Made by a program: the position numbers and the translations under genes. Source: Candidatus Lokiarchaeum ossiferum (GTDB taxonomy: Archaea; Asgardarchaeota; Lokiarchaeia; Sigyniarchaeales; Promethearchaeaceae). From it: a stretch of 32,000 nt of DNA. Shown here piece by piece: positions 1 through 32,000 of the stretch (positions within the stretch are counted from its first letter, which is position 1; each line of letters opens with the position of its first letter). Where the stretch lies: assembly GCA_025839675.1 (NCBI GenBank), contig CP104013.1, positions 690,001 to 722,000 on the forward strand. The letters run 5' to 3'. The notes below the pieces were generated by a model. That model worked only from the letters and a program-made list of their open reading frames with translations, ran no database searches and had not been told where the DNA came from.

Positions 1-1427
1 TATTCACTTCTCGAGATTTGGTTTTCAATGATTGAATTGTTTTCTCCGGGAGCACTTTCAGATCCATCTGATGAAATTCCAACCCTACACCCATCAATGG
101 AATTCAATTTTATAGTCGAATTATCTTGTTCATTAAAATAAAAACCATATTGAATTATATCTAACATAGAATTACCAGTTAAATTATTTTCCCTTCCATT
201 ACTGATATAAATTCCATATCTCGAATCTTCTATTATATTATCAACAACATCTATATAACTAGAATCTCGTACGTCAATTGCTCGATATGCCGATTTGAAG
301 ACATTGGAATAAATTGAATTATTGTTTGCCATACTTAAATACACTCCACTTTCAACACCCGTATTATTAAAAATCTGGTTTTTCGTGCTGGATATTAAAA
401 GAATGCCCTTTAGATATGTACTAGACATATAATCATTATGGAAAAGTGTATTATTATGGATAATATTTTTTTGGCCAAAAGACACACAAATTCCTCCTTG
501 GTAATTATCCGAGATATTATTGGAAGAAATGTTATTGAAATTTGACCCATCTTCGATGCTTATTTTATTAAGAGTTATTCCATAGCTTATTGCACTTGGA
601 CCATTATTTTTTGTAATTGTATTGTTATAAATCACATTGTAATCTCCCGATTCGACTTCAATCCCGGCAGAATTTTCAAAACAGTAGTTCTGATCTAGAT
701 AATTAGAATTACAATTATATTCGATATCGATCCCTGTTTCGCTATTTGAACAATTGTTTTGAAATAGATTATTAAAATCCGAATTTCTCATGAAATAAAT
801 TCCATCGCCATTAGTAATCGTATCAATGTTATTTCTTACTATTTCATTATAACTGCAAGACCATCCCAATCGTATTCCTGCAGTATAACAATTATAAATT
901 TTATTATTAGTAAAATTATTCCAACTGCAACCAGAGTGAAGATATATCCCATAAGAATTTGTTGAAATATTGCAATCAACAATAGTCCCATTTGTTGTTC
1001 GATCGAAACGTATCGCTGGACCAACAGATGAAGATAAAGACGAATGATTGAATGCACAATTCTTAATAGTGAAGTAAATTTCATTAGAATCCATAATATA
1101 CAACCCCGTTTCCCCAGCGGGAATATTGAATTGTACATCTTCGATTAAATAGGGATTACTTTCCGTGCCTAATCCAGAACACCATGGTTGGGACGCTGCC
1201 CAAGTCCAATTTCCAGTATGGGAATCATTATCTGTTGCAAGTGCATTAATAATGATCGATGTATTAGAAAAAGTAGCTAGACTTCTTGGAATGTTATCGA
1301 AATTTTCTTCATTCATAATGATGGTCTCTTCAATTGAAGAAAACGAATTGTTGGCAGCTATAACGGAAGAAAATAATAAGCAAATTATTATCACAACATC
1401 CTTCCTTTTATGTAATAGATTATACAT
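1..1427 (-). CDS. Parallel beta-helix (PbH1-type) repeat surface/secreted protein; N-terminal 475 codons, continues beyond the left window edge
   Basis: Absent from the ORF track (no stop in window). Hand translation of the minus strand from ATG 1427 gives 475 codons with no stop down to position 1. It starts MYNLLHKRKDVVIIICLLFSSVIAANNSFSS (hydrophobic signal/anchor). Asn/Ile/Gly/Ser-rich ~22-25 aa periodic segments follow, e.g. NGTIVDCNISTNSYGIYLHSGCSWNNFTNNKIYNCYTAGIRLGWSCSYNEIVRNNIDTITNGDGIYF, as in pectate-lyase-fold beta-helix repeats. It supersedes track ORFs 839..1138(-) and 1165..1464(+), which lie in other frames. Confidence 0.75.
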   Translation of the reverse strand, partial: MYNLLHKRKDVVIIICLLFSSVIAANNSFSSIEETIIMNEENFDNIPRSLATFSNTSIIINALATDNDSHTGNWTWAASQPWCSGLGTESNPYLIEDVQFNIPAGETGLYIMDSNEIYFTIKNCAFNHSSLSSSVGPAIRFDRTTNGTIVDCNISTNSYGIYLHSGCSWNNFTNNKIYNCYTAGIRLGWSCSYNEIVRNNIDTITNGDGIYFMRNSDFNNLFQNNCSNSETGIDIEYNCNSNYLDQNYCFENSAGIEVESGDYNVIYNNTITKNNGPSAISYGITLNKISIEDGSNFNNISSNNISDNYQGGICVSFGQKNIIHNNTLFHNDYMSSTYLKGILLISSTKNQIFNNTGVESGVYLSMANNNSIYSNVFKSAYRAIDVRDSSYIDVVDNIIEDSRYGIYISNGRENNLTGNSMLDIIQYGFYFNEQDNSTIKLNSIDGCRVGISSDGSESAPGENNSIIENQISRSE

Positions 1428-1552
1428 AATTATTCACATGAACCTCTTTTTATGTTTACATTAATTAAAATGTGATAGCGTTGAATATATTATCACATTT
1501 TATGAGAGAGTTTTCGATTATAGACAAATAAATCTTTTGTGGAGAAATTCAG

Positions 1553-1560
1553 AAAAAAAA
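1553..1560 (-). terminator. Oligo-T tract (T8 on minus strand) 44 nt after the MFS paralogue 1 stop
   Basis: A8 on the plus strand. Archaeal RNA polymerase terminates at oligo-T tracts (established knowledge). Confidence 0.35.
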
Positions 1561-1604
1561 TGATTTTAATTTAATCCTAGACTATATTTGAAAATAGAAT
1601 TGAT

Positions 1605-2927
1605 TTATACTAAAATATCAGTTTCGGCCAATGATTCATTATTCAAGTCATCAAGTGATTTTTGATCATTTTTCATTTGTGTAAAATAATCTTTCGTGAC
1701 GAAGTGTAAAACTACATAACCTAATGCAGCAATAAATGTCAAAAGACCGACAATATACCATAAGATCTTACGATCTAGATTATCCATAATTACCCCAGCA
1801 CCAATTGGCCCTAGTAACATCGGAACCAACCTCGCAGACATAAAAACGGCACTGTATCTCCCCCGCTTGTCTTCGGGTGCAAAATTAGCAACCATAGTTT
1901 GATTGAAGGGCGCTTGAACCATTTCGCCAGTTGTAATAATTATCATTGCTCCAAATGCTAACTGGATAGTGCCAATGAAACCATACATACCAAATCCGAT
2001 CCCATAGAGAATATTTCCGACAGCAATCATAATCAGTGCAGGAAACATCTTAATTCGCTTGGTCAGCCAAAATTGCAATAAAACTACCATGAGAGCATTC
2101 ATTGACATTAGTAATCCATATTGCTGATTAGTGAAGGATAAATCTTCGATTAGGAACACGGAAAGAGTGGAATTCATTTGCATATATGCTAAACCCATTA
2201 AAGCTGAAACAAAAACAAAAATCATAAATCGCCAATTTTTAAAAATCTCTCCATAACCAGATTTCGTTTTTTCAGCTTTCACTAAAGTTGATGCGACATC
2301 TGGTAAAATGTCATTTGTTTCTATCTTTGGAGGACGGGTTTCGGGGACTTTAAGTACAAAAATTATCGCTGTTATGAAACTAGAAACAGCATCACCGATA
2401 AATAACCATTTGAAATCAAAGGATGATAATAATCCTCCCAAAGCGGGGCCAATAGCCGCAGATAAGTTGAAAATTACGCGTAAAATGCTAAACCCTTCAG
2501 GTCTCTTTTCTACAGTCAGCACATCCGCTAACATTGCCTGCCGAGCAGGACCACCAATTGTACCCAATAAACCCATAATTCCAATTAGAATATAGATCAT
2601 ATTAACATTTGAAATAAATACAAAAGTTAAACTAAATATACCACTGGCCATTAGGCCAAAAAGCGCACATTTTTTTCTTCCTATTTTATCGGCAAGAGAA
2701 CCTCCAATCATCCCACCAATTAAACTCCCAATTGCCGAGATGATGAAAACTATTCCTACACCTACCATAGAAAGTCCAAAAACTTGACTCATATAGATGT
2801 AAATGAAAGGTCCAAGCATATAACTACCAATTTGATCAATAAAAGTGGCGAAGGTAATTACCCAAAAGGATTCGGGAAACTCGTTGTAGGTTTTTTTTAT
2901 ATTAGCAAACATATTTTTATCCTTCAT
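1605..2927 (-). CDS. MFS transporter, paralogue 1 of 4
   Basis: 440-aa ORF with about 12 hydrophobic segments in a 6+6 layout split by a hydrophilic central loop. MFS motif A lies after TM2 (GGSLADKIGRKK, pattern G-x-x-x-D-[RK]-x-G-R-[RK]). Roughly 80% identical by eye to the 5498..6820 copy. A TATA-like TTATATAAA abuts the first ATG, so the second ATG (2912, MFANIKK) may be the real, leaderless start. Confidence 0.9.
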   Translation of the reverse strand: MKDKNMFANIKKTYNEFPESFWVITFATFIDQIGSYMLGPFIYIYMSQVFGLSMVGVGIVFIISAIGSLIGGMIGGSLADKIGRKKCALFGLMASGIFSLTFVFISNVNMIYILIGIMGLLGTIGGPARQAMLADVLTVEKRPEGFSILRVIFNLSAAIGPALGGLLSSFDFKWLFIGDAVSSFITAIIFVLKVPETRPPKIETNDILPDVASTLVKAEKTKSGYGEIFKNWRFMIFVFVSALMGLAYMQMNSTLSVFLIEDLSFTNQQYGLLMSMNALMVVLLQFWLTKRIKMFPALIMIAVGNILYGIGFGMYGFIGTIQLAFGAMIIITTGEMVQAPFNQTMVANFAPEDKRGRYSAVFMSARLVPMLLGPIGAGVIMDNLDRKILWYIVGLLTFIAALGYVVLHFVTKDYFTQMKNDQKSLDDLNNESLAETDILV

Positions 2928-3080
2928 ATAATTTTATATAATTATTCGAAAAAAGCAAAACAAATAATAGGATGACTCAGCGTTTTATTTGTTTCTATTA
3001 CTTCTTAGAGTGATCTAACCCATGCGGGTTTTTTCTTTATTTTGGATAATATCCAAATTTTTCTGAGATTAATCGTTTTG

Positions 3081-3587
3081 TTAGTCTACATCATAGAATT
3101 CTATGTTTTTACAATCTACAAGTGTGGAAAGTAAAACTAATTTAGGGAGAATATTTGGAATTCTTACACCATGACAACCTACTATTTTGTTGATACATTT
3201 TTGAAAGGTTTCTTTATCGACATTGGGAGTAAAAGTAAGATTTTGAATACCGACAAAACTGATTTGGTTTTCGGGTTCTTCAAGATCTTCTTTTGAAATA
3301 GTTAGATCCACATGACCAACTATGGAAAGAGGCATTTTATTCACAGATCTCAAGGTTCCAGCGGAAATTTCTGGAAAATCTTCATCAAATGAGTAAACTA
3401 CATCTTGCATTAATTTAGTGATTGCAATTCCAACATTCATATCTAATTTTTTTGTCTTATTTACAAATTGCTCATAGACATCCGCATTAACCCCTCGTAT
3501 AGAGATAGATTTCAAGTTTTCTTCGTTGAAAAAATCATCTGTAGCAAAGGGTTCTCGAAAATTTTCATTTGAGTTTTCATCTGACAT
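3081..3587 (-). CDS. Hypothetical protein with a possible N-terminal ribbon-helix-helix (Arc/MetJ/VapB-like) DNA-binding motif
   Basis: 168-aa ORF; GGTGA Shine-Dalgarno 7-11 nt upstream of ATG 3587. Residues ~27-65 (SISIRGVNADVYEQFVNKTKKLDMNVGIAITKLMQDVV) fit a strand-helix-turn-helix RHH pattern. The acidic N-terminus and the ~100-aa C-terminal domain are not recognisable. The RHH assignment is pattern-based only. Confidence 0.6.
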   Translation of the reverse strand: MSDENSNENFREPFATDDFFNEENLKSISIRGVNADVYEQFVNKTKKLDMNVGIAITKLMQDVVYSFDEDFPEISAGTLRSVNKMPLSIVGHVDLTISKEDLEEPENQISFVGIQNLTFTPNVDKETFQKCINKIVGCHGVRIPNILPKLVLLSTLVDCKNIEFYDVD

Positions 3588-3612
3588 TTTGTTTCACCAT
3601 TTTATTTGATTT

Positions 3613-3650
3613 CATGTAAGTGTGATTACATGTTTGCATGTATAACATGT
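3613..3650 (-). promoter_or_regulatory. Candidate operator: two CATG-centred inverted repeats in the leader/promoter of the RHH-like gene
   Basis: IR1 is CATGTAA-N6-TTACATG (3613-3632) and IR2 is CATGT-ATA-ACATG (3637-3649). There are four CATGT motifs within 38 bp, lying 26-63 nt upstream of ATG 3587 and downstream of a TATA-like TTTAAATA (~3668-3676 on the plus strand). Confidence 0.35.
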
Positions 3651-4016
3651 AACCATTGTTAATCATCCTATTTAAATCTTTATTTCCTTCAGAGACACAT
3701 CATCAAGCTATTTTAGTTTTTAGTTTAGATATACTATATATGACATCCAATTTCTAAAATATCCCGTAATAGATGCGCGATCTCTTAGTATTTGGAATAT
3801 CCAAGACGTATCGGGAATTACTTGATGATGTTATTTCATTTTTATTATCATTCATTTTACCATCAAATCATTTTTTCTTATTAAGTCGCCATCCCAGCCC
3901 TTTTGATTACAGAATATAGACTCATTATGGGAATGATCTTTATTTCGGATAGCACTCATAGATAATGGTTGTTACCAGTATCAAAATAATCTATAGAGGT
4001 CTGATAAAATATTCAG

Positions 4017-4026
4017 AAAAAAAAAA
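4017..4026 (-). terminator. Oligo-T tract (T10) 16 nt after the MFS paralogue 2 stop
   Basis: A10 on the plus strand directly downstream of stop codon 4043-4045. Confidence 0.45.
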
Positions 4027-4042
4027 TATGAAAAATCAACAT

Positions 4043-5356
4043 TTAAGCTAAAACATCAGTTTCGGCTATAGATTCACAATTCAAGTCATCATTTGATTTT
4101 TGATCATTCTTCATTTGTACAAAGTAATCTTTCGTCACAAAATAAAGAATAATGTAGCCAAAGGCAGCAATAAAAGTCAAGCTTGCTCCAAGATACCACA
4201 AAATTCTTCGATCCAGAGAATCCATAATATAACCCGCACCTATTGGCCCAATTAGCATAACAACCATCTCTAGAACCATATATACGGCATTATATCTTCC
4301 CCGTTCATTTTCTGGGGCAAAATTTGCAGTAACAGTTTGATTGAAAGGTTCAGCAATCATCTCCCCCACGGTAATAACAATCATGGCGATAAAAGCAAGT
4401 GGGATAGTTGTTATAAAGCCGTACATCCCAAAGCCAATCCCATATAAAGCACTACCGACCGCCATCATAATTAAGGCTGGAAACATCTTAATTTTTTTCG
4501 TTAACCAAAATTGGATCACCACTACAATGAGTGCATTCATGGAAATTAATAATCCAAATTGCTGTTCTGAAAAACTAAGATTTTCAAGAAGAAATATAGA
4601 AAGAGTTGAGGTAACTTGCATGTAAGTTAAACTCACTAAAGCAGACACAATGATGAAAAGTAGATAACGCCAATTTTTGAAAACTCTACCATGTCCAGAT
4701 TTCGATCGGTTTTTTTCATCTGCAACGGAAGGAACTTTTGATGAGATTTTACGAATTTCTTTCTTGATCGGATGAGTCTCGGGAATTTTTATCACAAATA
4801 TTATTGCCGTAATAAAACTTGTTATAGCATCCCCTATAAATAACCATTTGAAGTTGTAGGAAGATAACAACCCACCCAATGCAGGTCCTATTGTGGCAGC
4901 TAAATTGGCAACAATACGCAAGATACTAAATCCTTCAGGTCGTTTTTCTACCGTTAAAATATCTGCAAACATTGCTTGACGGGCAGGTTTTCCAATTGAC
5001 CCCAAAAATCCCATTATTCCCACCAGTAAATAAACAAGTTTAGCACTAGAAAGGAAAACAAATGTTAAACTGTACATACCACTTACCAATAATCCGAAAA
5101 GGGCACATTTCTTTCGTCCAACTTTATCACTAAGAGATCCACCGACAATGCCCCCAAGAATGTTTCCAATTCCCAAAATAATATAAACAAAACCGACTTC
5201 TACCATCGATAAGCCAAAATTCCAACTCATGAAAATGTAAATGAAAGGCAATATCATGAAAGTCCCAATACTATCTATAAAACTGGCCAGAGTTATAATC
5301 CAAAAAGATTGGGGAAACCGTTGGTAGGTTTCTTTTAATTTTGAAGTCATAAACAT
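4043..5356 (-). CDS. MFS transporter, paralogue 2 of 4
   Basis: 437-aa ORF, same 6+6 topology, motif A GGSLSDKVGRKK. AGGAGA Shine-Dalgarno 5-10 nt upstream of ATG 5356. Collinear with the other three copies. Confidence 0.9.
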   Translation of the reverse strand: MFMTSKLKETYQRFPQSFWIITLASFIDSIGTFMILPFIYIFMSWNFGLSMVEVGFVYIILGIGNILGGIVGGSLSDKVGRKKCALFGLLVSGMYSLTFVFLSSAKLVYLLVGIMGFLGSIGKPARQAMFADILTVEKRPEGFSILRIVANLAATIGPALGGLLSSYNFKWLFIGDAITSFITAIIFVIKIPETHPIKKEIRKISSKVPSVADEKNRSKSGHGRVFKNWRYLLFIIVSALVSLTYMQVTSTLSIFLLENLSFSEQQFGLLISMNALIVVVIQFWLTKKIKMFPALIMMAVGSALYGIGFGMYGFITTIPLAFIAMIVITVGEMIAEPFNQTVTANFAPENERGRYNAVYMVLEMVVMLIGPIGAGYIMDSLDRRILWYLGASLTFIAAFGYIILYFVTKDYFVQMKNDQKSNDDLNCESIAETDVLA

Positions 5357-5484
5357 ATTATCTCCTAACTATATTGAGCATTAAATTTAGTTTAAGTTTT
5401 TTTTGTATGGGTAATTTTCCTGTGGTTAACTTCAACTTAAGAACTTGCAACCATGCAATCATATTTCTCTTTAAATGTGAAGGG

Positions 5485-5495
5485 AAAAAAAAAAA
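5485..5495 (-). terminator. Oligo-T tract (T11) 2 nt after the MFS paralogue 3 stop
   Basis: A11 on the plus strand abutting stop codon 5498-5500. Confidence 0.45.
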
Positions 5496-5497
5496 TT

Positions 5498-6820
5498 TTA
5501 AGCTAAAACATCAGTTTCGGTTAAAGATTCACTATTCAAGTCATCAAGTGATTTTTGATCATTTTTCATTTGCTTAAAATGATCTTTCGTGACGAAGTGC
5601 AAAACAACGTAACCAAAGGCAGCAATAAATGTCAGTAGTCCGGCAATATACCACAATATCTTACGATCCAGATTATCCATAATTGCCCCTGCACCAATTG
5701 GCCCTAATAACAATGGAATCATCCCTACAAACATATAAACAGCATTATATCTCCCTCGTTGATCTTCAGGTGCAAAATTGGCAACCATTGTTTGATTGAA
5801 AGGCGCAACAACCATTTCTCCAATGGTTATTATCACCATAGCACCAAAAGCTAAGGGGATGGTTCCAATAAAACCATACATACCAAATCCAATTCCATAG
5901 AGTATATTTCCTACTGCCATCATTATAAGAGCGGGAAACATTTTTATTCTCTTAGTTAACCAAAATTGGATCATAACTACCATAAGAGCATTCATTGAAA
6001 TGAGCAGACCATATTGCTGATTTGTAAATGATAAATCTTCAATAAGAAAAACAGAAAGGGTAGAATTCATTTGCATGTAAGTTAGACCCATTAAAGCTGA
6101 AACACAAACAAAGATCAAAAATCTCCAATTTTTGAAAACTATTCCATAACCAGTTTTTTTCTTTTCTGTAATCATTTCGTTTGTGGTTACTTCTGGCATA
6201 ACTTCATTTACTTCCATCTTTGCAGGATGGGTTTCAGGAACTTTGATTACGAAGATGATTGCAGTAATGAAACTCGAGATAGCATCGCCAATAAAGAGCC
6301 ATTTAAAATCAAAAGATGAGAGCAATCCCCCTAATGCAGGCCCAATTGTAGCTGATAAATTTGCCACAATTCGCAAAATACTAAATCCTTCAGGTCGTTT
6401 TTCAACAGTCAAGACATCTGCAAGCATAGCTTGTCGAGCAGGCCCACCTATTGAACCTAGCAGCCCCATTATTCCAACGAGAATGTAGATCGTATTAACA
6501 TTAGATACAAATACAAAAGTTAAACTAAAACCGCCACTGACCAACAAGCCAAATAGTGCACATTTTTTTCGTCCCAATTTATCGGTAAGAGATCCACCAA
6601 TCATCCCTCCAATCATGTTCCCGATTCCGACAATTATATAAATTAATCCAACTTCCATCATAGATAACCCAAAAACTTGACTCATATAGATGTAAATGAA
6701 AGGTCCAATCATAAAACTTCCAATATTGTCAATAAAACTGGAGAATGTAATCACCCAGAAGGTTTCAGGGAACTCGTGGTATGTTTGTTTCATTTTTGTA
6801 AACATATTATTATCCTTCAT
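5498..6820 (-). CDS. MFS transporter, paralogue 3 of 4
   Basis: 440-aa ORF, motif A GGSLTDKLGRKK. Closest by eye to paralogue 1. Only 41 nt separate it from the stop of paralogue 4. Confidence 0.9.
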   Translation of the reverse strand: MKDNNMFTKMKQTYHEFPETFWVITFSSFIDNIGSFMIGPFIYIYMSQVFGLSMMEVGLIYIIVGIGNMIGGMIGGSLTDKLGRKKCALFGLLVSGGFSLTFVFVSNVNTIYILVGIMGLLGSIGGPARQAMLADVLTVEKRPEGFSILRIVANLSATIGPALGGLLSSFDFKWLFIGDAISSFITAIIFVIKVPETHPAKMEVNEVMPEVTTNEMITEKKKTGYGIVFKNWRFLIFVCVSALMGLTYMQMNSTLSVFLIEDLSFTNQQYGLLISMNALMVVMIQFWLTKRIKMFPALIMMAVGNILYGIGFGMYGFIGTIPLAFGAMVIITIGEMVVAPFNQTMVANFAPEDQRGRYNAVYMFVGMIPLLLGPIGAGAIMDNLDRKILWYIAGLLTFIAAFGYVVLHFVTKDHFKQMKNDQKSLDDLNSESLTETDVLA

Positions 6821-6839
6821 ATTATTTTATTTGAAAAAG

Positions 6840-6849
6840 AAAAAAAAAA
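6840..6849 (-). terminator. Oligo-T tract (T10, plus adjacent T5) 12 nt after the MFS paralogue 4 stop
   Basis: A10 on the plus strand inside the 41-nt spacer before paralogue 3. It could instead act as the T-rich promoter element of paralogue 3. Confidence 0.4.
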
Positions 6850-6861
6850 CTAATAGAACCA

Positions 6862-8199
6862 TCAATTAGCCAAAACATCAGTATTGATAGGTGATTCGAT
6901 AGGTATTTCTCTACTATTTTCTTCTGTAGAAGTTTGTTCTTGATTTGACTGACTGAAATATTTTTTGGAGGTAATATAAAGGAAGAGATATCCTATTGCT
7001 GCAATAATGGATAAAATACCCGATAGATACCATAAAATCTTACTATCCATATTATCCATAATTGCACCAGAACCTACTATCCCAAACAACATAGGGAAGA
7101 TACTCGACCAGCCATGAACTGCCATATACCTCCCACGTTTATCTTCAGGCGCGAGATTTGCAGCAATTGATTGAGAATAGGGGGCAACAACCATCTCACC
7201 AATTGTTATAATTACCATTGCCAAGAAAGCAAGAGGAATGGTCCCAATAAAGCCATACATCCCGAAACCAATTCCATATAAAATATTACCCGCAGCCATC
7301 ATAATTAGCGCTTGAAATCCTTTGATTTTGTGAGTTAACCAAAATTGCATCACAACAACCATAAAAGCATTCATGGAAATCAGCAACCCATATATATTGA
7401 GGTTAAATCCCAATTCTGCAGTAAGAAATACGGGGAGAGTAGAAATCATTTGCATATAGACTAAGCTCATAATAGCAGAAATAAAAACAAAAATCATAAA
7501 CCGCCAGTCCATGAATACTTCTTTATAACCCCTATCCGATTTTTTTTCTGGAGGGACTGAAGATTGATTTTCAGAGGTCTCAACATTCTGTTCATCCGAA
7601 TTCCTTTTAGTTTCAGGAACTTTAAACACAAAGATTACTGCGGTTATGAATGATGTGATTGCATCTGCTAAAAATATGAATTTAAAGTTCGTTGCCGCGA
7701 GCAATCCACCTAAAGCAGGACCAATCGTGGCAGAAAGATTAACAATGACACGTAATATTGCAAAACCCTCAGCCCTTTGTTCTTTAGGAAGAATATCTGC
7801 AAGCATTGCCTGCCTAGCAGGTCCACCGATTGCCCCTAAAAGACCCATCATACCGACAAGAATGTAGAGTGCTGTCACCGTATGGATAAAAATGAATCCT
7901 ATTGAAAAGAGTCCGCTAATTAGCAATCCAAATAGTGCACAAATCTTCCTTCCAATTTTATCAGTTAAAGCCCCTCCAATCATCCCTCCAAGCATATTCC
8001 CAACTCCAACAATGATAAAAACAAGACCAACTTCCACCATACTAATTCCAAATGCTTGAGTCATATAAATGGCGATAAATGGCATCATCATAAAACCTCC
8101 AATTTGATCAATAAAACTGGAGAATGTGATAACCCAAAATGTTTCCGGAAATTCTTGAAAAGTTTGTTTCATTTTTGTAAACATATTTAATTCTACCAT
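6862..8199 (-). CDS. MFS transporter, paralogue 4 of 4 (most divergent)
   Basis: The track ORF 6862..8232 starts at a TTG. The in-frame ATG at 8199 (MVELNMFTKMKQTF) matches the N-terminal length of its paralogues (MKDNNMFTKMKQTY); ATG 8184 is also possible. Motif A is GGALTDKIGRKI. Same topology, different central loop and a longer C-terminal tail. Confidence 0.85.
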   Translation of the reverse strand: MVELNMFTKMKQTFQEFPETFWVITFSSFIDQIGGFMMMPFIAIYMTQAFGISMVEVGLVFIIVGVGNMLGGMIGGALTDKIGRKICALFGLLISGLFSIGFIFIHTVTALYILVGMMGLLGAIGGPARQAMLADILPKEQRAEGFAILRVIVNLSATIGPALGGLLAATNFKFIFLADAITSFITAVIFVFKVPETKRNSDEQNVETSENQSSVPPEKKSDRGYKEVFMDWRFMIFVFISAIMSLVYMQMISTLPVFLTAELGFNLNIYGLLISMNAFMVVVMQFWLTHKIKGFQALIMMAAGNILYGIGFGMYGFIGTIPLAFLAMVIITIGEMVVAPYSQSIAANLAPEDKRGRYMAVHGWSSIFPMLFGIVGSGAIMDNMDSKILWYLSGILSIIAAIGYLFLYITSKKYFSQSNQEQTSTEENSREIPIESPINTDVLAN

Positions 8200-8318
8200 A
8201 TCATTTTTTCCCAAAATCCACTGTTTTGACAATAGAGTAATTGATTTACGAAATAGAAGAGATTTGAAGTAATAACTTCTGACAATTCAATAAATTTTAG
8301 TTTATGATATAATTAGGG

Positions 8319-8355
8319 TGTGTATAATATTTAAACATGTGTAATTCAGTGTGTA
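8319..8355. promoter_or_regulatory. Three direct TGTGTA(W)(W) repeats in the divergent intergenic region between MFS paralogue 4 and the 7-helix membrane protein
   Basis: TGTGTA at 8319-8324, 8338-8343 and 8350-8355 (contexts GGTGTGTATAAT, CATGTGTAATTC, CAGTGTGTATTAT). G-containing motifs stand out in this AT-rich spacer. Function unknown. Confidence 0.2.
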
Positions 8356-8648
8356 TTATTTATGTCTTTTTTTAACACAATATAAAGTAAAAGGAGTCCA
8401 GTATTTGCCAAGGAAAAAATTCAAATTTCAGTTAGGTTTTTTAAACCTCTCTGAATATTGTTCATTTTTTTTAACCAAATATTCATTTCTCAAGTACTTC
8501 AACATTAAAGAAGAATGAATTTTAGCTTAACTGGAAAAGAAAAATGTATGACAAAAATCACTTTTTTTTCTACAAAATGGCTCATTAAACGACAATATTT
8601 TAGTTGTTCCGTGGCATAATTTATATTCATCATACACAAATTAATAGC

Positions 8649-9404
8649 ATGGCTTTTGATCCAGTGTACTATAGCTTTATGGAATATTTTACCTTAGTTT
8701 TATCCATTATTTTTTTATTTTATACAATCATTCCCTTAGCAAAATATATACAACGCAGAAAAATTATGGCGCTGTATTTTGCGTTATCAAACCTTACTTA
8801 CGTAATTACTCTTGCAGTCACGTATGTAGGGATAGTTACTTCTTTGGAAATGGATGATAAAAGTCCAAGTTTCATGGCAAGTATGTTTGTAATGAATATA
8901 TGCATGATTTGTGGAGGGTTTTGTTTATATTTATTCTGTTCAAAACTTGCTTCCATAAACAAGAAAAAAGTTCTCACAGTAGGAATAATTGGGCTAGCAT
9001 TTCTGGTCTTTTCAAGCTTACCTATTAATAATTGGATGGATCCGACTTCAAAAGGATTTCAGATCAAATACATATCATTCCTCTTGTTGACAATCTACAG
9101 TATAGGAGTATATTCTTCCATTATCCGCATTTTCGGTAAAGATCTAAAAAATTTGACCGAAATGAGAGGTCAATATCGTTCAATTGTTTATGGATCAATT
9201 TCATCAATGCTTTTCTTTGTTGGAATGTTAGTGAGATCCGCCGCTGCAATCAATTCAATATTATATAACGCAATAATCTGGTGTATTTTGGTTATTGGAG
9301 CCGGATTTTACTTCTTTGGGTTCATTCAACCAAGTTTAAAGAAAAAAGTAAAAGAATCAAAGGATGCTGATTTAGAAACAAAAAATATTGAGATAGTGAA
9401 TTAA
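8649..9404 (+). CDS. Integral membrane protein with seven hydrophobic segments, function unknown
   Basis: The track ORF starts at TTG 8604; the first ATG is 8649 (MAFDPVYYSF). I count seven ~20-aa hydrophobic stretches (FTLVLSIIFLFYTIIPL, ALYFALSNLTYVITLAVTYVGIV, FMASMFVMNICMICGGFCLYLF, VLTVGIIGLAFLVFSSL, ISFLLLTIYSIGVYSSII, IVYGSISSMLFFVGMLV, AIIWCILVIGAGFYFFGFI), then a charged tail. Two T7 tracts follow the stop. Confidence 0.75.
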   Translation: MAFDPVYYSFMEYFTLVLSIIFLFYTIIPLAKYIQRRKIMALYFALSNLTYVITLAVTYVGIVTSLEMDDKSPSFMASMFVMNICMICGGFCLYLFCSKLASINKKKVLTVGIIGLAFLVFSSLPINNWMDPTSKGFQIKYISFLLLTIYSIGVYSSIIRIFGKDLKNLTEMRGQYRSIVYGSISSMLFFVGMLVRSAAAINSILYNAIIWCILVIGAGFYFFGFIQPSLKKKVKESKDADLETKNIEIVN

Positions 9405-9424
9405 TTTTTTTGATTAATTTTTTT
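9405..9424 (+). terminator. Two T7 tracts within a 13-bp tandem duplication (TTAATTTTTTTGA x2) straight after the 7-helix protein stop
   Basis: T7 at 9405-9411 and 9418-9424. The repeat unit spans 9401-9413 and 9414-9426. Confidence 0.45.
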
Positions 9425-10003
9425 GATTTCTATTTTTCTATTCATTTTTTGTTAGCCTTTTACTTCTTTAGTAGAATTTGAGACCTATTTAAAAAATTAG
9501 CTCTCAGATAATCAAAAAATAATCCAGAATTAAGAAATTAGAAGGTGTTTCATCGAAATAGGAAGATTCAAGACAATTATGTTTAAATTTGAACAGAATT
9601 CGTTAAAGAAAAAATACATTTCTCTTTACATATCGGAAGATGTGAACGCATCGAGCATCCTGAACATGGATATACTTTATTTTGATTTATATCTTTTGTG
9701 TCTTCGGAATTCATATTAATTCACTTCTATCTTATATATTGATTAAATGTACTTATCCAATTATATTGGAAATAATAATAAAAAAAAGTTAATATTTTTA
9801 TCAAAATGATTATATCAAGGTAAGTAGGACTATAATCAGAATTTTATATCCTAATACTCATTATGTGATGTTAAACGAATAAATATCTTCTTTATTGGTT
9901 CAAAATGATTCAATTCGGATTTAATATGAAACTGTAGATACAAACCTTTTAAATTGAAACTACATTCAAAACTGTATAAACAAAATTATCTGAGGGATAA
10001 AAG

Positions 10004-10984
10004 ATGGTATTTTTGAGGTTACAAGAAAATTTAAGTCAATTAATTGAAACACTGGAGAACAAATACACAAAAACAGAAGTTTTTCCAGTATATTCTCACA
10101 TTAGTGGAGAGAAAGATAATACAGCGGAAATAACTTTTATTTTACATCCTAAAACACAAGAAAGTGTGAAGAACAAGTTAAAAATCAAAGATGTAAACAA
10201 ATTTTTTAATACATGTGTCCAAAAAAAAAACCTACCAAATTTTGAAGACAAAATGTTCAAGAAGATGGTTAATTTTTTTACACAAAATAGGAAGGAATAT
10301 GAGTTACCTCGGGAAAAATTATTATACCTTCTAAAGCGTCAAGATGCAGGGTTATCACTGAAAAAGTGGATTACTCAAAACGTGTTATATTCTTTTAATA
10401 ATTTGGATTATCCAGTTGCAAGTATAATTCAAAACGATACGGAAGAAGCATACTGTGCCATAATTTGCTCCTACGATATGAAGGAAGATGGACTTCTTTT
10501 GATGTTAGAGGATAAACTTGCAGAAATTTTACAAGAAAAATATAAAGGAACAGAAGGAATCCCAGAAAAAATTGCTTCAGATGAAACAGAATCTATTTTA
10601 GAAAAGGAACCTCCAATTGAAAAAACCGAAAAAAATGTTGAGAAAATTCCAGATATAAAAAAATCGGAAGAAATTGGCGAAGACGTCAAAGAATCCAAAG
10701 AAGTTGAAGATGCTAAAAAGAGCCCAGAAGCAAAAATCAACGAAAAAAAGAAACCAGAAGCAAAAATCAGTGAGAAAAAGAAAGTAGTCACAAAAAAAAT
10801 GGGGTTATTTGGGCCGATCTTGACTACTGTGAAGGATACTGAAGAACAGGAAAACGAAAATAAAACTATCGGGACTAAGGAAAAAGAACAAATTCCAGTT
10901 GAGGAACATTTAACTTCAGCAGAAAAACAAAAACTTGCTCGAAAAAGTTTGGCGCAAAGAAGAATGAAGCGAAACAAAAAATAA
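10004..10984 (+). CDS. Hypothetical protein: ~180-aa globular N-terminal part plus a Lys/Glu-rich low-complexity tail
   Basis: 326-aa ORF; GAGGGA Shine-Dalgarno upstream of ATG 10004; T10 tract 49 nt after the stop. I recognise no motif. The tail contains the in-frame duplication PEAKINEKKK/PEAKISEKKK. Confidence 0.7.
   Translation: MVFLRLQENLSQLIETLENKYTKTEVFPVYSHISGEKDNTAEITFILHPKTQESVKNKLKIKDVNKFFNTCVQKKNLPNFEDKMFKKMVNFFTQNRKEYELPREKLLYLLKRQDAGLSLKKWITQNVLYSFNNLDYPVASIIQNDTEEAYCAIICSYDMKEDGLLLMLEDKLAEILQEKYKGTEGIPEKIASDETESILEKEPPIEKTEKNVEKIPDIKKSEEIGEDVKESKEVEDAKKSPEAKINEKKKPEAKISEKKKVVTKKMGLFGPILTTVKDTEEQENENKTIGTKEKEQIPVEEHLTSAEKQKLARKSLAQRRMKRNKK
10724..10783 (+). repeat. In-frame 30-bp tandem duplication (2 copies, 27/30 identical)
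   Basis: CCAGAAGCAAAAATCAACGAAAAAAAGAAA (10724-10753) followed by CCAGAAGCAAAAATCAGTGAGAAAAAGAAA (10754-10783), encoding PEAKINEKKK / PEAKISEKKK. Confidence 0.9.
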
Positions 10985-11032
10985 TAGTATTAACTTGGTA
11001 GACGGGTCGTTAACACAAAGTAAAAAGAAGTC

Positions 11033-11042
11033 TTTTTTTTTT
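11033..11042 (+). terminator. Oligo-T tract (T10) 49 nt after the stop of the 10004..10984 gene
   Basis: T10 run read directly from the sequence. Confidence 0.45.
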
Positions 11043-11126
11043 CCTATTTCATTAGATGGGACAGGGTTTTTAGCGATAATAATAAATCGAAATACTATGA
11101 ACGTTTTTACCTAAACGAGATTGAAT

Positions 11127-11135
11127 AAAAAAAAA
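11127..11135 (-). terminator. Oligo-T tract (T9 on minus strand) 19 nt after the DUF2892 gene stop
   Basis: A9 on the plus strand. Confidence 0.4.
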
Positions 11136-11153
11136 TCCTTTCATATTAAGATA

Positions 11154-11360
11154 TTATTCACTTTTTGTTGAGATTTTGAGCGGACAATATAAAGGACAAA
11201 ACCCAATTGCAGATGTTACTAACATAATTAATCCAAAGATTCCCAGTACGATAGGTAACCAATTTAGATTACTAATACCTATAATCACTGCAACTACAAG
11301 CAAAATCAAACCAAGAACTAATCGAATTAGTCTGTCAGTTTTTCCCATGTTTTTTTTCAT
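11154..11360 (-). CDS. DUF2892 (YgaP-like transmembrane domain) small membrane protein
   Basis: 68 aa: MKKNMGKTDRLIRLVLGLILLVVAV...TSAIGFCPLYCPLKISTKSE. It matches the family pattern N-x-G-x-x-D-R-x-x-R, two TM helices, then G-x-C-P-x-Y...IST. A T9 tract (minus strand) lies 19 nt after the stop. Confidence 0.8.
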   Translation of the reverse strand: MKKNMGKTDRLIRLVLGLILLVVAVIIGISNLNWLPIVLGIFGLIMLVTSAIGFCPLYCPLKISTKSE

Positions 11361-11554
11361 GATAGATCACTTATTATATAGACTTAATGAAGCGATTACA
11401 TATAGAATCCTCGCTTAAAATTTGTTTTCTTTTAATGAAAAAAACATTTCAAATATAACACAAAAGAGGTATTTCAATTATTTTTGTTAGCCTTCCGTTA
11501 GAGGTAAATTGATAGGATGTCTAAAAAAGAGAGGAAAAAGAAGAAGAGAGAGAT

Positions 11555-12988
11555 TTATTTAAGTTGAACGATTTTTTTGAAGGTTTGAACAATTTCACGT
11601 TCAGAATGGTAAATCGGGATTTTAATTTCTTGAAAAATCTTTTCTGCTTCAATTAATTCATGATATTCACCAAATAACCAAATGAATATAGGTTTTTGGT
11701 GTCGAGCCATGATTTCTTTCAAAAGATTCCAATCGACTTTCCATGCAGTTGCATTATGATATGCTGCAACAAACGCAGCATTTATGCGAGGACTTGATAA
11801 ACCAATATCAATGCAATCTAATAAGATTCGTTGATAATCTCCTTTAGCATTTTCAACGGCAGGCCAATAATCAATAAGAGCATACTTATTAGGGGCCATC
11901 CAAGGAGGATATAATTTGGCGAGGTTTGAGTAGGTTTCATCATCTAAAAGTGGAATTTTTACTCCATATTTTTCGCTCCAATCTGCCATAATTGCTCCCG
12001 CTGCCCCAGAAATAGTCACAACACATGCAGATGCATCATAGATTGGTTTGATATTGGTATCCTTCATGAATGATAATGTACGTGTGATATTAAACAAATC
12101 CCAAAAATCATCCGCTTGGATACAGTGGCTTTGCGCAATAACCGCTTTTATCAACTCGGACTTTTCCGCTAAAGCCCCGGTATGAGAAGTTGTTGCATTT
12201 GATCCAATGGATGATAATCCACTTCGTAACAGAACAATTCTTTTTCCATAGTTTTTATACGCTTCATTACAAAGTTTAATAAAACGCCTTACATCTCGGA
12301 AGGATTCAATATACATACCGATCGTGGAGAGATCTTTATCATGAATTAAATACTCTAAAATATCATTTTCATCCAAATCCATCTTATTGCCAATAGTTAT
12401 GACATAGCGAACACCCAAGTTTGGATTTCGGCTTGTAAAATCGGGATAATATGCACCATTAATGAACCCTGATTGAGACACAATTGCCAATGAACCAGCT
12501 TTTGTTTTACCCATGGGTATAAAAGAAGAAAAGAAGCCTTCACCATCTTTTTCAACGAATGTGATACCAGTACAGTTCGGCCCTAAAACACGAATCTTTG
12601 TAAAATTTTCAGTCAGAGCTATGATTTGTTCTTTGAGTTTTTTCCCTTCTTCTCCAACTTCACCGAATCCAGCAGCCTCAATGATTGCTCCTTTTACCCC
12701 TTTTTGAATGCAATCTTTTAGCACTTGAATTGCCTTCGAACTGGGAATATACAATATCGCCAATTCTACAGAACCTTCTACTTCCGTTAAAGAAGTATAT
12801 AATTTACGTCCAAGAATTTCTCCCCCTTTAGGGTTGATTGGGTAGATTTTTCCCTTGTAGTTATGATCAATTAAATTTTGAACAAGTTTATAGCCGCTTT
12901 TATTTGGATTGGTTGATGCTCCAAAAACAGCAACAGATCTTGAATGGAAAAAAACATCCAAGTCGGTTGATTTATTTTGATCGGTCAT
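11555..12988 (-). CDS. acdA: Acetate--CoA ligase (ADP-forming) / acyl-CoA synthetase (NDP-forming), alpha subunit
   Basis: 477 aa. N-terminal CoA-binding Rossmann signature FFHSRSVAVFGASTNPNKSGYKLVQNL...KIYPINPKGGEILG. Also AIIEAAGFGEVGEEGKKL, GPNCTGI, GNKMDLDENDILEYL and the phosphohistidine segment TSHTGALA, all as in archaeal ACD alpha subunits. No beta (ATP-grasp) subunit gene is adjacent. Confidence 0.85.
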   Translation of the reverse strand: MTDQNKSTDLDVFFHSRSVAVFGASTNPNKSGYKLVQNLIDHNYKGKIYPINPKGGEILGRKLYTSLTEVEGSVELAILYIPSSKAIQVLKDCIQKGVKGAIIEAAGFGEVGEEGKKLKEQIIALTENFTKIRVLGPNCTGITFVEKDGEGFFSSFIPMGKTKAGSLAIVSQSGFINGAYYPDFTSRNPNLGVRYVITIGNKMDLDENDILEYLIHDKDLSTIGMYIESFRDVRRFIKLCNEAYKNYGKRIVLLRSGLSSIGSNATTSHTGALAEKSELIKAVIAQSHCIQADDFWDLFNITRTLSFMKDTNIKPIYDASACVVTISGAAGAIMADWSEKYGVKIPLLDDETYSNLAKLYPPWMAPNKYALIDYWPAVENAKGDYQRILLDCIDIGLSSPRINAAFVAAYHNATAWKVDWNLLKEIMARHQKPIFIWLFGEYHELIEAEKIFQEIKIPIYHSEREIVQTFKKIVQLK

Positions 12989-13102
12989 TATGATCTAGCT
13001 TTTTGTTGGCAATTTATAAAGTTTCTTGGAGAGGGATTTCTATCCCATCCATTTCATCGCATTTAATATGATAAGGAAGAAAAAAGGAACCATTTGAAAA
13101 AA

Positions 13103-13702
13103 TTAAGATGTAAAAAATCCATTTTTGGTGTCAAACCATTTAGAAACTTGTTTTGGAGGTGAATAATCTTCAAGATAGGTAAAAATCTCCGAAACAGAGC
13201 TAACAATATGAAATAGCTCACGATAACTCGGTTTTGCAAAGTTTTTTTCCATAATAGATTGAAATTGAGCAAGCATTGGTCCGTAGAAATTATCTAAATT
13301 AAAAATAATGATTGGTTTGGAATGATAATTTAATTGTTTCAAGGTAATCACTTCTAAAAGCTCTTCTAATGTTCCAAAACCCCCAGGAAGAATTAGAAAA
13401 GCATCAGCTAAACTTTCCATCTTCGCTTTACGAGAATGCATATCATCAGTTACAAATAACTGGTCTAATTCATCAAAAGCAGGAACATTTTCATGAATAG
13501 ATTTTGGAATTACTCCAATAACCTTTCCCCCATGATTTTTCACAGTTTGAGCCACTTTCGCCATCATACCGACTTTTCCACCGCCATATACAAGATTATA
13601 ATCATTTTCAACCATTTTAATACCAATATCTTGCGAGAGAGAATAGTAAAATTGTGATAGGGCATCACTGGAAGAGCAATAAACAGCTATCCATTTTTCC
13701 AT
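13103..13702 (-). CDS. LOG family protein (TIGR00730-type Rossmann fold; cytokinin riboside 5'-monophosphate phosphoribohydrolase-like)
   Basis: Track start 13708 is TTG; ATG at 13702 gives MEKWIAVYCSSS. Diagnostic motifs are YGGGKVGMMAKVA and PGGFGTLEELLEVIT (PGGxGTxEE). Confidence 0.85.
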   Translation of the reverse strand: MEKWIAVYCSSSDALSQFYYSLSQDIGIKMVENDYNLVYGGGKVGMMAKVAQTVKNHGGKVIGVIPKSIHENVPAFDELDQLFVTDDMHSRKAKMESLADAFLILPGGFGTLEELLEVITLKQLNYHSKPIIIFNLDNFYGPMLAQFQSIMEKNFAKPSYRELFHIVSSVSEIFTYLEDYSPPKQVSKWFDTKNGFFTS

Positions 13703-13847
13703 AAACAAAATAGATTTTGATTTTATTAGAAAATTTGGGTTTATCTCTAAATGGTGGATATCGTGGGATTAAAAAACATGAATATTTTTATAGGAAATTT
13801 CCTTTTACGGATTAAGTTAAATCTAAGTATTAGATTTGGGGAAATAT

Positions 13848-14435
13848 ATGTCAAATAGAAGTCAATTTTGTCCAGAATGTGGAAGACCACTTGGTATTAA
13901 TGATGTCTGCGAAAATTGCGGTCATAATATCAATCTACAAGTAGAAACGCAAGAAAATCTTTCGTCTCCAGCTGAAAAGAAAGAGAACGAATCAATCACA
14001 AACCAAACCCATATAAATCCGCATAGACATCTGTGGAATCCAATTGAAAAAGTTGTAGTTATTTTGGGAACATATGGATGGATCTTTTCAGCAGCAATCT
14101 CATTGTTATTCCTTATACTATCATTTATTGGAGTAATTGCGAGTTTTTCGGCAAATTTTCTGATAGACTTGTTATTTTCGGGTTTTGCATTATTTTTGAG
14201 TGTTCAATATGGAAAAAAATTCGCAGAAAGAGTTAAAGCTCGTGATTGGTACTACATCGTAAATAATGTGTGGATTATTGGTAGCTTTCGGATTCCAAAA
14301 ATGTTGGTAATCGGTTTAATTTTAGTACCTTTGTTAAATTGGTGGGGAGGATGGATTATTTTGCTTCCCGTAATCGCTATTACATTTATCGGACCGGTTC
14401 CAACGCAATGGTCCGTAACTAAAAAAAATAATTAA
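13848..14435 (+). CDS. Zinc-ribbon domain membrane protein (paralogue A)
   Basis: Track start 13836 is TTG; ATG 13848 (MSNRSQFCPECGRPL...CENCGHN) parallels the start of the neighbouring paralogue. It has an N-terminal CxxC-x11-CxxC ribbon, a polar linker, then about four hydrophobic segments. A T12 tract lies 25 nt after the stop. Confidence 0.8.
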   Translation: MSNRSQFCPECGRPLGINDVCENCGHNINLQVETQENLSSPAEKKENESITNQTHINPHRHLWNPIEKVVVILGTYGWIFSAAISLLFLILSFIGVIASFSANFLIDLLFSGFALFLSVQYGKKFAERVKARDWYYIVNNVWIIGSFRIPKMLVIGLILVPLLNWWGGWIILLPVIAITFIGPVPTQWSVTKKNN

Positions 14436-14459
14436 TCCCTCTATCAGATAATGGAGAGA

Positions 14460-14471
14460 TTTTTTTTTTTT
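14460..14471 (+). terminator. Oligo-T tract (T12) 25 nt after the zinc-ribbon paralogue A stop
   Basis: T12 run, implying that paralogues A and B are separate transcription units. Confidence 0.5.
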
Positions 14472-14586
14472 AATTCTAATTTATGGGTTTTTATCAAATA
14501 CTTACTTCTTTAAGATAAAAAGACACATGTGACATTAAAATTAAATATTCTATTTACAAATAAAATACAAATTAAAATGAGTAAAC

Positions 14587-15414
14587 ATGAGTCAAACAAT
14601 TCAATTCTGCCCCGAATGCGGAGAACCCATTATTAATGCAGAAAATTGCAAAAAATGTGGATATAATAGCGGTAAATCTAAAACCGATATCTCCTACATT
14701 AGTGAGAAACGACTTAATCTGTGGAAAAAAATCAAACCATCAATAAAATGGATTGGCACATATTCTTGGTTTTTTACAAGCATATTTGCTTTTACGTTTT
14801 TAATTATTGGATTTATCCGAATCTTCACGAGAAATTCTCTTTGGAGTTTCATTTTCTGGGGTCTCGCCTTCGGATTATCACTATACTTCCTGAAGCCCTA
14901 CTCAGAAAAGTACAAAGAAGAACAATGGTATTATTTAGTCAATGATGTCTGGGTTTTGGGAAATCTTAGATTACCTAAGCTGTTAATCCTATCTCTATCA
15001 ATTGATATACTTTTGCTTGGATTTGGAGGGTTGATCACAGTAATCCCGATTGTTTTAGTTATATTTCTTGGTCCGACCCCATATCATTGGTTAACGGACA
15101 CAATCCAAGGTGCCTCTAAACCTCCAAAAGAACCAAAACTCAAGAAAGAAAAAAAAGTAGTAACAAAAGAGAAACTGGTAAAAGCAGAACAAGAGCAACC
15201 TAAAGAAAAGAAGAAGAAACCAGTTGACAAAAAACCAAAAAAAGAACAAGAGATAAAAAAAAAAGTCCAGAAAAATTCATCAGAAAAGAATGATAAACAA
15301 GCCCTATATGATAAATTTAATGCGGAAACAGGTAAAAAGGCAATATGGAAAAATGCAGAAACTAAAGCATATATTGCTTGGGAAGAATCCCAAAATAATA
15401 CAACGAACGAATAG
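14587..15414 (+). CDS. Zinc-ribbon domain membrane protein (paralogue B) with Lys/Glu-rich C-terminal tail
   Basis: MSQTIQFCPECGEPI...CKKCGYN, then about four hydrophobic segments. It shares with paralogue A the block WYY[IL]VN[ND]VW[IV][IL]G[SN][FL]R[IL]PK[ML]L and the ending [FV][IL]GP[VT]P..W. An extra ~110-aa K/E/P-rich tail follows. Confidence 0.8.
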   Translation: MSQTIQFCPECGEPIINAENCKKCGYNSGKSKTDISYISEKRLNLWKKIKPSIKWIGTYSWFFTSIFAFTFLIIGFIRIFTRNSLWSFIFWGLAFGLSLYFLKPYSEKYKEEQWYYLVNDVWVLGNLRLPKLLILSLSIDILLLGFGGLITVIPIVLVIFLGPTPYHWLTDTIQGASKPPKEPKLKKEKKVVTKEKLVKAEQEQPKEKKKKPVDKKPKKEQEIKKKVQKNSSEKNDKQALYDKFNAETGKKAIWKNAETKAYIAWEESQNNTTNE

Positions 15415-15757
15415 TGGCCTTCTTTTGTTTCAAATTGTGAGTTGTACCAATTTTTTTCAATAATTTTTCAATGACATTAGGAGCATATTGAAAGAATATG
15501 GAATTCGAAATATTGCATTGTTCATCATTTAAATGATATATTGAGATATTTATCGAATAACGTAATATTTAGATAAGAGGAAGTTTCAATTTTAGTATAA
15601 GATCATATTCAGATATCACAAATTTTTAAGATAGCTTTGAAAAGCCCCTGAAGCATGAAAGTAGGATAAAACTGAAATTTTTTTTAGGTAGAAAGACTTT
15701 GTTTAATTATCTAACAATTGATTGGAATTATAATTTCTAACGATTAGGTGAAAATGC

Positions 15758-15958
15758 ATGGCAAAATGTCCAGAATGTGGTGGGGAAATGATATCTAAGT
15801 CCAAAAGGAAAATTTGTGAAACTTGCGGATTGAGTTTAACTGGAAGTCAATACGATAGCGCATGGGATAAAATTCGAGATAGCGCCCGAGATGAAGAAGA
15901 TACCTCAAGAAAACGTAATCGCGAATATCTGAATTGGTATGAAAGTTCGAAAAACTAA
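15758..15958 (+). CDS. Small (66-aa) zinc-ribbon protein
   Basis: MAKCPECGGEMISKSKRKICETCG (CxxC-x13-CxxC), followed by a charged helical tail. AGGTGA Shine-Dalgarno 6 nt upstream of the ATG; T8 tract 42 nt after the stop. Confidence 0.7.
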   Translation: MAKCPECGGEMISKSKRKICETCGLSLTGSQYDSAWDKIRDSARDEEDTSRKRNREYLNWYESSKN

Positions 15959-15999
15959 TTCTTCCCGAAAATGCAATTATGATTCATAAGCACTTATCC

Positions 16000-16007
16000 T
16001 TTTTTTT
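16000..16007 (+). terminator. Oligo-T tract (T8) 42 nt after the 66-aa zinc-ribbon gene stop
   Basis: T8 run read directly from the sequence. Confidence 0.4.
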
Positions 16008-16181
16008 AATCTATTTCTGTGCCATCAACCCCAACCATAGTATTTAAGAAATTAATTAAATAAGATTAAATATACCCTAAATGTTATTTTATGTAGAGCT
16101 TAAGAAGAAAATTGATCAGAACAATCGAATCAATGACATATTTATAAGTTCTATTTGAAAAATTTGCATTATGTGATAGGA

Positions 16182-17378
16182 ATGGATGAGGATATCTTCG
16201 ATAACATACTAAGAACAGAATCTGTGTTCAAGAATCAAAAATCATTGAACCAAGCATGGGTTCCTGAAAAAGATCAGAAACTTCTTTGTCGAGATGATGA
16301 AATTAAAAGGCTTTTGGCAATTCATCGTCCTATAATTGATGCAAAAGGAGAATTTTCTGTAAATACTCTGATTTTGGGTAAAGGGGGCATCGGAAAAACC
16401 TTAACAGCTCGATACTTTGGAAGGAATTTTCGTCGAGTTGCTTTAAAACATGAAGTAAAAATTACGGTAGAATATTACGACTGTCTCCAACATCGAACGA
16501 AAAGTTCCATTCTCCGAAATATTTCAGAGAGGTTACATTATAGCGCAGGACATGGTTATTCGGATAACGAAATAATGCAACAAATTCTAAAGGAATTAAA
16601 AAAACGCAATGAATCGCTACTTATCATTTTAGATGAAGCCCATAACCTTTCTTCCGAAGATATTCTTGCTTTATTGAATGCATCCATAGGATTTGGTGAA
16701 AGTAATTCACGATTTTGTATAATATGCGTATCCCGGCCAACAGATTGGTATAAAGTTGATAATGAAAAAATTTCAAGTCGAATGCAAGATAAAATTTCAA
16801 TGGAACCCTATGCAAAAGAAGAAGCCCAAAAGGTTTTAAAATATCGGAAAAATTTGGCCTTTCGCGAGGGCATTATAGAAGATTTTGTTTTAGAATTAAT
16901 TGCTGATATTGTAGTCGAAAATAAGAACATGCGCACAGGCATAGATATAATGAGGGCTTGTGGGATTCGTGCAGACGAAAAAAGATTATCCCAAATTGAT
17001 TCGGATATGATATTGGAATCTCGAAATGATATAAATCCTACTTTCCGAGGGGATATTGTTGATCAATTGAAAATGCATGAAAAATTAACACTATGGGCAA
17101 TTGCTCGCACTTTACAAATGTCTCAAAATCCATTTACCAAAGTTGAGGCCGCATATGAAAACTATCAGGTTTTATGTGAAGAATTAGAGACTAAAGCTCA
17201 TGTTCCCATGAGTTTTCGAAAATATATTCGAAATTTAGCAGATGTGAAAGCGATCTACAAAGATTATCTAAATCCAACTAAAGACAAGAAAGGAAGACAA
17301 TTGCAGATTAAATTAACCGATATTAGTGCTGAAAAATTGATCGAATACTTTGAAAAATCAGTCCCTCGCCCTGATTAG
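16182..17378 (+). CDS. cdc6: Orc1/Cdc6 family AAA+ replication initiator (divergent)
   Basis: Track start 16155 is TTG; ATG 16182 is preceded by GTGAT (Shine-Dalgarno) and a TATA-like ATTTATAA at ~16142. Motifs: VPE...LLCRDDEI (N-terminal Orc1 pattern), Walker A LILGKGGIGKTLT, Walker B LLIILDEAH, a sensor-2-like MRTGIDIMRACG and a C-terminal winged-helix pattern LKMHEKLTLWAIAR. Confidence 0.85.
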   Translation: MDEDIFDNILRTESVFKNQKSLNQAWVPEKDQKLLCRDDEIKRLLAIHRPIIDAKGEFSVNTLILGKGGIGKTLTARYFGRNFRRVALKHEVKITVEYYDCLQHRTKSSILRNISERLHYSAGHGYSDNEIMQQILKELKKRNESLLIILDEAHNLSSEDILALLNASIGFGESNSRFCIICVSRPTDWYKVDNEKISSRMQDKISMEPYAKEEAQKVLKYRKNLAFREGIIEDFVLELIADIVVENKNMRTGIDIMRACGIRADEKRLSQIDSDMILESRNDINPTFRGDIVDQLKMHEKLTLWAIARTLQMSQNPFTKVEAAYENYQVLCEELETKAHVPMSFRKYIRNLADVKAIYKDYLNPTKDKKGRQLQIKLTDISAEKLIEYFEKSVPRPD

Positions 17379-17379
17379 T

Positions 17380-18387
17380 TTATTGAATTTTTTCTCCTGT
17401 GATTTCATTTGTATCTGGATCCATAAAGAATTCGAAATCGAAATGTACATGCTGGATCTGGACTAATTCTTCTAACATTTTTATTACAACTTTCATATCC
17501 TTTGGTCGATCTGCGGGCTCATATTGAGACATCTTCTTAACAACTTCATTATATTCAGTCGGAATATACCAATTTATGCTTTTTGGACTTAAAACATAAT
17601 CATCGTTATTTAAAATCTCAGAATCTTCTCGCATTATCCCGCCGGTGAAAACAAAATACATTAAGTGGGATAAATAATAAATATCTGAGGCGGCAGTAGG
17701 CATATATCCAAATTTAATTTCTGGAGGTGCTCCTTTTTGAGTAATGGGAATATCCATAGGCATTTTATCAGTCATGTATGGTTTGGGAGTATGAAAAATC
17801 CATTCTTCTCCAACATATTTTGATATTCCCCAATCGATTAAAACGGGCCAAAAATCATGAAGGTCATCTTCATCTTCTTCTTTAATGATGATTATGTTAT
17901 TCAGAGAAAAATCGCGGTGGACAATAAATTCATGGGAATGACAATAATCTAAATGTTTAGCTAAGGGAATGAAAATATTTCTAACAATACTGGACAAATC
18001 AAGATTTTCCAACCCTCGAGATGACTGAATAAATTCGCGATAAAAATCCAAAAATGTAATCCCTTTGATCAAAGAGAGTACCACATAATATTCTGGAGTT
18101 TGCAAATCTTCTTTCTTTTCATAGTGCAAGACTTTAACACAATGATTTCCGCAATTGGCTTGAGCAATAGTATTTAAGACTTCATTATCAAAGAACTCAG
18201 CACAATCATTTTTTTTTGTATATGGATCATAATATTGCTGATAAACAAATTCTTTTATTGCCACTTCTTCACCTGTTTCGGCATATTCGGCGAGAAATAC
18301 GGTGGAGAGTCCTCCCTTTCCTAAAATTTTTTTTACATTGAATGTGAATCCATCAATTTCTATAGATTTCCCAATCGTAATCGGCAT
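17380..18387 (-). CDS. Eukaryote-like Ser/Thr protein kinase (ePK fold) with atypical catalytic-loop and DFG residues
   Basis: 335 aa. Gly-loop GKGGLSTV, VAIK lysine (EVAIKEF), catalytic loop HRDFSLNN (17896..17919), DWG in place of DFG (17827..17835), APPE in place of APE, and a subdomain XI Arg (EPADRP). GGAGA Shine-Dalgarno upstream. Lies 22 nt downstream of the preceding gene. Confidence 0.85.
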   Translation of the reverse strand: MPITIGKSIEIDGFTFNVKKILGKGGLSTVFLAEYAETGEEVAIKEFVYQQYYDPYTKKNDCAEFFDNEVLNTIAQANCGNHCVKVLHYEKKEDLQTPEYYVVLSLIKGITFLDFYREFIQSSRGLENLDLSSIVRNIFIPLAKHLDYCHSHEFIVHRDFSLNNIIIIKEEDEDDLHDFWPVLIDWGISKYVGEEWIFHTPKPYMTDKMPMDIPITQKGAPPEIKFGYMPTAASDIYYLSHLMYFVFTGGIMREDSEILNNDDYVLSPKSINWYIPTEYNEVVKKMSQYEPADRPKDMKVVIKMLEELVQIQHVHFDFEFFMDPDTNEITGEKIQ

Positions 18388-18409
18388 TTAAATTCTCCAT
18401 TTAGTTTAC

Positions 18410-19402
18410 TCAGACAGAGTAATCCCACTCAGTGCGGCAAGCTTTGCAATAGTATTTTTTTGCATATTTTTTTACAGGAAAATAGGCGATAACTTTCTTT
18501 TTATTTTCTTGTTCAGCAAATTCTTGTTTGTCACATTTCGGACATTTAATTGCGCCATCAGATGGATATTCAATAGTTTGAATTCCATGAGTAGGGGCTT
18601 GAGATGAAGATATGGTAGATTTTGGAGATTTTGAATTTTCTGGTTTTGAATCTGAAGTTGAAATGGATTTTTCTTTTGTATCAGAGCGTGATTTCAAAAT
18701 ATCCGATGGTTTTCTGGAGACAACATCTTTAGGTGGTGATTGACGAGAAGAAATTTTTTCTTGAGACTGAGCTAATCCCGGGGAGATATAAGAAGATTTC
18801 GTAGTGGATGTGTTCGATCTAGTATCTTTATCTGGTAGTGTTTGCATGGAAATCGATTGTGAAGAAGATAATTGTTCAATTATCTGATCAATTTTAGTTT
18901 CGATGGAATGATTCTGTTTGCCCAAAGAAAACATACCATTTTTCAGTTGACCCATCAATTTTTCGGGGGATAAGGGGGCCGCTTTTTCTTTTTCAATTAA
19001 GTCATTTAGTTGTTTTTGAAGATCACTATTTTTTTGTTTTTCTTCAGCTAAGGTTAGTTTCATTCCTTCGATATCTGTTGCATAGCTTTTTGAAGATTCC
19101 TGCAGATTGGAAGCATTTTGTTGAGAATTCTCAAGTTCCTTTTGAAGCGTGATAATTTTTTGAGACAATTCTTCAATTTTTTGATCTTTTTCGATATTTT
19201 GTGAGGTAAGAATATCAATGGTTGTATTTGCTTCCATTTTCCCCGTTTGATCAGATGAAACAGAGGCGTTCTTTAGTTCATCAAGCTCTACTTGTAATGC
19301 ATTTATTTCCTTTTTTTGCTTTAATACTTGTCCCCTCAATGCATCCTTCATTTTAGCGAGTTTTGCAATTTCATCTTCTTTGATTTTAATTAATTCTTCC
19401 AT
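18410..19402 (-). CDS. Coiled-coil protein with Ser/Thr/Pro-rich linker and C-terminal zinc ribbon
   Basis: 330 aa. Residues ~1-180 are heptad-like and Glu/Lys/Leu/Gln-rich (KEINALQVELDELK, IITLQKELENSQQN, LQKQLNDLIEKEK). Residues ~180-270 are low-complexity Ser-rich with SP/SPPK/SPKS motifs. The C-terminus is CPKCDKQEF-x24-CKACRTEWDY. GAGGA Shine-Dalgarno upstream. Confidence 0.75.
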   Translation of the reverse strand: MEELIKIKEDEIAKLAKMKDALRGQVLKQKKEINALQVELDELKNASVSSDQTGKMEANTTIDILTSQNIEKDQKIEELSQKIITLQKELENSQQNASNLQESSKSYATDIEGMKLTLAEEKQKNSDLQKQLNDLIEKEKAAPLSPEKLMGQLKNGMFSLGKQNHSIETKIDQIIEQLSSSQSISMQTLPDKDTRSNTSTTKSSYISPGLAQSQEKISSRQSPPKDVVSRKPSDILKSRSDTKEKSISTSDSKPENSKSPKSTISSSQAPTHGIQTIEYPSDGAIKCPKCDKQEFAEQENKKKVIAYFPVKKYAKKYYCKACRTEWDYSV

Positions 19403-19674
19403 AATTTCTTCCTCAAACTCTTTAATCTTGAATAAAAATCGGTGTGAAAAAATAAATAGTTTTCCTAATCCTTTAATTATTTTGATTTAAATAAATATTG
19501 AAAATATTGTATAATTGCCACTCTTCATAAATTTCTTTCAAATTTCTTACCTCCGACAATTTTTGTTTATATCCTTAAGGATTTACAATCTATTGAATTT
19601 AATAGTCAAAATTAGATGGGTAAATCATCCCATTAAAAGAGATCTAGATAAGAAAGATTAAAAAGCGTCGAAAA

Positions 19675-21021
19675 ATGCTTATTTCACAAAAAGTAATTTG
19701 TGATTCCATGACTAAACCCATAATGTCTGACCATTTTATAGACCGAAAGCCTTCAGATATCAGAGCCGCGCAGATTGAGTTTGCAAAAAGGACTGATAAC
19801 GTGAAAGCCATTAATGTTGCCATCGGAAATGTAAGTTTACCTATGCATCCTGCATTATTCAAAAGAATGTCGAATTTAGCAGATGATTCTAGCCCATTTA
19901 ATAAAGGAGTATTAAAATATACTGCTACGGTAGGGATGAAAGAAACAAATCAAGCAATTTTGAATATAATTGCAGCAAGTAATTTCAAAGTTGACAACTT
20001 GTATTCTCAAATTACAGATGGTGGGAGCCACGCTATGGAACTTGTAATAATTGGAACATGTGGTGCAGCCGGAACTTCGGAAAAGCCATTGATGTTAATT
20101 GATGCAGCCTATACAAACTACTTATCCATGGCAAAACGAACTGGAAGAGCTACAGTTTCCATCTCAAGAAAATTACAAGAAAATGGGAAATTTGCACTCC
20201 CCGACATTTCGGAAATCGAAAAAATGATTGAAACAGAAAAACCTGGTGCATTGGTAGTAATCCCTTATGATAATCCTACTGGACACTTCTATGATCACCA
20301 AACTATGATAGAACTTGGTAAATTATGTGTGAAATACAATCTTTGGATGATTAGCGATGAAGCATATCGGGAATTATATTACGTTGATACTCAAACTTCA
20401 AGTATTTGGGGTTTAACAAATGATAACGTTCCAGGAATAGAAGGAAGAAGAATCAGCATAGAAACTGCGAGTAAGGTTTGGAATGCATGCGGATTGCGCA
20501 TTGGAGCATTAGTTACGGATAATTATGAATTCCATGAAAAATGTGTTTTTGAGCAAACAGCCAATCTTTGCGCCCCAGCTATTGCTCAATATATAATGGG
20601 AGGTTTAGCTCATGAAACAAAGGAAGATTTACAAGCTTGGTTTTTAAAACAGCGAACATATTACAAGGAAATTGGACAAGCTTTAATAGAAGAATTTCAT
20701 GAATGGGTTCCAAGTGGAATTATTTCCAGCCCAGATGCATCACTTTATTCTGTAATTGATGTTCGAAATATTGCAAAACCAGGATTTGATTCATCCGATT
20801 TTGTGAAATATTGTACTAAAACAGGAAAAGTTGAGATTGACGGTACAGAATATACATTATTAGTTGCCCCAATGTCAGGATTTTATAAGGTAAAAGAAGG
20901 ACAACCAAATCCAGGGAAAACACAAATGCGCGTAGCCTACGTAGAGACATTAGAAAAAATGCGCTTAATCCCAGAACTATTTGCAAATTTGTTTAATCAA
21001 TTTGAATCACAACGTACTTAG
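19675..21021 (+). CDS. Pyridoxal-phosphate-dependent aminotransferase, class I/II
   Basis: 448 aa. Carries the NPTG motif (PYDNPTGHFY), D-x-x-Y (SDEAYRELYY) and the PLP-lysine signature SKVWNACGLRIGAL (S-K-x5-G-x-R-x-G). The alternative start ATG 19708 (MTKPIMSD) is preceded by GTGAT. Confidence 0.85.
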   Translation: MLISQKVICDSMTKPIMSDHFIDRKPSDIRAAQIEFAKRTDNVKAINVAIGNVSLPMHPALFKRMSNLADDSSPFNKGVLKYTATVGMKETNQAILNIIAASNFKVDNLYSQITDGGSHAMELVIIGTCGAAGTSEKPLMLIDAAYTNYLSMAKRTGRATVSISRKLQENGKFALPDISEIEKMIETEKPGALVVIPYDNPTGHFYDHQTMIELGKLCVKYNLWMISDEAYRELYYVDTQTSSIWGLTNDNVPGIEGRRISIETASKVWNACGLRIGALVTDNYEFHEKCVFEQTANLCAPAIAQYIMGGLAHETKEDLQAWFLKQRTYYKEIGQALIEEFHEWVPSGIISSPDASLYSVIDVRNIAKPGFDSSDFVKYCTKTGKVEIDGTEYTLLVAPMSGFYKVKEGQPNPGKTQMRVAYVETLEKMRLIPELFANLFNQFESQRT

Positions 21022-21161
21022 GTTTCGTTTTTTCTTATTTCCTTTTTTTCCTAGAATATTAAGGAATTCTTTTTGGAATTTTTCCAATATATGGTCTATT
21101 TACTATTGCACTTTTTCTAATTATTTGAGCAATTTCAATAAAATTATGGATACATTCATAT

Positions 21162-22088
21162 ATGAACCAACCAAAAATCGCACTTATGGGTTTAGATAAT
21201 GCAGGGAAGACATCAATAGTAAGGGTGTTAAGTAGAGAATTTGAAAATATAAGCAATTTATCGCCCACTACTGGTATTGAACGTCATTATTTAGAGTTGT
21301 TGGATACGAAAATAATGATCTGGGATTACGGAGGTCAAAAATATTATCGCGAACAATTTCTAAAATCCTCTAAGATTAACCTTTCACAAACAGATGTATT
21401 ATTGTACGTGATTGATATTTTAGATAGTGAAAGATATGAAGAGTCATTAGATTATTTAAAGCACATTTTTCAAAGACTTTTTGAGAACAACCACCAGTTT
21501 CATTTTGGAATTTTATTTCATAAATTTGATAACATTGAAGATACAACTTTTCGTGACTACATGAAGAATTTGCTCCACGAAATAGTTAAAATGTTAGGAA
21601 AGTCTCCAATTCCAATCGAATTTCGGAAAACTACCATTAATAATCCTCTATCTATTATCGATTCCATATCAAAAATGATTTTTAAATTTGAAGGATTTAC
21701 AAACCCAATATCAAATTCATTAACGATTTTTGCAAATAAATGGAATTTGAGCAGCATTCATTTATATGCAAGTAAAAAAATTGAATTGGGATCTTATTCA
21801 GTAAAGAAACCCCCTACTTCAGAAGTAAAAAAGGAATTACTTGCGTTTATAAAAAAGTATGATACAATTTTAGATGTCGTTTTTAAGTTAGAAAAAGAAA
21901 TTAGACAAGAAACTTACCATTTCACCAAATTCTATTTGAATACAGGCAATATCCCTAATCCTATTTATTTAGTTTGGTGTTCAAAAGTTTCTATGTCAAA
22001 GAAATTCGAAAATGGATTATTTAGCCTTAAAGAATCGATTAAGACACTTTTATCAAATATTAACATAAATCAACCGATGTTAAATTAA
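21162..22088 (+). CDS. Small GTPase of the Arf/Sar/Rag superfamily fused to a ~140-aa C-terminal alpha/beta (roadblock-like) domain
   Basis: 308 aa. G1 is GLDNAGKT (21189..21212, identical to the Sar1/Arf P-loop). There is a switch-I Thr in SPTTGIE. G3 is WDYGGQ (21321..21338) and G4 is HKFD (21519..21530; His replacing the Asn of NKxD, as in Rag/Gtr). The length and the C-terminal half with alternating strand/helix propensity resemble Rag/Gtr architecture. Confidence 0.8.
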   Translation: MNQPKIALMGLDNAGKTSIVRVLSREFENISNLSPTTGIERHYLELLDTKIMIWDYGGQKYYREQFLKSSKINLSQTDVLLYVIDILDSERYEESLDYLKHIFQRLFENNHQFHFGILFHKFDNIEDTTFRDYMKNLLHEIVKMLGKSPIPIEFRKTTINNPLSIIDSISKMIFKFEGFTNPISNSLTIFANKWNLSSIHLYASKKIELGSYSVKKPPTSEVKKELLAFIKKYDTILDVVFKLEKEIRQETYHFTKFYLNTGNIPNPIYLVWCSKVSMSKKFENGLFSLKESIKTLLSNININQPMLN

Positions 22089-22447
22089 CAAATTTTATAA
22101 TTTTTTTACTTGTAGCATTATTATTTAAAAAAATGACTCTATTTTGAGATATGAAAATTTGAATAGCATTACAAGTAGTATGATCCCTTGATATGATAAA
22201 TTAATGAAAACACTAAAAACAGCAGAATTTTTTCTTAGATCATCTTAAAGAAAGAAATTTTAAGCTGAAACCAAGTTGCTTATCGAAATATATCTCAGAA
22301 AAAATAGCTATAGTGTCCCTTTTTAAATCATTCATTTTTTATTCTTTTTGCTCTATATAAACAAAATCGATTTTTTATACAAAGGTATTTAGAATCAAAA
22401 ACACTACGTTTTTCATTATTCAAACAAAAAAAAAAAAAGTGATATAA

Positions 22448-25400
22448 ATGAAGTTTAAAAAAATTTCTTCCCTTGCAATGCTTTCTTTAATATTTATACT
22501 TCCTGCATTAAATTCAATTACCCAGATCTCACCTCGCACAGAATTTTTTGAACCAGTCAGTATTTTACCAGATGAGAGATCAATTAATAATCCTTTATTA
22601 AAATCAGCAGCATCCGCATATCCGTGGTGGAATGACACCTACGAATACCGTATCCCGGTTGTGTTAAACCCTAATGGTGTATCACATGATAATGCACCGA
22701 TAGAATTTCGTATAGATTTCGCTTCAATTTTAGACGTTTCAGGTAATCCCATCTCAGACGAACATGTTAATACAACAAATATCCAAGTTATAGAGCAGAC
22801 GACATCAGGAGGTTTCACACAATATGTTAATCAATATGATCCACTACCACTTTCAAATGGTGACGAAGGAGAAATCGCCTGGATTATCGATCAAACAGGA
22901 TTTAGCACCAATAAAACATTCTTTATTTATTTTTGTTTAGGAGATACTGATAAATATGGTGATCCAGTTTATGATTCGCCCTATTCCCGCAGTTTATCGG
23001 ATGACCCTATTCGATTGTTCCATAATGGATTTGAAGAAGGAACTGTGGCGCCATTAGATCCATTTATGACATATAGTACGGATTATGGAGCAAGTACAGT
23101 AATTTTAAATGATTATACAACAGGAATTCAAGGAGAAGGTGCTTTAGAGATACAAGGTGATATATGGGCAATGCAAGCATTACCTGCATCAATAGATACG
23201 ACAGATCCAACATATTCAAATCTTTTTTTAACCTATCAAGTTCAAGCTTATGGTTTAATCAATAAATTTGATTATATGGCCATGGGAGTAGCCGCTTCAG
23301 AAAATGATTTTTATTGGCGTGGATATCAACATTGGGGAGAAGATTCCCATGTAAATTTGTATTCTGACTCCATTTCAAGTGCTAATGTTTGGAATTATTT
23401 TGCTATGGATTTACAAACGACTGTTGATTATCCGGATGGATTGGTAAATTATGTTTTATTTATACTGGAAGATAGTGACATAAAGAGAAACGATGATAAT
23501 CGATTTTATTTTGATGATATTTCAATCTGGAATCAAGAAGTTGGACAACATCAGACAACTGATGTAGAAGTAGATATTCAAGCACTTGAGATACCATTTG
23601 CGAGTATTAACCTTCTTGTTTTAGATTCTGATGGGAATGCGCTTCCAAATGCCAATGTTGAAATGAAAAAAAGCGGTGAAGAAATTTATTATTATGGAAC
23701 TACTGATGAAAACGGTCAAATTTCATTTACTGATATAGATTCAAGTCAAGATTATGATTTTACTCTAAATTATTCCACCCAAGGCATTGAAGCTGCTGAA
23801 ATTTTTAATATTGCATCGGAATCTTTCAATAGTGATTTACAAGATATTACTATCTTTGCCGATATATGGACGATGAATTACAGTGTCACGGATTATGATG
23901 GTGATATTTTCAATGACGGCTATGTTGTGCTCTACAATAATACTGCAGCTCAAGAACCAGTCGGTAATGTCACTTTAGATGGTAGTGGCAATTCAATAAT
24001 TCGATACTCCAATAAAACGGACAGCTATAACTATAGCGTCTTTTATGATACGAATTTGTTCGACCAAGGAACCTATGCAACAAATCAACTTGAAATTGCC
24101 TCAGATCTCATCAGTTCAACCCAAAATGAATTAGTCAGCGCAAATATATCTACATTGACATTCAATGTATCTGGCTACACTTCAACAGATACAAGTTCCT
24201 TGGGATATGCGTCTTTAGAAATTACAAATGGTACTTATGGGGATTCAATTGCAAATATCACAACCGATTCTGCAGGATTTGTTGATTTTTTGTATTTTCG
24301 ATCAAATAACTCAGTATTAAACAATTATACTATGCATCTTAAATTTTTAGGTGGAAATCAATCAATAAACGCAACAGATACACCTCAACGGTCGCCTAAA
24401 CTTGGTGGTGAATGGCAAGATTACCTCAATTTTAGTCTTGATACAAAAATGACAAAAGATATTTTAGTTGATTTTCTCGATGATGTTGAATATTCAACGA
24501 ACATCACAGCCGTATCATTTTCTTCAGGAGCCAATTTCAACCCAGATTGGGGAGAACTCTTAGAATTCCAGGTTAATTATACATCATACGATGGAGATTC
24601 TGTAATTTTAACAGATCCCGATACAATAGAATATGAAATGTATGATACAGCCTTGAATTTAGTGAAGAGTGGAACTTTAGTGAAGCATTTAGAAGGTATT
24701 TATAATTTAACTTTAGATTCATCCGAATTTATTGCAGGTTTCACATACAGGTTAGATTTTATTGCCTATAAGTCGGGTTATCCATCTCCAACAAATACTC
24801 CAAATGCCATTATTAAAATTGAAAAGTTAGGAACTACATTTGAAATATATGACGCATCAACAGGTTTAGCGATAGATGGACAAACAATAAATAAAACATG
24901 GGGGGAGATCTTTGATGTGGAAGTAGTTTATAAATTACAAAGTCCTGAAGAAGAATTATCAGGAGCAACTGCAATATTGGATTGGGATTATGATGTGGAA
25001 GCATCCATGGTTGAGCAAAACTATGCGGGATTTACCAATTATACATATTCCGTAAATACATCTAAATCTCCAACGACAGGTCTATTTGATTTCGATTTAA
25101 CTGCAGATTTATTGAACCATACTTCTTTAGCTTCTTGGTTTAGATTAGAAATCCTTGAAATTCCCACTGCAATAAATCGGGATGCCTATACAGATCCGAT
25201 TACCCTATATTGGGAAGAAAATTTCACGATGTCCTTGAATTATACCGATACTTTCAATAACGTGGGTATTGAGGAAGCTTATCTTTACTACAATATTGTT
25301 GGTGACCCAGATTTCAATGAATATCCAATACCGGAAACAGGAACATCAGGAATCTACGAGATAACTTTGAATTCCACATCTTTTGGAGAAGCTGGAACTT

Positions 25401-28400
25401 ATACATTCCAAATTGTTGGGCAGAAAACGAACTATGAAAATCAACAATTATGGATTTCGGCAGTAATAAATATTGTCCCAACGATACTTACAGCAGAATC
25501 AATTGAATTAACACCCTATTGGAATCAAAATTTTACTTTGTCCTTGAATTCGACAGACACTTATTTTAATCGAGCGATTAATGATAGTTCAATTACCTAT
25601 TCTGTTTCTGGTCCAGCGAGCTTTAGTGAATCAGGTGAGATAAATTTTGTAGGGAATGGAATCTATGAAAAAGAATTCAACACAACCCACTTTAACCAAG
25701 CGGGATTATATACTTTTCAACTTGAATCAACCAAAAATCAATATGAATCCCAACTACTGACAATCACCGTAGAGATTCAAATTGTTCCCACTACCTTATC
25801 TTCAAATCATAATGATGATAAAATAACAAAGCCATTAATTTCCGCACCATTTGACATTTCGGTGCATTTTGAGGATGTATTAAATTCTTTAAATATATCT
25901 GATGCCACTGTGTCATATAGTGCAACCGGCCCAGAAAATTTTGCTGATTCAGGAACAATGATACATGTTGGAAATGGAAATTACAATATTTCGGGCATAG
26001 ATCCTGCTACTGATTATGGTTCAATAGGAACCTACTCATACCAGATAATCGCCACCAAAAATCAATTTGAAACACAATATATTACAATCACAATAAATAT
26101 AGGGATAATTTCGACAAATCTTACATCCAACCATCAGAATAATGAAATAAGCGTGTATTGGGATGAAGATTTCACACTTAGCATAAATTTTCTGAAATAT
26201 GATGACAGTACACCTATTAGTGGAGCAACAATCGCCTACGTGATAACAGGCCCGAGTAGTTATAGTAGTACAGGAATTTTAGATTATATTAGTGATGGTA
26301 TCTATTCTCAAGATTTTGATACCAATGTTGTTTATTCGACCGCAGGTACCTATACATTTGTCATTTCAACGAATATATCAGGATATGAATCTCAGCAAAT
26401 CACAATTTCCTTGACGATTGAAACAATTCCAATGAATTTATCCACAAGTAACACAGAATTGACTATTTTTTGGGAAGAAGATTTTACTCTTTCGGTAGAT
26501 CTTGCCGATGGAAGAAATTCAAATGCAATCACATCGGCGTTAGTGAGTTATTCAGCTGCAGGAACAGGAAGTTATTCGGATATAGGAACACTCACTCATG
26601 ATGTGGGAAATCCGGGCACATATCGAATCACATTTAGTACTCAAACATTTAATCAAGCCGGTATTTACACATTTAGTATTTCAGCAACAAACCAATATCA
26701 TATTGAACAATCGCTAACGATTACTATCAACATAAATACTCGAGAAACAGCGATTTCAACACCTAGTACTGAAATTGGAATTTCATATGATGATAGTTTT
26801 TATTTGAATATTACATTCACAGATGTTTCATATCCAGCAAGTCCGACAGGTATAAGCGGTGCAACAGTTAGTTACAGTGCATCCGGACCAAGTAGTTATA
26901 CAAGAGTTGGGATATTAACCTACAATATTAATGGAAACTATTTAATCCAATTTAACGCTTCTGAAGATTTCCCACAAGAAGGGACATATAATTTCTTAAT
27001 TACTGCGACCAAAAATCAATATGAAACTCAACAAGTCTCGATAACAGTAAATATCAATATTATTAATACTACGCTGACGGCCACTGAAGATTATATTAAT
27101 AAAATTGCAGGAGAATCATTCACACTTTCCGTTTTATACTATAATGTTACGAATGGAGAGACTCCAGTGAATGGCGCCACTGTATCATATACACTATCAG
27201 GATATTCTGGTGCATCATTAACTGAAGATGGAGCAACGGGAAATTATTCCATCCAATTGAATGCAGATGATTTCGGAACTGGCACATTCACTTTCCAGAT
27301 TACAGCCACTAAAAATCAATTTGAAACTCAACAACTCCTGATAACCGTTGATATAGGGTTAAATGCAATGAACTTGACGGTTTCTCTAATTGAGAATCCA
27401 GCCCAGATATATTGGAATGACAATTTCACCCTGAGTGCAGAATTGAAAGAAGACGCAGACTTTGTTGATGAAGCTATTGTATCCTATTCGGTTATTAACT
27501 ATCCAAATATTAATGGAACTTTTATGGAAGGTACCAATATATATACAATTGAGTTCAATTCTTCCTCTTTCCCCGAAGCAGGTTCGTATTCGTTTGAAAT
27601 TGAAGCAACAAAAACAAATTACGGAACCAGAACAAAAACAATCATAGTCATTATTAAGATTGTTCCAACGAATTTCACCTCATTGCACGTGGAAGATACG
27701 ATTAATGCCCATTGGGAAGAAGATATCACGATCTTTGTCAATCTGACAGATATTCAAGACACTAACAATGCCATCAACATAACGGATGCAAGCGTTACCT
27801 ATACGGCAGCAAGTTTAGCCGCCTTTAGTGGCCCGTTGACACATTCGACAGGAGGTTTGTATTACCTTTCCTTTAATGCGAATGATTTTGGTGGAGCGGG
27901 ATCCTACACAATTAAAATTACTGCCCAAAAAAATCAGTTTGAAACCCAACAACTCACCATTACGGTGATCGTTGAAATTTTGCCCACAATTTTGGTGAAT
28001 GAAAATAGTGATTCGGTCGGCTATTGGAAAGACGAAGTCACCTTTTCATATAATTTTACCGAAACTTTTACTTCCACACAGATAACTGACGGTGTGATAT
28101 TATATTCGGTGGAACAGATCCCATCTCTCACAGGGACATTAATACATCAAACAGAAGGTATCTACACCGTTTCATTAAATACAAGCCAATTTTTGAGTGC
28201 TGGAACCTATACAATTCACCTTGAAGCCACTAAATTCCAATATCAAACCCAAACTAAATCTCTCACTTTAACGATTTCCATTTTACCCACTAATGTTTCT
28301 ATTATTGCGGAAAATGTTGTTGTTTATTGGGAAGAGAATTTCAGCCTCTTGGTAGGATATGCTGATACCCATAATGATATTAATGTAACCGATGCGATTG

Positions 28401-31400
28401 TTTCATCCAACTTAGTAGGAAGTACATTGTATAATAACTTATTAACCTACATTGGAAATGGATTGTACTTGTTAGAATACAACACAACAGAATTCCCAGA
28501 TGCAGGGAACTATACGTTCCAAATAAATCTTGGAAAAAATCAATATGAATCCCAACAAACATGGATCTATGTGCAAATTAATATTCTTCCTACTCACATT
28601 TCCTCTGAAAATGAAAGTATTGTAATTTACTGGGAAGATTCCTTTACATTATCTGTTGACTATGTTGATACACACAATAATAATCGATCGATAAGCGGAG
28701 CAACTGTAGCATTCTTACAAAGTGGGGAATCTGTTTATAGAACTATGAATTATCAAGGAGATGGAACTTATACTTTTGTTTTGCAATCAGATATTGATTT
28801 TACAGAAGCGGGACCTTATGAATTTTTAATTGAAGCTAAAAAGGATCAATATCAAACGCAAATATTTTGGATCGATGTTGAAATTTTGATTGTCCCAACA
28901 AATGCGAGTTCTAACCACAATAATAATAAAATTAACAAAGAACTTGTCGATTCATTCCAAATCTCAATCAATATGGAACAAATAATTGAGGTGCTTAATC
29001 CGATAGGGATCCCTGATGCAACAGCGACATTCAGTGTATCAGGACCAGAGGGATATAGTGCTCAAGGATCCTTATCCCATATTGGATCGGGAATTTATAA
29101 TAGTTCGATAATCCAAGCGAGTGCAGAATATGGCGGAATAAAAGGAACTTATGTCTACCAGATTACAATTACTAAGAATCAATATGAAACTCAATATTTG
29201 ACAATTACTGTTAATATTGCAGTAACTCAAACAATTTTGACCACGAATCATCAAAATGATGAAATTAATGTGTATTGGGATGAAGATTTTGTCTTGAATG
29301 TAACTTTCTCAGTATTAGAAGATACAGTTCCTATTACGGAAGGTACAATATCTTTTACAATGACTGGACCTGGAAGCTATACAAATTCAGGTAGTTTAAC
29401 CCATATGGGCTCAGGCGTCTATGAAAAGCCCTTTGATACAGATTCAGTATTTACATTAGCAGGTACATATACATTCTATCTCACTGCAACAAGGTTAGAT
29501 CATGAAACCCAACAAAAATCAATATCTCTAACAATATCAATAATACCTACTAACTTAAGTTCGATTGTAGGTTCTTCCGTTTCCCTATTTTGGGAAGAAT
29601 CGTTTACGATTGCTGCTAATCTAACAGATGGTAGGGACAATACACCTATCACAAGTGCATTACTGCAATATACTGTCACAGGTACGGGAGATTATTCAGA
29701 TGTGAATATACTAATTCACCAAACAGATGTTCCAGGAACATATAATCTGACTTTTAACTCGATTAATTTTGGTCAAATTGGAACGTATAATTTTTTGGTG
29801 ACTTCCACTAAATCCCATTATGTTTCCCATCAATTCACAGTGACTGTACATATTTTAATCCGAGAAACTGATTTTATGGCAGAAGAAACAGACATTGATA
29901 TCACCTATGATGAAAGTTTCTTGATCAACACAACATATACAGATATTTCCCATCCAACAATTCCTCAAGGAATTTCTGGTGCAACTATAAGTTACACCGC
30001 GACGGGAGATAATAGTTATGTCATGGTGGGAGAATTGACTTATATTACAAACGGGCAATATGGATTTACTTTTATTGCAGATGTGGTTTTTCCTCAAGAA
30101 GGAACCTATTCATTCCAAATAGTTGCAGAAAAGGACAACTATGAAACAAAACAATTGACAATCACGGTAAATGTCATTGTAGTTTCCGCAAACTTGAGTG
30201 CATCTGAAGAATTGATTTCAAAGAGTTGGGAAGAAAACTTCACCTTAAGTATTTTGTATACAAATATCACAACTCCAGGAAGTCCATTGGGGATTGAAGG
30301 TGCCACAGTGTCTTATACAATTTCTGGATTGCCTGCATACTCAGGATCCCTTGAAGATGTGGGTTTGGGAAGATATGAACTGGAATTGAATACAAGCGAT
30401 TTTACAGAATTTTCTGATTCAGGAACATATGTTTTTCAAATTACTGCTGAAAGAAATCAGTTCCAAACAAAACAAATCTTGATCTCCCTTGAAATGGATT
30501 TAAAACAAATGAATGTTACAATAACGCTTGTTCAAAATCCAACTCAGATATTTTGGGGGGATAACTTCACTCTAAATGCAGATCTTAAAGAAGAAGAAGG
30601 ATTTGTTACAGGAGCAACTGTTTTTTACACTGTTTTGGATCATCCTACAATATTCGGAAATTTCTCTGAAGGTGGGAGTTTATATTCAATTCTGCTAAAT
30701 TCGACTATTTTCCCAAATGTTGGTTCATATACCTTCGAAATTGAAGCATCAAATGACGGCTATGGAACACGGACTAAAACATTTGTTGTTGAAATTAAAA
30801 TTGTACCAACGGAATTACTTTCTTTACACATAGACGATACAATCGAAGCATATTGGAATGATCCTATTACCATGAGTTTTCAATTCACCGATATTCAAGA
30901 TGAAATATCTCCCACATTCATTACTGGAGCCAAAATTACATACACTGCTACTAAATTAACACCCTATACTGGCAATTTAACTTATCAGGGTGATGGAATT
31001 TATAGCTATTCATTCAATGCAAGTGATTTTGGTAAATCTGGAACCTATTCAATTCAAATTCGGGCAACTAAAAATCAGTATTTATCACAGCAACTTGTTT
31101 TAACTGTTGAGGTCAATATCCTTGAAACCAGTTTGGAAACTGATGCTTTGAATTTGGATGCATTTTGGTTAGACGAGGTGAATTTTACGGTTTCCTTCCA
31201 AGATGTTACAAACAGTGAAATGATAACAAATGGAAATATAACCTTTTCAGTATCTCAGGTTCAAGGGTTAAATGGAACAGTAACTCATATGAATTCTGGA
31301 ATCTATTCCATAACATTGGATACAACACAATTTCTTAAAGCAGGGGAATATACCATTGTATTTGAAGCGAAAAAATTCCAATATGAAACCCAAACATTAT

Positions 31401-32000
31401 CCTTCATATTGGACATAGTAATACTTCCAACAGCCTTTACTACTGATCAATACAATATTAATATTTTATGGGAAGAGAACTTTACCATAACAACTCATTA
31501 TTCAGATACGGAATATGACAATAATATTAATGATGGAGAAGTAAAATTCACAGTGGGTCAAGTTTCAGGCCTTTCAGGAAATCTTACAGTAGAAGGAAAT
31601 GGAAATTATAATATAGAATTAAGCTCTACGCAATTCCTTGGGGTGGGAACTTATTCCATTTTTATTCAAGCAACAAAATACCAACATCAAACAAGAGATA
31701 TTTTAATTTATTTAACAATCAGTCGAATTGATACTACTATCAATCAATCGATTTTCTTACAAAGTGATGTTGTTATGAATGTTACTACTTCAAATGTATT
31801 CCATTTCAGTTATATTGATCAATATGATCGATTTATCGAGAATGCAACAATCGCTTATTACGAATTACAAAATGGTAATACGATAACTTCTGGCACACTT
31901 GAATACCTCGGAAATGGAATCTATGAACTCGATTTGGATCTTGAATTGAAACCGGTGGGGACTTATTTGATAGTTATTCATTTGGGAATTGAAAATTACT
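22448..32000 (+). CDS. Giant secreted/surface repeat protein (more than 3184 codons in window, 3' end beyond the right edge)
   Basis: Absent from the ORF track because there is no stop in the window. ATG 22448 is preceded by GTGAT. Signal-like N-terminus MKFKKISSLAMLSLIFILPALNS. Hand translation of 22448-23640 is stop-free, and frame checks at 25730 and 31664 give the same frame (position mod 3 = 2). Domain content by eye: a DUF2341-like start (YPWWNDTYEYRIPVVLNP); a possible jelly-roll region; about three carboxypeptidase-regulatory-like beta-sandwiches (e.g. LVLDSDGNALPNANVEMKKSGEEIYYYGTTDENGQISF); then at least 22 modules of ~105 aa. Only short ORFs occur in the other five frames here. Confidence 0.9.
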   Translation, partial: MKFKKISSLAMLSLIFILPALNSITQISPRTEFFEPVSILPDERSINNPLLKSAASAYPWWNDTYEYRIPVVLNPNGVSHDNAPIEFRIDFASILDVSGNPISDEHVNTTNIQVIEQTTSGGFTQYVNQYDPLPLSNGDEGEIAWIIDQTGFSTNKTFFIYFCLGDTDKYGDPVYDSPYSRSLSDDPIRLFHNGFEEGTVAPLDPFMTYSTDYGASTVILNDYTTGIQGEGALEIQGDIWAMQALPASIDTTDPTYSNLFLTYQVQAYGLINKFDYMAMGVAASENDFYWRGYQHWGEDSHVNLYSDSISSANVWNYFAMDLQTTVDYPDGLVNYVLFILEDSDIKRNDDNRFYFDDISIWNQEVGQHQTTDVEVDIQALEIPFASINLLVLDSDGNALPNANVEMKKSGEEIYYYGTTDENGQISFTDIDSSQDYDFTLNYSTQGIEAAEIFNIASESFNSDLQDITIFADIWTMNYSVTDYDGDIFNDGYVVLYNNTAAQEPVGNVTLDGSGNSIIRYSNKTDSYNYSVFYDTNLFDQGTYATNQLEIASDLISSTQNELVSANISTLTFNVSGYTSTDTSSLGYASLEITNGTYGDSIANITTDSAGFVDFLYFRSNNSVLNNYTMHLKFLGGNQSINATDTPQRSPKLGGEWQDYLNFSLDTKMTKDILVDFLDDVEYSTNITAVSFSSGANFNPDWGELLEFQVNYTSYDGDSVILTDPDTIEYEMYDTALNLVKSGTLVKHLEGIYNLTLDSSEFIAGFTYRLDFIAYKSGYPSPTNTPNAIIKIEKLGTTFEIYDASTGLAIDGQTINKTWGEIFDVEVVYKLQSPEEELSGATAILDWDYDVEASMVEQNYAGFTNYTYSVNTSKSPTTGLFDFDLTADLLNHTSLASWFRLEILEIPTAINRDAYTDPITLYWEENFTMSLNYTDTFNNVGIEEAYLYYNIVGDPDFNEYPIPETGTSGIYEITLNSTSFGEAGTYTFQIVGQKTNYENQQLWISAVINIVPTILTAESIELTPYWNQNFTLSLNSTDTYFNRAINDSSITYSVSGPASFSESGEINFVGNGIYEKEFNTTHFNQAGLYTFQLESTKNQYESQLLTITVEIQIVPTTLSSNHNDDKITKPLISAPFDISVHFEDVLNSLNISDATVSYSATGPENFADSGTMIHVGNGNYNISGIDPATDYGSIGTYSYQIIATKNQFETQYITITINIGIISTNLTSNHQNNEISVYWDEDFTLSINFLKYDDSTPISGATIAYVITGPSSYSSTGILDYISDGIYSQDFDTNVVYSTAGTYTFVISTNISGYESQQITISLTIETIPMNLSTSNTELTIFWEEDFTLSVDLADGRNSNAITSALVSYSAAGTGSYSDIGTLTHDVGNPGTYRITFSTQTFNQAGIYTFSISATNQYHIEQSLTITININTRETAISTPSTEIGISYDDSFYLNITFTDVSYPASPTGISGATVSYSASGPSSYTRVGILTYNINGNYLIQFNASEDFPQEGTYNFLITATKNQYETQQVSITVNINIINTTLTATEDYINKIAGESFTLSVLYYNVTNGETPVNGATVSYTLSGYSGASLTEDGATGNYSIQLNADDFGTGTFTFQITATKNQFETQQLLITVDIGLNAMNLTVSLIENPAQIYWNDNFTLSAELKEDADFVDEAIVSYSVINYPNINGTFMEGTNIYTIEFNSSSFPEAGSYSFEIEATKTNYGTRTKTIIVIIKIVPTNFTSLHVEDTINAHWEEDITIFVNLTDIQDTNNAINITDASVTYTAASLAAFSGPLTHSTGGLYYLSFNANDFGGAGSYTIKITAQKNQFETQQLTITVIVEILPTILVNENSDSVGYWKDEVTFSYNFTETFTSTQITDGVILYSVEQIPSLTGTLIHQTEGIYTVSLNTSQFLSAGTYTIHLEATKFQYQTQTKSLTLTISILPTNVSIIAENVVVYWEENFSLLVGYADTHNDINVTDAIVSSNLVGSTLYNNLLTYIGNGLYLLEYNTTEFPDAGNYTFQINLGKNQYESQQTWIYVQINILPTHISSENESIVIYWEDSFTLSVDYVDTHNNNRSISGATVAFLQSGESVYRTMNYQGDGTYTFVLQSDIDFTEAGPYEFLIEAKKDQYQTQIFWIDVEILIVPTNASSNHNNNKINKELVDSFQISINMEQIIEVLNPIGIPDATATFSVSGPEGYSAQGSLSHIGSGIYNSSIIQASAEYGGIKGTYVYQITITKNQYETQYLTITVNIAVTQTILTTNHQNDEINVYWDEDFVLNVTFSVLEDTVPITEGTISFTMTGPGSYTNSGSLTHMGSGVYEKPFDTDSVFTLAGTYTFYLTATRLDHETQQKSISLTISIIPTNLSSIVGSSVSLFWEESFTIAANLTDGRDNTPITSALLQYTVTGTGDYSDVNILIHQTDVPGTYNLTFNSINFGQIGTYNFLVTSTKSHYVSHQFTVTVHILIRETDFMAEETDIDITYDESFLINTTYTDISHPTIPQGISGATISYTATGDNSYVMVGELTYITNGQYGFTFIADVVFPQEGTYSFQIVAEKDNYETKQLTITVNVIVVSANLSASEELISKSWEENFTLSILYTNITTPGSPLGIEGATVSYTISGLPAYSGSLEDVGLGRYELELNTSDFTEFSDSGTYVFQITAERNQFQTKQILISLEMDLKQMNVTITLVQNPTQIFWGDNFTLNADLKEEEGFVTGATVFYTVLDHPTIFGNFSEGGSLYSILLNSTIFPNVGSYTFEIEASNDGYGTRTKTFVVEIKIVPTELLSLHIDDTIEAYWNDPITMSFQFTDIQDEISPTFITGAKITYTATKLTPYTGNLTYQGDGIYSYSFNASDFGKSGTYSIQIRATKNQYLSQQLVLTVEVNILETSLETDALNLDAFWLDEVNFTVSFQDVTNSEMITNGNITFSVSQVQGLNGTVTHMNSGIYSITLDTTQFLKAGEYTIVFEAKKFQYETQTLSFILDIVILPTAFTTDQYNINILWEENFTITTHYSDTEYDNNINDGEVKFTVGQVSGLSGNLTVEGNGNYNIELSSTQFLGVGTYSIFIQATKYQHQTRDILIYLTISRIDTTINQSIFLQSDVVMNVTTSNVFHFSYIDQYDRFIENATIAYYELQNGNTITSGTLEYLGNGIYELDLDLELKPVGTYLIVIHLGIENY
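25160..32000 (+). repeat. Tandem array of about 22 coding modules of 300-325 bp (~100-108 aa each) inside the giant ORF
   Basis: The recurrent module ends ...AG.Y.F.I.A.K(N)QYE[TS]Q...I.V.I.I(V/L)PT and the next begins ...[IVL][YF]W[ED]E[ND]FT[LM]S. By-eye boundaries: 25160, 25475, 25785, 26100, 26425, 26740, 27055, 27355, 27660, 27975, 28280, 28585, 28895, 29220, 29545, 29860, 30175, 30490, 30800, 31120, 31425, 31730. Two more divergent modules probably precede these (about 24440-25160). Confidence 0.85.
25785..32000 (+). repeat. Higher-order repeat: ten-module cassette (~3.1 kb) present twice in tandem (block A ~25785-28894, block B ~28895 to beyond 32000)
   Basis: Module n of block A matches module n of block B much better than it matches its own neighbours. 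Anchors: identical 20-mer GTGTATTGGGATGAAGATTT at 26153 and 29270 (offset 3117 nt = 1039 codons); GAAATTGAAGCA at 27596 and 30737 (offset 3141 nt = 1047 codons). Unusual linkers correspond position for position (NINTRETAIS / HILIRETDFM; DIGLNAMNLTVSLIENPAQIYWNDNFTLSAELKED / EMDLKQMNVTITLVQNPTQIFWGDNFTLNADLKEE). Confidence 0.8.

Follow-up and report, generated by a model that had tools for sequence, protein, structure and literature searches.

A 32,000-nucleotide stretch of the genome of 'Ca. Lokiarchaeum ossiferum' (referred to here as the window, and numbered from its first letter) carries a gene for a small GTPase in which motifs typical of Arf/Sar proteins stand beside motifs typical of Rag proteins. 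This mosaic raises the question of which GTPase family the protein belongs to, and of what its C-terminal half may contribute. The protein was examined by Pfam and PDB sequence searches, AF2 structure prediction, and Foldseek comparison, and its locus was compared with those of its relatives. We conclude that the gene product is very probably an Asgard Gtr1/RagA-family ('Rag-like') two-domain GTPase. The features on which this conclusion draws are listed in Table 1.

Table 1. Features of the GTPase locus, in window coordinates.
Feature	Coordinates	Strand	Evidence or remark
Class I/II aminotransferase gene	19675..21021		Upstream of the GTPase gene
Upstream spacer	21022..21161	+	T-tracts at 21028-21033 and 21043-21049, after the aminotransferase stop codon
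Entire Rag/Gtr-like GTPase gene, 308 aa	21162..22088, stop codon included	+	ORF listing, Pfam, PDB matches, purifying selection
G domain, residues 1-175	21162..21686	+	AF2 secondary structure; Pfam on the domain alone
G1/P-loop GLDNAGKT, residues 10-17, Arf/Sar type	21189..21212	+	Little or no variation among 116 family members
G2/switch I, Pro35-Thr36	21264..21269	+	Invariant in 116 family members
G3 WDYGGQ, residues 54-59, with Gln59 at the catalytic position	21321..21338	+	D55, G57, G58, and Q59 invariant
G4 HKFD, residues 120-123, Rag-type His replacing Asn	21519..21530	+	H120, K121, and D123 invariant in 116 family members
G5 TTI, residues 157-159	21630..21638	+	Column frequencies; alignment to TSIWD of RagA/Gtr1
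Predicted C-terminal roadblock-fold domain, residues 176-308, 133 aa	21687..22085	+	AF2 of the domain alone, Foldseek
Predicted roadblock elements			α1 182-193, β1 198-203, β2 207-213, α2 220-233, β3 243-247 (uncertain), β4 250-257, loop 258-267, β5 268-273, α3 280-298
Downstream spacer, GTPase to giant-protein gene, 359 nt	22089..22447	+	T7 tract at 22101-22107
Giant-protein gene	Starts at 22448, runs off the window after >3,184 aa		N-terminus hydrophobic, signal-peptide-like

The GTPase gene and its family

The open reading frame proposed in the preliminary description of this DNA was confirmed at its full length, and the G1, G3, and G4 motifs lie exactly where that description had placed them. 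The gene starts with ATG, and no in-frame start codon lies between it and 21129, where its reading frame opens. When compared with a 77%-identical ortholog, the coding sequence displayed 91 synonymous versus 72 nonsynonymous codon differences, as expected under purifying selection; the gene is 76.5% identical to the ortholog locus. Pfam matches with E values of 1e-19 to 1e-25 and about 1,600-1,700 relatives recovered per search place the reality of this gene far beyond chance. Scanned in six frames with the family HMM, the window returned the GTPase itself (E 3.3e-76) and, as runner-up, a match at 0.094, in agreement with the earlier statement that the window holds no second Rag-like gene. Pfam likewise detected no roadblock or longin gene in the window, which is a weak negative.

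The family to which the protein belongs comprises at least 1,600 Asgard proteins (1,688 matches in a profile search), and many of its representatives are 300-325 aa long and align across residues 4-304 of the query. Among 116 aligned members, the motifs GLDNAGKTS, DxGGQ, and HKxD were invariant or nearly so. Reference genomes, among which the host's own is absent, contained 411 family loci, and every named locus but one among the best 80 was Asgard (Promethearchaeota). The protein comes from an Asgard archaeon and has Asgard relatives, in keeping with its initial classification as a eukaryotic-signature-type protein. When the family profile was compared with PDB sequences, the strongest eukaryotic matches were Gtr1 (E 7.8e-24, aligned up to Gtr1 residue 287) and RagA (1.5e-23), with weaker matches to RagC (~4e-18), Arl3 (1e-17), and Sar1 (1e-12). 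The novelty implied by the preliminary description did not hold, given that the class is published: the GTPase is an ordinary member of the Gtr1/RagA family (asCOG 'Gtr1/RagA family GTPase'), which has already been catalogued for 'Ca. Lokiarchaeum ossiferum', and crystal structures exist for two relatives from Lokiarchaeota. In the published genome paper on this organism (Loki-B35), Gtr1/RagA GTPases are listed as enriched, and longin and NPRL2-like longin proteins are reported to be abundant.

The G domain combines Arf/Sar-type and Rag-type motifs

All of the family motifs (GLDNAGKTS, P-T, DxGGQ, HKxD, and T-(T/S)-I) were found in the query. As had been recognized from the start, its P-loop is of the Arf/Sar type; RagA and Gtr1 carry G(K/R)SGSGK(T/S) instead (GKSGSGKT in RagA and GRSGSGKS in Gtr1), and this Rag-type P-loop does not occur in the query. 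Conversely, the reading of the G4 histidine as Rag-type was borne out, with HKMD present in both RagA and Gtr1 and HKxD invariant across the 116 family members. The G3 motif aligns to WDCGGQ of RagA and Gtr1, and a TSI-type G5 and the length of switch II are also held in common with these two proteins. The G5 region of the query reads TTINN, versus a family consensus of T-(T/S)-I-(F/Y)-D; its last two positions are divergent, and the W-D that follows TSI in RagA/Gtr1 is not kept. By its motifs, the G domain appears intermediate between Arf/Sar and Rag, combining an Arf/Sar-type P-loop with a Rag-type G4, G5, and switch-II length.

Pfam searches with the whole protein gave Gtr1_RagA (PF04670) as the best match (89.5 bits, E 2.9e-25, residues 5-205, against a gathering cut-off of 22), followed by Arf (E 2.1e-19). 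When the G domain was searched alone, Gtr1_RagA scored 80.8 bits, Arf 71.5, and generic Ras 25; the domain scores best against Rag and Arf rather than generic Ras, and the preliminary assignment stands in this respect. It was also observed that the margin of Rag over Arf for the G domain alone is just ~9 bits and that the P-loop is Arf/Sar-like, both of which count against a Rag assignment.

With G1 to G4 intact, and with a G5 that keeps T-T-I before diverging, the N-terminal domain would constitute a competent guanine-nucleotide switch. Lys/Thr of the P-loop, Thr of switch I, Gln of DxxGQ, and HKxD for guanine recognition are all intact, and the protein would be expected to bind and hydrolyze GTP. 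Low pLDDT at residues ~26-35 of the model is expected for a mobile switch. An amphipathic N-terminal extension is absent (the sequence opens MNQPKIALMG, and strand β1 starts at residue 5-6 and occupies residues 6-10 in the AF2 model), as is a C-terminal Cys. Because the protein has neither feature, recruitment to a membrane or a complex would go through protein partners bound to the roadblock domain, by analogy with the eukaryotic Rags.

The C-terminal half is predicted to adopt a roadblock fold

The preliminary description had proposed a roadblock-like C-terminal half with a strand-strand-helix-strand-strand-helix order. The fold was supported by AF2 and Foldseek, but the order was not: when the C-terminal domain was modeled alone, the predicted topology was alpha-beta-beta-alpha-beta-beta-beta-alpha (pLDDT 78.9, pTM 0.76). 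Foldseek searches with this model returned solely roadblock-fold matches, which included Rag C-terminal domains, MglB, LAMTOR, Robl/LC7, and Asgard and bacterial Roadblock proteins. Among them were the C-terminal domain of RagA (6s6a_B, E 8.5e-5; 6ehr_F was also matched) and LokiRagO (TMq 0.65, rmsd 2.7 Å); TMq ranged from 0.61 to 0.64 for MglB and from 0.52 to 0.65 for Rag C-terminal domains. A Pfam search with residues 161-308 yielded nothing relevant at E up to 1, and comparison of a 33-sequence profile of the C-terminal domain with PDB sequences also gave nothing relevant (best E 0.29). Since the domain is undetectable by sequence in Pfam and the PDB, its assignment to the roadblock fold derives from AF2 and Foldseek.

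The full-length AF2 model was of moderate confidence (pLDDT 69.9). The two models conflict at residues 236-247, where the full-length model draws 236-246 as a helix and the model of the domain alone has β3; in roadblock dimers this segment is the edge strand that serves dimerization. The loop at residues 258-267 bears a subgroup-specific insertion. A roadblock fold serves Rag/Gtr, MglB, and LAMTOR proteins as a platform for dimerization and for docking of roadblock/longin proteins, and the C-terminal domain of the query may bind partners in a similar manner. Most likely, the protein would serve one of the host's many small-GTPase/roadblock/longin modules as a scaffold dependent on nucleotide state.

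Comparison with Lokiarchaeal and eukaryotic Rag proteins

When the full-length model was searched by Foldseek, the 34 top-ranked matches comprised only LokiRagO, LokiRagM, and full-length Rag/Gtr proteins; most had a TM of ~0.5-0.66 over ~300 columns, and both LokiRagM entries 0.42-0.45. The best structural match was LokiRagO (8yl2; E 3e-21, TM 0.66, 300 columns), a homotetrameric, RagA-like protein from Lokiarchaeota with the motifs GLDNSGKT, HKFD, and TTIYD, which was also matched by sequence (E 2.7e-24). The best PDB sequence match was LokiRagM (8zla and 9m28), a monomeric Lokiarchaeota protein that, like the query, joins a G domain to a roadblock domain (8zla, E 7.6e-29, query residues 2-237; roughly one third identical residues in the printed alignment). 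The query and LokiRagM both carry an 'NPxS(I/V)I' stretch after G5. However, LokiRagM is 385 aa long with a longer C-terminal region, and its domain orientation is unlike that of the predicted model of the query, as reflected in the low whole-chain TM. A rough NJ tree that included RagA, Gtr1, CIN4, LokiRagM, and LokiRagO was star-like and weakly supported, and the query fell on the LokiRagM side in 57% of bootstraps, versus 1% for LokiRagO. The sequence data thus weakly group the GTPase with the monomeric LokiRagM type, and the earlier suggestion that it may act as a homodimer gained no support. LokiRagO belongs to another, better-conserved branch of the family. At the α2/β3 junction, the C-terminal domain of the query is shorter than in the main conserved group, whose 'YEFSD...SG' motif it also lacks.

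After the Lokiarchaeal structures, the closest full-length matches were RagA, Gtr1, RagC, and Gtr2. Eukaryotic RagA/B and Gtr1 (and, more distantly, RagC/D and Gtr2) share the two-domain architecture of the query, and RagA/B and Gtr1 are likewise without a lipid anchor or an amphipathic helix; structural matches of the eukaryotic proteins to the full-length model reached TM ~0.65 at an identity of 17-19%. Eukaryotic Rag/Gtr proteins form an obligate heterodimer of A/B-type and C/D-type subunits via their roadblock domains; the heterodimer docks on Ragulator/EGO and signals to TORC1, which Rag/Gtr GTPases tether and activate on lysosomes. In contrast to this A/B with C/D pairing, the window scan revealed no RagC-like partner gene near the query. 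We know of no report of TOR in archaea, and the downstream pathway of the query therefore cannot equal the eukaryotic Rag pathway.

Asgard relatives of the Rag proteins form part of the evidence that the small-GTPase/roadblock/longin toolkit predates eukaryotes. Coming from an Asgard archaeon in culture, the present gene is a clear case in point; its mixed Arf/Sar and Rag motifs illustrate that both families share an ancestor, as the literature and solved structures have already established. Its remaining value is that of a tractable paralog, from a culturable organism, for the study of partner binding and dimerization by archaeal Rag-like proteins.

Alternative explanations and genomic context

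Given the P-loop and the G3 motif, both of which are shared with Arf/Sar1/Arl proteins (including Asgard ArfR), the query might instead be an Arf/Sar1-like membrane-remodeling GTPase that inserts into membranes upon GTP binding. The Pfam Arf match and the automatic NCBI name of its relatives ('ADP-ribosylation factor-like protein') are consistent with such a role. However, Arf/Sar1/Arl proteins are single domains of ~180 aa with NKxD at G4 and an N-terminal amphipathic helix, whereas the query has HKFD, a G5 that fits the Rag TSI pattern, no such helix, and a roadblock domain that is absent from Arf proteins. Moreover, Gtr1_RagA outscores Arf in Pfam, the Foldseek matches confined to the G domain (Asgard ArfR among them) ranked below all full-length Rag matches, and in a published tree Asgard proteins of this 'Arf-like' kind branch near Rag, outside the Arf clade. 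We regard an Arf/Sar1-like function as extremely improbable. The protein could also be a fused MglA-MglB-like module, in which the roadblock domain would serve as a GAP/GEF platform for its own or a partner's G domain, yielding a polarity switch that regulates itself, in place of a scaffold of the Rag kind. Regulation of small GTPases by roadblock dimers is presented as an ancient prokaryotic arrangement in one published account (PMC10933270). The C-terminal domain resembles MglB and Rag C-terminal domains to a similar degree, and MglB and Ragulator (LAMTOR) proteins have the same topology (TMq up to 0.64), but these roadblock proteins stand alone at 120-135 aa, whereas that of the query is fused to a GTPase, and similarity between them was undetectable at the sequence level. 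Against such a module, the query retains Asp55 of DxxGQ; its G domain is nearest to Rag and Arf, with MglA absent from the best 60 PDB sequence matches of both the query protein and the family profile; its full-length domain arrangement, as modeled, superposes on RagA and Gtr1; and the C-terminal domain in Rag proteins is, as known from Rag/Gtr structures, a dimerization platform and not a GAP. These points make the fused-module explanation very improbable, and the Rag-like assignment is preferred.

The position of the gene between those for an aminotransferase and a giant surface protein, as originally described, also suggested that the GTPase might report amino-acid status together with the former or control the latter; the preliminary description had itself labeled such links speculation. 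The order of the three genes is kept in a 77%-identical relative, that of aminotransferase and GTPase also in a relative with 56% identity, and the upstream spacer, at 84% identity to the ortholog locus, is well preserved. However, the neighbors are conserved only within a larger collinear block of at least 10 genes, kept as a whole in two close relatives, without conservation specific to either pair, and relatives at 32-35% identity have unrelated gene contexts. The T-tracts that follow the aminotransferase stop codon and the poorly conserved spacer before the giant gene (just 58% identical to the ortholog locus) suggest separate transcription units. Coupling to either neighbor is thus extremely unlikely. 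A related proposal would make the query a fast-evolving paralog of a heterogeneous LokiRagM-like subgroup in which the α2/β3 region of the roadblock domain, the canonical dimer interface, has been remodeled; it would then be a monomeric or differently partnered switch connected with one of its conserved neighbors (the aminotransferase, for amino-acid status, or else the giant surface protein), and a TOR-independent archaeal forerunner of Rag nutrient signaling. We consider this proposal very improbable.

Under the preferred assignment as a Rag-like GTPase, the gene would be transcribed as its own unit. An A/T-rich, TATA-like stretch lies ~20-30 nt ahead of the ATG, and the upstream spacer probably combines a terminator with the GTPase gene's own promoter. 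In a scan for promoters and terminators, for which the models were bacterial and the host is archaeal, matches were at or below shuffle expectation. Rfam and tRNA scans found no RNA genes in the window, and no convincing repeated boxes of a replication origin were seen upstream of Orc1/Cdc6. Kinases near two relatives (P0004 and P0010) brought up a conserved Ser/Thr kinase partner as a candidate, which was rejected when such a gene was found at only 1 of 80 family loci, that of a close collinear ortholog. An adjacent second copy of the family was present at 5 of the 80 loci.

Sequence of the Rag-like GTPase and affiliation of its G domain

The open reading frame named in the preliminary description was recovered with exactly the strand, length, start codon and coordinates claimed, and all three of its GTPase motifs were found at the residues listed below. 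No in-frame start was present upstream of the ATG in the reading frame, which opens at 21129, and the protein has no N-terminal extension able to form the amphipathic helix of Arf/Sar. Because its only cysteine is residue 273, it also lacks a C-terminal lipidation motif.

Coordinates of the GTPase gene, its motifs and its flanking features
Feature	Position	Strand	Remarks
Class I/II aminotransferase gene	19675..21021		Upstream of the GTPase gene
Upstream spacer	21022-21161		84% identical to that of the ortholog, versus 76.5% for the GTPase coding sequence
Rag/Gtr-like GTPase ORF	21162..22088	+	308 aa, ATG start
G1 GLDNAGKT	residues 10-17		
G3 WDYGGQ	residues 54-59		
G4 HKFD	residues 120-123		
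Downstream spacer, AT-rich			359 nt, between the GTPase and giant-protein genes
Giant-protein gene	22448-32000, continuing past the window end	+	>3,184 aa within the window

When the protein was compared with Pfam, the best family was Gtr1_RagA (89.5 bits, E 2.9e-25, residues 5-205), followed by Arf (70.1 bits) and then by MMR_HSR1, SRPRB, Roc and Ras. With the isolated G domain, Gtr1_RagA scored 80.8 bits versus 71.5 bits for Arf, a margin of just ~9 bits; the Arf/Rag mosaic described earlier was therefore an accurate impression. The top two matches among PDB sequences, 8zla (E 7.6e-29) and 8yl2 (E 2.7e-24), carry only the deposition name 'GTP-binding protein' in that search. Foldseek describes them as a 'monomeric Rag-like small GTPase from Asgard Lokiarchaeota' (LokiRagM; 8zla and 9m28) and a 'Homo Tetrameric RagA-like small GTPase from Asgard Lokiarchaeota' (LokiRagO; 8yl2), structures released in 2025-2026. 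When a family profile built from 116 members was searched against PDB sequences, the named proteins ranked by E-value as Gtr1 (7.8e-24; profile positions 3-293 on Gtr1 residues 2-287), RagA (1.5e-23), RagC (about 4e-18), Arl3 (1e-17) and Sar1 (1e-12). In residue alignments, the family resembles RagA/Gtr1 at G4 (HKxD; HKMD in RagA/Gtr1) and at G5 (T-(T/S)-I-(F/Y)-D; TSIWD in RagA/Gtr1), but differs from them at the P-loop, where GLDNAGKT replaces G(K/R)SGSGK(T/S).

The C-terminal half is predicted to be a roadblock domain

The preliminary description had also proposed a roadblock-like C-terminal half. Sequence comparison gave no relevant Pfam match to this half at E values up to 1, and a profile of the C-terminal domain (CTD) alone found nothing relevant among PDB sequences. 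A full-length AF2 model was built from the 116-sequence alignment (pLDDT 69.9) and compared by Foldseek. LokiRagO matched at E 3e-21 (TM 0.66 over 300 columns), full-length RagA, Gtr1, RagC and Gtr2 came next (TM 0.5-0.66), and LokiRagM was also among the top matches (TM 0.42-0.45); every single-domain GTPase ranked below these proteins. Modelled alone, the CTD (residues 176-308; pLDDT 78.9, pTM 0.76) displayed the canonical roadblock order of elements, alpha1-beta1-beta2-alpha2-beta3-beta4-beta5-alpha3. At E <= 0.001, 24 of its 25 Foldseek matches were roadblock-fold proteins, the exception being an uncharacterised mouse protein (2gnx). These matches included LokiRagM, 6ehr_F (the RagA CTD chain of a LAMTOR complex), MglB and Ragulator/LAMTOR subunits; the RagA CTD matched at E 8.5e-5, and LokiRagO superimposed with a TMq of 0.65 and an rmsd of 2.7 A. 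Thorarchaeal and MK-D1 Roadblock proteins and a Streptomyces Robl/LC7 domain were weaker matches (E 1.4e-3 to 2.2e-3). Residues 236-247, where confidence was lowest, formed a helix in the full-length model versus beta3 in the CTD model.

Structure prediction thus decides in favor of a roadblock fold for the modelled C-terminal half, as had been proposed. The protein is very probably a Rag-like GTPase with a roadblock CTD; the preliminary observation is confirmed and its structural interpretation supported. This class is already known from the literature, the PDB and the paper on the source genome, that of 'Ca. Lokiarchaeum ossiferum' Loki-B35, whose supplement annotates several ortholog groups as 'Gtr1/RagA family GTPase'. 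An abundance of RagA-like GTPases in Asgards had been established earlier, GTPase-roadblock 'Rag-like' fusions rank second in size among the GTPase classes of P. syntrophicum MK-D1, and Asgard 'Arf-like' proteins have been placed near Rag, outside Arf.

A divergent paralog within an Asgard family

The profile search retrieved 1,688 relatives, and an exhaustive search gave 1,584 representatives, 550 of them with E <= 1e-10; proteins of 300-330 aa predominate. The reference genomes held 411 family loci; among the 80 best, all taxonomically named loci belonged to Promethearchaeota, bar one on a probably mis-binned contig, and several genomes carried multiple paralogs. The odd contig (DATKTW010000021.1) is labelled 'Candidatus Nanopelagicaceae bacterium', and the protein it encodes is typical of the conserved Asgard group (family HMM, E 2e-138); mis-binning of an Asgard contig into a bacterial MAG is the most likely explanation.

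Within this family, the protein is a divergent paralog. The only close relatives found were a full-length ortholog with 77% identity and two fragments with 70% and 56%; the remainder are at most about 35% identical. Comparison with the ortholog indicated purifying selection, with the G domain (85% identity) evolving more slowly than the CTD (66%). Relative to the large, well-conserved Asgard group, ~14 CTD residues are missing at the alpha2/beta3 junction, including the nearly invariant 'R...YEFSD...SG' motif, and 8 residues are inserted before beta5. The same CTD form occurs in a heterogeneous subgroup (P0126, P0127, P0129-P0132, P0138 and P0140), two members of which have degenerate G motifs: P0131 has GLPNSGKS and 'WNFEEAE' in place of DxxGQ, and P0132 has lost G3 entirely. 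These two may be pseudo-GTPases keeping the roadblock domain. In a rough NJ tree, the protein fell into this subgroup, as did LokiRagM (bootstrap 57% on the LokiRagM side, 1% with LokiRagO and 0% with RagA/Gtr1); because the tree is star-like, this placement is just a hint.

Other architectures were also seen among the relatives. P0005-P0009 are single-domain proteins of 176-183 aa that share the GLDNAGKT/HKFD/TTIY motifs without a roadblock domain; P0005, the one scanned against Pfam, had Gtr1_RagA ranked first. In relatives of 454-470 aa, a low-complexity C-terminus takes the place of the roadblock domain, and the N-terminus is extended.

Oligomeric state and possible mechanism

As had been noted earlier, the window contains no second Rag-like gene: when all six frames were scanned with the family HMM, the GTPase scored E 3.3e-76 and the runner-up 0.094. 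A second full-length copy lay within 5 kb at only 5 of the 80 loci, and stand-alone genes are therefore the rule. The solved relatives are a monomer (LokiRagM) and a homotetramer (LokiRagO). In roadblock dimers (MglB, LAMTOR and Rag CTDs), the alpha2/beta3 region forms the dimer interface; no other segment of the present protein is as divergent or was modelled with as little confidence. On this evidence, the protein may or may not form the homodimer suggested in the preliminary description. The GTPase probably acts as a guanine-nucleotide switch, with the roadblock domain docking it onto itself or onto other roadblock/longin proteins and its nucleotide state controlling the binding of effectors; it would associate with membranes indirectly, if at all. 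Earlier work had named Asgard longins that carry a GAP-like arginine finger as candidate regulators. A specific cellular role can be assigned with low confidence only.

Gene neighborhood and transcription

The neighbors are those described earlier, an aminotransferase gene and a giant-protein gene. The giant protein has a hydrophobic, signal-peptide-like N-terminus (MKFKKISSLAMLSLIFILPALN...) and weak Ig-like, MG2, THSD1_N and Invasin_D3 matches; its ortholog has 4,495 aa. This gene evolves much faster than its neighbors (61.5% versus 76-87% nucleotide identity). The locus of the 77% relative is collinear across at least 10 genes (CoA ligase-like, LOG, two zinc-ribbon proteins, Orc1/Cdc6, Ser/Thr kinase, coiled-coil/Zn-ribbon protein, aminotransferase, GTPase and giant protein), and the 56% relative maintains the order kinase, coiled-coil, aminotransferase and GTPase. 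The 32-35% relatives instead neighbor OMP decarboxylase, LigT and PALP genes, with neither aminotransferase nor giant protein. Since close relatives are collinear and more distant ones lie in another context, the adjacency of the three genes is block conservation among close relatives and no evidence for a functional pair.

Immediately after the stop codon of the aminotransferase gene come T-tracts. The spacer upstream of the GTPase gene reached 90% identity over a 166-column alignment taking in the gene ends, and just 58% was found for the downstream spacer; other spacers of the block are 83-89% identical, so that the upstream spacer is not exceptional. Its conservation suggests that it may hold promoter or regulatory elements, and we infer that the GTPase gene is probably monocistronic and has a conserved promoter region of its own.

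Other genes in the window and at related loci

Two genes at 17380-19402 (- strand), separated by 22 nt, form a probable operon. The first codes for a coiled-coil protein of 330 aa with a zinc-ribbon-like CxxC...CxxC motif at its end, and the second for a Ser/Thr kinase with the atypical motifs HRDFS and, at the DFG position, IDWG. The pair is kept at two related loci (L001 and L011), and kinases 25-26% identical lie near other Rag-like genes at L003 and L006; kinase proximity as a family trait was rejected (1 of 80 loci). Upstream of the Orc1/Cdc6 gene at 16155-17378 (within 15415-17378, + strand) lies a spacer of 740 nt that shares 83% identity with that of the relative; its L001 equivalent has a 66-aa gene called inside, and no convincing origin-recognition-box repeats were found in the 740-nt spacer. 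At L003 (4632-5781) and L006 (3135-4272), in two Lokiarchaeal genomes, a small Arf/Ras-like GTPase gene is followed after 2-5 nt by a ~190-aa gene without a Pfam match, ~2-3 kb upstream of the Rag-like gene; this pair could be a GTPase and its regulator. The range 1605-8232 (- strand) holds a tandem array of four paralogous genes for MFS transporters of 437-456 aa, all with MFS_1 matches at E about 1e-53 to 1e-56; the first is separated from the second by a 168-aa ORF with no known function (3081-3587). The window start truncates an ORF at 3-1433 (- strand) that contains right-handed beta-helix/NosD repeats (E 2e-32) and probably codes for a further secreted or surface protein.

Follow-up and report, generated by a model that had tools for sequence, protein, structure and literature searches.

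RTX adhesins such as MpIBP, LapA, and SiiE (6xi1, 6xi3, 5irb) are built of tens of ~100-aa beta-sandwich modules that form a long stalk presenting a distal ligand-binding region, and their length varies through the gain and loss of repeats. They leave the cell by type-I secretion, stay lodged in the outer membrane, contain RTX repeats, and depend on Ca2+ for stiffness. Eukaryotic type-I adhesion receptors, namely cadherins (with catenins), integrins (with talin and kindlin), and IgCAMs, combine a signal peptide, tandem beta-sandwiches, a single transmembrane (TM) helix, and a short conserved tail that recruits a conserved soluble adaptor. MG domains are found in alpha2-macroglobulin and complement C3, C4, and C5. 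S-layer glycoproteins (PGF-CTERM substrates; SlaA/SlaB) are acidic, sequon-rich, secreted proteins held at the membrane by their C-terminus.

Cultured Lokiarchaeia lack an S-layer and display "complex surface proteins", membrane-membrane contacts, and adhesion- and actin-dependent crawling (PMC9834061; 10.64898/2026.02.13.705702; 10.1101/2025.11.30.690169). In Candidatus Lokiarchaeum ossiferum, crawling depends on both adhesion and Lokiactin, and no adhesin was identified (10.1101/2025.11.30.690169). The molecules behind these surface proteins, contacts, and crawling are not named in the literature searched.

We analyzed a 32,000-nucleotide stretch of the genome of Ca. Lokiarchaeum ossiferum B35 (hereafter the window), which contains most of the gene for a giant protein, NEF87_000608. 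Like the RTX adhesins, this protein consists of tens of ~100-aa beta-sandwich modules, is predicted to present a distal ligand-binding region on a long stalk, and varies in length by repeat gain and loss; RTX adhesins are also among its best fold matches. Unlike them, it has a Sec signal peptide, a head at the distal N-terminus, a C-terminal TM helix with a conserved tail, a coupled cytoplasmic partner, an archaeal host, and no RTX or Ca2+ motifs. It shares the layout of the eukaryotic adhesion receptors, with binding of the tail by the partner as our proposal; there is no detectable sequence homology to them in ectodomain, tail, or partner, and the likeness is one of design, with no descent shown. 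The MG domains of alpha2-macroglobulin and the complement proteins are the top Foldseek matches of its modules (E ~1e-12), but identity is 7-15%, Pfam scores stay sub-threshold, and a thioester, a bait region, and TED/CUB domains are lacking. With S-layer glycoproteins it has in common an acidic, sequon-rich, secreted ectodomain and a C-terminal membrane hold, whereas it carries no PGF motif, ends in a long conserved cytoplasmic tail where those proteins have a short basic stub, is modular and much greater in length, has a coupled partner, and belongs to an organism without an ordered S-layer.

A giant open reading frame runs off the window

On the forward strand, a single frame stays open from the ATG at 22448 to the end of the window at 32000 (3184 codons, zero stops in the translation), as the initial annotation had reported. 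With a stop-codon frequency of 0.075 at the local composition, the odds of such a frame arising by chance are ~1e-109. The translation is 100% identical across all 3184 residues to family member P0154, which is NEF87_000608 (UYP44323.1), a 3420-aa "hypothetical protein" in GenBank. The protein extends 236 aa (708 nt) past the window end, which falls within module 24, so that it was correctly read as being mid-repeat at position 32000 and therefore larger. The giant ORF was missing from the program-made ORF list because that list omits ORFs running off the source sequence. The features of this region are as follows.

21162..22088, + strand: Gtr1/RagA-type small GTPase gene, immediately upstream (Pfam Gtr1_RagA, 89.5 bits)
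22089..22447, + strand: AT-rich intergenic region, presumed promoter
22448..32000, + strand: first 3184 of 3420 codons of NEF87_000608, very probably a giant type-I surface protein (stop-free; 100% identical to P0154)
22448..22528, + strand: Sec-type signal peptide, aa 1-27 (MKFKK, hydrophobic core, ALNS; putative cleavage site)
22529..23602, + strand: distal head, lineage-specific, aa 28-385 (opens with a DUF2341-like WW..Y.YR motif)
23603..24502, + strand: about three CnaB/prealbumin (CarboxypepD_reg)-like beta-sandwiches, aa 386-685 (sub-threshold Pfam, AF2, Foldseek)
24503..25168, + strand: stalk modules 1-2, divergent, Ig/MG-like, aa 686-907 (module HMM, 63-64 bits)
25169..28285, + strand: super-repeat copy A, modules 3-12, aa 908-1946 (self-BLAST, module comparison)
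28286..31423, + strand: super-repeat copy B, modules 13-22, aa 1947-2992 (self-BLAST, module comparison)
31424..32000, + strand: modules 23-24, opening a partial third copy that the window end truncates (module HMM)

A very long repetitive ORF without annotated function could in principle be an assembly artefact, or a decaying pseudogene that is open by chance in a repeat region; we consider this exceedingly improbable. At the DNA level the repeats are only 60-78% identical, and the independently closed genome of strain B36 matches all 9552 nt at 98.2% identity, with 173 substitutions and 0 indels, which rules out repeat collapse or mis-assembly and settles the check across the repeats that had been called for. 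The two strains differ by 93 synonymous and 66 non-synonymous codon changes in the giant gene, indicating purifying selection. The negligible chance of such an open frame, a syntenic orthologue, and hundreds of intact homologues likewise argue against an artefact.

Signal peptide, head, and N-terminal beta-sandwiches

The N-terminus had been described as signal-like, and aa 6-27 indeed form the sole N-terminal hydrophobic segment of NEF87_000608. The head that follows (aa 28-385) has no Pfam match and is present in 4 of 151 family members as well as in two partial Lokiarchaeia proteins (27% identity). AF2 modeling of the head region, where the initial annotation had seen a possible jelly-roll or lectin-like fold, gave a pLDDT of 43 with 5 sequences in the alignment and values of 20-50 for the head residues, too low for a fold to be assigned. 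As for the proposed DUF2341-like start, DUF2341 (PF10102) found no Pfam match in the head even at E<=5, and hhalign of the head against a relative with a true DUF2341 gave 23% probability over 36 columns that comprise the WW..Y.YR motif only. These columns sit upstream of the segment covered by the Pfam DUF2341 model. The start motif is common to the giant and to DUF2341-headed proteins, but membership of the head in DUF2341 is not supported by these results.

Within the family, head types are swapped among the NEF87_000608 type, DUF2341, Laminin_G_3, and, as a weak match in one relative, an FG-GAP-like type, a further point in common with the eukaryotic adhesion receptors. A 1355-aa relative (L013) carries a true DUF2341 (86 bits) on the same stalk, with the same tail and partner, and another relative has Laminin_G_3.

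Behind the head, the initial annotation had placed about three carboxypeptidase-regulatory-like beta-sandwiches. The best CarboxypepD_reg score, at aa 387-443, was 24.8 bits and under the cutoff of 32.3 (aa 386-650 tested), and aa 382-444 gave sub-threshold Pfam matches to CarboxypepD_reg, Big_1, SpaA, and MG4. The AF2 model reached a pLDDT of 70-83 for aa ~384-533, and Foldseek searches with the N-terminal sandwich region returned TIE, BcpA, SpaA, RrgB, and SdrD (E 1e-9 to 1e-5), with SlaB among the weak fold matches; the TM-scores were low because the rest of the model is unreliable. Qualitatively the claim is likely to be right, in that the well-modeled portion resembles CnaB/prealbumin-like pilin domains; the family assignment stays below the Pfam cutoff.

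Stalk modules and the ten-module super-repeat

The long array of ~105-aa modules was confirmed with an iterated module HMM, which identified 24 tandem modules in the window with a period of 100-118 aa, starting at aa 686-699. The full-length protein contains 25-26 Ig/MG-like modules of ~104 aa (25 by profile). For modules 4-6, AF2 with a three-module alignment of non-overlapping triples gave an all-beta model with a pLDDT of 93.6, which is also high across the linkers; the linker consensus is I.I.PT.L. The best folds found by Foldseek were MG domains and RTX-adhesin extender repeats, and FdeC was also matched. The module is predicted to be an Ig/MG-like beta-sandwich "extender", and an adhesin or envelope fibre, as first proposed, is a reasonable reading of an array modeled in this way.

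Modules 1-2 are divergent, with a mean identity of 22-25% to the other modules. Self-BLAST of the protein revealed an offset of ~1040 aa at 40-51% identity, and the best module partners were i and i+10 (42-57% identity against a background of ~32%). The 10-module super-repeat is present about twice in NEF87_000608 and three times in its syntenic orthologue on an ENA contig (P0002; 4495 aa, 35 modules), so that a single syntenic locus has length alleles of 3420 and 4495 aa. Relatives have 13, 25, or 35 modules. Stalk length appears to shift in steps of the 10-module super-repeat, and with each Ig-like module contributing ~4-5 nm, the stalk would place the head some 100-140 nm away from the membrane.

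Comparison of the module with known domain families

The initial annotation could not name the repeating module, and our searches agree: no Pfam model reached its threshold with the whole protein or with 44 single modules, and NCBIfam gave no match to the giant protein. It had also noted that a match to a known Ig-like, cadherin, or PKD family would make the protein a conventional adhesin. On this point, we found generic fold similarity but no family membership.

The corresponding alternative is that NEF87_000608 came from bacteria and belongs to an established adhesin family, whether cadherin-like, Big/invasin-like, or RTX-type. Its automatic UniRef name is "Cadherin domain-containing protein", and a PDB profile search gave a marginal match to desmoglein-2 (just 32 residues, E ~8e-4). 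However, Pfam Cadherin had no match at E<=1 for the whole protein or at E<=0.1 for the 44 single modules, and the cadherin Ca2+ motifs DxNDNxPxF, DRE/LDRE, and DxND have 0 occurrences in 3420 aa. Big_1, Big_3_5, Invasin_D3, and PKD matched 3-9 of the 44 modules, all below the Pfam threshold. The modules are predicted to fold like RTX-adhesin extender repeats and FdeC, but the RTX motif GGxGxD is absent from NEF87_000608, as are LPXTG and RGD. The MG2 model scored 27.4 bits, under its cutoff of 32.8, and bMG3 and MG4 were weak too. Foldseek placed A2ML1, C3, C4, C5, and CD109 at the top of the module matches, although the thioester motif CGEQ is absent and the 3420 aa contain one Cys. The lack of any family at threshold, the missing motifs, the type-I topology with a cytoplasmic tail, and the fact that all named relatives are Asgard archaea largely refute the conventional-adhesin reading, which we regard as very improbable.

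C-terminal anchor and surface chemistry

Past the window, NEF87_000608 continues with the rest of module 24, one degenerate module, a TM helix (aa 3313-3337), and an 83-aa tail, followed by NEF87_000609. A PGF-CTERM/archaeosortase-type anchor, which the initial annotation had considered, can be set aside: the PGF motif is absent anywhere in the protein, and the full-length C-terminus is instead the TM helix with its 83-aa conserved cytoplasmic tail. All full-length family members have exactly one hydrophobic segment at each terminus. The ectodomain has a charge of -297, and the first 30 tail residues have +6. Sequons number 85, compared with 52+/-6 in shuffled sequences (z 5.2), and recur at fixed module columns. 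Such an excess need not mean glycosylation; a glycoproteomic report on an Asgard archaeon describes just one highly glycosylated protein (PMC11284389). The module array and the predicted Ig/MG-like fold bear out the idea of a secreted or surface fibre, and NEF87_000608 is very probably anchored at the cell surface.

An Asgard-specific family and its possible role in the envelope

A profile search with the module retrieved 1652 cluster representatives at E<=1e-3, and every named one belonged to Lokiarchaeota/Promethearchaeota, Helarchaeota, Thorarchaeota, or Harpocratesius. On this sequence sampling, the giant-fibre family is Asgard-specific. NEF87_000608, with 24 tandem modules up to the window end and 25 over its full length, is a member by the family definition of at least 4 tandem modules. 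The TM helix and tail together are kept in 118 of the 151 members and the tail alone in 71, as against 4 with the NEF87_000608-type head. A juxtamembrane motif, IP..[IV]K.I...K.I...W..LDLDL, is conserved in the tail and is present in NEF87_000608 past the window end. Some relatives have long helical-repeat or alpha/beta-hydrolase cytoplasmic extensions. A tail-based genome scan with a 5-sequence alignment recovered 5 loci only, so paralogue counts per genome are lower bounds; B36 has at least 4 cassettes, three of them tandem. Further candidate genes lie in the tandem array around NEF87_001531-001536.

A different reading is that the giant is a structural part of the envelope or "glycocalyx", that is, a disordered coat replacing the S-layer, a spacer, or a protective brush, with the partner acting in its biogenesis or anchoring. 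In cryo-ET, unordered surface proteins are seen in layers and an S-layer is not; the ectodomain combines strong acidity with many sequons; and genomes carry many paralogues, as the B36 cassettes illustrate. On the other hand, exchange of the head (LamG, DUF2341, FG-GAP-like, or the NEF87_000608 type) while stalk and tail are conserved is typical of ligand-binding proteins. The giant is also not among the ~900-1300 most abundant proteins in the accessible portions of the proteome tables, where a main coat protein should have appeared, although proteomics under-samples giant membrane proteins. Taken together, we hold the envelope-coat explanation to be rather unlikely.

As a point against the function proposed below, the giant, its partner, and the upstream GTPase were absent among the proteins listed in the available parts of the B36/B35 proteome and Lokiactin co-IP tables. 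For these comparisons, Prokka IDs were mapped by neighbours, WP/UYP accession offsets, and molecular weights (giant, BKKHKHCJ_00628 / GNAMCCOK_00615; partner, 00629 / 00616). Genes neighbouring the giant and partner do appear among the proteins listed in those parts of the tables.

A translationally coupled partner gene

At all 14 loci with a complete upstream gene, among them the three tandem cassettes of B36, the partner gene starts -1 to +2 nt from the stop of the giant gene, behind an embedded GGAGG. In B35 the partner is NEF87_000609, whose locus tag directly follows that of the giant; the partner at the orthologous B36 locus (L003) has the same start spacing and GGAGG, and so does the partner at a fifteenth locus (L012), which is truncated by its contig. 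Judged by this gene arrangement, the giant is translationally coupled to its partner in every gene examined. A conserved C-terminal "GG" of the giant was considered as a ubiquitin-like or sorting signal and rejected, because it coincides with the GGAGG Shine-Dalgarno of the partner at every locus and is best read as a nucleotide-level constraint.

The partner is a soluble protein of 365-381 aa (~376; maximum KD19 0.96) with at least 673 homologues, all from Asgard archaea where named. Neither Pfam, searched with 18 diverse members, nor two profile searches against PDB yielded a significant match. By eye, the N-terminus recalls longin/roadblock proteins and the C-terminus a winged helix, but this impression should be given no weight. 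Three tandem partner copies differ from one another at 80-93 nt, with 74-85 synonymous versus 1-5 non-synonymous codons, and this near-exclusively synonymous divergence indicates strong purifying selection. Gene conversion was rejected for these copies given the number and almost wholly synonymous nature of the differences, although some homogenisation may have occurred.

Tail and partner divergence are correlated (r=0.88, Mantel p ~2e-4), compared with r=0.31 for the last extracellular module; this could be no more than a consequence of the whole cassette being duplicated together. Three giants whose tails are 26-41% different have virtually identical partners. One partner sequence would then serve several tails, which implies recognition via a shared motif or, instead, a role of the partner in biogenesis. 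We consider a physical tail-partner complex plausible, with the arguments for and against it about evenly balanced.

The upstream Gtr1/RagA gene is syntenic in B36 and in the ENA contig but missing upstream of the paralogue P0003; small GTPase genes also occur near the L013 and L018 cassettes. Conservation of this neighbour is confined to orthologous loci, and any tie to the cassette is putative. GTPase genes near several cassettes would nevertheless fit a transmembrane sensor, in which ligand binding or mechanical load is relayed via the tail to the partner, which would be a signalling or transcription factor. Such a sensor would also be consistent with the conserved juxtamembrane tail, the coupling and extreme conservation of the partner, and the cytoplasmic extensions of some relatives, and one source names a partner homologue (P0217) "ArsR family regulator". 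This name is a single automatic label, however, searches of the 18 diverse partners revealed neither an HTH nor any other signalling domain, and the GTPase adjacency is not kept at paralogous loci. We therefore regard a sensor as improbable.

Proposed function

Our best reading, which we think is probably correct, is that the giant is a type-I fibre acting at the surface as adhesin or receptor, and that it is coupled to an adaptor in the cytoplasm. The Sec signal peptide very probably exports the extremely acidic, sequon-rich ectodomain, with the head at the far N-terminal end of a stalk of about three CnaB-like sandwiches and 25-26 modules. The single C-terminal TM helix anchors the fibre and leaves the 83-aa tail in the cytoplasm. 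There, the co-translated partner may bind the conserved tail 1:1 and so connect the fibre to intracellular machinery that anchors, clusters, or signals. Outside the cell, the ligand of the head may be, for example, a partner cell, a surface, or a glycan. An adhesive or receptor role as such is about as likely as not. The model predicts that the partner binds the conserved tail and connects the fibre to something intracellular.

A bolder version is that fibre and partner form an Asgard-specific integrin- or cadherin-like system in which the variable head binds surfaces or syntrophic partner cells and the partner is the adaptor to Lokiactin or small-GTPase signalling, which we consider quite unlikely. 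If true, it would provide the regulated adhesion that Lokiarchaeia need to crawl by protrusions and to make contacts between cells, and would represent a prokaryotic counterpart, whether analogue or forerunner, of eukaryotic adhesion-receptor/adaptor logic. A link to the cytoskeleton or to signalling would then bear on how the archaeal ancestor of eukaryotes contacted surfaces and partner cells in a regulated manner. If the link is false, the family would still probably make up a large share of the Asgard surface proteome and offer a useful case of stalk-length variation via super-repeat gain and loss. In either case, NEF87_000608 with NEF87_000609 and the array around NEF87_001531-001536 are named candidates for surface or adhesion proteins, and the family signature of module, tail motif, and coupled partner can be searched in any Asgard genome.

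No repeat family was found in the intergenic region upstream of the giant gene (22089..22447). This region contains TATATAAA at 22353-22360, which could be part of a promoter.

Integrity of the giant gene

On the forward strand, translation from window position 22448 to 32000 yielded 3,184 codons without a stop, as the initial annotation had observed; given its G+C content of 33% and a stop-codon frequency of 0.075, a frame this long would stay open by chance with a probability of approximately 1e-109. Its absence from the ORF list is due solely to the omission of ORFs that run off the source. A cluster look-up showed the translation to be 100% identical, over all 3,184 residues, to NEF87_000608 (UYP44323.1) of Ca. 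Lokiarchaeum ossiferum B35, a 3,420-aa protein annotated as "hypothetical protein" and automatically named "Cadherin domain-containing protein" in UniRef. The first protein search with this giant protein returned only three matches among 5.8 billion proteins, all from Lokiarchaeum-type genomes.

The assembly across the repeats, a concern of the initial annotation, is sound. The direct DNA repeats are only 60–78% identical and are therefore too diverged for assembly collapse, and strain B36, whose genome (CP163304) was closed independently, has the same 9,552 nt with 173 substitutions and no indels. The codon changes between the two strains comprised 93 synonymous and 66 non-synonymous changes, indicating purifying selection. 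The giant gene is, on strong support, real, intact and selectively maintained.

Architecture and membrane topology

The following features were delimited in the giant protein.

aa 686-699 to window end, forward strand: array of 24 tandem modules with a period of 100–118 aa (iterated module HMM)
modules 3-12 and 13-22, forward strand: super-repeat, a duplicated block of ~1,040 aa (self-comparison)
aa 3313-3337, beyond the window: TM helix, a C-terminal hydrophobic segment followed by an 83-aa tail

An exhaustive search with the module profile gave 25 modules for the full-length protein. The two super-repeat copies are 40–51% identical overall, with each module sharing 42–57% identity with the module ten positions further on, against a background of ~32%, and modules 23-24 begin a partial third copy. 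Past the window, another 236 residues complete module 24 and add a degenerate module, the TM helix and the tail.

All full-length relatives have exactly one hydrophobic segment at the N-terminus and one at the C-terminus, and the net charge is −297 in the ectodomain and +6 in the first 30 tail residues. The single segments and these charges fit a type-I topology with a cytoplasmic tail, and there is strong support for a type-I membrane protein whose huge ectodomain is built of Ig/MG-like modules. A motif search of the giant found no PGF-CTERM, LPXTG or RTX motif, and the PGF-CTERM anchor suggested in the initial annotation is not supported. The ectodomain contains a single Cys and 85 N-glycosylation sequons, compared with 52 ± 6 in shuffles (z 5.2), and these sequons recur at fixed module positions.

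Nature of the modules and the head

No Pfam family reached threshold with either the whole giant or 44 separate modules, and an NCBIfam search of the giant gave no match. Weak Pfam matches of the modules were scattered over Ig-like families (Invasin_D3, Shr-like_HID, THSD1_N, InlK_D3, PKD, Big_1 and Big_3_5), and the module profile matched only 32 residues of desmoglein-2 among PDB sequences (E ~8e-4). Modules 4-6 were modelled with AF2 on an alignment in which non-overlapping module triples were kept in register. The model was confident (pLDDT 93.6, pTM 0.72) and all-beta, with 7–8 strands per module and confidence that stayed high across the linkers. Foldseek matched it, at 7–15% identity, to macroglobulin domains of A2ML1, C3, C4 and C5, to RTX adhesin extender repeats (6xi1, 6xi3 and 5irb), and to FdeC and Hoc. 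The module is an extender domain of Ig/MG-like type that no curated family covers. The giant belongs to none of the cadherin, Big/invasin, PKD, MG/A2M and RTX families; the UniRef cadherin label fails, with neither a Pfam Cadherin match nor Ca2+-binding linker motifs.

The region following the head (aa 386-685) showed sub-threshold Pfam matches to CarboxypepD_reg, Big_1 and SpaA. Within it, aa ~384-533 was the one segment modelled with confidence, and its Foldseek matches, at low TM-scores, were to CnaB/prealbumin-like domains of Gram-positive pilins. The carboxypeptidase-regulatory-like sandwiches proposed earlier are qualitatively right. The head itself (aa 28-385) had no Pfam match and yielded no confident predicted structure, and its only relatives beyond the P0001-P0004 group of family proteins were two partial Lokiarchaeia proteins with 27% identity. 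The earlier DUF2341 assignment is not supported: the start of the head, WW..Y.YR, resembles that of a relative's head with a true DUF2341 match, but homology is not demonstrable. The reading of the giant as an adhesin or envelope fibre is supported in part.

An Asgard family with a conserved tail

Searching 1.84 billion cluster representatives with the module profile, we identified 1,652 proteins at E<=1e-3, of which 271 reached E<=1e-30. Many family members are 2,000–5,500 aa long with 8–32 modules. All organism-named members were Asgard archaea (Lokiarchaeota/Promethearchaeota, Harpocratesius, Helarchaeota and Thorarchaeota). Among the top 151 members, the head of the giant was found in 4, the TM helix plus tail in 118, and the tail without the TM helix in 71. 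The tail carries a conserved juxtamembrane motif, roughly Y.r..s.P..VRkI.k.IK.I.KGK.p.....v.sREE.i..L (RIP.IIK.ID.TKK.I.GNK...W..LDLDL in the close subfamily), which matches no Pfam family. Alternative heads included DUF2341, Laminin_G_3 and a weak FG-GAP match, and stalks ranged from 4 to 35 modules; in a related Lokiarchaeum, the syntenic orthologue is longer by one whole super-repeat (4,495 aa, 35 modules). There is strong support for a family restricted to Asgard archaea in which heads and stalk length vary and the tail is conserved. Our literature search, over an incomplete collection, found no paper describing the module family or its gene pair.

Six distant members (P0009, P0034, P0044, P0021, P0144 and P0095) have an extra 180–400 aa of cytoplasmic sequence past the tail motif. 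Such extensions consist of repeated helical units (E..L+.EL...G....E.....Q........L.E.L) without a Pfam match, and in one distant member the extension is an alpha/beta-hydrolase domain.

A translationally coupled partner gene

In strain B36, a 376-aa ORF (NEF87_000609 in B35) begins 2 nt past the giant stop. Wherever the upstream gene is complete (14 of 14 loci), a homologue of this partner lay downstream of a giant gene at −1 to +2 nt, and a fifteenth, contig-truncated locus (L012) had the same junction. Among these loci are paralogous ones from a single Harpocratesius genome, one Helarchaeota contig and a three-cassette tandem array in L. ossiferum B36, and all upstream genes carry module and tail signatures. 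In every case GGAGG lies inside the last codons of the giant gene (L003:20240-20267 at the orthologous B36 locus and the equivalent junctions of L006-L018). Because this Shine-Dalgarno sequence of the partner gene coincides with the conserved Gly-Gly near the giant C-terminus, the apparent protein motif is probably a nucleotide-level constraint. The partner is soluble, with at least 673 homologues of 365–385 aa, all Asgard where named. Searches of Pfam and PDB gave no relative of it, even when an 18-sequence profile was used. There is strong support for the partner being cytoplasmic, obligatory and coupled to the giant in translation.

Outside the window, at least three giant-plus-partner cassettes are arrayed in tandem in B36 (L014 and L015; CP163304, ~1.953–1.982 Mb), with giants of 2,290, 2,005 and 2,380 aa, one with a Laminin_G_3 head, and then another gene of >728 aa.

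The three tandem partner copies differ at 80–93 nucleotides but only 1–5 residues (74–85 synonymous versus 1–5 non-synonymous codons), and the tails of their giants are only 59–74% identical; evidently, one partner sequence serves several different tails. Across 11 cassettes, tail and partner divergence were correlated (r=0.88, Mantel p ~2e-4; r=0.31 for the last extracellular module), indicating that tail and partner are co-inherited, which is not proof of binding.

Proposed role

From the general length of Ig-like domains, the stalk would hold the head ~100–140 nm from the membrane, where the head may bind an external ligand. The partner may bind the tail 1:1, linking it to an intracellular system. 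Because one partner sequence appears to serve several different tails, a role in biogenesis is also possible for the partner. In design, the giant is similar to both bacterial giant repeat adhesins and eukaryotic type-I adhesion receptors. A surface fibre with a cytoplasmic partner is consistent with what is known of Lokiarchaeum, which lacks an S-layer, has unidentified "complex surface proteins" and thin densities bridging membranes (PMC9834061; 10.64898/2026.02.13.705702), and whose crawling depends on adhesion and Lokiactin (10.1101/2025.11.30.690169). The new and most interesting element is the conserved tail together with a coupled partner under strong constraint.

Neighbouring genes

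The neighbours of the giant gene in the window, among them Orc1/Cdc6, a protein kinase of eukaryote-like type and a Gtr1/RagA-type GTPase, indicate an Asgard archaeon, an assignment confirmed by the first protein search.

1605-8232, reverse strand: four tandem paralogous MFS transporter genes (437–456 aa each, very similar sequences)
13836-14435 and 14587-15414, forward strand: pair of adjacent membrane proteins, paralogues that both have a double zinc-ribbon at the N-terminus
15415-16154: 740-nt non-coding stretch upstream of the Orc1/Cdc6 gene
17380-18387, reverse strand: eukaryote-like Ser/Thr protein kinase (Pkinase, 56 bits)
18410-19402, reverse strand: 330-aa coiled-coil protein carrying a Zn-ribbon at its C-terminus, encoded three genes upstream of the giant
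21162-22088, forward strand: Gtr1/RagA-type small GTPase directly upstream of the giant, syntenic in B36 and an ENA contig

Two other cassettes likewise have a small GTPase gene a few genes away (at L013:2326-3261 and L018:10753-11487), a proximity that may reflect chance in GTPase-rich Asgard genomes, but none was found at the tandem-array locus of the paralogue P0003.

We assigned Prokka IDs from neighbouring genes, offsets between accessions and molecular weights, which identified the giant as BKKHKHCJ_00628 (B36) and GNAMCCOK_00615 (B35), and the partner as 00629 and 00616. Neither is among the entries listed from the B36/B35 proteome and Lokiactin co-IP tables. In the supplement of 10.1101/2025.11.30.690169, the coiled-coil protein (GNAMCCOK_00612, 36.98 kDa) was detected in 16 of 16 B35 proteomes, and its enrichment in the Lokiactin co-IP was significant (log2FC 1.91, adjusted p 0.012). 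The kinase gene is located upstream of this coiled-coil gene and tail-to-tail with Orc1/Cdc6. A repeat search of the non-coding stretch found only short, weak repeats and no clear origin-recognition-box family. The second of the paralogous membrane proteins (14587-15414) has a Lys-rich C-terminal extension.

Follow-up and report, generated by a model that had tools for sequence, protein, structure and literature searches.

The middle-Ig region of titin (connectin) is built from 10-Ig and 6-Ig super-repeats, and vertebrates carry one to three of the 10-Ig super-repeats (PMC12241362). In this intracellular muscle protein of eukaryotes, which has one exon per domain, the closest match of each domain in a block is the domain at the same position in the next, blocks have been duplicated as units, block number differs between species and unique terminal domains flank the whole; the rationale proposed is that block duplication avoids adjacent near-identical domains, which co-aggregate (PMC12241362). 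Bacterial fibrillar adhesins and giant Ig-like repeat adhesins, among them Acinetobacter BAP, combine a signal peptide, a stalk of several types of Ig-like module (80–110 aa), a distal non-repeat head and an anchor in the cell wall, a T1SS or the outer membrane, and their module number is polymorphic between genomes (PMC9210967, PMC4647330). Periscope proteins form surface rods whose length follows the number of near-identical, strain-variable DNA repeats (PMC8201768). The archaeon Candidatus Lokiarchaeum ossiferum has no ordered S-layer, and ‘complex surface proteins’ protrude from its single membrane (PMC9834061). Here we describe an L. ossiferum gene for a probable surface protein that resembles each of these systems in part.

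The window analysed is a stretch of 32 000 nt (contig CP104013.1, positions 690 001–722 000), and all coordinates below are numbered from its first nucleotide. A giant open reading frame (ORF) starts at the ATG at 22448 on the + strand, which carries every feature given here, and a reading frame check showed that it stays open to the window end and runs past it (22448–32000, 3184 codons). Its translation matches exactly residues 1–3184 of NEF87_000608 (UYP44323.1; P0158), a predicted membrane-anchored surface protein of strain B-35 with a full length of 3420 aa. It comprises a signal peptide, an approximately 380-aa head, several beta-sandwich domains, a stalk of 22 Ig-like modules (M1–M22), a transmembrane (TM) helix and a cytoplasmic tail of approximately 85 aa. 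Secretion leader, 22-module stalk and C-terminal TM anchor are thus all present, the probable signal peptide (MKFKKISSLAMLSLIFILPALNS; 22448–22516) being recognized from a basic-then-hydrophobic pattern in the translation and the helix, at aa 3318, being likewise read by eye rather than with a predictor. Of the 236 aa beyond the window, the first complete M22; one or two degenerate beta domains, the helix and the tail follow, so that the further cassette copies which the initial annotation thought might lie there are absent from this genome.

Between leader and array, the head (aa 24 to approx. 380) and the pre-array beta-sandwich domains (aa approx. 380–902) occupy 22517–25153, as delineated by weak domain matches (CarboxypepD_reg, Big_1 and MG4 at aa 382–444) and by a conserved WWNxxYEYR motif in the head region that is common to related proteins. 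Searches of Pfam and NCBIfam with the head (aa 24–380) gave zero matches, and its Alphafold2 (AF2) model, built from three sequences, had a pLDDT of 41 and was unusable. N-glycosylation sequons are enriched across the protein (87, versus 52.6 ± 6.7 in shuffles), and the sequence as a whole suggests a protein that is surface-located and glycosylated. Origin-like repeats were also sought beside the Cdc6/Orc1 gene, with nothing convincing found.

Segmentation with a self-HMM divided the stalk into its 22 Ig-like modules, each of 100–111 aa. The AF2 model of M3–M4 (pLDDT 95.1) consists of two all-beta sandwiches, for which Foldseek returned PDB matches to FnIII, MG, Ig, titin Z1Z2 and invasin domains (E-values 1e-9 to 1e-6) and also to repeat domains of adhesins. 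Two family names were considered for the protein and rejected. The 61-bit whole-protein score for the Pfam family THSD1_N (PF24306) sums partial matches, the best stretch covering 27 of 100 model positions, and when modules were scanned singly three of 21 matched alone, with a best E-value of 4.8e-4. ‘Cadherin’, the automatic UniRef name of NEF87_000608, found no counterpart, as no cadherin family appeared in Pfam at E ≤ 1 or in single-module scans.

The array has a higher-order period of ten modules (3117–3141 nt), established from the self-HMM and an all-against-all identity matrix of the 22 modules. An offset scan placed the strongest self-diagonal at 1039–1047 aa: ungapped identity reached 20.6% at 1047 aa versus approximately 11% at the single-module period of 101–106 aa, and 39.1% at 3141 nt versus 32.8% at 303 nt, which bears out the earlier proposal of a stronger diagonal at approximately 3.1 kb. 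The copies have diverged too far for Tandem Repeats Finder, which reported no repeat in the ORF.

Within this period, what recurs is a run of eight modules: M3–M10 reappear as M13–M20, with their order and reading frame preserved, and the two copies are parted by M11–M12, which have a different and older ancestry. Block A (M3–M10) spans 25778–28276 and block B (M13–M20) spans 28886–31417. In the 22-module matrix the reciprocal best matches are M3–M13, M4–M14, M5–M15, M6–M16, M7–M17, M8–M18, M9–M19 and M10–M20, all eight on one offset, with amino acid identities of 54, 47, 42, 54, 49, 54, 51 and 47%, respectively. The background for modules has a mean of 32.7% (s.d. 5.0, maximum 44.9%), so the value for M5–M15 falls inside its range; adjacent modules are 25–44% identical. 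At the nucleotide level the eight pairs are 52–64% identical, versus 47.6% for background modules and approximately 48% for neighbours. A sliding identity plot, from which the block boundaries were taken, showed A/B identity to be raised only from approximately aa 1111 to aa 1962. The initial annotation had taken the duplicated unit to be ten modules long; its ninth and tenth pairs lie at background, and the ten-module period arises from an eight-module block plus a two-module spacer.

The local landmarks from which that annotation had argued were recovered. The 20-mer GTGTATTGGGATGAAGATTT, which encodes the motif VYWDEDF in M4 and M14, is exact at 26153–26172 and 29270–29289 and is the longest exact match between the blocks; like GAAATTGAAGCA, at 27596 and 30737, it occurs only twice, with 0 occurrences expected by chance. 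Also recurring in both blocks are the RET linker (approx. 26735/29855), the linker pair IINTTLTATEDYINK/VVSANLSASEELISK (27056/30176) and the NAMNLTV/KQMNVTI modules (27356/30494), whose identity, aligned by hand as 59/106 from 27355/30490, agrees with the 54/100 obtained here.

Module trees were computed by neighbour-joining from Poisson distances over approximately 100 columns, not by maximum likelihood. All eight A/B pairs are sisters, with bootstrap values of 62–100% for the protein alone and 57–100% with an orthologue added, and the pairing persists after five related proteins are included; support is modest for the weakest pairs, M5–M15 (63%) and M7–M17 (62%). The predicted sisterhood of corresponding modules therefore stands for eight positions and fails for M11/M21 and M12/M22, while the underlying idea of an in-frame duplication of a multi-module block, with later divergence, is supported. 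From the repeat alone one cannot conclude that module order is important, as the initial annotation had suggested, because block duplication keeps order mechanically.

Comparison with relatives bears on both copy number and the limits of the duplication. The syntenic orthologue in a related Lokiarchaeum, P0002, lies downstream of the same RagA-like GTPase gene and upstream of the same 376-aa gene, and has 4495 aa and 32 modules. Each block B module has a P0002 orthologue at 82–91% amino acid identity. P0002 contains three cassettes, the extra one being an exact ten-module M3–M12 unit; the suggestion that cassette number be compared among relatives thus yielded two in L. ossiferum versus three in P0002, a whole-cassette step. 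The third cassette is known from one metagenome contig of 9× coverage, in which copies A1 and A2 are identical over a stretch of 233 nt, and the modules flanking it are only 62–73% identical, which argues against an artefact. Searches with the C-terminal region, covering genome contigs twice and metagenome contigs once, found no further loci, so the copy-number comparison rests on one orthologue. The P0002 module Q12 was considered as a clean type-12/type-2 hybrid that would mark the crossover of the recent duplication, and rejected: it has no clear breakpoint and resembles a diverged type-12 module.

A second closed L. ossiferum genome (CP163304.1) is colinear with B-35 at this gene, with 98.2% nucleotide identity and no indels; the absence of a length difference between the two strains implies that copy-number change is rare. 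A hypervariable patch in M8 distinguishes the strains, and a check for gene conversion from M18 gave 15 against 10 sites. Divergence along the cassettes is a mosaic, with some positions homogenized after speciation, others diverged to synonymous saturation and the hypervariable patch separating strains.

Taken together, we consider it highly probable that this region encodes a repeat stalk belonging to a type-I membrane glycoprotein of the cell surface, shaped by an ancient in-frame block duplication that relates M3–M10 to M13–M20 with a two-module spacer between them. The unique leading modules M1 and M2 (25154–25777), defined by the self-HMM and tree, have same-position counterparts in related proteins with a single module set: M1 joins the first modules of P0003, P0004 and P0007 (95% bootstrap), while M2 joins P0004 m4 (62%). 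The spacer M11–M12 (28277–28885) is an older di-module type outside the duplication, M11 joining P0005 m3 and P0008 m4 (75%) and M12 joining P0005 m4 and P0008 m5 (46%). M21 and M22 (31418–31999, M22 being cut by the window end) are conserved terminal modules of the family and not cassette copies. M22 joins the last modules of P0003, P0004, P0005, P0007 and P0008 with 100% support, whereas M21 has its best matches, at 44%, in the penultimate modules of P0003 and P0004 and joins that of P0003 at 40%. For these single-set relatives the mapping is clear at end types 1, 2, 3, 21 and 22 only, as interior modules do not correspond one-to-one.

It is unlikely that the duplication began at the start of the array, with M1–M10 copied to M11–M20 ahead of unique M21–M22 and the leading pairs having since diverged faster or been converted by a related gene. 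Such a scheme would parse the array neatly as 10 + 10 + 2 = 22 modules, M11 is the joint-best match of M1 (39%), M1, M11 and M12 cluster weakly (49%), and the relatives show both a ‘1,2,3-type’ order (P0004) and an ‘11,12,13-type’ order (P0005). However, the grouping of M1 with first modules of other proteins excludes M11, which has its own partners there, and M2–M12 identity (35%) is at background. Types 1 and 11 had separated before P0003–P0005, P0007 and P0008 arose, whereas the eight body pairs are mutual closest relatives.

Less likely still is an exact tandem duplication of ten modules, M3–M12 to M13–M22, with the last two pairs diverged beyond recognition. The period is indeed ten modules, the extra P0002 cassette is exactly M3–M12, and the sequence ILPT...WEENF is common to the linker and start of both M11 and M21. 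Against this, M11–M21 (34%) and M12–M22 (27–29%) are at background identity and are not sisters in the tree. Because the tree places M11 and M22 beside modules from other members of the family, M21 and M22 are not copies of M11 and M12, and their types predate the A/B event.

We regard as very improbable a fusion or recombination of two paralogues, one P0004-like with an array headed by types 1–2 and one P0005-like with an array headed by types 11–12, in place of any intragenic duplication. Each of these type pairs does occur in different single-set members, its order retained and a type-3/13 module coming next, but M3–M10 and M13–M20 are sister to each other and not to P0004 or P0005 modules, and the stretch between M10 and M11 contains no relic of an internal C-terminus, TM helix or N-terminus. 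That the repeat is an artefact, of repeat-induced misassembly or of chance similarity in a homogeneous array, is scarcely credible: repeat arrays are generally prone to misassembly and Tandem Repeats Finder was silent, but copies at 52–64% nucleotide identity with no exact match beyond 20 nt, an identical indel-free architecture in two complete genomes and a single offset for all eight best matches speak against both.

Returning to the eight-module block duplication, its age can be gauged from the paired modules, for which pS is 0.66–0.79 and pN 0.28–0.40, compared with background values of 0.71 and 0.47. Since synonymous sites are saturated, the duplication is ancient, and for the same reason dN/dS for individual pairs is not interpretable. 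Non-synonymous divergence of the pairs is well below that of other module pairs, a combination consistent with a shared origin and, probably, with purifying selection that has long maintained both copies.

The block probably arose through an ancient in-frame segmental duplication, by unequal or illegitimate recombination within the gene. The ten-module period probably served later as a copy-number unit, recombination in register adding or removing exactly ten modules; each such event would lengthen or shorten the extracellular stalk by ten Ig-like domains, or roughly 40 nm if each domain measures approximately 4 nm. Duplication by blocks would extend the stalk while keeping near-identical domains from becoming neighbours. 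A more speculative and doubtful extension makes the ten-module period a functional length quantum and more than a frozen accident: Lokiarchaeum lineages would tune the reach of the stalk in ten-domain steps of approximately 40 nm, position-specific modules would be kept for docking with periodic partners or neighbouring stalks, and the protein would form a major part of the S-layer-replacing ‘complex surface densities’ that mediate contacts with syntrophic partners. Under that reading, the mosaic of divergence fits an actively evolving interaction surface.

L. ossiferum is one of few cultured Asgard archaea, and its S-layer-free envelope is thought to be important for cell–cell contacts. The analysis provides a corrected domain map for one of its largest surface proteins, and indicates that super-repeat evolution of the titin type is also at work in archaeal surface proteins, with cassette number differing between close relatives. 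Two predictions follow: the species with three cassettes should have a stalk about ten domains longer than the one with two, and NEF87_000608 should be N-glycosylated.

Set beside the systems described at the outset, NEF87_000608 shares with periscope proteins a rod whose length would follow repeat number and so shift the projection of its tip (PMC8201768). It differs in that its repeats are far from near-identical at the DNA level, and in that its length varies between species only, in ten-module steps, with no change between strains at 98.2% identity. The fibrillar adhesins and BAP offer a parallel in their overall plan, from signal peptide through multi-type Ig-like stalk and distal head to anchor, and in module number that varies between genomes (PMC9210967, PMC4647330). 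Unlike them, the protein has an Asgard host and is anchored by a TM helix with a cytoplasmic tail, its modules, taken singly, match none of the curated Pfam families, and a role in adhesion is only putative. It is to titin that the internal organization corresponds best, in the pairing of module n with module n of the next block, the duplication of blocks as units, the difference in block number between species (here two versus three cassettes), the unique terminal domains and the proposed advantage of keeping near-identical domains apart (PMC12241362). The archaeal protein is, by contrast, extracellular, membrane-anchored and encoded in a single ORF, and what was duplicated in it is a block of eight modules, accompanied by a two-module spacer that has another origin. 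The resemblance to titin is thus one of organization and carries no claim of family membership, as structural matches are to the generic Ig fold only and common ancestry is unsupported; the mechanism, block duplication inside a repeat array, is textbook, and the phenomenon an ordinary one already known from titin.

The giant ORF opens with an ATG at position 22448, right behind a stop codon, and continues for 3,184 codons without a stop before the window ends. Its translation is an exact match to residues 1–3184 of NEF87_000608 (UYP44323.1), a hypothetical protein of 3,420 aa from Candidatus Lokiarchaeum ossiferum B-35. The N-terminus carries a leader, basic then hydrophobic; at the other end, the full-length protein has its transmembrane helix at aa 3318, followed by approximately 85 aa of tail. 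There is only one cysteine, and 87 N-x-S/T sequons are present compared with 52.6±6.7 in shuffled sequence. NEF87_000608 is thus probably an N-glycosylated type I surface protein; L. ossiferum is described as having no ordered S-layer and a single membrane with protruding ‘complex surface proteins’ (PMC9834061). The UniRef name ‘cadherin’ was unsupported by a Pfam scan.

The genes nearby (a Gtr1/RagA-like GTPase, Cdc6/Orc1, a Ser/Thr kinase and four MFS transporters; GC content approx. 33%) fit an Asgard archaeon. The small GTPase of the Gtr1/RagA family is a eukaryotic signature protein; its gene (21162–22088, forward strand) is the immediate upstream neighbour of the giant gene, a position kept in two related loci: L001 (8797–9723), a metagenome locus, and L002 (8717–9643). 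At the positions just past the window end, both relatives have a gene of 376 aa that matches no Pfam family (L002 20265–21395, L001 23490–24620); it begins one base behind the stop codon of the giant gene and could be a co-transcribed partner. Four MFS_1 genes of 437–456 aa on the reverse strand (1605–2927, 4043–5356, 5498–6820 and 6862–8232) look like a tandem paralogue cluster. A forward-strand 326-aa ORF without a Pfam match (10004–10984), overlapped by a 168-aa ORF on the opposite strand, contains a tandem repeat rich in lysine and glutamate codons (10715–10783, 30-nt unit, 2.3 copies). Upstream of Cdc6/Orc1 (16155–17378, forward strand), a search of the intergenic region 15415–16154 for origin-like repeats yielded two weak inverted repeats and nothing more.

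A self-trained HMM identified 22 strong modules (M1–M22) of 100–111 aa each across aa 903–3184. The initial annotation had proposed that a ten-module cassette, M3–M12, was duplicated in tandem as M13–M22. The exact matches behind this proposal, a 20-mer at 26153/29270 and a 12-mer at 27596/30737, each occur twice and nowhere else, and idiosyncratic linkers recur in the same order and place as described. An offset scan placed the top self-diagonal at 1047 aa (3141 nt) with secondary peaks at 1039–1040 aa (3117–3120 nt), all far stronger than the single-module period. Reciprocal best matches in a 22 × 22 identity matrix were M3-13, M4-14, M5-15, M6-16, M7-17, M8-18, M9-19 and M10-20, with 42–54% identity against a background of 32.7±5.0% (maximum 44.9%), and these eight pairs grouped as sisters by neighbour-joining (bootstrap 62–100%). 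Since scan, matrix and tree recovered the approximately 3.1 kb diagonal and the pairing of modules between copies, the hierarchical repeat is real.

The proposal holds for these eight pairs only, however, as pairs nine and ten are absent: M11-M21 (34% identical) and M12-M22 (27–29%) are both at background level. In a global alignment of the two copies, identity is raised solely between approximately aa 1111 and aa 1962; outside this range a generic C-terminal strand motif alone stands out. We extended the module tree with five relatives from a module-profile search that have a single module set: P0003 (a paralogue within the same genome), P0004 (from Ca. Harpocratesius), P0005, P0007 and P0008. 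M1 grouped with the first strong module of P0003, P0004 and P0007 (bootstrap 95%), M2 with P0004 m4 (62%), M11 with P0005 m3 and P0008 m4 (75%), M12 with P0005 m4 and P0008 m5 (46%) and M22 with the last module of all five (100%), while the eight pairs were still mutual closest relatives. M21–M22 are therefore the family's old terminal modules and M11–M12 an old di-module type. Interior modules of the single-set relatives have no one-to-one mapping onto M1–M22. On the evidence of these alignments and groupings, the duplicated unit is an eight-module block (M3–M10 and M13–M20); with the two-module spacer M11–M12 separating the copies, the distance from one to the other is ten modules. It is rather unlikely that the spacer arose because M1–M10 was the unit and its head was later replaced, or that two paralogous arrays were fused. 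Block duplication preserves module order automatically, and the relatives give no one-to-one map of the interior, so the importance of order that had been read into the repeat does not follow from the data.

Between paired modules, the proportion of synonymous differences (pS) is 0.66–0.79, no different from that of unrelated modules (0.71). Saturation at synonymous sites makes the duplication ancient, and dN/dS for the pairs has no reliable estimate. The proportion of non-synonymous differences is 0.28–0.40, against 0.47 for background. Both copies are intact and in frame with their pairing still recognizable, the 20-mer being the longest exact stretch they have in common.

Further cassettes had been suspected beyond the window; this genome has none, as 236 residues of NEF87_000608 are left. 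CP163304.1, a second complete genome of L. ossiferum, aligns colinearly with 98.2% nucleotide identity and zero indels. The two differ at 1.8% of sites gene-wide, with 25 and 15 mismatches in the 150-nt bins 27398–27547 (N-terminal half of M8) and 28448–28597 (M11/M12 boundary). The 3′ half of M8, in contrast with its variable N-terminal half, is nearly unchanged even against the other species compared here, so this surface protein may contain a patch that is hypervariable or recombinant. Across related genomes, cassette number does vary. The syntenic orthologue P0002 (4,495 aa, 76% identical), from L001, has 32 modules: Q1–Q2, two M3–M12-type cassettes (A1 and A2), then M13–M22. The unit gained or lost between species is exactly ten modules, in the phase first proposed (M3–M12). 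This third cassette is seen on one contig at 9x coverage, whose two A copies have a 233-nt exact stretch in common. Its history is mosaic: between A1 and A2, pS is 0.67–0.75 at cassette positions 3–5, 10 and 12 and 0.19–0.29 at positions 7–9, while orthologous block-B modules (positions 13–22) give 0.35–0.54 between the two species. By this measure the former positions diverged before the two species separated and the latter afterwards. Divergence of these two A-type cassettes (L001 13436–19660) from block A of the window (25778–28885) is likewise mosaic (pS 0.19 to 0.84 by position). The pattern points to an old triplication with cassette loss in L. ossiferum, later inter-cassette gene conversion, or both.

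An AlphaFold2 model of M3–M4 (50 di-module sequences) gave two all-beta sandwiches (pLDDT 95.1). Foldseek hits in the PDB (FnIII, macroglobulin, Ig, invasin, titin Z1Z2 and large-adhesin repeats) indicate generic Ig-like folds for the model. A single-module Pfam scan matched no one family; a few modules gave weak matches to Invasin_D3, Big_3_5 or THSD1_N, and assignment to THSD1_N was rejected as its whole-protein score reflects partial matches added up. The module profile retrieved 1,338 cluster representatives (E ≤ 1e-3), many of 2,000–5,500 aa with 10–29 repeats; sources were checked for a few and include Lokiarchaeia and Thorarchaeota. Among the best 150 of these, a period of ten is confined to NEF87_000608 and its orthologue, P0054 repeats every four modules and P0102, P0125 (Thorarchaeota) and P0126 every two, with 48–70% identity at the respective offset across these four proteins; the majority have no higher-order period or simple nearest-neighbour similarity. 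Within the family, block duplication has therefore happened repeatedly without being general.

In NEF87_000608 a block was duplicated in frame and both copies kept, and copy number changes between species in ten-module steps. Such events would reflect unequal recombination in a ten-module register, each probably altering the length of the stalk outside the cell by some ten Ig-like domains. Block duplication would also leave neighbouring domains dissimilar (25–44% identity here), an argument already made for multi-domain duplications in titin (PMC12241362). A periscope protein can be ruled out, as the repeats are far from identical and the strains equal in length. The overall architecture of NEF87_000608 is similar to that of fibrillar adhesins from bacteria and of giant Ig-repeat proteins of the BAP type. 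The 10-Ig super-repeats of the titin middle-Ig region have the same organization, and their number likewise differs between species. With NEF87_000608, this well-known kind of repeat evolution gains a new example in an Asgard archaeon.
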